From contig MU008172.1 of the NCBI GenBank assembly GCA_010909165.1, forward strand, positions 434,001 through 498,000: 64,000 nucleotides of DNA. Direction: 5' to 3'. This DNA comes from Anthoceros angustus. Taxonomy: Eukaryota; Plantae; Anthocerotophyta. A model generated the notes under the pieces. The model searched no databases. It was not told the origin of the DNA and worked only from the letters and a program-made list of their open reading frames with translations. Positions 1 to 64,000 of this stretch are shown here, one piece after another; the stretch's first letter is position 1, and the number at the start of each line of letters is the position of its first letter. A program made the position numbers and the translations under genes.

Positions 1-86
1 CCCAAAAGCACATGGAAACACGTTGGCACCTGCTGCTCCTCTATGAAAACAAATGCTGAAGACAAATGAGGCGGGAGCGAGCATAC

Positions 87-1631
87 CTGGAAAGCTGATC
101 AGACACGTTCTGCGTAAGGAATACGCCCACCACAGAATCCACAACTGAGCCCATCCAGGGACAGAATGTATGATCCCCTGCCAGCGGAGGAGAGAAGCGT
201 AAGGACACCAGAGAGGAGGAGGAAGAGGAGGAGGAGCAGCAGGCAGAGGAAGAAACAGGATGTGAAAGTGCATACCTTGCACTTGGCCCACTCTACACAG
301 AAACACGTCCACCAAGATTTTCATTTTAGCCCTCTCTCCTTCCCATTTCCTGGACTGGATGCCGTCCTCATCGATAGCCTGGACTTTGCCCATGAGGAAA
401 TTCCAGCACTTGATCGTTTCTGCATCCAGCACAGTCTTGGCTCTGAACTTCTTCCTCTTGAGCTTGAGGTCTTGATACACGATCATGTCGGTGGCCCCGT
501 TGTGGGGTACAATTGCCAGCCTGAGCCTGCTGTCATCATCCGTGCATCCAGAGGCCTCCGTAAGCTGCGGCTGGTCCACAGCCTGAGGAGCAAGCGCCAG
601 CTGCAGATTGTGCGCAGGGGGCCTGCCAGCCTCCAGGCAGTGCTGCTGAGCCATGGCGTTGTGAGACTGGAGGTGGGCATCGTCGGGGAAGGCATTCCGC
701 ACAGCCAGTGGAGAGGGAGAGATGGGGAGGATCCAGGGCTCCGGAGAGTCCGCATTGTGGAAAGGCTGGATGCTCTCGTCCGCATTGTGGAAAGGTTGGA
801 TGCTCTCGTCCGCATTGTGGAAAGGCTGGATGCTCTCGTCCACGGTGCGGGCCGAGTGTGCGGAGCTGCGCCACACGGGACAGACCTGATTCCCTGTGCT
901 GCTGTTGGCGGCATTGCGCTGGAAGGCGTTGGCAGTAACCACGACCTGCGACCAACTTTGGTACAGCCTACAGGAGTCACAGGTGCAGGAGTGCGGGTGC
1001 CCTGGCCCCGGTGCTTGCACCGTCACAGCTGCAGCAGCAGAAGAAGAAGCAGCTTTGGCCCTGCCCCTCCTGCGCGACGGCGCTGCCTGGCCCTCTGCCT
1101 TGCCCCTTCTCTTCCTCGCAGGCTTCTCCTTTTCCACGCTGTTGTCCACGAAGTTGCGAATGCGTTGCTCTGCTGGATCCACAGTCTCCTGCTCCGCAAC
1201 AGGCTGCTGCTGCTTCCTGGGCCTGCCTTGCCTCTTCCGCGGCTTGTCCGCAGCATCCGGCTTGGGCGGCGCGGCCTTCTTCACTCGCACCTTGCGCTCC
1301 TTGAACACCTTGGGCGTGTACTTTTTCCTGGGCTTGTGCTCCGGAGTGGGCTCGCTGTTGAGATCGAAGAGGCCGGGGCCATCCGCCTTGCTCCTTCGGC
1401 TCAAGGGGACGGGGACGGTGTCGGCCAAGGGAGCCTCCTGTAGCTGCTTCTGCTGCACCTGAAAGGAAATTGGCAGCACCACCTCCAGCTCCCGTTCTGA
1501 GAGCACCACCTCCAGCTCCCGTTCTGAGAGCACCACCTCCAGCTCTCGTTCTGAGAGGACCACCTCCAGCTCCCGTTCTGAGATTTGCAAGAGGGAGGAG
1601 GTGAAGGCGGGGGCCTGGGGAGTGGGGGCCC

Positions 1632-1666
<35 letters not shown>

Positions 1667-3467
1667 TCGGGTGATTCCGGGAGAGAAGCAAGCGGCCTTC
1701 TGAGAGGTTCGCATCGCTTGTGCGGGGTGACAGGTGCCTGCAGCGGTAGCTGCCCCGGGCCTTGTGACTGTGCCTGTCCCGGCCCCGGAAATGCCGGATA
1801 GGAGGAGGCGGCATCGGGCACGGTAGAGCTGCTGCAGTCGACGGAGGTGGAAGGAGGGAAGGCAATTCTGTGCGCCTGCGCCTGCGCCTGCGCCTGCGGG
1901 GGAGGCGGAGCCGTAGTCGGAGTCGGAGGGTACTGGGTGGCTTGTACTCCGTAGGTCAAGCTCCTCCTGGCCGACGGCCTGAGAGGAGGTGTTTCCGCCG
2001 CTAGCCCATTCGGCTGGGTCCCCAAGATCGCAAACGCTTGCTCCACCATCTCCAGCGAGGAGGAGGGCCGGGCTGTAAAGCCCGGAGCTTGCTGCTGCTG
2101 CTGCTGCTGCTGCGGCGGCCAAAGGTGAAAGTGCTGCTGCAGCTGCTGCTCCTGCGGCCAAAGGCGAAACTGTTCCTGCTGCTGCTGCTGGTAAAGGAGC
2201 TGCTGCTGCTGAATGAGCTTCTGCTGAATGAGCTTCTCCTGCTGCTGCTGGTAAAGAAGCTGCTGCTGCTGCTGCTGCTGCTCGCGACAGAGCTGCTGCA
2301 CCATGGAATTCTGCGGGTAGGAGTAGAGGGAGGCAGGAGCGGGAGCAGGAGAAGGCGGGTAATTATACCAGCAGGCGGAGTCGGAGGGAGGGGGAGGCGT
2401 AGCAACAAGCGCAAGAGGAGCAGGAGGAGGAGGTGGTGGTGGGGAATCGCGAGGGAGGGGAGTGAAGGAATGAGGGGCAGGGGCAGGGCAGCGGCTATGG
2501 CTATGGCAGCAGCATCCGCACTGCGGCCGGAGCGTATGCTAGACCTGCTCATCAATCTGGGGCGTTTGCGGGAAGGGGCGGGTGACAAGTCCCGGTCCAG
2601 GTGTGACTCCGGGGGCGAGTCGTGAAGCCAGCCGAAGTTCCCGAAGTGCCCAGACTTGCTGCTCTCGGGGCTATGGGGCTGCCAGAAGCCCGGCAGCACC
2701 TGCACCTGTTCCTGCTCCTGCTCCTGCTCCTGCTCCTGCACTTGCTGCTGCGAGGCCTCTTCTTGGCGCTGCTGTTCCCGGTAATCCTGGAGGTCCCGGG
2801 AGGGAGGCGGGGTGTGGCATTGCGGGGGAGCATGGAGTGGGGGCATGTCCAGGTCCACCACCACCGACCTCTCTCCATCTGTTCCTGTTGCTGTGGTGGT
2901 GAGCATGGGGCGTTTCACCGGGAGCTTTCTCTTGCGGGGGCGGGGCTTGGGCTGGGGCTGGGGCTGTGGCGGGGTTGGCCCCTCGCTGTACAGCTCCTGC
3001 ACGCTGCGGACACGCCGGATGTCCATGGACGGCGACGCCGGGCGGTGGTGGGCGTCGGTGTCCGCCACCTTGGAGGCGCGCATGCGCATCCGCATGCGCA
3101 TGCAATTGCTGTTGCTGTTGCTCTTGCTCTTGCTGCTGCGCTCCTCTTGGCAAGGCTTCTTCCTGCTGCTGCTGTCGCTGCTGCTGCTGCTGCTGCTGTT
3201 GATTCTCCTCCTGAAGCTGCGCGCGCGGGTTCTACCCCATCTGGGCAGCGCCCGGAGGCCCTTGTCTCCCCAACTGGGCAGCGCCCGCAAGCACCTGTGG
3301 TTGCGGCTGCTGCTGCTGCTGCTGGTAGCTGCCTGGGCCTGGGCCGGGGCCGGGGCCGGGGGCCTGGCCTGGGCCTGGCGCACGGCCCGCTCCTGGAGCC
3401 TCTTGCTGCTGCGTTGGGGGGCGAGCCAGGAAGAAGACATTGTTTGAGCTTGGCCCAATGCAGGCAT
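87..3467 (-). CDS. DME: DEMETER/ROS1-like 5-methylcytosine DNA glycosylase, N-terminal part and domain A (continues off the left edge)
   Basis: The minus frame not listed in the ORF track reads ...FDLNSEPTPEHKPRKKYTPKV...LAIVPHNGATDMIVYQDLKLKRKKFRAKTVLDAETIKCWNFLMGK...KWEGERAKMKILVDVFLCRVGQVQG. A GT-AG intron follows at 275-178, then exon 177-87 reads DHTFCPWMGSVVDSVVGVFLTQNVSDQLSS, matching the DME/ROS1 domain A signature. The 5' start is uncertain: there is an ATG at 2304 in the main frame, and ORF 2001-3467 is in another frame. Confidence 0.9.
748..841 (-). repeat. 30-bp coding tandem repeat x3 (DESIQPFHNA) in the DME-like gene
   Basis: Unit gtccgcattgtggaaaggctggatgctctc is repeated three times, in frame. 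Confidence 0.95.
1476..1583 (-). repeat. 27-bp coding tandem repeat x4 (LSERELEVV) in the DME-like gene
   Basis: Unit gcaccacctccagctcccgttctgaga is repeated four times. Confidence 0.95.
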
Positions 3468-5686
3468 GCAAAGGCTGCTGCCGCTGCTGCTGCTGGTCCA
3501 ACTCCTGCTGTTGCGGGCTCCAGCCCCAGGCCAGGCTAGCCCACCGGCCAGCAGCCAGGCACCCTCTCCGCCCCGGTCGGACCACAGTCACCGGTACCAG
3601 ACCAGACCAGACCAGACCACAGGCCAGATCACACAGCCTGCTGCACCGGCCGTGCACTGTGCACTCTGCACACTGCACACTGCAGACTGCACAGTACAGG
3701 GCTGCAGTGTGCAGCGCCCCCTCTCCCTGCTTCCCTCCCTCCCTTTCCTGCCCTCCCTCTCCTCCCGTCCCGCTCTACTTATCCCGCACAGCCAGGGACC
3801 GGGACCGCGCCCTGCAGTACTACCTACCTAGGTACACCAGCTGCGTTGCAAGTTGCACCCAACGTCCATGAGAGAGAGAGAAGGGAGTGCTCGTCTGGAG
3901 TGCTCCACTCCAAGCAAACTGGGAGCACCTCCAATTCCAGGCCCAGCACATCCTACTACCATCGTCCCCGACGACTACAGACGCCACGCCACACTACTGC
4001 AGCGTGGAGGTCCAGGACCTGGGGCAGGACTCATCTCGTGAAAAGAGCACAGTGAGTGTGGAGGACTGATGGCATGAAAAGAGCACAGCCTCTGCTAGGG
4101 CGTCGCGGAGAAAGGAGAGGAAACCAGTGCCGCCGGTGCTGGTGCTGCAGAGCTGCAGAGCTGCAGTGCTGCAGTGCTGCAGCCAGCCAAGGCAACTGCA
4201 CCCATGGCTTGACACGCACTGCCGCTTAACGGCTCTTACCGTCTTTCTTCTTGGCCACATCGAATAACCTACCATTCTGGCCCGCAGTTAACCGCGGCAG
4301 ACACGGCCACAATCAAAGGCTGCATTAAATGCCCTACCCTCGTTTCCTCGTTTCTTCCTCGAGAGCTTGAGAGAGAAAGAAGGGCAGCCGGCAGCCAGGC
4401 CCAGCCGGCAGCCACACCCCACGGTGGGTCCCAACCCCAGCCCCAGCTCCAGCCCCAAGTCCCCGACCCCGAGCCCGAGCCCGACCCGGGCACCGGCCAC
4501 CGGGCCCGCGTCCGAGTCCGCTCTCATCAGCACGTCCCTTGTGTTTCTTGTGCCCATCCGACGTCCAACCCATTCAACTGACACGGAACCCATTCACAAA
4601 TCCAACCGACTCCTCCACTCCGATCACTACTCACTCACCTCCTCCCTAACGATATGCAGACCAGTAGTATTACTACAAGGCAAAGCCAAGCACCAGCCGC
4701 ATGCACGTCTGCTGAAGCACCCGCCACACTAATCTTTCTCTCTCCGTGCGGGTGATGAGCAAACGAACTGAGCAGTCGCCTCCCCCCCCCGAAAAAAAAA
4801 AACAATGCGATGGATGATCCGGTTGTAACAACCCACTCAATTCAATTCATCACTTGGACAAGACCACACCAGAATAAGACTCATGAGACCAGTCACCAGG
4901 CCAGGCCGGGCCACCGGAATCACAGCATAGCAGACCTCACCGCACCGCACCACACCGGACCAGCAGCATCACCCCTAATTTTGGAACTTGGCCTTCCTCT
5001 ACCACCATTGGCCCATTGCCAATCATCACCCAGCTGCGCCTCCTGTGCCCCTGCCCCCTCTAGAGGCCTGCATTCATATTGCACCTGCTGCTCCTTTTGA
5101 TCTCATTGTTCCGGCTACAATTAAGCCCTCCGCCTCTGGGCTCCACATTGCTGGGATGCATGTCACACCTAATCCACTCCCATTCAATGTAACTCCGCTT
5201 CCAGCCTCCCAGGGGGATCTATGTCGTGACTGCTCTTTTATTTTCCCCTCTCTTCATTTGTCCTTTCCAACTTCCACACCAACCACTTCTCCACCTCGGT
5301 ATATGGATTTGCATACATAATTCTCATAAAATTACCTATTTTTTAAGATATTCTACAAACGTCATTATAATACCTTTTCATTTAATTCATATTTTACACA
5401 TCTTCAATGAAATAATTCTTACACGTAATAAGAATAAATTAATTTAATCATAAACACTGTAAAAGGTGGACACAAGAATCTTTTCCCCAGACTGCGCAAC
5501 ACCTCGATGCTCACACTGCCTACGAGGTACCTAAGGTGAGGCTCTGAGAGGGTTGGAGAGTTGGAGTGTGTGACGAAGAGCAACAACATCCCTTCCACGT
5601 TCTCCTCCTTGTCGCTTGTTACAGTGGTGAGCGCGTGGTGATGAGAACGGGGTCATAGGCAGCCGCAAAATACCCTCCAACCCTCT

Positions 5687-5729
5687 CCGTTCCCGTTCCC
5701 GTTCCCGTTCCCGTTCCCGTTCCCGTTCC
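5687..5729. repeat. (CCCGTT)n microsatellite
   Basis: About seven perfect hexamer copies. Confidence 0.95.
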
Positions 5730-6944
5730 GATGTGCACCGACGATGAAAGCCAAAGCCGAGCCAAGGGAAGGTGCCAAGTGATGCGAGGTGCCAAGTGGC
5801 AGGCGCTACAGTGTCGTAAGTCGGACAAGCTCTTCGTCTTCATATCCACTCCCGAAGCCGAAAGCATCGGGTCCAGGTGGAGGTGGCAGGCAGTGCACGC
5901 GTGGGTCAGCCGTGGTCTGGTCACGATTCACATGCTCCACACCGACGTCTCACCACTCGCCCTTCACGCACGCACTGTCGCTGTCTGGCCCTCCTTTCCC
6001 AATTATAGATACCGCTAATCATCTCCTTTTGCCAAAGTAGCCAAATTTTTGCACCAACAAATTTAACTACTTTTTCTCCCTCCACGAATAACAAGTTAAA
6101 AAGTGGATCTTGAGATTATGCTTTCTGTACTACTGCACATATGCGTACAAGAGTTGACTTTCCAGTCATCCTTCTCATATTTTTATGCATATAGACTTCC
6201 TAAGCTTGTCCTTTGTCGTGGATGCTGAGTAGTTGATTATTCTTTGCTACTTGTATGTCATTTTGTTGTTGTTCGTTTTCTTGTTTTGATATGTTTATCC
6301 TTTTTCACTAAATAGAAATATATCTATGATTGTAATTTGTTGTAAGAATTAAGCAAAACAAACAATCTGTTGGAAGATGTGGTATGAGATGAGGTGGTAC
6401 GCACTTGGCATTCCAGTACATATTTGTTGGCGTACAAAGTGTGAGCACTGACTCATACAATCCAGGAATCTTCACATGATATCTCTAGTACAAGAAGGGG
6501 GACACAAGGTGATTGCCAAAAAGAAGTGCTAGAGTACTTGAATGTGACTTGTGGATATTTACACAAACACCCAGCAATCACAAAGCTTGTATTAGATGTT
6601 TGTGGTACAAAAGGGGGTGGGTACATGGTAATGGAAGCATCACGCAATTCAAGAGCTTGTGTAAGCGGTGTACATATGTGGTTACAGAATCCATGGCAAA
6701 CAATCCAAGAGCTTATGTCAAATGTCTGCAGTACAAAATAGGGGGGGGAGTACACTGTACATGGTAAGGAGAGAAGCCGTTATGTACATAGGTACTTCTT
6801 TTGAAAATAGGCATGAACTTTGTGTTGTCCCAATTGTCAACAATCCAAGGGCCTCTGCCTTTGTTTCTTTATTTGTTTGCAGTACACCACACGAAGAGCA
6901 CACCAAAGGTACAAAGCCCACAGCACACCAACTGTAAAAAACGC

Positions 6945-7203
6945 CAGGGACTTCCAAGAAAAAAACGGATGCTAGGGTACTTCCAAGAAAAAAACGGGTG
7001 CTAGGGTACTTCCAACAAAAATGCAGGTACTAGGGTACTTCCAACAAAAATACGAGTGCTAGGGTACTTCCAGCAAAAATAAGCATGCCAGGGTACTTCC
7101 AAGAAAAAATATGGGTGCTAGGGTACTTCCAAGAAAAATACGGGTGCTAGGCTACTTCCAAGAAAAGTACGGGTGCTAGGGTACTTTCAAGAAAAATATA
7201 GGT
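6945..7203. repeat. ~29-bp tandem array, about 9 copies
   Basis: Unit approximates ctagggtacttccaagaaaaatacgggtg. It is flanked by imperfect direct repeats tcaa(c/t)aatccaagggc...ttgtttg at ~6836 and ~7223. Confidence 0.9.
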
Positions 7204-8057
7204 GTCGTGCGCCCTTAAATTTTCAATAATCCAAGGGCTTCTACTTTTTCTCCTTTGTTTGTTTGTAGTGGTATGTACCTGTGGTGTGGTGTACTACAAA
7301 CAAACCTATATATGTACATGTGTATGTATCAAGCACGTATGTAATTGGACACAAAATAATAAGCATATCTAATAGCAATACAATTCAAAGAGTATCTAGA
7401 GTATCCTCTTTTGCTGTACACAAACGTTTATCTTAAGTGAACTAAACTGAATTGAAATAAGGCTTCGAACCCAGCCTCTACGGTCTTGTTCTCACACGGG
7501 GGCATATCGTTTTGTGTATGTCATTTTGTGGGGACAAAATCTTTGAAAAGATAGCAAACGGTCTTGTGGTCGGGAATAAGGTTGTAACATGTATTTCCAA
7601 TATTCCAAGTTCCCCAGGCCAGGTACTTTGCACATCACTTATTGGCTAATACAAGAAAAAAACTTCATACAGAAGATTGCTTTTAATTTTTCATGAATTA
7701 AGGCGGCCATCCAACATGGAACTTGGTATATGGGCAACAACTTGTACTTCTGGAACTATTCACCCAGCTATTAAATGCTAAGTCCTTTGTTTTGATCAAA
7801 TGAGTTAAATCATACTAAGCCTTAAACCATAATAAACGAAACTCAGTTTTATTTTGTATTATATGCTTGCCTTCACTTCTTGTACAAGAATATGTATCGA
7901 TTTCTACTTTCTCAAAAAGAACATACCTTCTTTTGGATGCAAATGGGCTTTCTTGGAAATGATTCACAACATTGTAAAAAAGATAAACGTATACATGCTT
8001 CTGCACATATTTTTCAATAAATTAGACTGCAATCAATTAATATTCTAATCAACTAAA

Positions 8058-11000
8058 ATGACAAAAATATTGGGATCAAGACTGTCATCAAGTTATTCAT
8101 ATCCTCATGAGCACTCTCGACATGCTATTTTCATTATATTAGCTGCATCTATTTTCTTTATTTCCACTGACAATTTGGAGAACCTTCTGTACAAGTTGGA
8201 CACCAATATTAAATGGTGGTCCATATATGCGTGTTTGTTTATGTTTTTCTACTTCTTTTCATCTCCCTTCTTGGGAAAGACTATCAAACCAAGCTATACT
8301 AACTTTAGTAGATGGTGAATACTTTAAAATTTTGTCCAAATCTGTCTTCATTATCTTCCAAATGATATTTTATCGTAATCTATAATAAAATTATGTTTGG
8401 CAGGTACATAGCGTGGCTTTTCATAGCTGCAGTTCAACATCTTCCAAGTTTCCAATCCATGGGGATGGACATTCGGATGAACCTTTCACTGTTTTTCACT
8501 TTATTTCTATCGTCTTTGCTTGTTATTCTTATCTTTCATATCATTTTTGTATCACTTTCATACATGGGTATAACTCCTGCTCAAGAAGAAAGATTTCCAG
8601 AATGGTATACAATCTTCCAGAATTGCATGGTACGTATGGATCAATCAACTGTTCCTTCATTTTCACTCGTTACAAGTTTCTTCTATAGTTGTACTGATTT
8701 TCGTTATGAATATTGCAGGTAATTAGCATAGCCTCTTGTGTCTTCTACAGTCATTGCGGCAACCGTTCGCCTCCAAAACCAAAGGAATCTGTTGACCAAT
8801 GGCTCACGAGCGATATATTTAGGAACTTGTGGCATTGGAATTCGTCATCTTTTCAAAGTACTTGGCCTCATATTCATGAAGTTAAAGAAAGAGTTTGTTT
8901 ACATTGGCTGGGACCAGTAGGATCAGCCAGAGATTATCCATTTTTTTCAAAATGGGTGCTTTATGGAGAGGTCTGTTAGCTTTCCGGAGGTATCTTGTCT
9001 TACAATGATTCTACAAGCAAATGCATATAGAAAATGCATAATGTTGAAAGCCTTTCATGAGTTACCATGTAGGTTTCAATACTACTACATTTGGAGTTTT
9101 GGCGATTGGTTTGACATACTTAATCTTTCCCTATGTATGAAACATCTTGCAGAAAGTGCGTATTGATAATAGTGTGGGGCGATCTGATAATATTTCTCCT
9201 GTTTATTCATTATGGGCAACATTGATTGGCTTATACATTGCAAATTCAGTTGTAGAATGCTCAAGTGGGTAAGTAAATAAAAGACTCACAGGTCACCACT
9301 TTGAGAAAGAACATCTCAAAGTAAGAATAACCTTGATCAATATAATCTGACTGAAGGGTATTTAGACCTGGAGCAGGTGGGAACTCACTCATCCTCTCTT
9401 TGTACACGAAGAAGATGAAGTTTTGATTAGTCCTACAAGGCCAAACTTTTTGGATATGGTACCTTGGTACTCAGGGTATGTTAATCTCTTTTATCAATTT
9501 TAATTTTATTTCATAAAAATATTAAGATAATTTGAAGGAGTTCTAATGTACCATAAAAGTAAAAGGAGTTTATGAAAAGGAATCTCTTGAATATATTTTA
9601 CACATGTGTTGCATGTGCATACTCAAGGACATCCGCAGACTTGCTTAAAACTACTTTTGATCTAGTGGTATCAGTGACTTTATTTTTAGGAAGATTCGAT
9701 ATGAGGACAATGCAGGTACTTCACGGTTTTTTTTTAAATTTTATTTCTTTGCTTATATTTCAACCTCTTGAAATAATTTTGTGCTTGAATACATGTATGA
9801 TATTAGGCGAATGTGACACAAGCACAACAATATGCGAGAGAAGACTTATTTTTACACACTCATTTCAGTGGACGAAGTGAGCTTTGGTTTGACTTCATGG
9901 CTGATACAGGAGATGGTGGAAATTCCACATATACTGTTGCTCGTTTATTAGCTCAACCATCTATTAAATTGATGAACAAAGAAAAAAAATCAGAGACATT
10001 GCCTCGAGCTCAGCTAGTTTTGCTTGGTGGAGACCTTGCGTATGTTGTCCAACTTATTTTTATAAATATGCTATGTAATATAATGATAGCATAAAACTCA
10101 AACTGCACCCTGTTTCTGGATTCAGATATCCTAATCCATCCTCATATTCTTATGAGCACCGGCTTATTCGTCCATTTGAGTATGCTTTGCAAGCGCCTTC
10201 ATGGTTCAAGAAAGAACATATTGCTGTTAAAAAGCCAGAACTTCCAACTTCTATTCAACTAATTGAAGAATATGATGGACCCCAGATTTTTGCCATACCT
10301 GGCAACCATGGTATGTATTTATATTTTCATGTTGATGTTTTGTTATCAGTTTATTCACTAAGATGATTTCTTCTAAAATATTATAATATTTTTGGTAGAT
10401 TGGTTCGATGGACTAGATACATTTATGAGATACATATGCCATAAAAATTGGCTTGGTGGTTGGTTATTACCTCAAGAAAAGAGTTATTTCGCTTTAGAGC
10501 TCCCACATGGATGGTGGGTTTTTGGTCTTGACCAAGCTCTACAAGCAGATATTGATATTATTCAATTCAAATACTTTACAGAAATTGTGAGAAACAAGGT
10601 TAGTTACATGTTCTTCTTAAACTATTTTTCTAAAATAAATGAATGAGATTAAATTTTTTGAAGAGCTTTTTTAAATGGTATCAATTGAAAGATTTTGTAC
10701 ATACAATGATTTTTTTCAATAGAAATATTAATTATTTATAAAATAGATATAATTATTTTTCACTATGACTAAACCTGTTAATCCAAGATTTCTAATAGTA
10801 TGAGGGTCTCTTTTATAGGTCAAAAAGAACGATTCTGTGATTTTTGTAACTCACGAGCCTAATTGGCTTCTAGACTGGTATTGGAACTCTGCGACAGGCA
10901 TCAATGTAGCACATCTTATACGAGATCACTTACAAGGACGATGTAGATTGAGATTAGCTGGGGATTTGCACCATTTTATGAGACACTCAGCTATTCCGTC

Positions 11001-12830
11001 GGAGGAACCAGCTCATATTGAGAATCTAATAGTAAACGGTTCTGGTGGAGCTTTCCTTCACCCGACTCACGTCTTTCAAGACTTTCGACAGTTTAATGGG
11101 TCTAATTATAAAAGAGAATCTGCATACCCTTCTATTGCGGAATCTAGAAAGGTAAACTCCTTATAAATATTATGGACCCTTGTTTGCGGAATGTATGAAT
11201 ATAGCTTGTATACATCTTCAAGATCATTTTTAGCATGTGTGTTGTACTATTTATTTTTAATCATTAAATATACAAATATATGAATAATACCACTTACAAT
11301 CATTTTATAGATTGCCTTAGGTAATATCATGAAATTTCGAAAGAAAAACTGGAGATTTGACGTATTTGGAGGAATTATATATTTCTTATTAGTTTTTTCA
11401 ATGTTACCACAAGTAGGTTGGCATTGCTTGATGAGATTTTTCCTGTTTGAGTTTTAAGCCACATAAGAATCAATCTAATTCTTTATTTGTTTTGGGGTTT
11501 AGTGCAATCTTGAGTTCATATTGGACTCAGGGTTTGTGTCCGTAAACTTTGATCAATTTATTGGAAAGATGGGTCAAGTCTTCATAAATACTATGGAGAA
11601 ATCTTATATTTCAATGGGAGGAGCAGTTGGACTATTGTTATTTGCAGTGTTCTTTGTGCCTAGAAAGGCATCCATGATAAAAAGAGTATCTATTGGATGT
11701 CTTCACGCAGGCGCACATCTTAGTGCTGCCATAACTCTGATGTTGCTACTTGAACTTGGAATAGAAACTTGTGTAGAACATAAGCTTCTCGGGACAGGCG
11801 GTAAGCTAGTATTTCAATATACTCCACTATTATGCAGTACTAACTAATGAACTATCAATATGTTTCAATAAACTTATTTTTTACGACATATTTTATAAAA
11901 AAATGTATGAGTGTTCTATAATATCGTTTACGTTTTTTATTTGAGATTTATTATTCATATTTTACAAAAGAATCACTAATCCTCCATTATACCTTGTTTT
12001 GAAGGTTTGTACCATCTTTATGAATGGTACCAGTCAAAAGAACATGTTCGTTTTCCTGATCCATATGGATTAAGAGCTCGCATCGAGTATTGGACACTTG
12101 GATTATACCCTGCGTGTATTAAATATCTTATGACTTTATTTGATGTTCCAGAGGTAACAAGGAAGAAATCAAGAATAATAATATTTAACTTTAGTATAAT
12201 TATTTAAATTTTAATATGATTAATCTAGTTCATATAAGATCACATTGATATTTCATCATTATTTTGATTGTCAAAATATATAGATGATGGCAGTAGCCAG
12301 AATCGAGATATGTGAAAAGGGATACTCTTCAGTTCCGCGCAGTATGATTCTTGTGTATTATCTCTCCATATTTCTATATTATTGGGTTTTTTCAACCCCT
12401 GTTGTTTCGTTGATATTCGGAAGCTATTTATACATAAGCATCAATTGGTTTCATTTACACTTTGATGAGGCATTTTCCTCTCTTCGAATTGCAAACTACA
12501 AGTCTTTTTGTCGATGTCATATAACAACTAAAGGGGATTTGGAAATCTACACGCTTGCAATTGATAAGGTAATATTCTAATTATATGATTGATGCTTTCT
12601 AGTAATAATACTTACATGCATACTTGTGCTAAATTTATTGTATTTAACATATGTAGGTTCCAAAAGAATGGATCCTAGATCCTTTTTGGGAGACTGAGCA
12701 AAAGCAAAACCCTAACTTACCAGAACATTTGAAAAAATTTCCTAGCCAATGGGTGCCACGTGGATTGTATAGGGAGAGAAATTGTAATGTACGAATTATA
12801 GATTACTTTGTGATTAAAAGTCTCGAGTGA
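8058..12830 (+). CDS. Membrane-anchored calcineurin-like metallophosphoesterase (At4g11800/At4g23000-like), 15 exons
   Basis: Spliced exons: 8058-8314, 8404-8629, 8719-8970, 9153-9268, 9377-9475, 9628-9715, 9807-10039, 10126-10310, 10399-10598, 10819-11151, 11311-11412, 11503-11800, 12005-12153, 12284-12568, 12657-12830. Motifs include YPHEHSRHA, DFMADTGDGG, GGDLAYP, IPGNHDWFDG, THEP, AGDLHH and GGAFLHPTH. Introns are GT-AG and no internal stops were seen. Confidence 0.93.
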
Positions 12831-13075
12831 TTTCTTAAAATTAGATTATTTAAAAAATATTTAATTATTTTAGTTAATAATTATATACTACTCTCAGAAT
12901 TGTAATTGTAAGATTGGCTCATCCATCCATTTTTTAATAAATCATTAACTCTATTTATGTATAAAAATATATGTTAAGAAAAACACAGTAATAAGATTTG
13001 GTAGTCCCTCAAGCCTTTCTTGTCTTGTCTTGACTTATCTTGTCTTGTCTTATAGTAAACAGACAATGCTTAAGC

Positions 13076-13297
13076 AAGTTTGTTTTGCTGAATATATAAA
13101 CTTACTTAATATGTGCTACATTATATTGATTGTGAATAGAGCCCCACTACAAGTTTTTTGCTGAATCTGTAAACTTGCTTAATATGTGCTACATTACATT
13201 GATTGTGAATAGAGCGCCACTACAAGTTTTTTTGCTGAATATGTAAACTTGCTTAATATGTGCTACATTACGTTGATTGTGAACAGAACGCTACTAT
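13076..13297. repeat. ~74-bp tandem repeat x3
   Basis: Unit aagttt..gctgaat..taaacttgcttaatatgtgctacatta..ttgattgtgaatagagc.ccactac. Confidence 0.9.
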
Positions 13298-13734
13298 GGA
13301 TGAGAACTCTACCTAACAAAAATAAGGGAGCTAATTAATTCCATATCATTTGGAATTACTTAGTGCATGTATGACGAAACAGATTGTCTGAAAATACTCT
13401 CTTTAAGCTCTAGGGTCGGGTCGACTGAGGAAAACAAAATCAATTGGACTTATATACATATGAAGATGATGAGGATAGTAGCTACAAATTACGATTGCCC
13501 TCAAGACCATGAGTTGCATAAAATACTGGTGAACTAGGGTTTAAAGCAGCCCCATTCCAATGACATCTATCCCATTTATGTGTGGAGCTATATAGGACAA
13601 GCACTCCACTCGAAACAATGTTGTTGTATGACATGCATGTGATAATGTAGAACGCCGATCCTACTCTACATTGGTTCGAGATTAAGAATACAACGACCCC
13701 AAATTGCGTGAGAACATTGATAACAAGGAAGTGT

Positions 13735-14250
13735 TGCAAGAGGTAAGCACTTGCATTTACATGAGCATTTCCTCCATAGACAATCAAGCAAAAAAAATCT
13801 ATGCATATATAGGTGCAAACGAATAAGAATAGGAGAGAGTAGCTCGCACGAACTCTCCCTGTGAGAACAACACACAAATTCCTCACACATCGTTCTCAGA
13901 GTCATAGCTTTGACCTCCTCACAACACTCTTGTATTGCATATCTAAAGGAGAAGCTATGATCTGAGCTTGTCCTTGGTAAAGCGTCTATATAAACTAGTC
14001 CTTGGCATTGGCATATTCCTAAGATATCCTATTGGGATTAGCATATGCTGAAAATATCTTAAGAATACACTATAATATGCAAGGAATATCTTAAAGCATA
14101 TTACTAGTGCTTATCGACTTAGCTATTGCTAACCATGTTTTTAACATTAATCAATGTTTAATTAACATAAACACTTTAGATTAACTACTACTCATTACTT
14201 GCTTAAACCCTAACACTAATCAATCACTAAACCCAAGCGCTTAGATACCG
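13735..14250 (-). repeat. Dispersed repeat R1 copy 1 (LTR-like, inverted relative to copies 2 and 3)
   Basis: The reverse complement aligns by eye with 25085-25640 and 40200-40552 (shared tattcttaggatat...gctatgactc...gtgtgaggaatttgcgtgttgtt...ctactctctcctatt...gcttacctc). Confidence 0.8.
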
Positions 14251-14622
14251 ACCCATCAAGAAAGAAGAGAATTAAGCTGTGTGCAATGAAACTTCGGATA
14301 GGCTCACAAAAAGCCGGTCTGAATTGAACTAAATTGAAAAGTGGTTTTGCAACTCGTGGTCTTGCACTTTCATTGGCTGCAGTGCGATGTGACCCCCCGT
14401 TGAGGATTGATAGCGAGTCGAGTAAATAGTGACACATCGTGAAGGACAAAAAATGTGTAATTTGGGCCGACTAGGGAGGTAGATCCAAAGTAACATTTTT
14501 TTATTCCACCCTCATTATGAATGAGGATGGAATATATATGGGTTAAATATATTAAATATATGTGTGTTTTCTTATTGTTCGTTAGGGTTGGCTAACATTC
14601 CAATGTTAGTTGGAAACATTGG

Positions 14623-16020
14623 CTGTTTGACGAACAATAGAGACTTTATTAAAAAGAAGAGATGGGAGAACCCATCTACCCCAAACCAAGGGGGGACAAT
14701 CCACTAAAGGGCCAAGAGCCGGGGAGCTAGCCCCCACGAATGCCAACCCCGAAGCTACCTATTGCCCCGATTATCTCGTGGTCCGAGATGAGGAAAGGCC
14801 TACTTACAATTGGTGTCGATGATGCCACGTCTCCTACGCTCGCTGCCGTCCTATGAATAGCATTGGCCAGCGCCCTTTGCATTATGATGGATACCCACTG
14901 TCAAAAAAAAGCCACCATCGAGGAAAGAGGGAGACCCACCCCGTTCCGACGACTGTGGTAGGCTTTAGCACAATCCTTAATGAGCCGGGAAAAATCCTTG
15001 CCCATAGCCCCATGAGTCTCAATTACGAGGGGATGAAGGTGTGGCCGTCCTGCCAAGGTGTGTATTTGTGTACCTTGGCAGTCGCGCATCCCTCCACCGC
15101 CCAGCCCGGAAGGTTGATAATGACATGATCACATATGGAGTTCCAGGTAGGGTCCGTTACGACAACATCTACAACAGAGATATGGTCCCCCTAGATTAGA
15201 AATAGATCCACCCTGACCGACACCCCATTGTGCAGAGTATACGGACACTACCTGTATGGAAAATAACCGCTCTCCTTAACCATCAAGAACATGACGTCGC
15301 AAACGGCATCAGCATAGTGATACGTTGCCCTCCAATTGGATAGCGAGCCAGGTGGCACCCTAAGTCGTCAAGGAGGGCCCCACAGCTGCAAGTTGAGAAA
15401 GAACAGACTAGAGGCTGGACCAAACTCAGGCGGAACCTCATCGTAGTAGAAAAAGAAGCTGGTGCAATTTCAGAGCGCCTGGATGCAAGGCCGAGCCAGA
15501 AGCCAGGAGCTTGCTCCTTTCCCCGAGCAAGAGTGGATGCGCATACGAACAGGCAAAGAAATAGTAGAGTCCAGAAGGATTGCGTGTACTGCATCTTCAG
15601 GAGAGAGGCTTGAAGGCCACGTAGACTTTCCACGGAAAACGAGGAAAAGGAAGGCATGGTCACCTTAGCCTCGAAGGAAAGGGAGTTCCTAACCAACTTA
15701 AGGGAAGCCTGCAAAGGGAAGCGCCCTCCTCATGAAGGCCTCCAAGATGGGAACATCCCAGATTAAGAAATGAGCAGAAAAGACGGGGCAGAGAGGGCCC
15801 AACTTCCAAGGAAGACCACCAGCACCGAGGCCTCCATGGCCTGTAGACCTGTGCCCCCAAAAGCGATAGGAAGTGACGCCTGCCGTTGAGCAAGGCCCCT
15901 TGCGACGTACTCGAAAGTTCTTGGCCCAATAATGTTTCCAAGTGCCTGCATATTTTGTAGATCAAAATTCCACATACTTAATAGAAAAGCTGGGAGGGAG
16001 CCATGTCCAGGTGAGGTAAC
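14623..16020 (-). mobile_element. Decayed 3' part of an RLE-type (CRE/SLACS-like) non-LTR retrotransposon
   Basis: Post-RT motif RQASLPIAFGGTGL...FLGSWAL; zinc knuckle-like CSCGALLDDLGCHL; restriction-like endonuclease RVDL...DVVVTDP...AKVHKY...HPLVIETHGAMG; AATAAA near the 3' end on the minus strand. Contains stops and frameshifts. Confidence 0.75.
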
Positions 16021-16486
16021 CCAGCTGACGTGCGAAGCAGGACGAAAGGATACAAGGAGGTGACGTGCGAAGCAGGACGAAAGGATACAAGGAGGCACCG
16101 GGTGCCCAGGACAAAGGTCCCTGAAATTTACTTGACATAAAGAAGTGTATGCTCGGTATGGCGAGCCCCATTGGGTTGGCCGAAGGCCCCCGCCCCGAAT
16201 ATCAGCCACGAAGTGTTTTGGCGAGTGTGGGATAGTCCTCAACATGTCGTTTGAGTAAAATTGTGAAAGGGAAAGTGTGCCAGACGCAAATGCGCTCCAA
16301 GATATTTGATATTTAATGCCTATCTGGAGGAGTGCGAAGCGCGAACAGGGTGCGTCGCTGTGCAGTTGGTGCCGTGTGAAACCTGTCAAGCCTCGCACAT
16401 ATTCCTCATCAGCTGCAGAGCTCTGTAATTTGACCAACAACTGCACGGTTTCTCATGCGAGTCTTGGCGACGGCAAGGTCGCCAGG

Positions 16487-19003
16487 ATGGGCGATCAGGC
16501 CAGTGAGATTGTCTACTCGCCTCTGCGGGAAGGTTAGCTGAGCTTCTCCATTAGCCGACTGCGCTTGACAATGTCCTTTTACTGACATTGCTGCAGCTAA
16601 TTTCGTCTCACGTCTCGTCTCCACGGCAGTGAACGAGATCCATGTGCTCCGAAGGTTTCAGAAACGATGGCTTCGGATGGACAAGCTGATCTGGTGGACT
16701 TTGGGAGGAGTGGGATTGGGAATTGGCCTTGGAGCTGCGCTCTCCAATGCAAGCCTCTCCGAACGCGCAGTGGAGCTCATCGGTAGACCACGGCACACAG
16801 GCGCATTTGTTGGCCCCGATTGGTAATTGGCAAGGCTGGATGCATTACCCATGGCTTGTGCAGGTTATCCTGGGGAGCTGCTCATCCGAGCTCTGCAGGA
16901 GCTGGTGCTGCCTCTCATCGTCTTCGCTCTTATGACTGGGGTGCTCAATTTGAGGCACTCTTCCAGCGGGTACTGCCCATTTTGAAGCTTACAGACAAGG
17001 TCATGAAGCCTCCTACAGAGGAGGATATTTGCCTGGTTCCCGTCCACGTTTTGCTGACTCTGCCCGAAAGCTTGGCTCTATTTTTGGCAGAACAGGGCGG
17101 ATAACCAGATGGTCACTTCTGTACTATCTGCTTTCCATGCTGCTGGCAGTGGGCCTTGGAATTGGTCTGGTTTACATTATCAGGCCCGGGAAAAGTGAGC
17201 CCTTCAGTGGTGATGGTGTTGCCGCCTGTTCTCAGAAGAATTCAAGTGTCCAGGCGACGTCGTAAGAGCCCTCACAAACTTATAACCATGTTGTCAACGC
17301 ATGCGATGTGGGCAGGGTGTTTGTTTTCTGCACTCTATTCTCTCTCGCTGTGTATCTCACGCATCTGTTCCCTCTGCAGGCAAAGTTCAGCTGCAGATGG
17401 ATCGACAGTAGAGTCCCTGCTGAACATTGGTCGGGATCTTATTCCCACCAATATTGTTGCAGCTGCTGCCCAGACGAACTATCTCGGCGTGATTTTCTTT
17501 TCCATACTCTTTGCCTTTACAATGAACACAATTGGTAAGAGCATATCCTTTCTAGATCGATTGGAATGATGTGCGTAGGAAGGAGGTTTGTCTATCTGGT
17601 ATACTTGCTCGATATCTTCCTCTTGTCCTTATCAGCTAACCAATTTGCTGGCACTTTCAGGGGAACGCGCGGAGCCCTTAATACAGCTGATTGAACTCTG
17701 CAATGACGTCATTCTTAGGATAGTGAGTATCAACTTCTCAAGGATTGCCAGGGTTCTGTGAACAACTTGAAGTAGAAGGGCTTGTGGCCACTTTACATTT
17801 CAGACCTCCGTTTGCAGATATTTGTAGTAATCGCAACGACGCCTGTTGGTGTGGCATCCCTCATAGCAAGTACGATACTGAAGGCATGCAGCTTGCTCCA
17901 CTTGCTGAGGGCCTTGGGGCTTTATGTGAGCACTATCATGGTTGGGTTTCTGTTGCATTCGACTGTAATATTACCAATCACGTTGTTCCTATTATCACGA
18001 AGCAACTTCATCAAAGTCTTCCGGTGAGCCTCTGCTCAAGTCCAGAGTGCTAATCAGTTGAATCAAAGGGTTTTGCAACTGCGCATGCTAATGTGAGCGA
18101 ATAAACTGATGCATCGCAGGTCATTTATGCCTGCCCTTGTTATGGGATTGGGGACTTCTTCTAGTGCAGCGACAATGCCTGTGACCATGCAATGTGGAGA
18201 GGATCATGGTTGTGAACCAAGCATTGTCAAGTTTGTTATTCCTCTGGGCACAAATATCAACCGGGATGGAGCCGCATTGTATGAAGCCGTGTCAGTCATC
18301 TTCATCTTGCAGGTAAGAAAGGACTTCCCGTTATGATGCATCACTGGCAGAAAGTTCTGAAACTCGACAAGTGACAACAACGTGGACTGTGTGTCTAGGC
18401 ACATGGCTATGAGCTGTCTGTTGGAAATGTCCTAGTGGTAGCGCTCACATCCACCCTTGCGGCCATTGGCGCAGCTTCCATTCCCAATGGGGCCCTCGTC
18501 TCAATGATCACAGTCCTACAGGTCCATTGCTGGTGTCAGTTCAGTTGCAGGGACAAAAATGTTATGTGCTAATCTTGTATGATTGGACTTCTGATTGTGT
18601 TTAGTAGCTCCTGCAATTTGTAACCAGTTTATTGTGCAGGCTCTTGGCTTAAGCCAGTACATCCCCGATGTCTCAATTCTGTACGCAGTGGATTGGTTCC
18701 TTGGCATGTTCCGGACATCTGTTAACATATGGGGGGATGCATGCGCCCTTGTCATCGTTGACACATGGGCAAAGCAGTTTTCAAGGAAGCAGCAGTGGCT
18801 CCCAACTTCACTCAATGCTCCTCTGGTAAGATTAACGATCTTGTGATGGCACATATTTAATGTCGCAACTATTACCCTTCAGACAACAATCTTCACAGAC
18901 TGAAAACTTTATGTGCTGCTGCTCCGGTCAGGATCAAGATGCAAGTGACATGTCATTATCGGACGCTGATCCCAAGAAATGGGTTCTGCAACCGACATCC
19001 TAA
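16487..19003 (+). CDS. Dicarboxylate/amino acid:cation symporter (DAACS/SDF, SLC1-like), multi-exon
   Basis: Exons give YPGELLIRALQELVLPLIV, TNYLGVIFFSILF, HP1 GTSSSAATMP, TM7 NINRDGAALYEAV, HP2 IGAASIPNGALVSM and TM8 DWFLGMFRTSVNIWGD. ATG at 16487, stop TAA at 19001-19003. Confidence 0.92.
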
Positions 19004-19602
19004 TTGATAAAGTGTAAAAGTTTCACCAACATGGGCACATTGCTCGCTGTTGAATGTCTCCTACTTACGTACGTAGCTACATTCGTGGTCTGAGGCACTT
19101 CCAGACCAGATTTGGAAGTGCCACATTCGCAAATTTGTTCCACATTGTGGATTTGCAACTAGCGCGCCCAATGACATGTGCATACGGTGCTTAGATACAT
19201 GCATTACAGTCCTAGTTGAATACCAGTTGAAAGTTTGAAACAAATAAGATGTCAAGTGTTCAATACAGTACGCTTACTTTGCTACTGCAGAGTGCAAACC
19301 TGTGACGACCTATCCATCACATCCATCGAGAGGGGATACGATTAGCATCCAGACAACTGACGCATGCCGGGAAACTAGCTATCAAAGTTGGCAACCAACA
19401 AGCTCCCATGCTCTGCCACCAAAATCATGAGGTCCTACCGCAGACGAACGAAGTAAACAGCAATTCGGAAAAGGACAGCGGTGAAGGGGAGCCAAGGACA
19501 AGTCTCAAGCAACATGTTCCATAGTCAGACGGTAAAGCGTCAAAGTTCCCTCTGAAGTGGTGGTGTTCAAAAACACCAGAAAAGGATTGGAGCTTGGGCG
19601 CC

Positions 19603-20010
19603 CTAAGCAGTTGTGAACTTGGTGACAGCCTTCGTTCCCTCAGATACAGCATGCTTGGCCAGCTCCCCAGGCAAAATCAGCCTCACCGCAGTCTGTATCT
19701 CCCGCGACGTGATGGTGGGCTTCCTGTTGTAGCGCGCAAGCTTCGCGGACTCCTGGGCCAGCTTCTCGAAGATGTCGTTGATGAAAGAGTTCATAATCCC
19801 CATAGCCTTGGACGAGATACCAGTGTCGGGGTGCACCTGCTTGAGCACCTTGTAGATGTAAATCTTGTAAGTCTCCACGCTCTTCTTCACCTTCTTCTTC
19901 TTGGAACCCTCCTTCGGCATGGATGCCGGCTTCTTCTCGCCCTTGGGCTTCATCGGCTTCTTCTCGGCCTTGCCCTTGCCGGCCTTCTGCTCATCAGACT
20001 TGGGGGCCAT
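19603..20010 (-). CDS. H2B: Histone H2B (intronless, 135 aa)
   Basis: MAPK...[42 protein letters not shown]...[26 protein letters not shown]. Confidence 0.99.
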
Positions 20011-20160
20011 GACAGACACCTCGCAAACAGATACGGAAGAGCGAGCACAAGGAACAACACGAACAAGGAAACCTGGCGGCGCAGAATAGCAGAAAGCACA
20101 AGGCAGCTAGAGCGTAAGCTGAAAAAACACGGAATGGAATATCAAGTGGAGGTGGAGGCC

Positions 20161-20200
20161 TTTTATAGAGGACCAGGGCAAGAAGGGATCGCTGACGTGG
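20161..20200 (-). promoter_or_regulatory. H2B promoter: TATA box plus plant histone type-I-like element
   Basis: Minus strand CTATAAAA at 20168-20161, and CCACGTCAGCGATCCC at 20200-20185, close to the plant histone type I element CCACGTCANCGATCCGCG. Confidence 0.7.
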
Positions 20201-23149
20201 AGCGCAGGCTCGGTGTCCAGCTAGGAAAATACCGAGCCAGACACAAGGCTCGGTTGTCCCACGTGGATGCCGCGCCTGTGATACGGATCGGGACGGGCCT
20301 TCTATGTACGCACGCCTTGGGTGTCTCACAATAGCCCGCCGGTTTTGCGCGGGTCAGTTCGAACTTCAAATTTGCCGCTCGGTTCAAATTTCCAACAGCA
20401 GATTGTGAGTTCGATTGCTTTGTAGACTGTAATGAAGAAAACCGCTTTATAAGGTTAACAATAGTACAAGCTACAGTTCAATGGGGATACCCGGTATCGA
20501 ACCGGTATTTTACGTACCCAGTTTCCCAATTTTTCAACTCTATACCTACTCTAATAAATGGGATCCCTCCCTTATTAGGCCTAACCTCGGAGCTCACTCC
20601 CTTCCACAACATATAAAAGGATACCGAAATGGAATAATTTCATTAAGGACCTAGGGAGCTCGCTCCCTTCCACATGTAAAAGGATATGTAAATGGGATAA
20701 TCTCTTAAATGATCATTAAAATACTATTAAAATTTTAATTTAAATTATTTAATATTATATGTACTGCCTATGTAGACTATAGTGCAGAAAACCCCTCTAC
20801 AAAGACAAGGAAAATACAAGACCACCCTGTCAAAGACACCACCTACTTGAGAAGGAACTAGGTGCCCGTATTGCTGGAGTCGGGATATTTGGGCCCAATG
20901 CCGAGAAATTCCAAATTAACGAGGAGTTTTATATCGCTATATAAAAAGGATGGGGTGCCTCCCGTCCAATTTTGTCTCTCTTCAAGGACTAGCGTGCAAA
21001 CATGAGTTCATTGGAACTCCACTGTCAAACACCGCTGAGCTAATCACTACTAGGATGGGGTGCCTCCCATCTCCAGTTCCACGGCATTATAAGGAAGCGT
21101 GATGTAAAATACGTGTCCTCGTCCTCGCACGGTCTGCACGTTTGCCTGTTGTAAGAGTCATACAAGGCTACTCCTGAATGAATCTCTCTTATGCAGGCTT
21201 CAACGTAACTTTGATATATCTATAAAGTCTTTGAAATCGCTAGAAAGAAAAAGAAGTTCTTTCATAACCAGTGATGAAATTTTTTGAAGAAAAACACTTG
21301 AATTACGATTGAGGTGCCACTGCCAATTTCCATGTGGGATCAATCTGTAAAAAAATTGCATTGGGATCGCCTTCTGATTCCAGGTCGATTACGGCCATAA
21401 GCCACGGGCGCATTTCTCAAGCCTCCATAAACTTTGTTTGAATGCAGCCAATCTGTAGGAAGTCGGAGTTGCTTCTACCGATGCAACAGCCTATTTGCGT
21501 GAGGAGTTTCCACTTCAAGCAAACAGATTGTTGAAATTTTTTCATCATATGATGGCCAAACTGATGATGAAGCATGAAAAAATGGTTAAAGATAATCATA
21601 GCTGCGACATAGACCCGTTATTGACCTAGAAGCTATCAGATTTTAGATTTACTTTCTAATCTATAATTAAAGCATACTTCGCTGTCTACACGGCTAGTGT
21701 CAGCTAGGGAACAATTTTCAAGTTGTATAGTTGAAAAAAATGCAAACCCCTATATATTTTCCTAAATAAATTGGACTTGAGTGCTAAAAGAATTGGTTGT
21801 TTACGGGTATCAAAACTTGTGTATCATCGCTAATGCCGGCAACCCTCATGTTCCATCTTTCCTACTCTTTCTGTGTGATGCTCAGGGCAGATTTCCATGA
21901 TAATCCAACCTGGCCGAGGTTGAGAGTACGACTAGCAATACCCTAATTGCATCCCTTGTCGTTATGTGGGAGAAAACCTGGTCGAGCCCAAGTGTCTTCT
22001 CAGCTTTTTTAAGAGAGCCCTATTGTGGCTGGGTGACCCGTATAACATCCTGCTTTCTTTAGTACCTCAACGTTTGACTTATCATAATAGAACTCCCCGC
22101 GAAGGGGCCTAATGTGAAGGTCTTGTATGTTGTTGGTGAGGAAGCTTGACACCTATCAGGCTGGCTTTGGTGTGGAAGTGCATGTATAGGTACGGTGCAT
22201 GGGCACATGCCCTTCCATTTTCATTTTCATGTGCTTGCCGTGCATGGAAAAGTGGTCACCTGACTTAAGAATTTTTTGCAGGCGGAGATAGGAAATGTGC
22301 CTTAAAAGTGTGTAGGGAAAAACAGCTTATTCCTGGATTTTGGGCTTTCCTGTAAAATATTCAAAATTTTCTTGTAAAGACCGGCAAAAACTAAGACACC
22401 AAAACCATGGCCTAACATGCTAGGATCCATGAATATGCCAACTCTTGATCCAACCGTACAACGAGAGTCACGAAAACTAAATTTTATTATCAGGATAATC
22501 CCGTACCTTGTTTGTGGTTTAAAAGGCTGAATTCCATTTACTCACATGCGGGATGGTCTGTGAGCTGTAACATGTACTCCAAAGAGAGAGACGACTTGGA
22601 CATGTATGTAGGATATGTAGTCGTTGCCAAATTTCTGCAACATCCCTCATGTCCTTTCATTATGTTCCCACTCATGTGTGTCGTTCAAGTACATTTAGGC
22701 GACTTTGAACACAACTCAGGTTCTACATACGCACCTTATGTCTCTCACCCGTACACCTCTCTATGGTTGCATTTGGCTTAAACTATTTAAATGATTGTGA
22801 GGAGAGTGTGCCGGCATACCAGCGCATCCCCGTCAAAATCATGTAAATCCTACTCTTAAGGTGCAACATCGTTCTGTCCTATCCGCAAGTTCTGAGATGC
22901 AAATGCGCTCTTACACCGGTATACAATCGCACCACCCTCAACATCGTGCAACTTTTGCCAAAGACCCACTAACGCTATTTAATAAAAAACAATTGATCTT
23001 CATTCCTTGTCTAGCATTTAAACCATGTTCTTTGACAAATGCAAGATTCAGGTAATTCACCAACTAACATCAAAATGTGGCTTCATGACAATTGATGAGG
23101 CCTCTCAGATGGTACTAAGTGTTGTCTTCAAAAGCTACATCATCCTCGT

Positions 23150-25960
23150 CGTTGTTCGCTCTTCCCTAGCCTTGGTTCTCCTAGACTAGCACATCTTCTT
23201 GCATAGAGCGAAGCGTCATAAGGTTTCACCTGATAATTGAACGTGTTTGGGCCTTCAGCTATTTAGCTCGAGTGAGCTCAAACCCATAGGCCAAAACAAA
23301 TTTGTCAGCAATGATCAGCATCTCCACATTCTTCCTCGGCCGTCTAGTGGCGCGCCTACAATGCCTTGTACACTGCCCTATGATACTTCATCTGGTAATA
23401 TCATCTCTTCCATGTACCTTCCGTCAAAAGCGTCTATATTCTATGTCACCCACCAATGAACTTTCATGAAATGTGATTCGCACTGGAAATCTATGTGAAG
23501 CACCTTCGCAATCCAGAAAGGACTATTAGTTGCATCATTCTTGCAAGGGATTGCTATCATATTCCTGGCCGTAATCTCCGAAATATCACCATTGAACCTC
23601 TCTTGCTCTCTTTGTCAGGAACCATTGTTCCGGTAGGTTCTTACATGCATGTCTCGTCGAGGCACTTCTCGCAGCAATGGATGAGGAAGGACTTCAACAT
23701 TCGAAATAGATACAGGTTACCACAGGATCTCTGCTTCTTTTCGATTATACCATCGCCAAGGACTCTTTTATTCCTATTGGGACCCTGAATTTATCGTGTC
23801 CACAATGGCCTCTTGTTCTTCCCAAATCGATTCCCACTACACATCTTCGCCTTCGCCCAAAATGTCTTTTGATTTCTCCTCCAACTTGGCCCGGATAATT
23901 GACAATGACCTTTCAGCATCTCTTTCTTCAGCATGTGCTTTTTTGCTGCTTACTTTCAATTTTCACTGCGCCACTAATGTCTTTGGAAGGACCTTCTGGC
24001 ACATGCTTCAAGAACTTAAGGCCTTCATTGGTGGACTAGTAATTATCTGTTGGATACTGTTTGCCTCGCATCACCGTAATGAAACCGCGGCCCCCCCTCT
24101 CCTCTCGAGTTATTTTGAGCTGATGCTGGAAGGAGATGTTGTGCAACTGCTCCACAGCGGCAACCTGTTGGTAGCCAGCCCCACCAAAAGGGATGGGCCA
24201 AACATACCTTTTGAAATCAGGGACTTCGTGTACCAATACAATCTGCGGATTTGGAGTATAAACATCTTCCAACACAGAGGTGAGTTTGGGCAAGGTAAAA
24301 GCCTGCTTATGTCTTAGCTCAATCGAAAATCTAAGAACATCTACTGTACCCGATCATGGGTGTGCCCAACAAGGAGGAAGCCTACCTTGATCTTCTCAAA
24401 GACTCGCAATGACAACAACATGTTTAGGTAGGCGAACAGAAGGGCGTTTTTATTTTGACCTGCCGTGTTGTCGAGTTGCAAGTACAACACCTTCGTAAGT
24501 CAACCCTCGTAATTCAATATAAAATGTTGTATGACGATGATCGTCAGGTTGGCATTGTTTCTGATATTTCCAAACTCGATGAACAATCTTGTTGACATAG
24601 TATAATTGTAAACAAGACGGCCAACAACATGGACGTCAAGAAGCGGAGTGTCTGCCATGTTCTTTGGAAGATGCATGAAATGTGGAAGCTTTGTTTTTTG
24701 TTAGTCCATGCCGTCTATAGAAAGTCCGACATACCGTGCTGGGTTTGCACAACACTTGATCCGATGCTTCATGCACTTTTCCCTCTCTGCTTTTAAACGT
24801 TTTGTATGGTTTCGCAAATCAGCTTCATGTTCTTCTATACAATCACAAAACCACCAAGCAACGCAACTGTTCAGTATGACAACAAACTTGCAACATGGTA
24901 CTTGTATTAGCAAGTGCGCATTACAATGGCCAAGTGCGCCGGTATACCGATAGTCATGATTTTTAAAAGCAAATGCGTACCTTCATTTTCACGTTCTTTC
25001 TCGCTCCTAATCTTTCATTTAAGGTAGTGGCACGTAGCACATGTTGCAAAACGATTATTTTTCGAGATTGTCATGCCGTGTGACACTAATCTATGCACTT
25101 GGTTTTAGTGTTTGATTAGCATTAATTAATCTGAAATTTTATCTCTTAAGTAAGTAATTAGTATTAATTAATCTAAAGCACTGATGGTAATTAAGTGTTA
25201 ATTAGTGTTAATTATACATGGTTAGCAATAGCTAAGTGGATAAGCACAAGTTATATGCTTTAGCATATTCCTTGCATATTATAGTGTATTCTTAGGATAT
25301 TTCCGGTATATGCTGATGCTAATAGGATATCTTAAGAATATGTCGATGCCAATGGTTAATATATATATAGATCCTTTCACAGAGGACAAACTCAAATCAT
25401 AGCTTGTCCTCTAGAGATGCAATGCAAGAGTGTTGAGAGGAGGCCAAAGCTATGACTCCGAAAGCGATGTGTGAGGAATTTGCGTGTTGTTCTCGTGGGG
25501 AGAGTGTGTTTGTGCCATGATGTGCAAGCTACTCTCTCCTATTGTTATTGGTTTGCACTATACTTGAATATTAGATTTGTTTTGCTTGGTTGTCTGTTGA
25601 GGAAGTACTTTTATGAATTCAAGTGCTTACCTCGTGCAATAGGATTCTCACTTTCGGGAAGTGATTCTGCCCCTCCTAAATGCTTCTCGACAAAGGTGAA
25701 CTTTATCCTTCCCAACTAAAGTCTCCACCTTCACTCTGCCGTGTAAACGCTTCGATGAAAAGAAAAGTGATTGTAAAAATATTTCCCGCTCCCGCCTACA
25801 CATCCTTAGGAAACGGTATCTCAAGTCTCGGAAGGAGGGTCTACCTAGTAGGCGCAAACAACATTTAGTACAACAAGATCTTCTGAAATCACGAGATACC
25901 CGACTTTCCAAGCATTTGAGTTCCGGCACCTTGGATTTCTTTTTTCCTTGTTGCTTGGTG
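23150..25960 (-). mobile_element. Decayed Sola-like DDE DNA transposase with an intron, interrupted by R1
   Basis: N-terminal CCTKCCL...F...ERE.FL...VHLCREAF (25648-25929), NRFATCATC (~25050), SIDGMD.QKTKLPH, LYLQLDNTAGQNKN, KVGFLLVGHTHDRV and C-terminal PFWIAKV...VHWW. Contains stops and frameshifts. Superfamily assignment is from motif memory and is uncertain. Confidence 0.72.
25085..25640 (+). repeat. Dispersed repeat R1 copy 2, inside the transposase remnant
   Basis: Homologous to 13735-14250 (inverted) and 40200-40552. Confidence 0.8.
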
Positions 25961-27064
25961 CTCGTTTCAATAAATATGTCTCATCTTGGGTTCATATTAA
26001 AAGTCCGTCTGCGAGGTGGCTCAACTTGAAAATCACCTGAGTCGTTGCAATGAAGATCGTCGTCATTTTGAATCGTCTGTGCCTCCACAGGTGAAAACAG
26101 ATGTCGCTCAGATGTGGGGGGCATGACAGCTGCATTCACATCTATGCCAAGAGAAGCACTGAATATGATACGAGGCTCTTCTTCTTCACATCTTTGCATT
26201 CCAAGCACGCGTGGTATTCTGAACTTCCAGAACATCTGGTGGCAATACTCTTGGTGATTGCGGACTGCTATGAATGGCATCCAATATGCGCTCTTCCTGA
26301 GACATCCTTAAGAAACTAGCATGTTTTGCTAGAGGGCAGGTTTGCAGTTCCTGTTGCATACAGTCCCACAACATGACAAATATCATAAGACCAAATACGG
26401 TGGGAGGCTCGTATTTGCGTTGTTGGATGAAGGGACTTTGCCTTCATCGCTTTCATCTTCGGTCATTTTGCTACGAGCACTTTTGTCACCATCCCACCTC
26501 TGCAAACAAGTACGTTCAAAGTGTCAGAGCAATGACGATGTCATCAAAAAATTACAACACAATTGCTCAACGTTTTGACCCGTTTCCCTCCGCCACTTTC
26601 AGCACATAGATCGCGAACTTGTGCTGCAGCCTCCTCCATCGGTCTTCCTTCCTCCAAATTGTTCACAGGCCGAGACATGTCGATGCTTTGTAAGAACTCT
26701 TTCCAAATACGCAACATGTTACTGATGAATGTGGATTCAAAGAAATCGCGTGACTATAATTGTAAGGCAGGAAATCTAATCTCTCCATGAGTGTTTCCAG
26801 ATTGGGAAGATATGTGGATAGTTTGTGTTGTCATTCTCTTGGTGCCTACCGAATCCATTCAAATATGATCCGCATTCACAAGTTTGTCGACTTATTACTC
26901 ATTTAGTCTTTATAAGGATATGTTTCCGTTCACTACTATCCCGACGAATTCAGGTGTTTGAAAACGTGTCCCCTCCAATTCATGTTTCGCATGGAACAAC
27001 ACACTCTAACCAGCGCATGGCACCTTCCTATTTGTTCACCTCCTAAAGAAGGTCGTTAGTTCCC

Positions 27065-30000
27065 ATGGCGAGAAGAAAACAAGGAATGAAGCTCATGCAA
27101 AGTCAAGAGCAGCAGGCGTCGCAGGAAATAAAACCACAGTGCTCACTGCTATGCCATCTGCCCCTCTTGTTACACCGCAAGCGATTTCGCAGAGGACAGA
27201 TTCTTCCAATGGAAGTGTGCGCACGTCAACATCGAAAGCAAGCTAGGGTAATGTGGAAATGACTGGGGATGCACAATGGAATCCACCAGGAGGAAGTACT
27301 GGAGGTAATGGAACTGGATTGGGTTCGCTCCTGAATCCCTTCAACTTCCAAAAGGTGAGGCAATTGCAGGAAAGTTTGAACAAGCACTTCCTAACAGACA
27401 AGGAGTGGTATGTCACATTGGACGTGGAGCGCTAGCCGGAATACGGAACATGTGGGTGACGGTGGATGGAGTGGATGATGAAATGTTCCTCCACTTTTTG
27501 GTCACTTTACATCCTCAGTTTCATATCATTGATGAGGTAGATAGTCAAATTTGATGTTTGTGCTAAACGCAAACAAGCTGAAGTTCTGGCGTTCTAAGCG
27601 GTTTTACATTAGAAACCCTCTTCGGTTTTCCATTCGTTTAGAAGACGTAAGTGCCTGACATGCATGTTTCAAATTTTTTAGGGTTTGGGTAAGCTCAAAC
27701 TGTGATGAATGACAGGGAGGGGAGCAATTTTATCGAACACCATAGTGGTTTGTTTTTTAAGGTGTCTAATCAAACCGTGTGGAAGTCGTGCCTTGGAGTG
27801 TTGGCGAGGCAATCTACTGCTCAAGTCAAGTTTGCGCAGCCTCTAACAATCAAGGAAGGGGAAGGCATAATGGTCAAAAGCATGCAAGCTGATGTGGAAG
27901 AGGATGAGATCCCAAATCCGCCGTCATCTTTAGAGGATGAAGGCAATTAGCAAAGCTTTGGGTCATCAGCAGAAGCAAGTCTGGACGAGGCTTTAGGTCA
28001 GGGCAGCGGGGATGGGGATGAAGATGAAGATGCAAAAGAGTCTCCCCCGGCGAAGAGAAAAAAGGTGCGCTGGCATACCGGTGCACCTGAGATGAAGAAG
28101 AAGGGAATACAAACAAAATCTCCGTCCAAGATGAGGAGTAGGCAAGCTGGTAAGTCCAAGCATGCTTTCAGCCCTAGCAGGCGACCCAAAAACATGGAAG
28201 AGTTGAATCAGCTCGTTGCTGACTATTATGCAGATTTGACACCAGTGAAAAGGAAGAGAAGGGCGGATGTGGAGCAGTTTGTGGAGAAAAAGGGAAGCGA
28301 GGAAAGATATCGGTGGTTGGTGATGCCGCAATGCTTGTTGTGACGACAGATACAGAGAGACTCCAACAAAGCTATCAAGGCTGGGATAATTTACAGAGGA
28401 TCGGGAACTCTACACACAAGAAGAGGGCTCTTAGCACCACTGTAGATGTGCATGTGGAAACATTGCGGCCAGCTTCTTTTCTAACTACGGATGCTCAAAT
28501 CCAAAAAGTTGATCAGGCCTGGATGAAGTCCTTTGTGAGGCAGATGCAGGTGGGGACTATTAAGGAAGGAGTTTTTCCTCTCCTATGCATGATAGACCCT
28601 AGCGAGTGCAACAACGTGAAAGAGGTGTCTGAGAAGAGGCTGCGAGAAAATGGGTACACACTAGGAGTACTTGGGAGCAATCACTGTTATCAGGCGATGA
28701 AAACCTTATGTGAGATGCACCGAACAGAGGATAAATATCAATGGATGGAGGCACATGGTATGCGGGTTTAACAGAAGCAGAGATGAGAGTCCTAGCAATG
28801 GACCACAATGTCACTGCAGATAGGAGGAAGAAGCTCAACTTCATAGAGCAAGTGCGATATATTCATGACGAGCTTGAAATCCTGCGGCAAGCAGACCCTA
28901 CTGCCAAACAATCACTGCACTGGAAGTTTGATATGTATCGGCATCTTGGTATGGTTGACGAAGATGGAGACATTGAAGATACTGATTTTGTGCTAAAAAT
29001 GAAATGGTTGACCGCAAGACCCTCTCATTAAGGATTGCCAGGTGTGAAGAAAAACAGTGGGAAAATGTGAAAAGGTGTGAACTCCTGGAGCAAGCAAACC
29101 AGGTAGCTCCAAGCAACGTAAAGAGATCAAACGCAAAAAATGGAAGCCTATTCCGGCAGCTCTCATGGGCACCACCAGTAGCTCTAGTAGTGCTCCTCCT
29201 AAGCCAAGAGCTTTGCAGGGAAAACCATTTCGAGCATTCCAAGGAATTCCTCCAGGCGACAAAGGTGAGGATATACTGATTGCGGCAACGCAAAAGGTTA
29301 TCCAGGGGAAAATTCCATTGATGGATATTATGGAAGAGGTGACAAACAATAAGAATCTTCATCTCATCCAAGTTGAATTTATGACTCATTTGAAGTGCAC
29401 GAGTTTTGAGTCCTGCTGCGAATTATATCCTAAGCATACAATAGACAGCGAGCTGGCGAAGTTTCAGACAACATTTTCGAAAGTTGTAAGTATCATTCTT
29501 TCTTTAGTCTTCCTGTGCACGGGCCTCAATGCACGGCGCCGGTATACTGGCGCACTCTTGCGTTCATGTTCTTCTTGCTGATTTATCGCCATTGTCAATA
29601 ATAACCCATCTCTCTCATTTGGAATGCAGAAAGACATAAGTGTTATGGAGTTCCTCCCAATACAATTCCAAAATTATGTACATATGGAGCGCGGATGCGC
29701 ATGAAGGAGGCGAAGTGGGCCCCTGCTAGCCAAGATATAGACGCGGGACTCACTGCTTTCAGGGGGCCCGTGTCTAACGAGACGGTGAAGTATCAAGTCA
29801 TGAAGAAAGACGTGTTGGAGTTAAAAGCTTTCATGCCAGGGCGGCCATACACCCTCTTCTTTTGCGACTTGCCAAGAGGGCGAATGAAGCAGCATCATGA
29901 TACAGAGTTCACAGAGTCGGGTTTGAAGAATATGCTGCAACAGTTCCAAGAGGTCCCAACGTCTAATGTTTTTAGAGTCATTCTTATGAGTGGCGTGGAC

Positions 30001-30851
30001 GACCTGTCCTTGACGAGGGAGGCTCTGAAGCCACTGTGTAGGAAGGGAGCAATTTAAACTTTGGTCTGGGAAAAAACAAATATTCCCCCAAACACAGTCA
30101 TAGTGGAAACTGTGGAGTTCATCACTATCGGCAGCGGAGTACGGAGTATATTGAATGAGCTCAGGGCCTCTTTATTTGCAAAGGCAAATATAACCGATGT
30201 TCTTCTTGGAAATATCCGGCATAGGACAGTCATGAAGAAACTCATCTTCACCACTATTGACAAACAAGTGGTTTGCCCATATCAAAAGCCACAAGGATTA
30301 ATGAGCATGCTCGTAAACATGTTCAACAATGAAAAGGACTGGATGGTAGATGCTTGCGTCGGGTCCAATAGCTTTTTGGTGGCTGCCATCAAAAGAAGAG
30401 GAATGTTGTGGGCATAGAAAATGACCCCAGGTGTGCCATGTACATGCCACAGAGGGTGAACAGCCTTGAGCAGCTTCCGGATGCTGATGAGGAGACCACA
30501 ACAGAGAAGTTTACGAGAGGGGTTTCAAAATTCTGGGCAAATGAAATTTGCGCCGACAGTACCATGAGGAAGTTGCAGGTTTACAGCTTAATGGGTAAGA
30601 AGGGATAGCAGGCACAAAGAACTCAAAGAGAGAGCAGCCCCTCACATGAATTGATGGCGGTGACAGTATGGGATGAGAACGGGACTTTGCCACAGCAAAC
30701 AATAGACCTTACGTTTTCACTTATGAATGTCGAAGTCGACTATTTCGGTGAAGAGGAGGATGATGCAAATCTAGAGAATGTGACATTCGTGCGGAACTCT
30801 GTCGAAAAACAAGCGTACAAAGATACTGCGGCTGATAGTTTAGAAATATGA
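27065..30851 (+). pseudogene. ParB/Srx-like domain + beta-class N4C/N6A DNA methyltransferase-fold fusion gene, copy A (decayed, intron-containing)
   Basis: ParB-like: VDVHVETLRP...KVDQAWMKSFVRQM..G...PLLC...YTLGVLGSNHCYQAM...YAGLTEAEMRVLAMDHN (28430-28810). GT-AG intron at 29486-29629. MTase motif IV-like YTLFFCDLPRG (29866-29880), VWEK, YQKPQGLMSMLVNMFNNEKDWMVDACVGSNSF (motif X/I) and GIENDPR. Contains in-frame stops (TAG 27948; TAA ~30055, where copy B has Gln) and frameshifts. The 5' limit is tentative. Confidence 0.8.
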
Positions 30852-31606
30852 AGTAGGTGTGATACTTTCCTTTTTGTTCAAAATAGCATGATCGTAAGTG
30901 GAGAAATGCCAGTTTTGGCATGAATTGAAAGTCAGTGCGGACTCCTAAACATTCTTCTTGTTTTTGTCCTATAGTTTTATGATTTTTGTCAATTTTCATG
31001 GGAGTCTTCCCAGCATCCAAAAATTTCAAAATCAAAGTGTTTAGGGAGGGTGCGCAAAGTCTAACCTCTATAGTCTTACAGGGCTTTGTAGTCTAAGCCG
31101 TTTTTCTTTGGAAACTAAGTTACTTTAGAAAATTGGAGATCTACTGTTTTGAGGAGATATTGCGATCATGAACATACGATCATGAAAAGTGGGGTGCACA
31201 TACACTGTCTAAAAAACTCCACAATTAAGCAGCATGCGAGCGGACCAGTATTGGGATGGGGTGCCACCCTTTGAGCCCGTGGAAGACCACATGTACACTA
31301 ACCCTCTCAAGTGTCGGGATGAGCGATTTTTTGTTTTGGGTGTGTTAGTATAGCAAAGTGCTTTGAGAATCGTCTGGTAAGGCCTTTTATACGGAATGGT
31401 CCTTGGCCCTTGGTGATAATAATTTTTTCGGACCTTAGGTTTCGACCCCGGATAGGTAGGTCGGAAATAGAGTCCTTGGGTTTTGGTGATTTTTGGAATA
31501 TGAGGTGTCTATATATGCTAGGAATGCTCACAATATGCCAGCTTGGGTAGTCAAGTGGGGAGGTGGCTAGTTCCACCACGGTGGCCGAAGAACGGACGCA
31601 TGCACT

Positions 31607-33990
31607 GTGGGAGTTTACAACCCTAGTGGCGAGGCGGGGGCGCGGTCGGTCGGGCCTGGCGAGAAGGACACACCCAGCACCGCGAGGTCGCGAATTTCGA
31701 GCCGCGTGAGGCGGGGCTGCGGCAAGGCAGCAGCGCGCTGCCTGGGCCGAGTCTGTTTGCGGGGTAGGGCGCGCGTCAATCGTCAGGCGGTGGCGGAGGA
31801 AGAGCAGGGCGAAGGAGGAAAAGAGGCGCCGAGGCAAGAGGGCCCGGTGAGAGAGTGGAAGAAGCGTGCAAGGGTGGTGTTCCCTTTTTCTGACCAGCGT
31901 CTGCAGGTGGGTCGAGTTTTTTTTCTGGGGAAACAAGGAGGAAGGGAGATGGCGCCCCGAGCTGCGGCCGAAATCCCCACCACGCAGTGGCCCAACATGG
32001 ACCACTGGAAGGTGAGAGCTGGCAGCCTGGTGCAGGAGTTGGGGCTGGAATTTATGGAGAAGAAATGGTGTTACGACAGCCCAGCATTGGTGCAAGAGTG
32101 CGCCCGGCAATTGAGAACCAGGTCGCAAGAGGGCGACGCGAGGAAGAGGCCGCAAAACTGGGATTTGGGGCTCTTCGAGGCTGTATGGGAAGCATCGGAG
32201 GATGGGAGCTTGGTAATTGACCCCAGAAAGAAGACCACGAGGCTGCAGCGGCCGCTCATGAAGCACTGGGGAAGTGAGGGTGAACAATGGATGGGTGACT
32301 CGCCAACTCGTGTCTGGCACCGTGGGATTGGCCAAGTGGATTTTGTGTTTCTGAGCGAGTTGGATCATATGGCGCACTACTCGGTCTTTCTTCATGAGGT
32401 GGTTAAGGGTACACAAATCGATTGGGGAGGATGATCTTTGAAAGAGCCTGTGAAGAGAAGGCGAATTTGCTCTCCCTTCCCTCGGCCCTCCTTGATTTCA
32501 CCTTTTCTCGATTCATGTATTCGCGATTCCGTGTCTAACGGAGTTGAAGTCGGTTCCGCCTTCATAGCCGGAAACCGGCCGTGAACTCAAGGTAGAGGAG
32601 GAGGAGTGTAAGGAGGATTCCGGAAGGATTCCATAGCTGGGAATGCGCCTCCCTAGAAGATTCGGATGAAGGTGGGGAGGTTTCCAAGAAGGCGGGCGGC
32701 GTGAGCAGGGGTCGGCGAAAAGGGAAGGACACAGCAGAAGAGGAACCTGACTACACCTAGGGTCACCAGTCGAAATCGGCGGAGCGGGTGAAGGAGGAGA
32801 AAATAAAAGGGAACGACAAGTTGTTCCCCTCGGTCGGGGATGAGTCGCCGCTAGGAGAGATTGGAGCGGAGGAAGCGGTGGCAAACCAACCCCTAGAAGA
32901 AGAGGGGTTAGTTTCGCAGCCAAGTCCGCGACGGAGCTCCGGACATTTTGGCGACATTTCAACGGCCCGTCCGGTGAAGTGGAGATAGGTGACCGCACGT
33001 CGAGAATTGTTGTGGAGGGATGGGCACGAGGACAGCCCAATTCGAGAATCTGAGGCCCGACCGGCCATGGCTCGACGCAGCGATCTCCTCGACCGGTGAC
33101 CATGGCTCTCACCGGCCGAGTGTGGACAACAGGAGAAGTTGCTCAAGGAAAGTTGGAGAGCCCGAAGGCAAGAACAAGGTGGCGGAGGCCTTGAGGAGTC
33201 TGGCGGCCCTATGCAAGGCACAGGCGGCTAAGGGCCATGTCCACCCAGCAGGAGGCCTTAGTGAATCAGTCAAGGGGCGATGCTACAATTGAGGAGCTTC
33301 AAGATGAGGTCTCGCGAGTCCGAGCAGTGGAAACAATGGCGCCTGAGAAATTCAAGAAGCGGAGAGATACAAGCGAGAGAGACGGTTAGGCCGAGTCAAG
33401 AGAGAGGCGGCCAAACCAAGAAAGGCGAACGCCCGGTAGAGCCGAAGCAACCACCGTGGGAAGTAACCACCACGGTGGCTAAACCGCCACCGTCGGAAGG
33501 AGGAACCGAGGTGGGGAAGCCACCGTGAGTACCGCAGATGGGAGGCAGATCCTCGAAACCCAAAGCAGCACCGCCCAGGATTGTCCACGGAGGAGAGGGT
33601 AAGGACCTCAGATCGGAAGGCGTGTGTCTGCGGCGTGGATGAGGATGCTCATGTCCTCGCCGCATGGTGAGCGGGTGCTCACTCTAAACGTGTATGTGGT
33701 TGTTGGGACAGAGGGGCGTAAACCATCGGCTGCACATCCGCCAGGCGTTTACGATGGTTCCTTTTGGCCTACCCTCCATAAGTAGTCTTTGGAGGAGATG
33801 AGCGAGGCGAGGCCAAAGCATGGAGGGAGGAGCACGGTATGGGCATCCGGTGAGGAGGCGGGACAGCGGATGTAGAGGCCCGCAGTGGCGCACGGAAGGC
33901 GCGAGGAAACCGCAGTGCCGAGAGCGAGGTGGAGGTTTTGGGGAAAATCGCTCGGATCGGGCGTGGCGAGCGAGAGGGACCCCTATGGGT
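31607..33990 (+). mobile_element. LTR-retrotransposon-type accessory ORF (plant transposon protein-like domain + coiled coil), frameshifted, copy 1
   Basis: LGLEFMEKKW...LVQEC...W...GTQIDWGRMIFE...ISPFSIHVF resembles extra ORFs of Gypsy elements and is followed by a heptad-rich region. No gag/pol was seen. Confidence 0.45.
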
Positions 33991-35060
33991 CAGAGCTAGG
34001 CAAAGAATCATGAGTGATTTTAGGGGCCGCGACATCATAGGTCCGGGGTTTTGGGGTTAGGGGATGAGATGTTCGAGCTCGTGAGGCTGTCTGCAGCTAG
34101 ATGTATAAGAGACCCTTTGAGTGTCTCTCTTAACAGACGATTTCAGGTGTGAACTTCCGTGTATCGAATCCTCGCGCGGGGTTGATTGGAGACGTCTGGT
34201 CAACACCGAACGGGTTCGGCACATCGTTTTCTCGTCACAAGAAGACCGGGAAGATCCCTGGATGGTCGAGAGCGGAGTGGCCAAGCTCCACGTCTGGGAC
34301 AGCAATTGGTGAGGGGCGTCCGGCGCGCGCTGGAAAGGGGCAAAGGTTGCTGCGGAAAGTCGGGGTGAGATCGCCGGCGAGTGAATCGCCCAAGTACTGA
34401 CCGTGCCTCCTCTGTCTCCCTCCTAGGAAGCTGCCAATCAGAACGTGTTTAATTCTATGAGGGGGGGGTCTGTGTGGCCCGGGGTGAGGTCTATGTGGCC
34501 TGAGAAAGGGGAAGAGAGGGGGTATCCATGTGTGGGGAAAGGTTCTTGGCAGAAGGGGGTGAGCGTGCCGCTATAGGGGAGGGCGGGGAAAATGCGTGTG
34601 CGTTTTGAGAAAACGCGGAGTGATAGAAAGGGCAAAGCGAGTGGTGAGGTCAGTGAGGGTCGGCGCCAGAGCGAGACTTCGCGGTATTCGGGGTCGTGGT
34701 GCCTAATTCTCGGAAAGTTATGAGGACGGACTTCCCTGTGAGAGAATTAGAATAGGTGTGAGTCTAGGTGTGTGTGTGTGTAAGGCCATGACTCTCAGAG
34801 ACCTCGCCCGGGGAGCCGGGTGACAACCAGACAGCCGCGACGCGCGCGCGCGCCCGTGGTGGGAGCCCGCTACAGTGGTTGAATCAACCACTGCGGTGGC
34901 TGAACGCACCACTGCGGTGGCTGAGACCTCCACGGTGGCTGTTTCTGGTAGGGTAAGGATCGGTTGTGGTAGGGCTAGGACCCATAGTTTAGAACATCTT
35001 GACACAAAACCATTCCCTTGGGATCGAATCCTAGGACTATAACGACATAGAGGGTAATGT

Positions 35061-35720
35061 GGCCTCTTTATTTGCAAAGGCAAATATAACCGATGTTCTT
35101 CTTGGAAAATATCCAAGATAGATACCATGAAGAACTCATCTTCACCACTATTGACAAACAAGTGGTTTGCCCATATCAAAAGCCACAAGGATTAATGAGC
35201 ATGCTCGTAAACATGTTCAACAATGAAAAGGACTGGATGGTAGATGCTTGCTGGTCCAATAGCTTTTGGTGGCGCCATCAAAAGAAGAGAGAATGTTGTG
35301 GGCATAGAAAATGACCCTGTGTGTGTACATGCCACGAGGGTGAATGCCTTGAGGACTCGGATGTCGATGAGGAGACCACAATGAGAAGTTTACGAGGGGT
35401 TTCAAAATTGGCAAATGAAATTCTGGCCAGATCATGAGGAAGTTGGGTGTTTACAATTAATGGGTAAGAAGGGATAGCAGGCACAAAGAACTCAAAGAGA
35501 GAGCAGCCCCTCACATGAATTGATGGCGGTGACAGTATGGGATGAGAACGGGACTTTGCCACAGCAAACAATAGACCTTACGTTTTCACTTATGAATGTC
35601 GAAGTCGACTATTTCGGTGAAGAGGAGGATGATGCAAATCTAGAGAATGTGACATTCGTGCGGAACTCTGTCGAAAAACAAGCGTACAAAGATACTGCGG
35701 CTGATAGTTTAGAAATATGA
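35061..35720 (+). pseudogene. 5'-truncated duplicate of the MTase C-terminal half (copy A')
   Basis: LIFTTIDKQVVCPYQKPQGLMSMLVNMFNNEKDWMVDAC and MAVTVWDENGTLPQQ..., nearly identical to 30165-30851. Confidence 0.88.
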
Positions 35721-36499
35721 AGTAGGTGTGATACTTTCCTTTTTGTTCAAAATAGCATGATCGTAAGTGGAGAAATGCCAGTTTTGGCATGAATTGAAAG
35801 TCAGTGCGGACTCCTAAACATTCTTCTTGTTTTTGTCCTATAGTTTTATGATTTTTGTCAATTTTCATGGGAGTCTTCCCAGCATCCAAAAATTTCAAAA
35901 TCAAAGTGTTTAGGGAGGGTGCGCAAAGTCTAACCTCTATAGTCTTACAGGGCTTTGTAGCTTTTCTTTGGAAACTAAGTTACTTTAGAAAATTGGAGAT
36001 CTACTGTTTTGAGGAGATATTGCGATCATGAACATACGATCATGAAAAGTGGGGTGCACATACACTGTCTAAAAAACTCCACAATTAAGCAGCATGCGAG
36101 CGGACCAGTATTGGGATGGGGTGCCACCCTTTGAGCCCTGTGGAAGACCACATGTACACTAACCCCTCTCCGAAGTGTCGGGATGAACGATTTTTTTTTG
36201 TTTTGGGTGTGTTAGTATAGCAAAATGCTTTGAGAATCGTCTGGGTAAGGCCTTTTATACGGGAATGGTCCTTGGCCCTTGGTGATAATAATTTTTTTCG
36301 GTCCTTAGGTTTCGACCCCGGATAGGTAGGTCGGAAATAGAGTCCTTGGGTTTTGGTGATTTTTGGAATACGAGGTGTCTATATATGCTAGGAATGCTCA
36401 CAATATGCCAGCTTGGGTAGTCAAGTGGGAGGTGGCTAGTTCCACCACGGTGGCCAAGAACGGACGCATGCACTGTGGGAGTTTACAACCCTAGTGGCG

Positions 36500-38870
36500 G
36501 AGCGGGCCAACCCGGAGCGCAATCGAGAGAAGGACACACCGTGACCGCGTCTGTGATGTGACGCCGAGCGAGCCGCAGCAGCCGGGCGCGCATGCAATCG
36601 CCGGGCCGAGTCTCGCTACTGCGGCAGTGAGGGGCGCGGCCAATCGTCGAGCCGGTGGCGGCGGAGGAAGGAAACCGCAACTAAGGAGGAAAGAGGCGCC
36701 GAGGCAAGAGGGCCAAGAGGAGTGGAAGAAGCGCAAGGGTGGTGTTCCTTTTTCTCGACTGCAGGGTCGAGTTTTTTCCGGGAAACAAGGAGGAAGGGAG
36801 ATGGCGCCCAGTTGCCGAAATCCACCACGCAAAGGGCCCAACATGGACGGAAGGTGAGAGCCGCACTGCAGTGTGAGCCGGGCCCGGAATTTATGGAGAA
36901 GAAATGGTGTACCAAAGATTGGTGCAAGAGTGCGCCTGCAATTGAGAACCAGTCGCAAGAGGGCGACGCGAGGAAGAGGCCGCAAACGATTTGGGGCTCT
37001 TCGAGCAGAAGGGCGAGAAGCATCGAGGATGGGAGCTTGGTAATTGACCCCGAGAAAGAAGACCGAGCCGCAGCCGGCCCATGAAGTGGGAAGTGAGGGT
37101 GAACAATGGATGGGTGACTCGCCAACTCGTGGTTCGCACCGGTGGGATTGGCCAAGTGGATTTTGTGTTTCGCAACCAAGTTGATCATATGGCGCACTAC
37201 TCGGTCTTTCTTCATGAGGTGGTTAAGGGTACACAAATCGATTGGGAGGATGATCTTTGAAAGAGCCTGTGAAGAGAAGGCGATTTGCTCTCCCTTCCCT
37301 CGGCCCTCCTTGATTTCACCTTTCTCGATTCATGTATTCACAGATTGTGTGTCTAACTGAGTTGAAGTCGGTTCCGCCTTCATGGAAACCGGCCGTGAAC
37401 TCAAGGTAGAGGAGGAGGAGTAAGGAGGATTCCGGAAGGATTCCATAGCTGGGAATGCGCCCCTAGAAGATTCGGATGAAGGTGGGGAGGTTTCCAAGGG
37501 CAAGAAGCGAGGGCGGCGACGATCGAAGGGTCGGCGAAAAGGAAGGACACAGCAGAAGAGGAACCCACGCCTACCTAGGGTCACTGTGTCGAAATCGCAG
37601 AACGCGGGTGAAGGAGGAGAAAATAAAAGGGAACGACAAGTTGTTCCCTGTGCAGTGAGTCGCCGCCGAGAGATTGGAGGCGGAGGAAGCAAGGCTGCCA
37701 ACCCCTAGAAGAAGAGGGGTTAGTTTCGCAGCCAAGTCCGCGACGGAGCTCGGACATTTTTGGCGACATTTCACCGACCGTCCTATCAAGTGGAGATAGG
37801 TGACACCGCCATGGAATTGTTGTGGAGGGGATGGGCATGTGACAGCCCAATTCGAATCAGTTCCCCATGGCCCGACGCAGTGATCTCCTCGACTCAGCCC
37901 ATGGCTCTCACCTGGCTGAGTGTGCAGGGACAACAGGAGAAGTTGCTCAAGGAAAAGTTGGAGAGCCTGGAAGGCAAGAACAACGTGGCAGAGGAGCGCA
38001 GACGGGAGTGCGAAGTGGCCCTATGCAAGGCACAGGAGCAGCTAAGGGCCATGTCCACCCAACAGGAGGCCTTAGTGAATCAGGTCAAGGGGGCGCATGC
38101 TACAATTGAGGAGCTTCAAGATGAGGTCTCGCGAGTCCAGGAGCATGTGGAAACAATGGCGCCTCTGGAGAAATTCAAGAAGTCATGAGAGATACAAGCG
38201 AGAGAGACGGGTTAGCCAGAGTCAAGAGAGAGGCGGCCAAACCAAGAAGGCGGGCAACCAACAGGAGCCAAGCAACCACCGTGGGAAGTAACCACCATGG
38301 TGGCTAAACCGCCACCGGAAGGAGGAACCGAGGTGGGGAAGCCACCGTGAGTACCGCAGATGGGGAGGCAGATCCTCGAAACCCAAAGCAGCACCGCCCA
38401 GGATTGTCCACGGAGGAGAGGGTAAGGACCTCAGATCGGGCGACAGCGCGGCTGGATGAGGATGCTCATGTCCCCGGCCGCTCGCATGGTGAGCGGTGCT
38501 CACTCTAAACGCGTATGTCGTTGTTGGGACAGAGGGGCGTAAACCATCGGCCGCACATCTTGACCGCCACAGGCTACTGCTGGTTCCTTCGAATAGGAGC
38601 TGGCGCCTACCCTCCGCAAGTAGTGCTGGAGGAGATGAGCGAGGCGGAGGCCAGAGCATGGAGGGAGGAGCACACGGTATGGCTGTCCAGTGAGGAGGAG
38701 CGGGACAACGGATGTAGAGGCCACAGGCGCGCAACGTCCACGGGAAGGCGCGAGGAAACCGCAGGCAGCGAGAGCGAGGTGGAGGTTTTGGGGGAAAATC
38801 GCTCGGATCAGAGGCGTGGCCGGCGAGCGAGAGGGACCCCTATGGGTCAGAGCTAGGCAAAGAATCATGA
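36500..38870 (+). mobile_element. Accessory ORF copy 2 (duplicated unit)
   Basis: Collinear with 31607-33990. The coiled coil LKEKLESLEGKNNVAEERRRECEVALCKAQEQLRAMSTQQEALVNQVKGAHATIEELQDEVSRVQEH is open in this copy. Confidence 0.45.
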
Positions 38871-40199
38871 GGGCCACGATTTTAGGGGCCGCGACATCAT
38901 AGGTCCGGGGTTTTGGGGTTAGGGATAGGGTGTTCGAGAGCTCAGCCGAAGTTCATAGCCTAGATGTATAAGAGACCCTTTGAGTGTCTCTCTAATGCAT
39001 TTACTGTGAACTTCCGTATCGAATCCTCGCGGGTTGATTGGAGACGTCGTCGTCAAGACCGAACGGGTTCGGCACATCGCTTTCGCCACAAGAAGACCGG
39101 AAGATCTGGATGGTCGAGAGCGGAGTGGCCAAGCTCCACGTCTGGGACAAAGAATTGGTGAGGGGCGCCCGCTACCGAAAGGCGCAAGGTTGCTGCGGAA
39201 AGTCGGTGAGATCGCCGCTGAGTGAATCGCCTGGCACGACTGCCTCCTCCGCCTCCTCCTAGGAAGCCATCGAACGTGTTTAATTCTATGAGGGGGGTCC
39301 GTGGCCCGGGGTGAGGTCTATGTGGCCCGAGAAAGGGAAGAGAGGGGTATCCATGTGGGGAAAGGTTCTGGCGGTGAGCGTGCCGCTATAGGGGAGGGCG
39401 GGGAAAATGCGTGTGCGCTTTGAGAAAACGCGGAGTGATAGAAAGGGCAAAGCGAGTGGTGAGGTCAGTGAGGGTCGGCGCCAGAGCGAGACTGTGTATT
39501 CGGGTCGTGGTGCCTAATTCTCGAAGTTGAGGACTGACTTCGTGAGAGAATTAGAATAGGTGTGAGTCTAGGTGTGTGTGTAAGGCCATGACTCGAGACC
39601 TCGCCGGGAGCCGGGTGACAAGATCCTGCCAAGGCTCTGTGGTGGAGCCCGCCATGTTGGTTGAATCAACCATCGGTGGCGAACGCACTAACGCGTGGCC
39701 GAGACCTCCACGTGTCGGTAGGGTGGGTAAGGATCGGTTGTGGTAGGGCTAGGACCCATAGTTTAGAACATCTTGACACAAAACCATTCCCTTGGGATCA
39801 AATCCTAGGACTATAACTACATAGAGGGTAATGTGGCCTCTTTGCGCCTTTGGGACGCAAAAACCCCATTCCACATGCCCCTCGACGGACAAATGTTCGA
39901 TTTAAAATCGTCTCACTTCGTGGCCGTACGCGTGTCGACCTCCCTCGTGTGAGATCTTCCATGGCGAGATCATCCTCTAGATAACTAACTAGACACATGA
40001 AGTGGAGCGCACTATCTTTCGACTAGGTTGAGCATTACAAAATGCACACAATAAGCCCATGGTCCAAAAACACTACGTAATAATGTAAGGGCGGCATGGA
40101 AAATACTCGTTAGTATTATTGGGCTAGATTTGAGCAAACATATTGCTCTAGAGCTCTTCTTATCCATGATGGCTTGAGAAAGTAGTTATTAGTGAGACT

Positions 40200-40552
40200 G
40201 TATTCTTAGGATATTTTTGGCATATGCTAATGCCAATAGGATATCTTAGGAATATGTCGTTGCCAAGGGCTAGTGTATATAGACCCTTTCACAGAGGATA
40301 AGCTCAGATCATAGCTTGTCCTCTAAATATGCAATGCGAGAGTGTTGTAAGGAGGCCAAAGCTATGACTCCAAGAGCGATGTGTGAGGAATTTGCGTGTT
40401 GTTCTTGTGGGGAGAGTGTGTTTGTGCCACGACATGCGAGCTACTCTCTCCTATTGTTATTGGTTTGTACCTATACTTGCATATTAGATTTGTTTTGCTT
40501 GGTTGTCTGTTGAGGAAGTGCTTATATGAATGCAAATGCTTACCTCGTGCGA
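40200..40552 (+). repeat. Dispersed repeat R1 copy 3
   Basis: Homologous to 25285-25640. Confidence 0.8.
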
Positions 40553-41880
40553 TATGACCAATGTAGGAGGCCATGCAGCGTGCGAATGTTAACCAAGGGA
40601 CAATGATTGTGCACATGGAGCGGCAGGGCATAGACGCATCTCTTCCGCAGTCTTGGCCTAAAGTTGTAATGTCCTCTAGTTTTGTGTTCGATTATGGTAT
40701 TTCGATGAGAGCAATTGAAAGTTTGTTGGTCTCCTCTTCGATGTTTCGTATTGTGTGCATTTGCTTGCACCCTAGCTAGCTGCATGTGAAAATTAGCTCA
40801 CTTTGTTTCTGATCGTTAAACTCACTAGTGTTGATTGAAGGAAAGAAACGGGGGTGCCCTTGGACGATTGGTTTTGTGCCGATTGGCTTAGCAGTTTAAG
40901 ATGTGGGTGGTTTCAGGTATGTTATACCTCATTGGATGCAGAATTCTTAGGAGAATCCTTGTTCTAATTTTTCCAAAATTAAATTTCACTTATTTGGACC
41001 TAAAAAATCTTAAAAAGAGATTTCTATAAATTTTCATCCATCAAATAGCTCAAAAGGGACCGTGGTTGAGACAAATCTTGGCCTACTGGGGAAGTGAGGA
41101 TATAACATCCTCAAGGTAATTAGCAACGTCCTCGAACATGTCCACATCATATTGTAGCAACGAGCCATAAAGTGCTGCAAGAGGATCGGAAGTATGTTAA
41201 GCACCTCATCTCGGCCCTTATACACACCATACGTGCGGAGTTCCGATGTAGGAATGTCTCTTTACCACACATACACTGCGACGTAAACCTCACCGATCTT
41301 TGATCTATTATTGGCTTTTGAGCGGGGTGCAGGGGCATCGCCGGACACAGGCGGTTGGCAGTAAACGTGTTATTATAATCTAACGCATAAAGGCAAGGCA
41401 GGAGGGAGAGATGATGGAAGAGAGAAGATGGGCAGAGAACACCACGGGCATGTCAGTGGGCCCCACACCTGGCCAGCTAATTCTACGCTTTGTTCTTGAC
41501 CCGCCCGGGACTGCCGGACAACGAGGGCCCATTTCGGTGAATTAGACGCGTTGTGTGCCTGGTCTCGACACCACCTTTATCTTGAATTGACGAGGATCTT
41601 CCTTTTCCTTTTGAACCCGCCGGTTTATTGATTGAACAAGGGGGTGTATTAGATAAAAGACTCTGGAAGGTGTCGGTCGGGGACCGACCAATACAGGTTA
41701 GTATGTTCCACGGGACTTGTAACATACGGCAGTAAGGACATGAAGGTTCCACACATCATGTGCTTTCCCTCACATAGGGTACGTTTCACAAGGAAGTGTT
41801 TGCTCTGCAATCTAAGACAGCTTAGTTATCACCTGAGATCCACGTTGCTTCTACTGGTCTGTACAAAGCAAATAGGTACG

Positions 41881-44800
41881 CTATAGAGGGGTGATATTTA
41901 GCCTGTTTGTGACACAGTGAGACTGCCTTTCAGCTACCCGGTGTGCCGTTTCACTCAACCAAGTTCTTTCCGAGAGACCCAATACAAGAGGAGGCTTCAG
42001 AGGTAGTGAGGGTGCCTCTTCTCTAAGGAAGTGGAGGAGGGTGGCAGCTTTGGCATACGACACTGATGCCTTGGTGCTGTTCCCCAGCACATCATGAACC
42101 TGTTACAACAGATGCCATGTGAAGATTTAGTGAAGAGCGGGGTATCATGTGTGGGCTTGTGTGGCATTAGCATATCTCAACTTACTGCTGCATTTCGACC
42201 GGCGGTTACCGCCGCTTGGAAGATAAGTTCCACAGCATCTGGCATGCGGTCACCACCTGCACAGTTAGCAGACAGCCCATCAATATATTTGCACAACCCT
42301 ACAAGCAACAGCAGACCGATTAAGCGAGCCAAAGGCCGTTGTCTCTCAATACCATCGATACCACTCAGGTGTGTGGCAAGAGCTTCCCCTCGCTCACAAG
42401 CTGCTACATACTCTTGCTCCACGACTGAACAAGTCTCCTGTTGGTCATCTATATTGATGCCTTCCAGATCAGGGCTCCCAACATCCTCGGGCACCTCAAA
42501 CTGTCTTCCCTCAGCAGCCCAAGTATAGCATATGTGTAATGCTTGCTTCCAAATGGATAAGCAAACAAGATGGATCGAGAAAGCTGCGAGGGGTTGCCCT
42601 GCATGGAACTGACAGCACCTCACCTCAACAACACCATCAAGCCTCAGGGGACAAGACGTAGTGACAAGGATGGCAGATGTATAATTAATACCTGTTCTGT
42701 GGCCAACTCTGCAATAACTCCAGCACATCGCTTTAGGGAAGCCAACCTTTGAGGTGGATATGTTCTGGTTTCAATCTGCCTTGCTTGAGGAGAAACAGTG
42801 GCCGGAGGGAAAGCCTGGTTGAAAACGCTACTCCCAGGTTTTTCTCGCGGACTTGCAGATCCAGGAACCCTGACACATGAAAAGTTGGCTTGTGACGAGC
42901 CCTCCCCTTTACTCAGGCATCTGTCCCCTCCAGATAGGCTCAGTATCATTTCGTTTGTTGCCATCGGCGGATTTACCAAAACATACTCACGTTCAATAGA
43001 CTCCATGGAATCCATTAGAGTACCTGTATGGCAAACTTGACACATGTCAGGACAATTTTTTGCCCACCGCATACAAAAAAATTCAACTGCACAAAGGCAC
43101 TGCTCATTACCTCCTCTAGACGTGCCTCCAGACAGATAGCCATCTTCTCCATCCCTTACTGAACTACGGTGACCAGTTGAAACTCCTGGTTGCCAGATCT
43201 CTACAGCCAGAGATCTATTTCTGCTGCTGCTAGTAGGAAGGTGTTTGTCTGGAGACCAAGAACCTGATCTTCGACGAGAATCAACTGCTGTAGTGCCCTG
43301 TTTGTTCACATATGTCCTTTCGCCCGAAATGGTTGCATTCTGCACCGAGTATGGAAATGCATCTACACAGCTTGGTTGCTTCACCACTGTAGTTGATGGT
43401 GCTGTCTTTGGAAAATGACCAACATCATTCACAAAGGAAGGTAGGCTATCAGATTTGTGAGCTTTAAAAGCTACGACTGGAGCCCTGGCAACTTGTTCAC
43501 CGACTTCCTCAACCCTATGATAAGAACCACAAACAGTTAGAAATTAACTTAGCTGACAACATCTGAGTGAAAGAGGCAGGAATCAGGGTTAGAGGTGAAC
43601 CTCTCCGCCCGCATAAAAGGGTGGTTAAAAAATTCCTCAAAAGAAAGGCGCTCCACTGGAAGACAACAGAAGGCAAACACCCAGTTTGTAGAATGGCAAT
43701 GCAGGAAGAACATCAAAGTCAAATCTGAATGACGAACCTACCAGGATTTTGGCACAGCAACTTGCGGCACAGGTCAATGCAATCAGGATGGAACTCCTTC
43801 ACGAGATTTTCTGGGAAGAGTAACTTTGAATTTTTTATGTTTTTCATCAGCTGCAAAAGCATCCAAGAAGGATCGATGACTTAAGTTACAAACCACTGGA
43901 TTCCAGCCCATGTCTAACAACAAAACTCTCAGCAATCAGCAAGGAAACTACTACTTTTTGCAAGGAAACTGCCTGTATGAAAGTCGTGAAGCTGTCATTC
44001 ATCACATCCCGCTTGTACTTTACCTCCAGGAAAGAGGCAGCAGGAAACGGTGGGCGTCCAGTCATCAAATGAAATAGAATCGCCCCTACACTCCAAAGGT
44101 CTGCCTGCAAGAGACATGGGCAACAAACTAAGATGGCAAAGGGCACAAAAGTTGAATTCAAATGGCCGTCACTCTTCATATGCGTCACTTGATTTGGCTG
44201 CATGGTTCAAAGAGTAGAAGACATGAGGAGGACAGAATCCTAGCCTGCCTACAAAAATACCTTGGCGTCATACTTCTGATGCTGCAAAATTTCCGGTGCC
44301 ATGTACAAAGGTGACCCACAATGGGTCTCAGCTAAGCCTTGAGGCTGTAACGACCTGCAAACCACATTATGCAATTAGCTAGATGAAGAGTACATTAGAT
44401 GATCAAAAGCACACAACATAAACAAGAGCTATGAAGTGTCAACATCGTCTGAATCTGGACAACACTCCCACCTGGCAAATCCAAAGTCAGCTATTTTCAG
44501 CACAGCATCGTCATCATTGCTTGTCAAAAGAAGGTTCTGCACAAGAGTGCAAGTTAATTTCTGTACAGAGTACAAGCCCACCAATCCCTAATCACACACG
44601 CTCAGGTTTCCAAACGTACTCACGGCCCACAGATATACCAACATTCACCAAGGTACAAAGTCAAGGCATCTGACGCAGAAATAGCTGGGTTGCACACCTG
44701 AGGCTTCAGATCTCTGTGGATCAGGTTCTTAGCTCTAAGAACCTGCAAACCGGCACCTGAGAAGCACCTTCAACCATAAGTAGTTTGATAACCCATACAT

Positions 44801-45403
44801 GGCACAGAGATGATCCCACTGTCGAGACTTCTACGTTTCGGACCTGCTCCATTCCACACAGCAACAACTGATCGAAAACGGTAGCACAGACAAAACTTCA
44901 CCAACCTAATTGCTTCATAATGTTTCTGACAACGGTCTGCGAAAACTTTTTCCGATCGATGTGTCGAGCAAGGTCACCCCCAGCACAGTATTCCAACACT
45001 AAGTAAATCCGGTCGGCGGCCTGAAGCACGTCAACCACAAAGGTGCCGTCAGCATGAGCTGCAAACAAGAGCCAAATTCCAACACTCTGGAGGATTTTCC
45101 ATGCATATCCTAGTGCCCTCTGCTCCACACGACCATAATCAACAGTGAGAGATTGGGACTCACGTGAATAGTATCGTGCAAACGGACGATGTTAGGATTA
45201 GTAATCTTCTCGAGAATCTGAATTTCCGACATGAGACTCTGCTTCAGTTTCACATCAAGACTGTCGGTTTTGATCTCCTTGATGGCTACCACATCTCCGG
45301 TCGTCATGTGCTGAGCTTTCCACACCTGAGCAAAGGAGCCAGCCCCTATCTTATCTATCAGCCAGTACTGGCCTACGGTCATCTTTCGTGAATCATCTGC
45401 CAT
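41881..45403 (-). CDS. ATG1: Autophagy serine/threonine kinase ATG1
   Basis: [114 protein letters not shown] and C-terminal MIT-like [12 protein letters not shown]...[11 protein letters not shown]. Multiple GT-AG introns. Confidence 0.95.
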
Positions 45404-45967
45404 GGCTCCCTCTGTCCGGGGCGCAGACAACCTGGGCAAGGAACAAGGCTGCTTCAACAGAGGTAGGGAGAGCGACCACAATGACGTCCGCAATTGCTTG
45501 AAACAGTGATGCGATGATCAGGAAATCGGGTCCTCGGTCACAGCTCGAGGCAGGATCCGCAGCTCCCAAGCCTTCTTCACAAAAATAATAGCTTGAGGAA
45601 CGAAGAGAGCTCGCATCCACCAGATAGTATAACCCATACAGCCCACATCCCACGTTGGAGGCTCTGTCCAATCTATATACAAGACAGCCAGAAGAAAGAT
45701 GATAATAGAAGCCGGGCGTCGCAAGCCACGGACACCACCGTGGAGCGTAACGTAAACCGAAGAACTGCGCTTGCTACAGGCTTACTTTACTACCTATACA
45801 ATATGTACATATTACCATGCATCAGCCATAGATACATATGTAGTAGTAGGGTGAAGCGAGAAGTGAACGGCTTGGTGTCTTGCATTCGGATTTGGTATTG
45901 TCCTTGCTTGGGTTAACACTTTTCCTTCCGTGTTGGAGCGAATGCTGTTTGATCGGATACAGCACGC

Positions 45968-48290
45968 ATGGCCTGCATTCCGGTTTGGGCTCCCGCGCTG
46001 TCGTCGCTGCCTAGCAGACATGGTTTCGCCAGCTTCTCGGCTCTGGCCTCCCCGTCTGCGCCTTCATTCCCGGCCAGCTTGAGTGCAACGGGCCCTTCTC
46101 CGCCAACTCAGGTTTGGCACGCAACTCTTTGTCCTTCTCTCCCGCTGCACACGTGTGATGCGTTCAACTGGGGTCCCTCGATCCCAGCTTGCGTCATCAG
46201 CTGTGTTCGTTGCGATAAGAGCAGCACAGCAAGCAGTAATATGTTAGCATCACGTCTGTCTGGATGCCGGGCCCTTGCGGGTGTTTTGGCTTCCAGGATT
46301 TTGTGTGCTGGACTTGACCGTTTTCCGGGAAAACATCTTATTTTCCGCAGGGAAAACGTTCGAAAACCTGGGGTCTCATGGCCCCGGCTGGAGTCTGGAG
46401 TGAGTCAATGTGGCCTCGTAGGAGACAGCATGGTACAATGTGCTCAGTTGCCAAATCGGCGACTCCGCAGACAGGCACCGATCAGTTTTTGGTATGACAC
46501 ACTTACCAGGTCCATGGATGGGCACGCAATTCATTGGTATCTGTCTTATTACTTGGGCGCAGTAGGGTTTGCTGCAGTGTGTGTCCAGAGTTTGATCGTT
46601 ATTGGCGGGTTTTCAGGTCTTTGTGCCGCCACACCCCCTTATAAAGCACTGGATTTCTGTGCTACGGAATGAGTACACTCCAAGTCCCATGTTCAGTAAG
46701 TCCCGGTCTACGGGGTCATGGTTGGTTTGCGCCAACAGCTTCTGAATCAAATTTGCCCGACCTGTGATTCTGAGTTTCCTGTTACACACAGGACCTGTGT
46801 AGTCGTGATGTGGTGAGTTTCTTTTTCTGCAGGAAGTGCGTTGGCAGAGCTTGGGAGGTTGCTGATATATGAAGCGTCTAGAGACTGGCTTGTAAGATTG
46901 CAGGCAGAAATTACAGTCAGGATGTACTGAGCATCTTGTTTTCCAGTTCCCGGCTCGTCTCTCACTACGCTTTTCACAGGTCACAGTTAGTGGTGAAATA
47001 CAGACCCCGCTTGGTGTGGCTAATGTCGAGTTCATTGACCCAAGGGAGCCTGTGAAGGTGATCATGTGTGCGGGTTTTTTGTCCATTGTGTCTCTAGTTT
47101 TTGCTTTCCAACCATGGTTGGACCATTCTATTCTGAGTTATCTCTTTGTTTCCGATTCGCTGTCTATGAAACCATCGTAGTGCAGGTCATTCCAATTTTG
47201 AGAGCCGGTCTTGTACTTGTCGAGCTGATGTCTTCTGTGTTGCCCTCAACTCAGACCTACCACTTAGGTCTAGTCACCGAGCACCTCTGATTTATAGTAA
47301 GCCACTTGCAGATGAAACGGAAAGTGTGGCACATGAGTGTAGAAATGAACTGGTACGATGCGGGTATCCTGTAAGCCCAAATCTGATAGGTTATTATCTG
47401 TTGAATCGTTCTCAGGATATGCGCGGGATGAAGTAACCCTGCAACCAACCTGCTACCTGAACAAGTATGGTCAAATTCCAGGGCTTTATTTCTTTCTAGG
47501 TTACTGGGCTTCCGATGGTTGTCTCATATTTGTCTTGACGGCACGGTCTTAGAGCAGGGCATAGTATGTTGGGAAAGTCTTCAGAAATCCCCTAGGTGCA
47601 TCATGCACTTACATATCTCAGTATCTGCGTGCAGGCTGCCAGATACATTTTCTGAAGGCTCTCGTGTGCTTATTACAGATCCCATGCTTGCCACAGGTAA
47701 TTCCTGCTTTCTCCTATTTAGTCCAGGGGTAGTGTAGTTGAGGAGCGAGAGGAGCAAGAACTGATGTCGAGGTTGGTATTCCAGGGGGCACAATGGTAGC
47801 TGCCATAGAGGAGCTGAAGAGCCGTGGTGTGGATCACAAGCTTATTCGTGTGGTATGTATGTTTTTTCGATGTAGCTATGGCTGTTTGAGTGCGTTGTGA
47901 GAGATGACAACAACCGTCCCTTGTATATCTGGTGTTGCAGATTTCTGCCGTGGCTGCACCTCCAGCACTTACGAAACTAAGCGAAAAATTTCCAGGGTTG
48001 GTTAGGGGCCACTGTGATTCTTGATTTGTTGTCGCTTCCCTGTACGCGTGGGAGCAAGCAACTGAAGTACTTGGCTGTCCTTTTTTTTGTCAATATAGGC
48101 TGCGCGTGTACACTGGCATCATCGACCCAGAGCTAAACGACCAAGGGTACGATTTGGTTGGAAGACCTCTTCATGAATCTTGAACCTCCAGACGCAATCA
48201 GAGCTGTTGGTAACTTGAGCATGGGTTTGTTTATGCAGATTCATCTTGCCTGGGCTTGGAGACGCTGGAGATCGTAGCTTCGGTACATGA
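45968..48290 (+). CDS. UPP: Uracil phosphoribosyltransferase with Ser/Ala-rich transit peptide-like N-terminus
   Basis: Exons encode VFVPPHPLIKHWISVLRNE, SALAELGRLLIYEASRDWL, VIPILRAGL, DPMLATGGT and FILPGLGDAGDRSFGT*. Confidence 0.95.
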
Positions 48291-48648
48291 TATCCTCATT
48301 GTGGATGAAGCATAGTCTACAATTATACATTCAGACCTCGAGAAGTGATCATGCGTTTACTTCATCTCGGGGACGAAAAAGTGTCAATCTCCGAGCTTCA
48401 CTCGATTGGCCAATTTTATCGACTGAGAAATTTCCTGTTCCTTGTTGCCATCTTAGCGGGCATAATTCTGGCAGTTATGCTGTCCTTCCCGAGGCCGAGA
48501 AGTGTGGGACTAGCGGCCCGCTGGCATGGACGGCCTCCTGATCGTCGCAGCGCGCTGTGACCCGGGAAACGCGGAGGAACCTGTGCAGGTGACCTCGTTC
48601 TCTGCACATTGTGGCCTAATGATGTGTCGCGATCCGTGCCGCCACTCG

Positions 48649-49227
48649 TCAAACCAGGGAACCCAAGTGAGCGCTAGGGTTTTGTGGTGAAGGTGCCAAG
48701 TGGTGGTGGCTCGAAGGTGAAGAAGCCTCCTCATTTGGAGGCAGCGCCCGCTCTGTTTCCGATGTGGCCGTTGGCTCGTGGTAGATTCGCAGCACAGCTC
48801 TGCCCGCGCCGGCGATGGTAACTACCTGATTCACGCTCGCCATGGCCGTTTCTACCGCAACAAATGTCTCCACGTTCCCTTGCATGCTCCCTCCATGCCG
48901 GCAGCCGAGGGCCTTACTGCAGTCATGAGAGGCAGTTGCGGCTGCCTCTCTCCAGACATCGCCTTCTTCCACTTCCATGTCACCGCCATCTTCACGCCTT
49001 CCTCCGTGTCCGCCAGCGGGGCCCCGGCAGTATGGACATCTTGCCCGCTCCTTCCCTTTCCCCCGCCGCATGAACCATTTCACCGCGCATTGAACGTGGA
49101 ATGCGTGGCCGCACTCCCGCAACCTCGTCCACCGCTTCGCTGCCAACACCTCGCGGCAAAGCAGGCACTCGCCGAAGCTCTCGAACACCTCTCTCACAAG
49201 CGCCTCCCTCTCTCGCGGCCCGGCCAT
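48649..49227 (-). CDS. Intronless RING-H2 finger protein (putative E3 ligase) 1
   Basis: CLLC-x14-CGHAFHVQC..W...CPYC. First in-frame ATG at 49227 (the ORF track start is a GTG). Confidence 0.8.
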   Translation of the reverse strand: MAGPREREALVREVFESFGECLLCREVLAAKRWTRLRECGHAFHVQCAVKWFMRRGKGKERARCPYCRGPAGGHGGRREDGGDMEVEEGDVWREAAATASHDCSKALGCRHGGSMQGNVETFVAVETAMASVNQVVTIAGAGRAVLRIYHEPTATSETERALPPNEEASSPSSHHHLAPSPQNPSAHLGSLV

Positions 49228-49378
49228 GCATGCATCCAGCAAGTCACCATCCACTCACTAAACTGATTCTAACGTGCTGACCTCTTAACCTCAACATCGT
49301 CCACTCGCTACCTGTACATTAAACTCCTCACGCTCATCTCGTTTGCCACCATCACCGCCGCGTTCATGATTACCACGA

Positions 49379-49825
49379 TTAGCGGCGTTCTTGTAAAAAA
49401 TTCACAAAATCCGACACTCTAACAAACAACTGTGACAATGGATTGACACTTGCGGCAGAAGCCTCATCCACTGCCACAGATTTCCCATGCACTTTACTTT
49501 CTTCCTCCTCTTCCACTTGCGTATGCACCTTGTTATGCCTGCCTATGTGAGGGCTCCTTGTTAGTTTTGCAAGCCCTACCCTAGACCTGGCAAATGGTAC
49601 ATCATCTCCACGGGGGGTTGTTGCTATTGCTGCTATTCTACAAGCTGGGCAAATTAAATAATATGCCTGCTCCGATCCTTCAGCAACATACCACTTCACT
49701 ATGCACCTCATATGGAAGGCGTGAGAGCAATCTCCAATCCTTGCCCATAAAGCACTATCCAAATCTTCATGGCAAATGGGACAAATCTCTACATGATCGT
49801 AGAGCGCACGCTGCATGCCTGCCAT
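49379..49825 (-). CDS. Intronless RING-H2 finger protein 2
   Basis: CPIC-x14-CSHAFHMRC..W...CPAC. First in-frame ATG at 49825. Confidence 0.8.
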   Translation of the reverse strand: MAGMQRALYDHVEICPICHEDLDSALWARIGDCSHAFHMRCIVKWYVAEGSEQAYYLICPACRIAAIATTPRGDDVPFARSRVGLAKLTRSPHIGRHNKVHTQVEEEEESKVHGKSVAVDEASAASVNPLSQLFVRVSDFVNFLQERR

Positions 49826-50627
49826 GTTATCGCATAAACACGCACAACATTCCACTTCGGTAACCAGAACAAGATACGATAAAAAAAACCCACACCTATA
49901 TACATGTGTGGGTAGTACCGTACACGAAAACCTACCAATTACGTATTGAATCTTATTGGTTTAAAGTTGTCTGGTCAATATTCAACCAAGCCCAGCCGGA
50001 ATAGGAAAGCGCAAAATGCAAAACGCAAAACGCAAAACGGAGCACCTAACCAAGTACATTGCTAGGCAGTAGAATGAGACAATTAGGAGGCATAAAAGTG
50101 GACCGTCCTAGGCGCGTGAGCTCCATCAACTTTTCTTGAGGGAGAAAGAGAAAAGTTGTTTTGACAGCAGCGGCCGTTTCCCGAGCTGCGGACACTTGCT
50201 CGGCGGGTGTGTCGAGAGCTCTTGTTGGACGGGCCGGGCCGATGGAGCCACCGCGAGTGAGAGGCCCAGCCTGTCCGCAAGGAGCCTGTCCGCAATTTCC
50301 TTCCCTTTCCTTCCCCTCCCACCGCCAGCTTGGAGAGTTCGTCCACAGGATAGCTGCTTGAAAGTTCCGATTGCCACCAACCTCGCCGCGTCGGAAGCGA
50401 CCGCAGCTACCGCGTGTGGAAGCAACGCGCGCCATCTGGTGCCGGCTGTCCGCTGAGTGCTGCCTTCCTTTCATCATCGCTCCACTCCCGGGCCCTGTGC
50501 GTGCAGATGGACGTCACCTCCAGCTCCGCTCGCGGCTTCCACTCCGATTTCAACTCCAATTTCAATTCGAGGTGAGCGAGGAATTCGGGCAGTGAGCGGA
50601 GAGGAGGAGACGAGACGAGAGGCAGCC

Positions 50628-52430
50628 ATGCAGAAGTCTGCGCGGCCGTGGCCAGACAGGCCTTCCACTGGCAGTGGCAAGCATGCACAGAGCTGTAGGT
50701 TCCAGAGCTGGTGCAGAGTGGTCGCAATGCGGCTCATGGATTTCCGGGCGCAGATTCTGGCGTCCATGGTGATCGCCATGTGCCTGCTGCTCATCACCAT
50801 GGTGCAGCTTTTCCCGATAAGGAGCCTGGTGCCGGATCTGGGCCTGGGCCTGGGCCAGCGCCAGGGCCAGGGCCTGGCGTCCTTAAATTGCAGCAGCTCG
50901 GGCGTGGCGAAAGCGGGAGCAGGAGAGGAGGACTGGCCGGGGTCGGGGATCCCGGGGCCGCCCGGGAACGGGCTGAAGCGGAGGTTCCGAGCGCACGGCA
51001 ACGCGGCGGCTCTATTTGTGCAGATGTCGGCGTACCGGGGCGGGCCGAGGACCTTCGCCGTGGTAGGTCTGGCGTCCAAGCCGGCGCATGTGTTCGGGAA
51101 CGCGGGCTTCGAGTGCGCCTGGCTCCCGGCAGTGGGAGGTGGAGGAGATGGAGGATCTGGTGCTTCAGCAGCTGCGATTCCCGGCACAAGTCGGAAGATG
51201 CTGCCGGACTGGGGCTTCGGGCGGGCGTACACCGTGGTAGTGGTGAATTGCAGCTTCCCAGGGGCCGGGGTGGGAGTGGATGGCGCCGGGGGCCAGCTGC
51301 TGATCACGGCGCGCTACGGGGAGGGGGATCCGCGGCCGCCGGTGAAGTTCTCTGCCATGACGGAGGCGGCGGGGAGTACCGGGGCGGAGGCCTTCCTTCC
51401 GCCATACAAGTACGACCATCTCTACTGTGGATCGTCGCTCTACGGGCGGCTGAGCCCAGGCAGGTGCAGGAGTGGCTGGCGTACCACGCGCGGCTCTTCG
51501 GCCCGCGCTCGCACTTCGTGCTGTACGATGCCGGAGGCGTGCAGCAGGTGTGGGAGGTAGTGGAGCCGTGGGTGAAGCAGGGGCGGGTCACCGTGCACGA
51601 TGTGCGCGACCAGGAGGTGTTCGATGGCTACTACCACAACCAGTTCTTGGTGGTGAACGATTGCCTCTTCCGCGCCAAGTTTCTGGCCAATTGGACCTAC
51701 TTCTTCGACCTGGACGAGTATCTCTACGTCGATCCGGCCTCGTCTCTGGACGAGGCCATGCGGAGGTACTCCCGGAGCACGCAGGTCTTCTTCGAGCAGA
51801 TTCCCATGGGCGCGCAGCTCTGCAGATGGGACGGCAAGCACACTCCTACTGCTTCCGGGTACGCAGCTGTCTGGTGGCTTTTCAGTAGCCTTGTGGGAGT
51901 AGTCTCCACATGGCTGTGCCATTGGGTGCTGTGCTCACCTTTCTTGTTTGACTTTGTGCAGAGAGGGATGGGCTATGGAGAAGTTGGTGTATAAAAATAT
52001 TAAGAAGACGAGGAGGATGCGCAAATATGCTGTACAAGCCAGGAAGGTGTATTCTGCCGGCGTCCATCTCACGCAGGATTTGGATGGGGAAAGTACGGTG
52101 GCCAAGGTGTCGCAGATGAGGTACTACCACTACCATGGGACCATCACTAAGAGGGGGGAACTCTGCATCAACTACACCGACGTGGTGAACCCCAAACAGA
52201 CTACGTGGATGGGTAAAGAGCCCTTTCGGTACGACGACAGCATGGCGGTCTTGGCATCCTCTGTCAGGGAATTTGAGGAACAAACCATCGGGACTCAGGC
52301 GTCTGTGGAATTTGAGGAGCAAACCATTCGGACTCAGCCGTCGGTGGAATTTGAGGAGCAAACCATCGGGACTCAGCCGTCTGTGGAATTTGAGGAGCAA
52401 ACCATTGGGACTCAGCCGTCTGTGGACTAG
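50628..52430 (+). CDS. GALS: Galactan beta-1,4-galactosyltransferase (GT92, GALS-like), with one apparent frameshift at ~51455 and an intron at 51859-51961
   Basis: N-terminal TM; FVQMSAYRGG..TFAVVGLASKP, KMLPDWGFGRAYTVVVVNCSF, YDHLYCGSSLYG, EWLAYHARLFG..SHFVLYDAGG, DGYYHNQFLVVNDCL, FFDLDEY, EKLVY, RKYAVQAR and YYHYHGTI. Confidence 0.92.
52269..52427 (+). repeat. 39-bp coding tandem repeat x4 (EFEEQTIGTQPSV) at the GALS C-terminus
   Basis: Four near-identical in-frame units precede the stop codon. Confidence 0.95.
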
Positions 52431-52944
52431 CAACCAAGAAAGGGATACCGAGTTCAACCACTCTTTACGGCCGCTCAGGGTCATCCACTGTGATCTGGAG
52501 GATACTTTTTGTCATGAAGTCTGGAACAGCAGAAGTTGGCAAGCGGGGGTAGAGTGCCTCAGAGGCTCATGAATTCTTCGTTTGTGATTCAGTTGGTGTA
52601 CAATAGCAGGAGGATATAGAATTGCGCAAGCAGAAGTACATGAGGAGAAGAGACTGGTGATTATCACCCCACAATTGTTCTGTACGGACTACATAGTTTA
52701 GGCGTAGCTGTAGCTAAGTAGACCGTTGAGGAGAAGCCATTGCTCTCGCTAAATTTTTGCTGCTGATGAGTTTGTACATTAACACTTTCGCTTAGAACGG
52801 GAGACGAAGTACAGAGCTGTAGATCATTTTTTAACACAAACAAAGAGTCTGATTGGCATTAATGGAAGACTTCTTGAGAGAGTGGCTCATCCGTGCCATC
52901 ATATTACTTGTGCTGGCCCTGGGTGACTCTGGAAATTCCGTCTT

Positions 52945-53907
52945 CTAATTTTTGGACAGCTTTTCGCATGCCAACTGCAGAACTTCTGCCTCGGAATATC
53001 CCGTGTGATACCCTGGCATCACATCGATGCCTCGCTTTGTGGCAAGCTCAGCTACTCGAATATGAACTGCTTCAGCATCTGTGACTTTAGTATTGAGAAG
53101 ATTGCAGGCGACCTCTATGCATCCTTCCCCGTGAAGGAGGGCCATGGCCTGAACATGAGCCAGGCCACCCCCCCTTTCGCTGACCTCGGCTGCGATACGA
53201 GCTGCGGTGTTTAGGTCGTTGCATCTGAGTGGGACATTGTAGTTGCTCACCCAGCCACAAGCCCCTACAACTACCACACCACTCTTGGCCCTGGAGATGG
53301 GAGGCCCAAAGTCCGGCGCCACCGCTGTCGGGGGAGCAGGCAAGCTGCCCTCCCACAGCCCCCGAGACCTAGACCTGAAGTAGCCAAGACTCCGACGGAG
53401 GTCAGCAAGACTTCTGCCTTGCTGGTGTGGGGCTCCGTACAGGAATGTAGGCACTGCAGGTCGCAGGAACAGCGGAGCCGATTGTCTCAGAGCCTGGACC
53501 TGAGCTGACACCACCAAAGACACTCAGCAGGCTGGGGTACCTCGTAGCTGTACTCCGATTTCAGCTGCCAGTGACCGCGCCAATGCCGCAACCTCCTCCA
53601 AGGACGCACTCCCAAGAGGATGCAGACAAATGTGGTCCACCACTCCGAGCCTCGGGTGCGAGCCGCAGTGGTCTGTCAGGTCGATGGAGTCTATGGCCAC
53701 CTGCACCATCTTCAGCACAGCAGATTGAAGAGAGCTGCTCTGATGCAGAGCTCCCGCAAGAGTGAATCCCACCCTGTTGTACTCGGAGTCCGTGAACGTC
53801 TGTATAATGTGAGCTGCGGCGGACTGTTGCAAACGCTCCACAGCTCGCGAGTTGCGGCTGTCAGAGACATACATCTTGCAGCAGGCAAGAGCCAGCCGTC
53901 TTGCCAT
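52945..53907 (-). CDS. Glutamate formiminotransferase-like protein (FTCD N-terminal domain, plant type), 2 exons
   Basis: LACCKMYVSDSRN, YNRVGFTL, GSHPRLGVVDHI; intron 53540-53454; VPTFLYG, GVVVVGA..WVSNYNVP, VSERGGGL..VQAMAL, EVACNLL. A possible upstream ATG lies at 54027. Confidence 0.9.
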
Positions 53908-54899
53908 CTCTTCACAACCACCAACACAATACCCGCGCCCGTGGGCATTTTCAAAGGCCTTTCTCATATTCGCAACGAAGATCGATTCAATTGCCTGAAA
54001 GGACGGGCGGAGCCTAAAACTCGTCATGTTATTAATGCAAGCATGTGTGCAGTCTTGGGATCCACCACTCTGACTCCGGTAGTGGGATCCACCACTCTTG
54101 AGTCCGGTAGCCGGTGGAGCAGGCATGCTCTTGGTGGAGTGTGGCATTATCCATACCTTCCAACTCGCATACGCCCGTGTATGCCAGGGTCCGAACTCAC
54201 GGGGACGCCATTGCCATAGTTTGCAGGCTACATTCAAACCTCTTGTGGCAAAGACTTCAAATCCCGTTTTTAGACAAGGGTGTTTCCTTTCAGTATCAAA
54301 GGATGGTACAGATAGCTCATTTTGAAGCCCACGTCAAGAACTTTCTTCTTAATCAAGAAGCAAAGTAGATGGGTAAATATAGAGACGAAAAATTATATTC
54401 AAAGAAAGAGTTGGTTGCTGTCTTGTTTCACACATAGCAAGACATATGCTGAACCATATCAAGATCAATATAGTTGGAGCCTACGATAAGAACGTTTTTT
54501 CTAATCCGTTCTTACAGCCTAAGAATAGGTATAGACACCGCAATAGACATTCAAAGGATTCATCACAAAAGGTGAGTTTGTTTTCTTCTTTCACACATAC
54601 CTCGAGATATTTTCATCAAAAACACGGTACAGATGGCTCGTTTTGAAGCTGGAATTGAGAGCGTTTTTCCGAATCAAGCTATGGAGTGTGTTGGCAAGTA
54701 TGGAGACTGCAAAAAATATTCAAAGACATGATGACAGAAGGTAGTTGTTGACCATGATCACACTTTGATTCTCATCTCGCATGAGGACTGTGGACATCTT
54801 CTCGTTCCTCACCTTCTGCGGATGCTTCCAGCTGGTTGCAAGCTCGACAATACTCTTTTTCCGTTTCAAACTATCGCCAAGATCATTGTCCATTCTGTT

Positions 54900-57101
54900 G
54901 AGCTCAACGAAATTCAAAGTTTATGCTCCACCTAATCGGGCTTCTAGTTGTCATAGTTGACACAACAGAATGTTGGCTCCAGCATATGCATGCTGAAGCA
55001 AAGAAGGATCTGCAGATCATTCGAGATCCTGCATTGTCTGAATGGTATGCTCCCAATCCATGTAAGAGCATTTCCATGGCATAGCTTGAGGGTTTTTTGA
55101 AGCTTGCACCCCTCCAATACATGTTGTGTCCTCTCTTATGGAACAAGGTTCAGTGTTCGTTGAAGTACTATGATATACAAGCGTACGAAGGAGGTCCCGA
55201 GTTGAATGCAATTGCCCTTTCATGCGTAATACCTTTGCCTGGTGTTTGCAGAAAAAGCCTTGCATTCCTCTTGGACAATTGTAGCATGCCCAGTCCCCTA
55301 TAGGATTGTAAACAATGTAGATCAGCCTTTGATATGTGGAGCTTTTCACAAGAGCTGGTTCTTGATCGTTGGTAGGAAGTGTGACATGGTCGTCAAGTAT
55401 GGTCGTCAAGAGAGCCCTAATAATTCATTTTCAATAATCACTTCTTGCTTTGCATTGTGCTTGAAGCCATGTTATTTTGTGAAGTGCTTGTGCCAATACA
55501 CTTTGCACACTGTATCCGTCAGTGTATGGAGCAACCAATCCATACGCTGACCTCGCAGACGCATAAAATCATCGCTCAACATGGACTTCAAGAAACCATG
55601 CCAAGCTTCAATTGCCGAATTGCAGTCCTGGCCAGCATGTGGCATGGTCCTGGAATACTTTAGCCACATAGGTAGCACTCCCTCCCACTGATTCTTAAAG
55701 TACTGAATGAACTCTAGAGCTTCTCTTTCATGATCCACGTACATTTGTTGCAGCATCTTCTTGGCCTCAGATTCCATGTGCCAACGACGAGAAATATACA
55801 TGATGTCACTAAGGCGACTAAAGATTGCCACTCTTGTCCTCCACTGGCTAACCTTAAGCAAGAGGTGACGCAGCCAACATTTCCTAACATGCCATAAACA
55901 TAGCAAGATTGGCACAGCATCTCCCCATGTGGCCCGCAGAGCACCTATTTCAGCAGCAGCATCGTCCACAAAGAAAGCATTGGGCTGCCATAGTGGACTA
56001 TGTTGCTGCATATGCATTTGAAATGCATACAACCACGCCTGCATATCCTCTAGTTTGCCACTGTCCGTGATAATCCAAGCAGCAGGGACTCCGCTATAGT
56101 AAGTATCAAAGACCATCAAGATGTACAAGTGAAACTTGTACTTATTGGTGCCAAAAGTGGCATCAAGGGAGATCACACTATTGTTTCCAAATTGAAACAT
56201 CATAGACTTCTGAAAGGCTGTTTGCACCCCTTGCGTAAAAGGGCCTGAATTGGAATGGTACCATACGATGTTTCTGTGAGCTTCTATCCACATCCGCACA
56301 CTTACCTCATCGTTCGGATGGGTGGTAAAAGCCTGTGATGACAGTTGATGCGATATTATCAAGGTCATGAGGTTGAAGGAAGTCATCATGATAGGGTTCA
56401 TAACCATAAGCCTGTGCTTTCAAATCCACTTTCTGAATGTGCTCCAAATAGATTTGTCTTTTAGTAGCTCTTGCAAAAAGTATGTGTTGGACCCATGCAC
56501 GTATCTCAATACTCAAATGAGCAGCAAACCTTGCCTGTGGGTTTGCATTGTACTGGAAGCCATAAAAAATTTGGTTGGAGTTGTCGGCATGCTGGTTATG
56601 GACAATAAACACAGCTGCAAGATGAGGCCAACAAGCAAGCTGCTTGACATCAAAGTGGTATTGACAGCCATGTTTCATACTAGAGAGTCTTAATATCTTG
56701 TCTTTACGTTTCCCTATGCTTTGAGATGCATGGACAACTGCGTCGTTGCTGCAGAAATCTGTTCGTCCAAAGGCACACCAATACTTGGTGTGCTTGAGCC
56801 AAGACCACATGTTTTGTCTATCTATGACGTTAGTTCCCCTTGCCTTTTTATCGTTCTCCTTCCAGAACAAGGTAGGAAATGAGTGGTCCATACTGTCTCC
56901 GTGGAGCAAGTCCTCCACTCTATCCCACCAAATGATGGCGACATTAGACAACAATGGAGTGCATTTCCCTTCAGTCAACACTTCTCTGTCCATAACAACA
57001 TAAGATAATGTCAAATCAAAGACTTTTAAAGGACCTTGCGGTGGTTCCTGTACCTCCCACCCGATCGGCAGGTTAAGACCAGTTGATGCTTCTACACTCA
57101 T
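54900..57101 (-). mobile_element. MULE (Mutator-like) transposase with SWIM zinc finger, frameshifted and with a premature stop
   Basis: KHGCQYHF.VK.L (WRKY/GCM1-like), ISLDATFGTNKYKFHLY.LMVFD....GVP.AW, FFVDD...E, LLCLWHVRK.W, NSAIEAWHGFLK and SWIM YNCPRGMQGFFCKH. Frameshift at ~56310 and stop at 55472. Confidence 0.88.
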
Positions 57102-58677
57102 AGCTTGAAATGTTTGACACCCGATGGATCGGCATTCACAGTGAGTGCGCGGTTGGTGAAGGCGCTCGCGAGTTTGAGCATGTAATGTACGCGCAATAAA
57201 TTAATAACCTAATAGTGTTCATGGCATCGTGAACCATCCGTGAATGGGATAACAGTTTCGAAGGCTTAATTACATACGATGCTTGGATGGATGCATGGCC
57301 ATAGCATTAGGGAATGCACCGGCATCCCGGTGGTAACGGGCAACCAGAGTATGAGTGGTGGGGCCCACATCTGCACACACGCGCGCATTAATAACTTGAA
57401 GAGTTTTAGGAACGGGGGAAAGGACGTACACCTGTAGTATCAAGTGTAAAAAATCATCCGCCTTTCAATTGTCTCAAGCAAACGAGTTGAGGCGAGGTCC
57501 ATCCATTTGTCGAGACAAGTACTGGATGCACAAATGGTTGTGACAGTGGTCACCCATACTTTAAACTTCAATAACCATTTGAAGTCTTTTTGTATATCTT
57601 TTATATCATTTAAAATTAAGTAACAAAAAATGCAAGGTGTAGCGCATGTAAAGAGCTACATATTGTATTTGGGACTCGTTGAGACCTGCAGCGTGTCAAA
57701 AATATATCAATCCATCTTTCTTGAAAACAATGATATCCTCGACATTCTTAGGCTTGGTACATTCACTCGTCCACATCTTGTATTTAGCTAACTATATCAT
57801 AATCTTGAGCTATCTCCAAGAGGACTAATTAACTCTTGTCATATTAAGTCATGCTACTCTCCAACAACTATAGCATAGTCCATGTCTTGGACCCACCATC
57901 CTTTAAGCTCCTTGACCTCTACTAGCTTTTAAATTCATTATTTTCCTTGCAGTAAAACTGCCTCTTGCGGCACGCATGCACGCACAGGTGTCCCATTTGC
58001 AAAATCAGCTTAGAGGTCCAAGTTCTACTAAGGCATACACCCCACTTAAGCGAACATGGGTTCAACCAAAAATAAAATAAAAATTTACTCCATATCGAGA
58101 CGGGATCATTTGAAAGAAAAATGGACATCTGACTGTGGTAGTACTTACGTCCATTTTCTTCGTCAGGCATTGACAAAACTACGTCCCCTAGCCTGGACAC
58201 TTGGCAGTGGAATAACCCTCGGGCATTCTTGCGGCGGTCCGTGCCCTATATTTACAGCCCAGCCCATTTCTTTGGCTAAACTGCAGGTGCGGTTAGGTTG
58301 GAGTTCACATGGTTACGGGTAAACGTGCCCCTCTTTTATGCCATGAACGACATCTTTAGGCCATTAAATACAATTGACCTTTAATGCCTAGAAATTATTA
58401 TACAAGTATATGTATTTATTTCACACGCCAACTCCGCGCACTTTCAACGTGTGGGAAGTTGTGTTGCGGATTGTAGCACGAGGGAGGGGCGTTTTCGCAA
58501 GAGAAGATTGAATCACAATGTTCAACGCTCATTCATGAATAAGTCCCCCCCTGTGTCCTGGGCTCCACATCTTTTGTGTGTTTTATGGATTTTAGTCAAG
58601 ATGTCGATAAGGTGTCGTGCAACATTCCGTCTCAACCTCTTGACGACGTTTCAACCCGAATGGAGTAGCCTACTAGA

Positions 58678-59494
58678 AAAAGAGTACTATGGTCGGAAGC
58701 TGAGATTCTTGTTCTGCAAGCTGAACGTAGAGATGATTTAGAAAAATAGCAATGCCAAGATAAGTGGGAGGCCATACGTAGCGATTGGAAGAAAATCTTT
58801 GTTCACGAACACCATCTGAGCTCCGACAAGATACTGTTTGTATTGGGATCTAACTATCAAGGAGTAAAGGTCGAAGAAATTACCAACCAATTTGTACACC
58901 TCTGTTTATAACTGTATGTTGAGATTTGATTCTAAACCCTACTCAATAAAAATGTTTTCCAAGAAAGGATCCTCCCAATGTTGTAGGTAATGTGTTGTCT
59001 TGGTGCTAGGATTCCTTATAGCAACAAAACTGAATTAGCTTCGCATCTTCGTTCACAAAAGTAGTTTAACCAGGCTTTGTCTTTAGGCATTGGAAATACA
59101 CCTCCAATATCAAGTTCAAAAATTCCTAGTCATGACATAGGAGTAGAGAATGTCAATCTTTGTCAGCATCCCAAAAGGCAAGCTCTCTCTCAAGATTTTG
59201 AGGAATGAGGCGAAAGAAAGCATGTTCAAGTAGTGGCATGGAAACAATTGGAGACAAACAACAGCCTGCTACTTGCAAGTATGGCAGAGGCTAAGAAAAG
59301 AAACATTGAGCACGCATTCTGAGACACTGAGTTCGAGAAAACCAAGCTCACGTTGTTCCATAACACAAAAAAAACAAACATTGGATACATCAAAAGAGAC
59401 GAGCTATAGATACATCAATGCCCGTGTAGGTATTGGTGATGGGATCAAAATGTTTGGCCAAGCAACTTTTCCACAACAACAAAGACAAAACTAG
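58678..59494 (+). pseudogene. Trihelix (Myb/SANT-like) DNA-binding protein remnant
   Basis: KRVLWSEAEILVLQAERRDD...*QCQDKWEAIRSDWKKIF.HE, then after a frameshift YWDLTIKE*RSKKLPTNL...VY.CM, followed by a downstream coiled-coil-like tail. Confidence 0.6.
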
Positions 59495-61597
59495 ATTAAT
59501 ATTTAAGCTGTTTTAAAAATGCTACTCTATATGTCTTCAAGTTCATGTTTAATTTTTGAAGCACTCATGCATCGAAAAACCTCTTCAAACACATGCTCAT
59601 GTAGAGCTTGAACACAATGGTAACGTGACAGTTTCTAACTGATGGCAAAACTGGATTAGCTTTGCATCTTCATTCACAAAACTGCTCATTGTATGAGAAT
59701 TTGCCACTTAGTAATGTGACAGGGTATTTAGTTAAAATTGTCATCTATTAAGGATATACCTGGTCCAATTATAGGCACAAGTAACCATGATGAGAGGATA
59801 CCTAGAACATCTCCCAAAATATATTCTCCAATCTCAAATCTGAGTATCCTTTCCTTGGGGCCATTAAATTGAGTTCCTACCACTGCAACCCTATGAAACC
59901 TTGAATTCACTAAAATCCTTGAGTCATTGGCCTTACTAGACTACCTTGTGACTAGTTCAAGGAAGGGAGGGAGAGTAGGAGCTGCCCTGAACCAGAGAGT
60001 GCCGGGATGCCATAAATTGGGTTGCCCATCCTTGGTGGGGATGTCGAAGGCAGTTCGATCTTATTGTCCATCACCTACACCTAATTGTTCACCCAGGCTC
60101 TTTTTCAAATCCCCTGAAGCCAAACGACGAAGAGCAATTGTCAGACACTTGCTTCCAGACTTAAAGAATTTGTCCAAAGACTTGAGAGAACCCTGACACA
60201 ACAGGACACTGAAGCTCATTGTGGACAAGACCACAAATATACTGGAAAGTAGCAGGCAAGAACCTTGTGAAGTTGTTAAAACGATAGTGATCATCCACAA
60301 TAACATAAAAATGATCATCGAAACCAGTAGGCCCTTAATCAGTTTGGAGTGCGAAGATGAGTATGGAAAGTGTTATGCGTGTTGCTTTGAGTCCACATTC
60401 TACATACTTGCCATGGTGGTGGCCATCCCGTGTCAGCATAGTCAAACTTCTGCGATCTTAAATTAGTCTAGTAAAATCATTTTGCTGCTATGTCATTAAT
60501 GTAGCAGTCAATTTTGATAAATTAATGTCCTAATTTATGTCATTTCCAATTGAGCAATTATGCTTGGCACTAGGGCCAAGGCCCTTGCGTCGTTTGAGCT
60601 TTCTCTCATTAAGGTGGACGATCACGGCGGGATCTGGGTTTTAATGCGAGAAGGCCAAGCTAGCTACAAGACACCAGCAAGCAGCCATGGCGACAGCTTT
60701 ATGTGAGTCCTATTTTGCAAGCTTGTGAAGAACACAGCCCGCTTTCAGCTTGTAATCAAAATCTAGTTTCCTTGTATCCGAGTGCAGGACACTGACATTG
60801 CTCGTGTACTTGCTGAGAACTAAACCTACATGCTAGAGGACTGAACAATGCTCCGGCCATGCAAAGCCGCTCTTTTGCCATCAAGATCGTGAGTGTGTGT
60901 GTGGTTTCTTAGCACATTTGTATGAAGATGTGCCCGCCCATTTTGCTAGTTGTGGCTGAGTTTCCCCAAGAGTCACTCTTGACAGCTGGACGATGTAGGC
61001 TGCAATGTTCATGTAGCAAGCTTGTGTGTTCTAAGGCTTTCCTTGTGATATCCTTAGCTAGATGCATGGCTTATTTTGTCTAACGCCGATGTATCATGTA
61101 AGCATCCTATTTTGCACGACATCTTGTTTTCAATTTTAAACCCGGGTCAAGCTGAGTCAGAATCGCTAACCAACAAAGCACTCGGTCTGTGAACTTCATG
61201 TCTTTTATCAAAACCTGGCTTAGGGCCGGGCTCATGGAATTGACCCTTAGTGGGTAGAGTCCAGTTTCTTTGATTTGACTTTTTTTGGAAATTAAAAATG
61301 GTAAAATATACAACTCAAAAAATTGCACATTTTGAACCAAGAAAAGTAGAATTCATGACATACGAATTTTACACCTTCCATAATGGTATTCAAACTTAAT
61401 TATCCTTTTTTTTTTTTTTTTTGCGTGATTATTTTCGTCATCCATGAACATATGTACAAACGGGCTCCTGATAGACGCCAAGCTACCTTGAATTAGCTAC
61501 TACGGCACTAGAAAGTGATTCATCCTATGGTTGAGTTTGGAGATGGCATCCATTCTCTTATTGTTTCTCTCTTCTTTCTTTTGAGAAGTCTCGTGTG

Positions 61598-61855
61598 CTA
61601 CCTTCGCATTTGTCTTTTGTTTTGTTTTTCCAGAGCCTTCTCTAATGCAGTGTTTATTGCTCTTTGGATGATCCCTTGCAGCCCATCTTTTGTCAAAATG
61701 ATCTTCTTGGGACTAGAAGATCCAGCGTGTGCTATCTCACCTTGTTGTGCTTCAACAGCAGGATCTTCCATCACATCGATTTCCAACATAAGAACCCTCT
61801 TTCGTTTCCGTTTTATCCTCAAATGCACTCTATCTTCGTTACTTGGATCAGCCAT
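61598..61855 (-). other. Short Lys/Arg-rich ORF of unknown function, with a T17 tract (minus-strand A17) at 61406-61422 downstream
   Basis: ORF track protein MADPSNEDRVHLRIKRKRK...ALEKALEKQNKRQMRR. No family recognised. Confidence 0.3.
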
Positions 61856-62041
61856 ATCTAGCTAAGCAATATGCTCAAATGCACTTTATCTTCGTTACTT
61901 GGATCAGCCATATCTAGCTAAGCAATATGCTCAAATGCACTTTATCTTCGTTACTTGGATCAGCCATATCTAGCTAAGCAATATGCTCAAATGCACTTTA
62001 TCTTCGTTACTTGGATCAGCTATATCTAGCTAAGCAATATG
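61819..62041. repeat. 56-bp near-perfect tandem repeat x4
   Basis: Unit tcaaatgcactttatcttcgttacttggatcagccatatctagctaagcaatatgc starts at 61819, 61875, 61931 and 61987. Confidence 0.97.
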
Positions 62042-62559
62042 ACGGGCACAACCTTTTGCTTTGCTCTATGTAGAACAGCGTCTGTTTAGAAAGGGGTTTC
62101 TCCTGTCAAAAGGGGTTTTGGAAAAAATCCCAACCCTCTTTCGCCGGAAACTGAAGTTGGTTTGGTTTTTGTTGGTTTTTGTAGGTAAACAGACTCCGCG
62201 CAATATCGGCGGATTCTTGAAAGCCTCTTTTGCGCTTTGGGCGGAGGTTGCCACCCCTTTCTCATATCAAGCAAAACACGTGTTTTTAAAAGAGATGTCT
62301 TTGAATGGCGAGTTCCACTTAGAACAATGTAAGTAATATCGAGGTTTTTCCATGTATGCACACTTTTGTTTGGTCGCGGTCGTCCGTGCCACCCTTAGAC
62401 TTACTGGGAAAGGGCAGAGTGCCAAGACTATGGGTCCAAAACACGTAATATGCATTCAAATCAAAGTCGCATTTTCCACGAAGGGTCAAAACGGAATTAT
62501 ACCGGTCAGCGGACGAGCCCCTCATCTACAAGTCACAGCTACCCAAAGGGTCATCTACT

Positions 62560-64000
62560 TCAACCAAATTGAGCTCGAATCGCACCGTTTCTACATTTTC
62601 CAAATCCACGCCTTTGTGTCACCAAAGTCATCGCCTTCAACCGCAAAACAAAACGCCGGAGCCTGCTGGTGGTAGTGTGCCGTTTTCATCCCATATTGTC
62701 AATGCCGGTTGGTCTTCAACCGCCGGCCGTCTGGGTCCTGGAGTCCTTCATTCGACCCTTCTTTCCAAGCAAGCTATACACTTGCATTTTCGCCAATGCC
62801 TCCGTCTGCATCTCCTTTGCCCAAAACTTGCTGTGGCCCCGAAAACTTATCTGTTATTTCTTGAACTCGTCCGTACCGCCCAACCTGCTCACTGCCAGAC
62901 ATATACATTGAGCATCGTGCGTCTTTGTCAATGGCCACAACGTTCCTTTTCCGTTGTATCCGGCCACCAAAATGATCCCGATCCCGCAAAGGCCAACAAT
63001 CCGATCGTCTTCGTTGGAGAACATGTTCACCAACATGCCTAATAAGCCCACGTGTTCGATATGGCGATACGACCATCTTATCACCGGTGGTAAATCGCCT
63101 TCTTCACCACAGTCCCATGTCGGATAACTCTTGGCAGCACCTGTTTGATGTCTTTGCCGGGAAAAAGAGGAGCTTTTCCGACATTGGACTCTGTCCTCAC
63201 TGCTCTTCCCACTGTCAAATATTCCACTGTTTCCACAGCACCACTGTTAGGTGGGATGTTGGTTTTCTCCCATACCAGGGTCTGAATGACTTCTTTCCTG
63301 CACCAAGACCTCAAAGCCTCCCTGGCTTGAATCACCCCATCCACCCCATGCATAAGAATTATCCGGAACACATCGCTCGTGGTCTTCTCGTTGAAAGAGC
63401 TGATGATCTCTTTCAATTCTTCTTCAACGAAAGCCTTGTCATTCTCATGCTGTAAACCTCGAGGGAGGTCGCAGAAAAGAAGAGTATACCTCCTCGGTGG
63501 CAAAAATCCTTTCATATCCAAAATGTCTCGATGCACCACCGATATGCCACTTTGTCCAAGACCTGTGCACTCAAACCGCCACCGCATCCATGTCCTTGTC
63601 GGCCATTTGTTTTCGCTCTTCTTCCATCCGCTTCCCATGCGCTATAAACAAAATCTTGGAAAGGTTTTGGCGAGCTTTCAAATCCTCAATGTCTCCGGTT
63701 TACGCAAGCAGCGAGGCGGTGGTCGACAACTCATTGACAGAAGTGGAGGCGCCGCCGCGCACGATTGTGGCGCGGCCACCGGCGACTCCACCATGAACCG
63801 GCGGGCAATGCGTGGAGGCGCCGCTGGGCCGGTCGACTGGCGCACCGACCGCACCGCGCTGCGCCACGCACAAAAACAGAGAGTGGCGCCCGGCCACGGC
63901 GATTGCACTCACCGACCGCGACTCCCCAACGAATACACTCACTTACCACTTCGCAAAAGTCGCTTGAACTTCGCCAATTCCTTGGCCTCGGTATGTTGGG
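62560..64000 (-). pseudogene. Diverged second family member (copy B) of the ParB-MTase gene, C-terminal part; continues off the right edge
   Basis: RRYTLLFCDLPRG...TSDVFRIILMHGVD...REAL..WCRK..IQTLVWEKTNIPPN...VETVEYLTVG, LLGMLVNMFSNEDD..V...AGSGSF, RNVVAIDKD.RCSMYM and TIWDENGTLP. Intron donor GTAAGT at 63946 follows ELAKF. Confidence 0.82.

Follow-up and report, generated by a model that had tools for sequence, protein, structure and literature searches.

Positions 27950-30851 of the window (the whole 64,000-nucleotide stretch of Anthoceros angustus DNA analysed here) are, with a probability of roughly 0.85, a pseudogenised copy of the accessory gene carried by a Sola1-type cut-and-paste DNA transposon. 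The intact version of this gene family encodes a charged N-terminus, a ParB/Srx module, a linker and a beta-class methyltransferase (MTase), contains one conserved intron and is divergent from a DUF7869/Sola1 transposase. Both element genes are dead in the window, and what a sequence-only reading had presented as a plant gene is a pseudogene inside a decayed Sola1-type transposon rather than an intact gene. That reading also asked whether such a gene had already been described, and the kind is indeed known: in Sola1-1_Ec32 of Ectocarpus, a ParB-like/N4-N6 MTase gene lies on the strand opposite the Sola1 transposase (Dinatale et al., 2025; PMC12477816), and related ParB-fused accessory genes occur in red algae (10.1101/2025.02.11.637652). 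This gene pair has been published before, and the window holds a further member of the kind, in a land plant. The features are:

27950..28343, plus strand: charged, low-complexity stretch, probably the N-terminal region encoded by the ParB-MTase gene (frame 0; inferred from three-frame translation)
28313..28771, plus strand: ParB-like domain, first half (frame 2; VETLRP strand, PLL, YTLGVLGSNH..A)
28741..29031, plus strand: ParB-like domain, second half (frame 1, past a frameshift near 28750; YAGLTEAEMRVLAMDHN...IEQVRYIH)
29004..29485, plus strand: linker (frame 0, then frame 2; frameshifts near 29000 and 29180), homologous to the linkers of L001 and L006
29486..29629, plus strand: spliceosomal intron, 144 nt (GTAAGT...TGCAG)
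29630..30054, plus strand: exon 2, start of the MTase domain, from alignment and motif census (frameshift near 29695)
30055..30057, plus strand: in-frame stop within the MTase domain (CRKGAI*TLVWEKTN)
30058..30395, plus strand: MTase W.K.N block, motif X (YQKP) and degenerate motif I (GSNS for GSGS/T), from Pfam, PHROG and alignment
30390..30851, plus strand: motif II (RNVVGIEND) and C-terminal extension, after a -1 frame change, with an in-frame stop at 30606-30608
23230..25923, minus strand: decayed DUF7869/Sola1-type transposase with at least six in-frame stops (IDGMD*QKTKLPHF, LYLQLDNTAGQNKN, VGHTHD)
25146..25644, plus strand: copy B of an interspersed repeat of about 0.5 kb, between two N-terminal transposase motifs
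13734-14206 (inverted, copy A) and 40199-40557 (copy C): other copies of the 0.5-kb repeat, from repeat comparison
30165..39843, plus strand: two tandem units of about 4.9 kb (30165-35069 and 35061-39843), 86.6% identical
62560..64000, minus strand: copy 2 of the ParB-MTase gene, truncated by the window end, with DLPRG at about 63470 and frameshifts

Every motif that the sequence-only reading had quoted for 28313-30851 is present in the translation of this first copy (copy 1). The frame-2 translation of 28313-28771 contains VDVHVETLRP, DQAWMKSFVRQMQVG, FPLL and YTLGVLGSNHCYQA, motif IV (DLPRG) occupies 29866-29880 in the context FFCDLPRG, and the MTase part further reads VWEKTN and YQKPQGLMSMLVNMFNNEKDWMVDACVGSNSF, while VVGIENDP lies in yet another frame than the MTase motifs preceding it. 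The motifs are thus scattered across three reading frames, and about six frameshifts (near 28320, 28750, 29000, 29180, 29695 and 30390) together with the two in-frame stops mean that the earlier account, right about the motifs, understated the damage. Its spliceosomal intron was borne out: the donor AAAGTT/GTAAGT at 29486 and the acceptor TGCAG/ at 29629 delimit it, and copy 2 (about 63943-63642) and L006, a locus of another organism (about 5200-5310), each have an intron in the same place. Upstream of its ParB-like part, L006 also has an acidic/basic N-terminus similar to 27950..28343.

The ParB-like pieces of the window belong to the same family as those of intact relatives. In single BLASTP comparisons, 28313..28771 matched the intact relative L018 at E 2e-9 and 28741..29031 matched L086 at E 3e-11, the latter piece also matching L001 and L022 by tblastn (about 2e-9 and 2e-8). 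In metagenome loci, a homologue of these pieces is present as a 550-aa ORF that lies upstream of the MTase. An AF2 model of the ParB-like module of L018 (L018:1223-1972) reached a pLDDT of 79, and nearly all of its top 47 PDB matches were Noc, ParB, PadC, Srx, KorB, pNOB8 ParB, SbnI and Atu1540 (probability up to 1.00, E from 1.7e-5); the same families matched in the Swiss-Prot AlphaFold library, and the window pieces align to residues 80-175 of the model. The N-terminal module of the family's intact version is, as modelled, a ParB/Srx fold, consistent with the ParB/Srx-like domain fused to an MTase that had been read from the DNA. By sequence, neither the window pieces nor nine intact relatives matched Pfam ParB_N (PF02195), and PDB sequence searches with the window ParB piece and with the ParB family profile gave no match. 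The fold is that of the bacterial CTP-dependent DNA clamps ParB, Noc and KorB and of sulfiredoxin, with a GG.H loop and an LT..EA..LA..HN helix in common; in the comparison with the CTP-binding GERR box and the ENLQR-type box of the clamps, no GERR is seen, the family having GGSHSAEARR and AWDHN.DN.YR and the window GSNHCYQA and AMDHNVTADRR. The surroundings of copy 1 showed neither a palindrome array nor a parS-like one.

For the MTase domain, the window's own piece (30058..30395) scored 21 bits against Pfam N6_N4_Mtase (E 3.5e-4; cut-off 26.7) and matched a PHROG methyltransferase at E 1.3e-7, and a 185-aa piece of copy 2 found family members at E 7e-14 in a search of 1.84 billion proteins; this match and those of the ParB-like pieces lie well beyond chance. 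The intact relatives reached from the window exceed the gathering score of N6_N4_Mtase (PF01555), with 30 bits for P0002 and 47.6 bits for P0009. P0002 also matched beta-class MTases in the PDB sequence search. Word-indexed protein searches, under a length filter that leaves out full-length relatives, gave nothing for the 185-aa MTase piece or for a 152-aa ParB piece, and for P0002 only three Logan proteins. An AF2 model of P0002:60-335 (pLDDT 80, pTM 0.84) carries a Rossmann-type SAM-MTase fold, and its top Foldseek matches were CcrM, M.MboIIA, M.BceJIV, M.RsrI, M1.HpyAVI, rotifer N4CMT and M.PvuII, at E-values of about 1e-12 to 1e-9 (lowest 1.8e-12). The alignment shows the beta-class motif order, D(L/I)P(R/Y)G followed by YQKP and then GSG. 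On the strength of these models, the MTase domain of the family's intact version is a beta-class (motif order IV-X-I) SAM-dependent amino-methyltransferase, as had been proposed. The SAM-binding motif I reads GSGS or GSGT in intact relatives, GSNS in copy 1 and GIGI in copy 2, and its G-x-G is not intact in copy 1.

Among known systems, the family resembles in fold, in the motif order IV-X-I and in motifs X, I and II the enzymes CcrM, M.MboIIA, M.RsrI, M1.HpyAVI and M.PvuII (PF01555), and differs from these bacterial and phage beta-class enzymes in its non-canonical motif IV, eukaryotic intron, ParB-like N-terminal fusion, long linker and residence in a eukaryotic transposon. A tblastn search of phage genomes found no match. 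The horizontal origin suggested by the sequence-only reading is plausible. N4CMT of bdelloid rotifers is a host gene fused to a chromodomain and silences transposons. It is likewise a bacterial-type beta-class amino-MTase fold in a eukaryote (structural matches 8s9m and 8s9o), whereas the present family is transposon-borne and ParB-fused, and the likeness is at the level of the fold. Transposon-borne accessory proteins with ParB-like and DNA-modifying domains are also described as PAG2/PAG3 of red-algal Plavaka (Petroll et al.; 10.1101/2025.02.11.637652); there, however, a 2OG oxygenase is the fusion partner of the ParB-like domain and a SET domain that of an N6-MTase, in separate genes of a different transposon superfamily. 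The closest parallel is Sola1-1_Ec32, with a ParB-like domain and an N4C/N6A-type MTase in one protein opposite a Sola1 transposase, as here (PMC12477816). The host here is a land plant and not a brown alga, the window copy is dead and its motif IV is DLPRG; the Ectocarpus MTase is likened by its published description and the transposase by catalytic blocks.

The assignment to Sola1 comes from the neighbouring transposase remnant, which lies head-to-head with copy 1. By tblastn, the remnant shares 58% identity over 135 aa with an L005 ORF, itself a DUF7869 match (E 2e-50), and the N-terminal Cys motifs of the remnant have counterparts in L006. Three blocks, DG.(D/N)Q, (V/L)DNT..ENKN and VGHTH.QIDQ.FS, are common to the window and L005 transposases and to the published Sola1-1_Ec32, with 25 of 52 residues identical between the L005 ORF and the latter in one block compared by eye, without an alignment score. 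A literature search for DUF7869 found no paper. The same transposase type adjoins ParB-MTase genes in L005 and L053, and L053 shares the window's arrangement of a transposase on the minus and a ParB-MTase gene on the plus strand. Element ends were sought as terminal inverted repeats (TIRs) and a 4-bp target-site duplication (TSD), and none were found at copy 1; nor was an inverted repeat found between 14200-23600 and 30800-42000, which in a decayed copy is weak evidence. That the two genes belong to one element is accordingly argued from their being neighbours, from their orientation and from the same pairing at other loci. As TIRs of the element, the three 0.5-kb repeats (A, B and C) were rejected: B sits between N-terminal transposase motifs, and the flanks show no duplication. 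Repeats A and B are 11.9 kb apart, and the interval contains a histone gene and no ParB-MTase; a histone H2B gene is a neighbour in the window. Rfam gave no match on the window.

The amplification noted by the sequence-only reading is evident as two copies and a partial duplicate within the window. Because the tandem units begin inside the MTase gene, its 3' part is repeated at 35061-35756; ORFs of the GC-rich part of the duplicated unit (31300-35000) had no Pfam match. Copy 2, which has lost YQKP and GSG, is dead as well. The differences between copies 1 and 2 fall at codon positions 1, 2 and 3 in the numbers 70, 47 and 114 (chi-square about 30), a skew from which it follows that the two lineages diverged under purifying selection, pointing to past function. 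The copies share a -1 frame change within the same few codons near motif I, downstream of which the codons still look selected.

This shared frame change speaks for a gene that still works, its frame changes being further introns, recoding or assembly errors and the protein a domesticated host DNA modifier. We find this scarcely credible. The frames overlap at the breaks and so leave no room for introns, the two in-frame stops sit at residues conserved among relatives, motif I is degraded in both copies, and the adjoining transposase is itself riddled with stops; sequencing error does not account for some eight lesions within 2.9 kb. That the gene and the transposase remnant are unrelated neighbours, the MTase gene being carried by some other element or amplified on its own and lying by chance beside a dead Sola1, would agree with the missing TIR and TSD, with the 0.5-kb repeat and 2 kb of unassigned DNA between the two genes, and with the convergent rather than divergent genes of L005. 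It is nonetheless quite improbable, given that L005, L053 and probably L006, all from other sources, have the same gene types side by side, and that the pair is reported from Ectocarpus (PMC12477816).

A further question concerns what intact relatives do, and here motif IV is central. DLPRG fails the canonical pattern (D/N/S)-P-P-(Y/F/W/H), with leucine for the first proline and arginine for the aromatic residue, in all six sequences of the motif census that carry it (both window copies, L001, L003, L004 and L006), intact ORFs included, whereas sister lineages retain DIPYG or DIPHG. Since the plant clade has DLPRG instead of a DPPY-type motif, its chemistry may have changed or disappeared; that such proteins methylate DNA is not assured, and the deposition of 4mC or 6mA or the anti-silencing role suggested by the sequence-only reading becomes less certain. 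The DLPRG clade could even be a catalytically dead pseudo-MTase that keeps SAM and DNA binding and serves as a ParB-tethered DNA-binding or regulatory transposon factor instead of a writer. We treat this as possible, if doubtful: P0002, P0004 and P0005 have kept, under selection, motif I (GSGS/T), the acidic residue of motif II, motif X (YQKP) and the aspartate and proline of motif IV, which is what an active enzyme would keep.

Under the preferred reading of a decayed Sola1 accessory gene, the ParB-like module of intact copies would bind the element's own DNA and bring the MTase domain there, giving N6-methyladenine or N4-methylcytosine; in this way the element would mark itself, which could time transposition or blunt host silencing. 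The 4.9-kb tandem duplication that copied the 3' part of the MTase gene came later. A bolder version, rather unlikely in our view, is that land-plant Sola1 elements carry a selected, ParB-tethered amino-MTase with a catalytic loop altered from DPPY-type to DLPRG. It would be either a methyltransferase of DNA or of another substrate, with novel chemistry or a novel target, or else a pseudo-enzyme that binds SAM and with which the transposon would mark or shield its own DNA; the frame change common to both copies would be a recoding site and not two accidents. Copy 1 is dead and hence unsuitable for functional study. It adds a land-plant occurrence of the Sola1 ParB-MTase, evidence of purifying selection on the gene during the diversification of the family and a conserved departure from the canonical catalytic motif IV; the remaining interest lies in DLPRG in place of DPPY and in the shared frame change. 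A transposon equipped with its own enzyme for binding and modifying DNA could place epigenetic marks on itself, and such self-marking bears on the origin of 6mA and 4mC in the genomes of eukaryotes and on the ways in which elements escape silencing or exploit it.

The ParB-methyltransferase (MTase) gene at 27950-30851 (+), here copy 1, is a dead gene. Every motif that the sequence-only reading had listed was found in the translation of 28313-30851 (+), yet scattered across three frames. The ParB-like core reads VDVHVETLRP ... DQAWMKSFVRQMQVG ... FPLL ... YTLGVLGSNHCYQA in frame 2 and, after the switch to frame 1, YAGLTEAEMRVLAMDHN ... IEQVRYIH. The MTase part comprises FFCDLPRG (29866-29880), VWEKTN and YQKPQGLMSMLVNMFNNEKDWMVDACVGSNSF, with RNVVGIENDP reached past one further frame change, and motif I is degraded to GSNS in the alignment. 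Similarly, a second gene, copy 2 (62560-64000 (-), clipped by the window end), is frameshifted and has lost YQKP and GSG.

Lesions in the two ParB-MTase copies
Near 28320, 28750, 29000, 29180, 29695 and 30390 (+): frame changes in copy 1, from translation and alignment
30055-30057 and 30606-30608 (+): stops in copy 1, at positions where relatives have residues
30380-30395 (+) and 62950-62960 (-): site of a -1 frame change in copies 1 and 2, respectively

At the DNA level the copies share 64% identity, and their differences sum to 70/47/114 at codon positions 1/2/3; therefore, most of their divergence took place under purifying selection, and the lesions came late. Each copy requires a -1 shift in a purine run between motifs I and II, and the shift falls on the same few codons in both; it may be an inherited lesion, a case of recoding or the product of slippage that happened independently in each. 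The relatives from other organisms all read through this site, and the 19 codons alignable downstream of it differ at 4/2/10 positions by codon position.

In searches with the window sequence itself, Pfam N6_N4_Mtase was matched below threshold (E 3.5e-4, 21 bits vs 26.7), PHROG gave a methyltransferase match (E 1.3e-7) and the profile searches returned no ParB match. The best-preserved window piece (185 aa of copy 2, 63084-63638 (-)), used as query in an exhaustive phmmer search, recovered nine proteins (best E 7e-14), among them the intact MTase ORFs P0002, P0004, P0005, P0006 and P0009. The Pfam gathering score was passed by P0002 and P0009, and P0002 matched beta-class MTases among PDB sequences. 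Further, the phmmer proteins were aligned and used to scan metagenome contigs, where 80 loci emerged; about 20 of these carry, upstream of the MTase and on the same strand, a 470-565-aa ORF homologous to the ParB-like pieces of the window (E 2e-9 and 3e-11 in single comparisons). At one locus, L004, an intact DLPRG-type MTase ORF is preceded not by a recognisable ParB-like part but by two paralogous ORFs of 190-230 aa and unrecognised family (3361-4050 and 4534-5091 (+)). The 16-kb contig of locus L006 also holds a Ulp1-type Peptidase_C48 ORF and a RecQ-like helicase fragment (11918-12892 (-) and 15394-15961 (+)), which may be extra element cargo.

The ParB and amino-MTase folds named by the sequence-only reading are both present in models of these relatives, the latter with its Rossmann site. 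The model of P0002:60-335 (pLDDT 80, pTM 0.84) has as its top PDB matches CcrM, M.MboIIA, M.BceJIV, M.RsrI, M1.HpyAVI, rotifer N4CMT, TTHA0409 and M.PvuII (E 1.8e-12 to 8e-9), all of them beta-class amino-MTases. For the N-terminal module, modelled from L018:1223-1972 (pLDDT 79), Noc, ParB, PadC, sulfiredoxin, KorB, pNOB8 ParB and SbnI fill nearly all of the first 47 PDB ranks (E from 1.7e-5), and the Swiss-Prot AlphaFold library returned Noc and ParB throughout. TM-scores are low over the whole model (0.25-0.37) and reach 0.5-0.66 against the small Srx domain, as would be expected for a common core with helical parts placed differently. By language-model features, the Atlas clusters nearest to the ParB-like piece encoded by window 28313-28768 are fungal DUF3723 proteins (score 0.95), which hints that DUF3723 may be ParB-like too.

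Copy 1 has an intron at 29486-29629 with consensus sites (AAAGTT|GTAAGT ... TGCAG|AAAGAC) between the linker and the MTase exon. Copy 2 likewise has an intron at the homologous codon, as does L006, from another organism (GTAAGT...TGCAG). The common position indicates that the gene has long been resident in eukaryotes.

Motif IV divides 26 family sequences into DIPYG (18), DIPHG (2) and DLPRG (6), the last found in copies 1 and 2 and in four loci from a single further sample, intact ORFs included. Because motifs X, I and II are kept in the DLPRG clade, its members may be enzymes with altered target contacts; the same conservation could suit a SAM-binding pseudo-enzyme, which we consider rather unlikely.

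Sequence neighbouring copy 1
About 25923 to 23230 (-): decayed DUF7869/Sola1-type transposase gene upstream of copy 1, with at least six in-frame stops
30165-35069 and 35061-39843: 4.9-kb tandem duplication, 86.6% identical
13734-14206 (inverted), 25146-25644 (copy B) and 40199-40557: copies of a repeat of about 0.5 kb, 80-89% identical

The 4.9-kb duplication starts within the MTase gene of copy 1, the 3' part of which recurs at 35061-35756. Its blocks of 100% identity, up to 300 nt long (e.g. 30588-30887 = 35457-35756), suggest gene conversion or an assembly effect, and the GC-rich, G-skewed body of the unit (31300-35000) contains no recognisable gene. Since its copy B has an N-terminal motif of the transposase gene on either side, the 0.5-kb repeat, which ends in ...GTGCTTACCTCGTGCAA, is most likely an unrelated interspersed repeat. 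Some 500 bp beyond the 3' end of copy 2 is a tandem array (61814-62041; 56-nt unit, 4.1 copies, 98% matches). A plant-type histone H2B whose N-terminal tail is rich in lysine is encoded by an intact ORF at 19603-20019 (-), and the 3' end of the transposase remnant is about 3 kb away; this exact H2B protein was absent from the contig collection.

Over 135 aa, the transposase remnant shares 58% identity with an ORF of locus L005 (500 aa) that itself matches Pfam DUF7869 (E 2e-50), and the remnant's N-terminal Cys-rich motifs are matched in ORFs upstream of the L006 ParB-MTase gene. In addition, a DUF7869 ORF adjoins the ParB-MTase gene in two loci, in convergent orientation in L005 and in divergent orientation in L053. 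The Sola1-1_Ec32 transposase, published by Dinatale et al. 2025 (PMC12477816), has the blocks MMDGANQ..VVP, VQVDNTVAENKN and MMVGHTHIQIDQIFS, whose counterparts in L005 are IDGMDQ..LPH, LQLDNTARENKN and LLVGHTHDQIDQMFS; in one 52-residue block the Ec32 and L005 sequences agree at 25/52 residues, counted by eye. The remnant retains decayed versions of all three blocks. The best blastp match of the Sola1-1_Ec32 transposase is Sola1-1_PPa (PMC12477816). A search for TIRs and a target-site duplication for the element of copy 1 found neither, and the surroundings of copy 1 showed no array of palindromes.

The observation made in the window is confirmed, and its interpretation is partly supported: both domains and the eukaryotised, amplified state stand, but what lies here is a dead transposon gene and not a plant gene. 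This kind of gene is already published from Ectocarpus, where the 21.5-kb Sola1-1_Ec32 encodes, on the strand opposite its transposase, an 1104-aa protein with ParB-like and N4mC/6mA-type MTase domains that is proposed to bind and modify its own element (PMC12477816).
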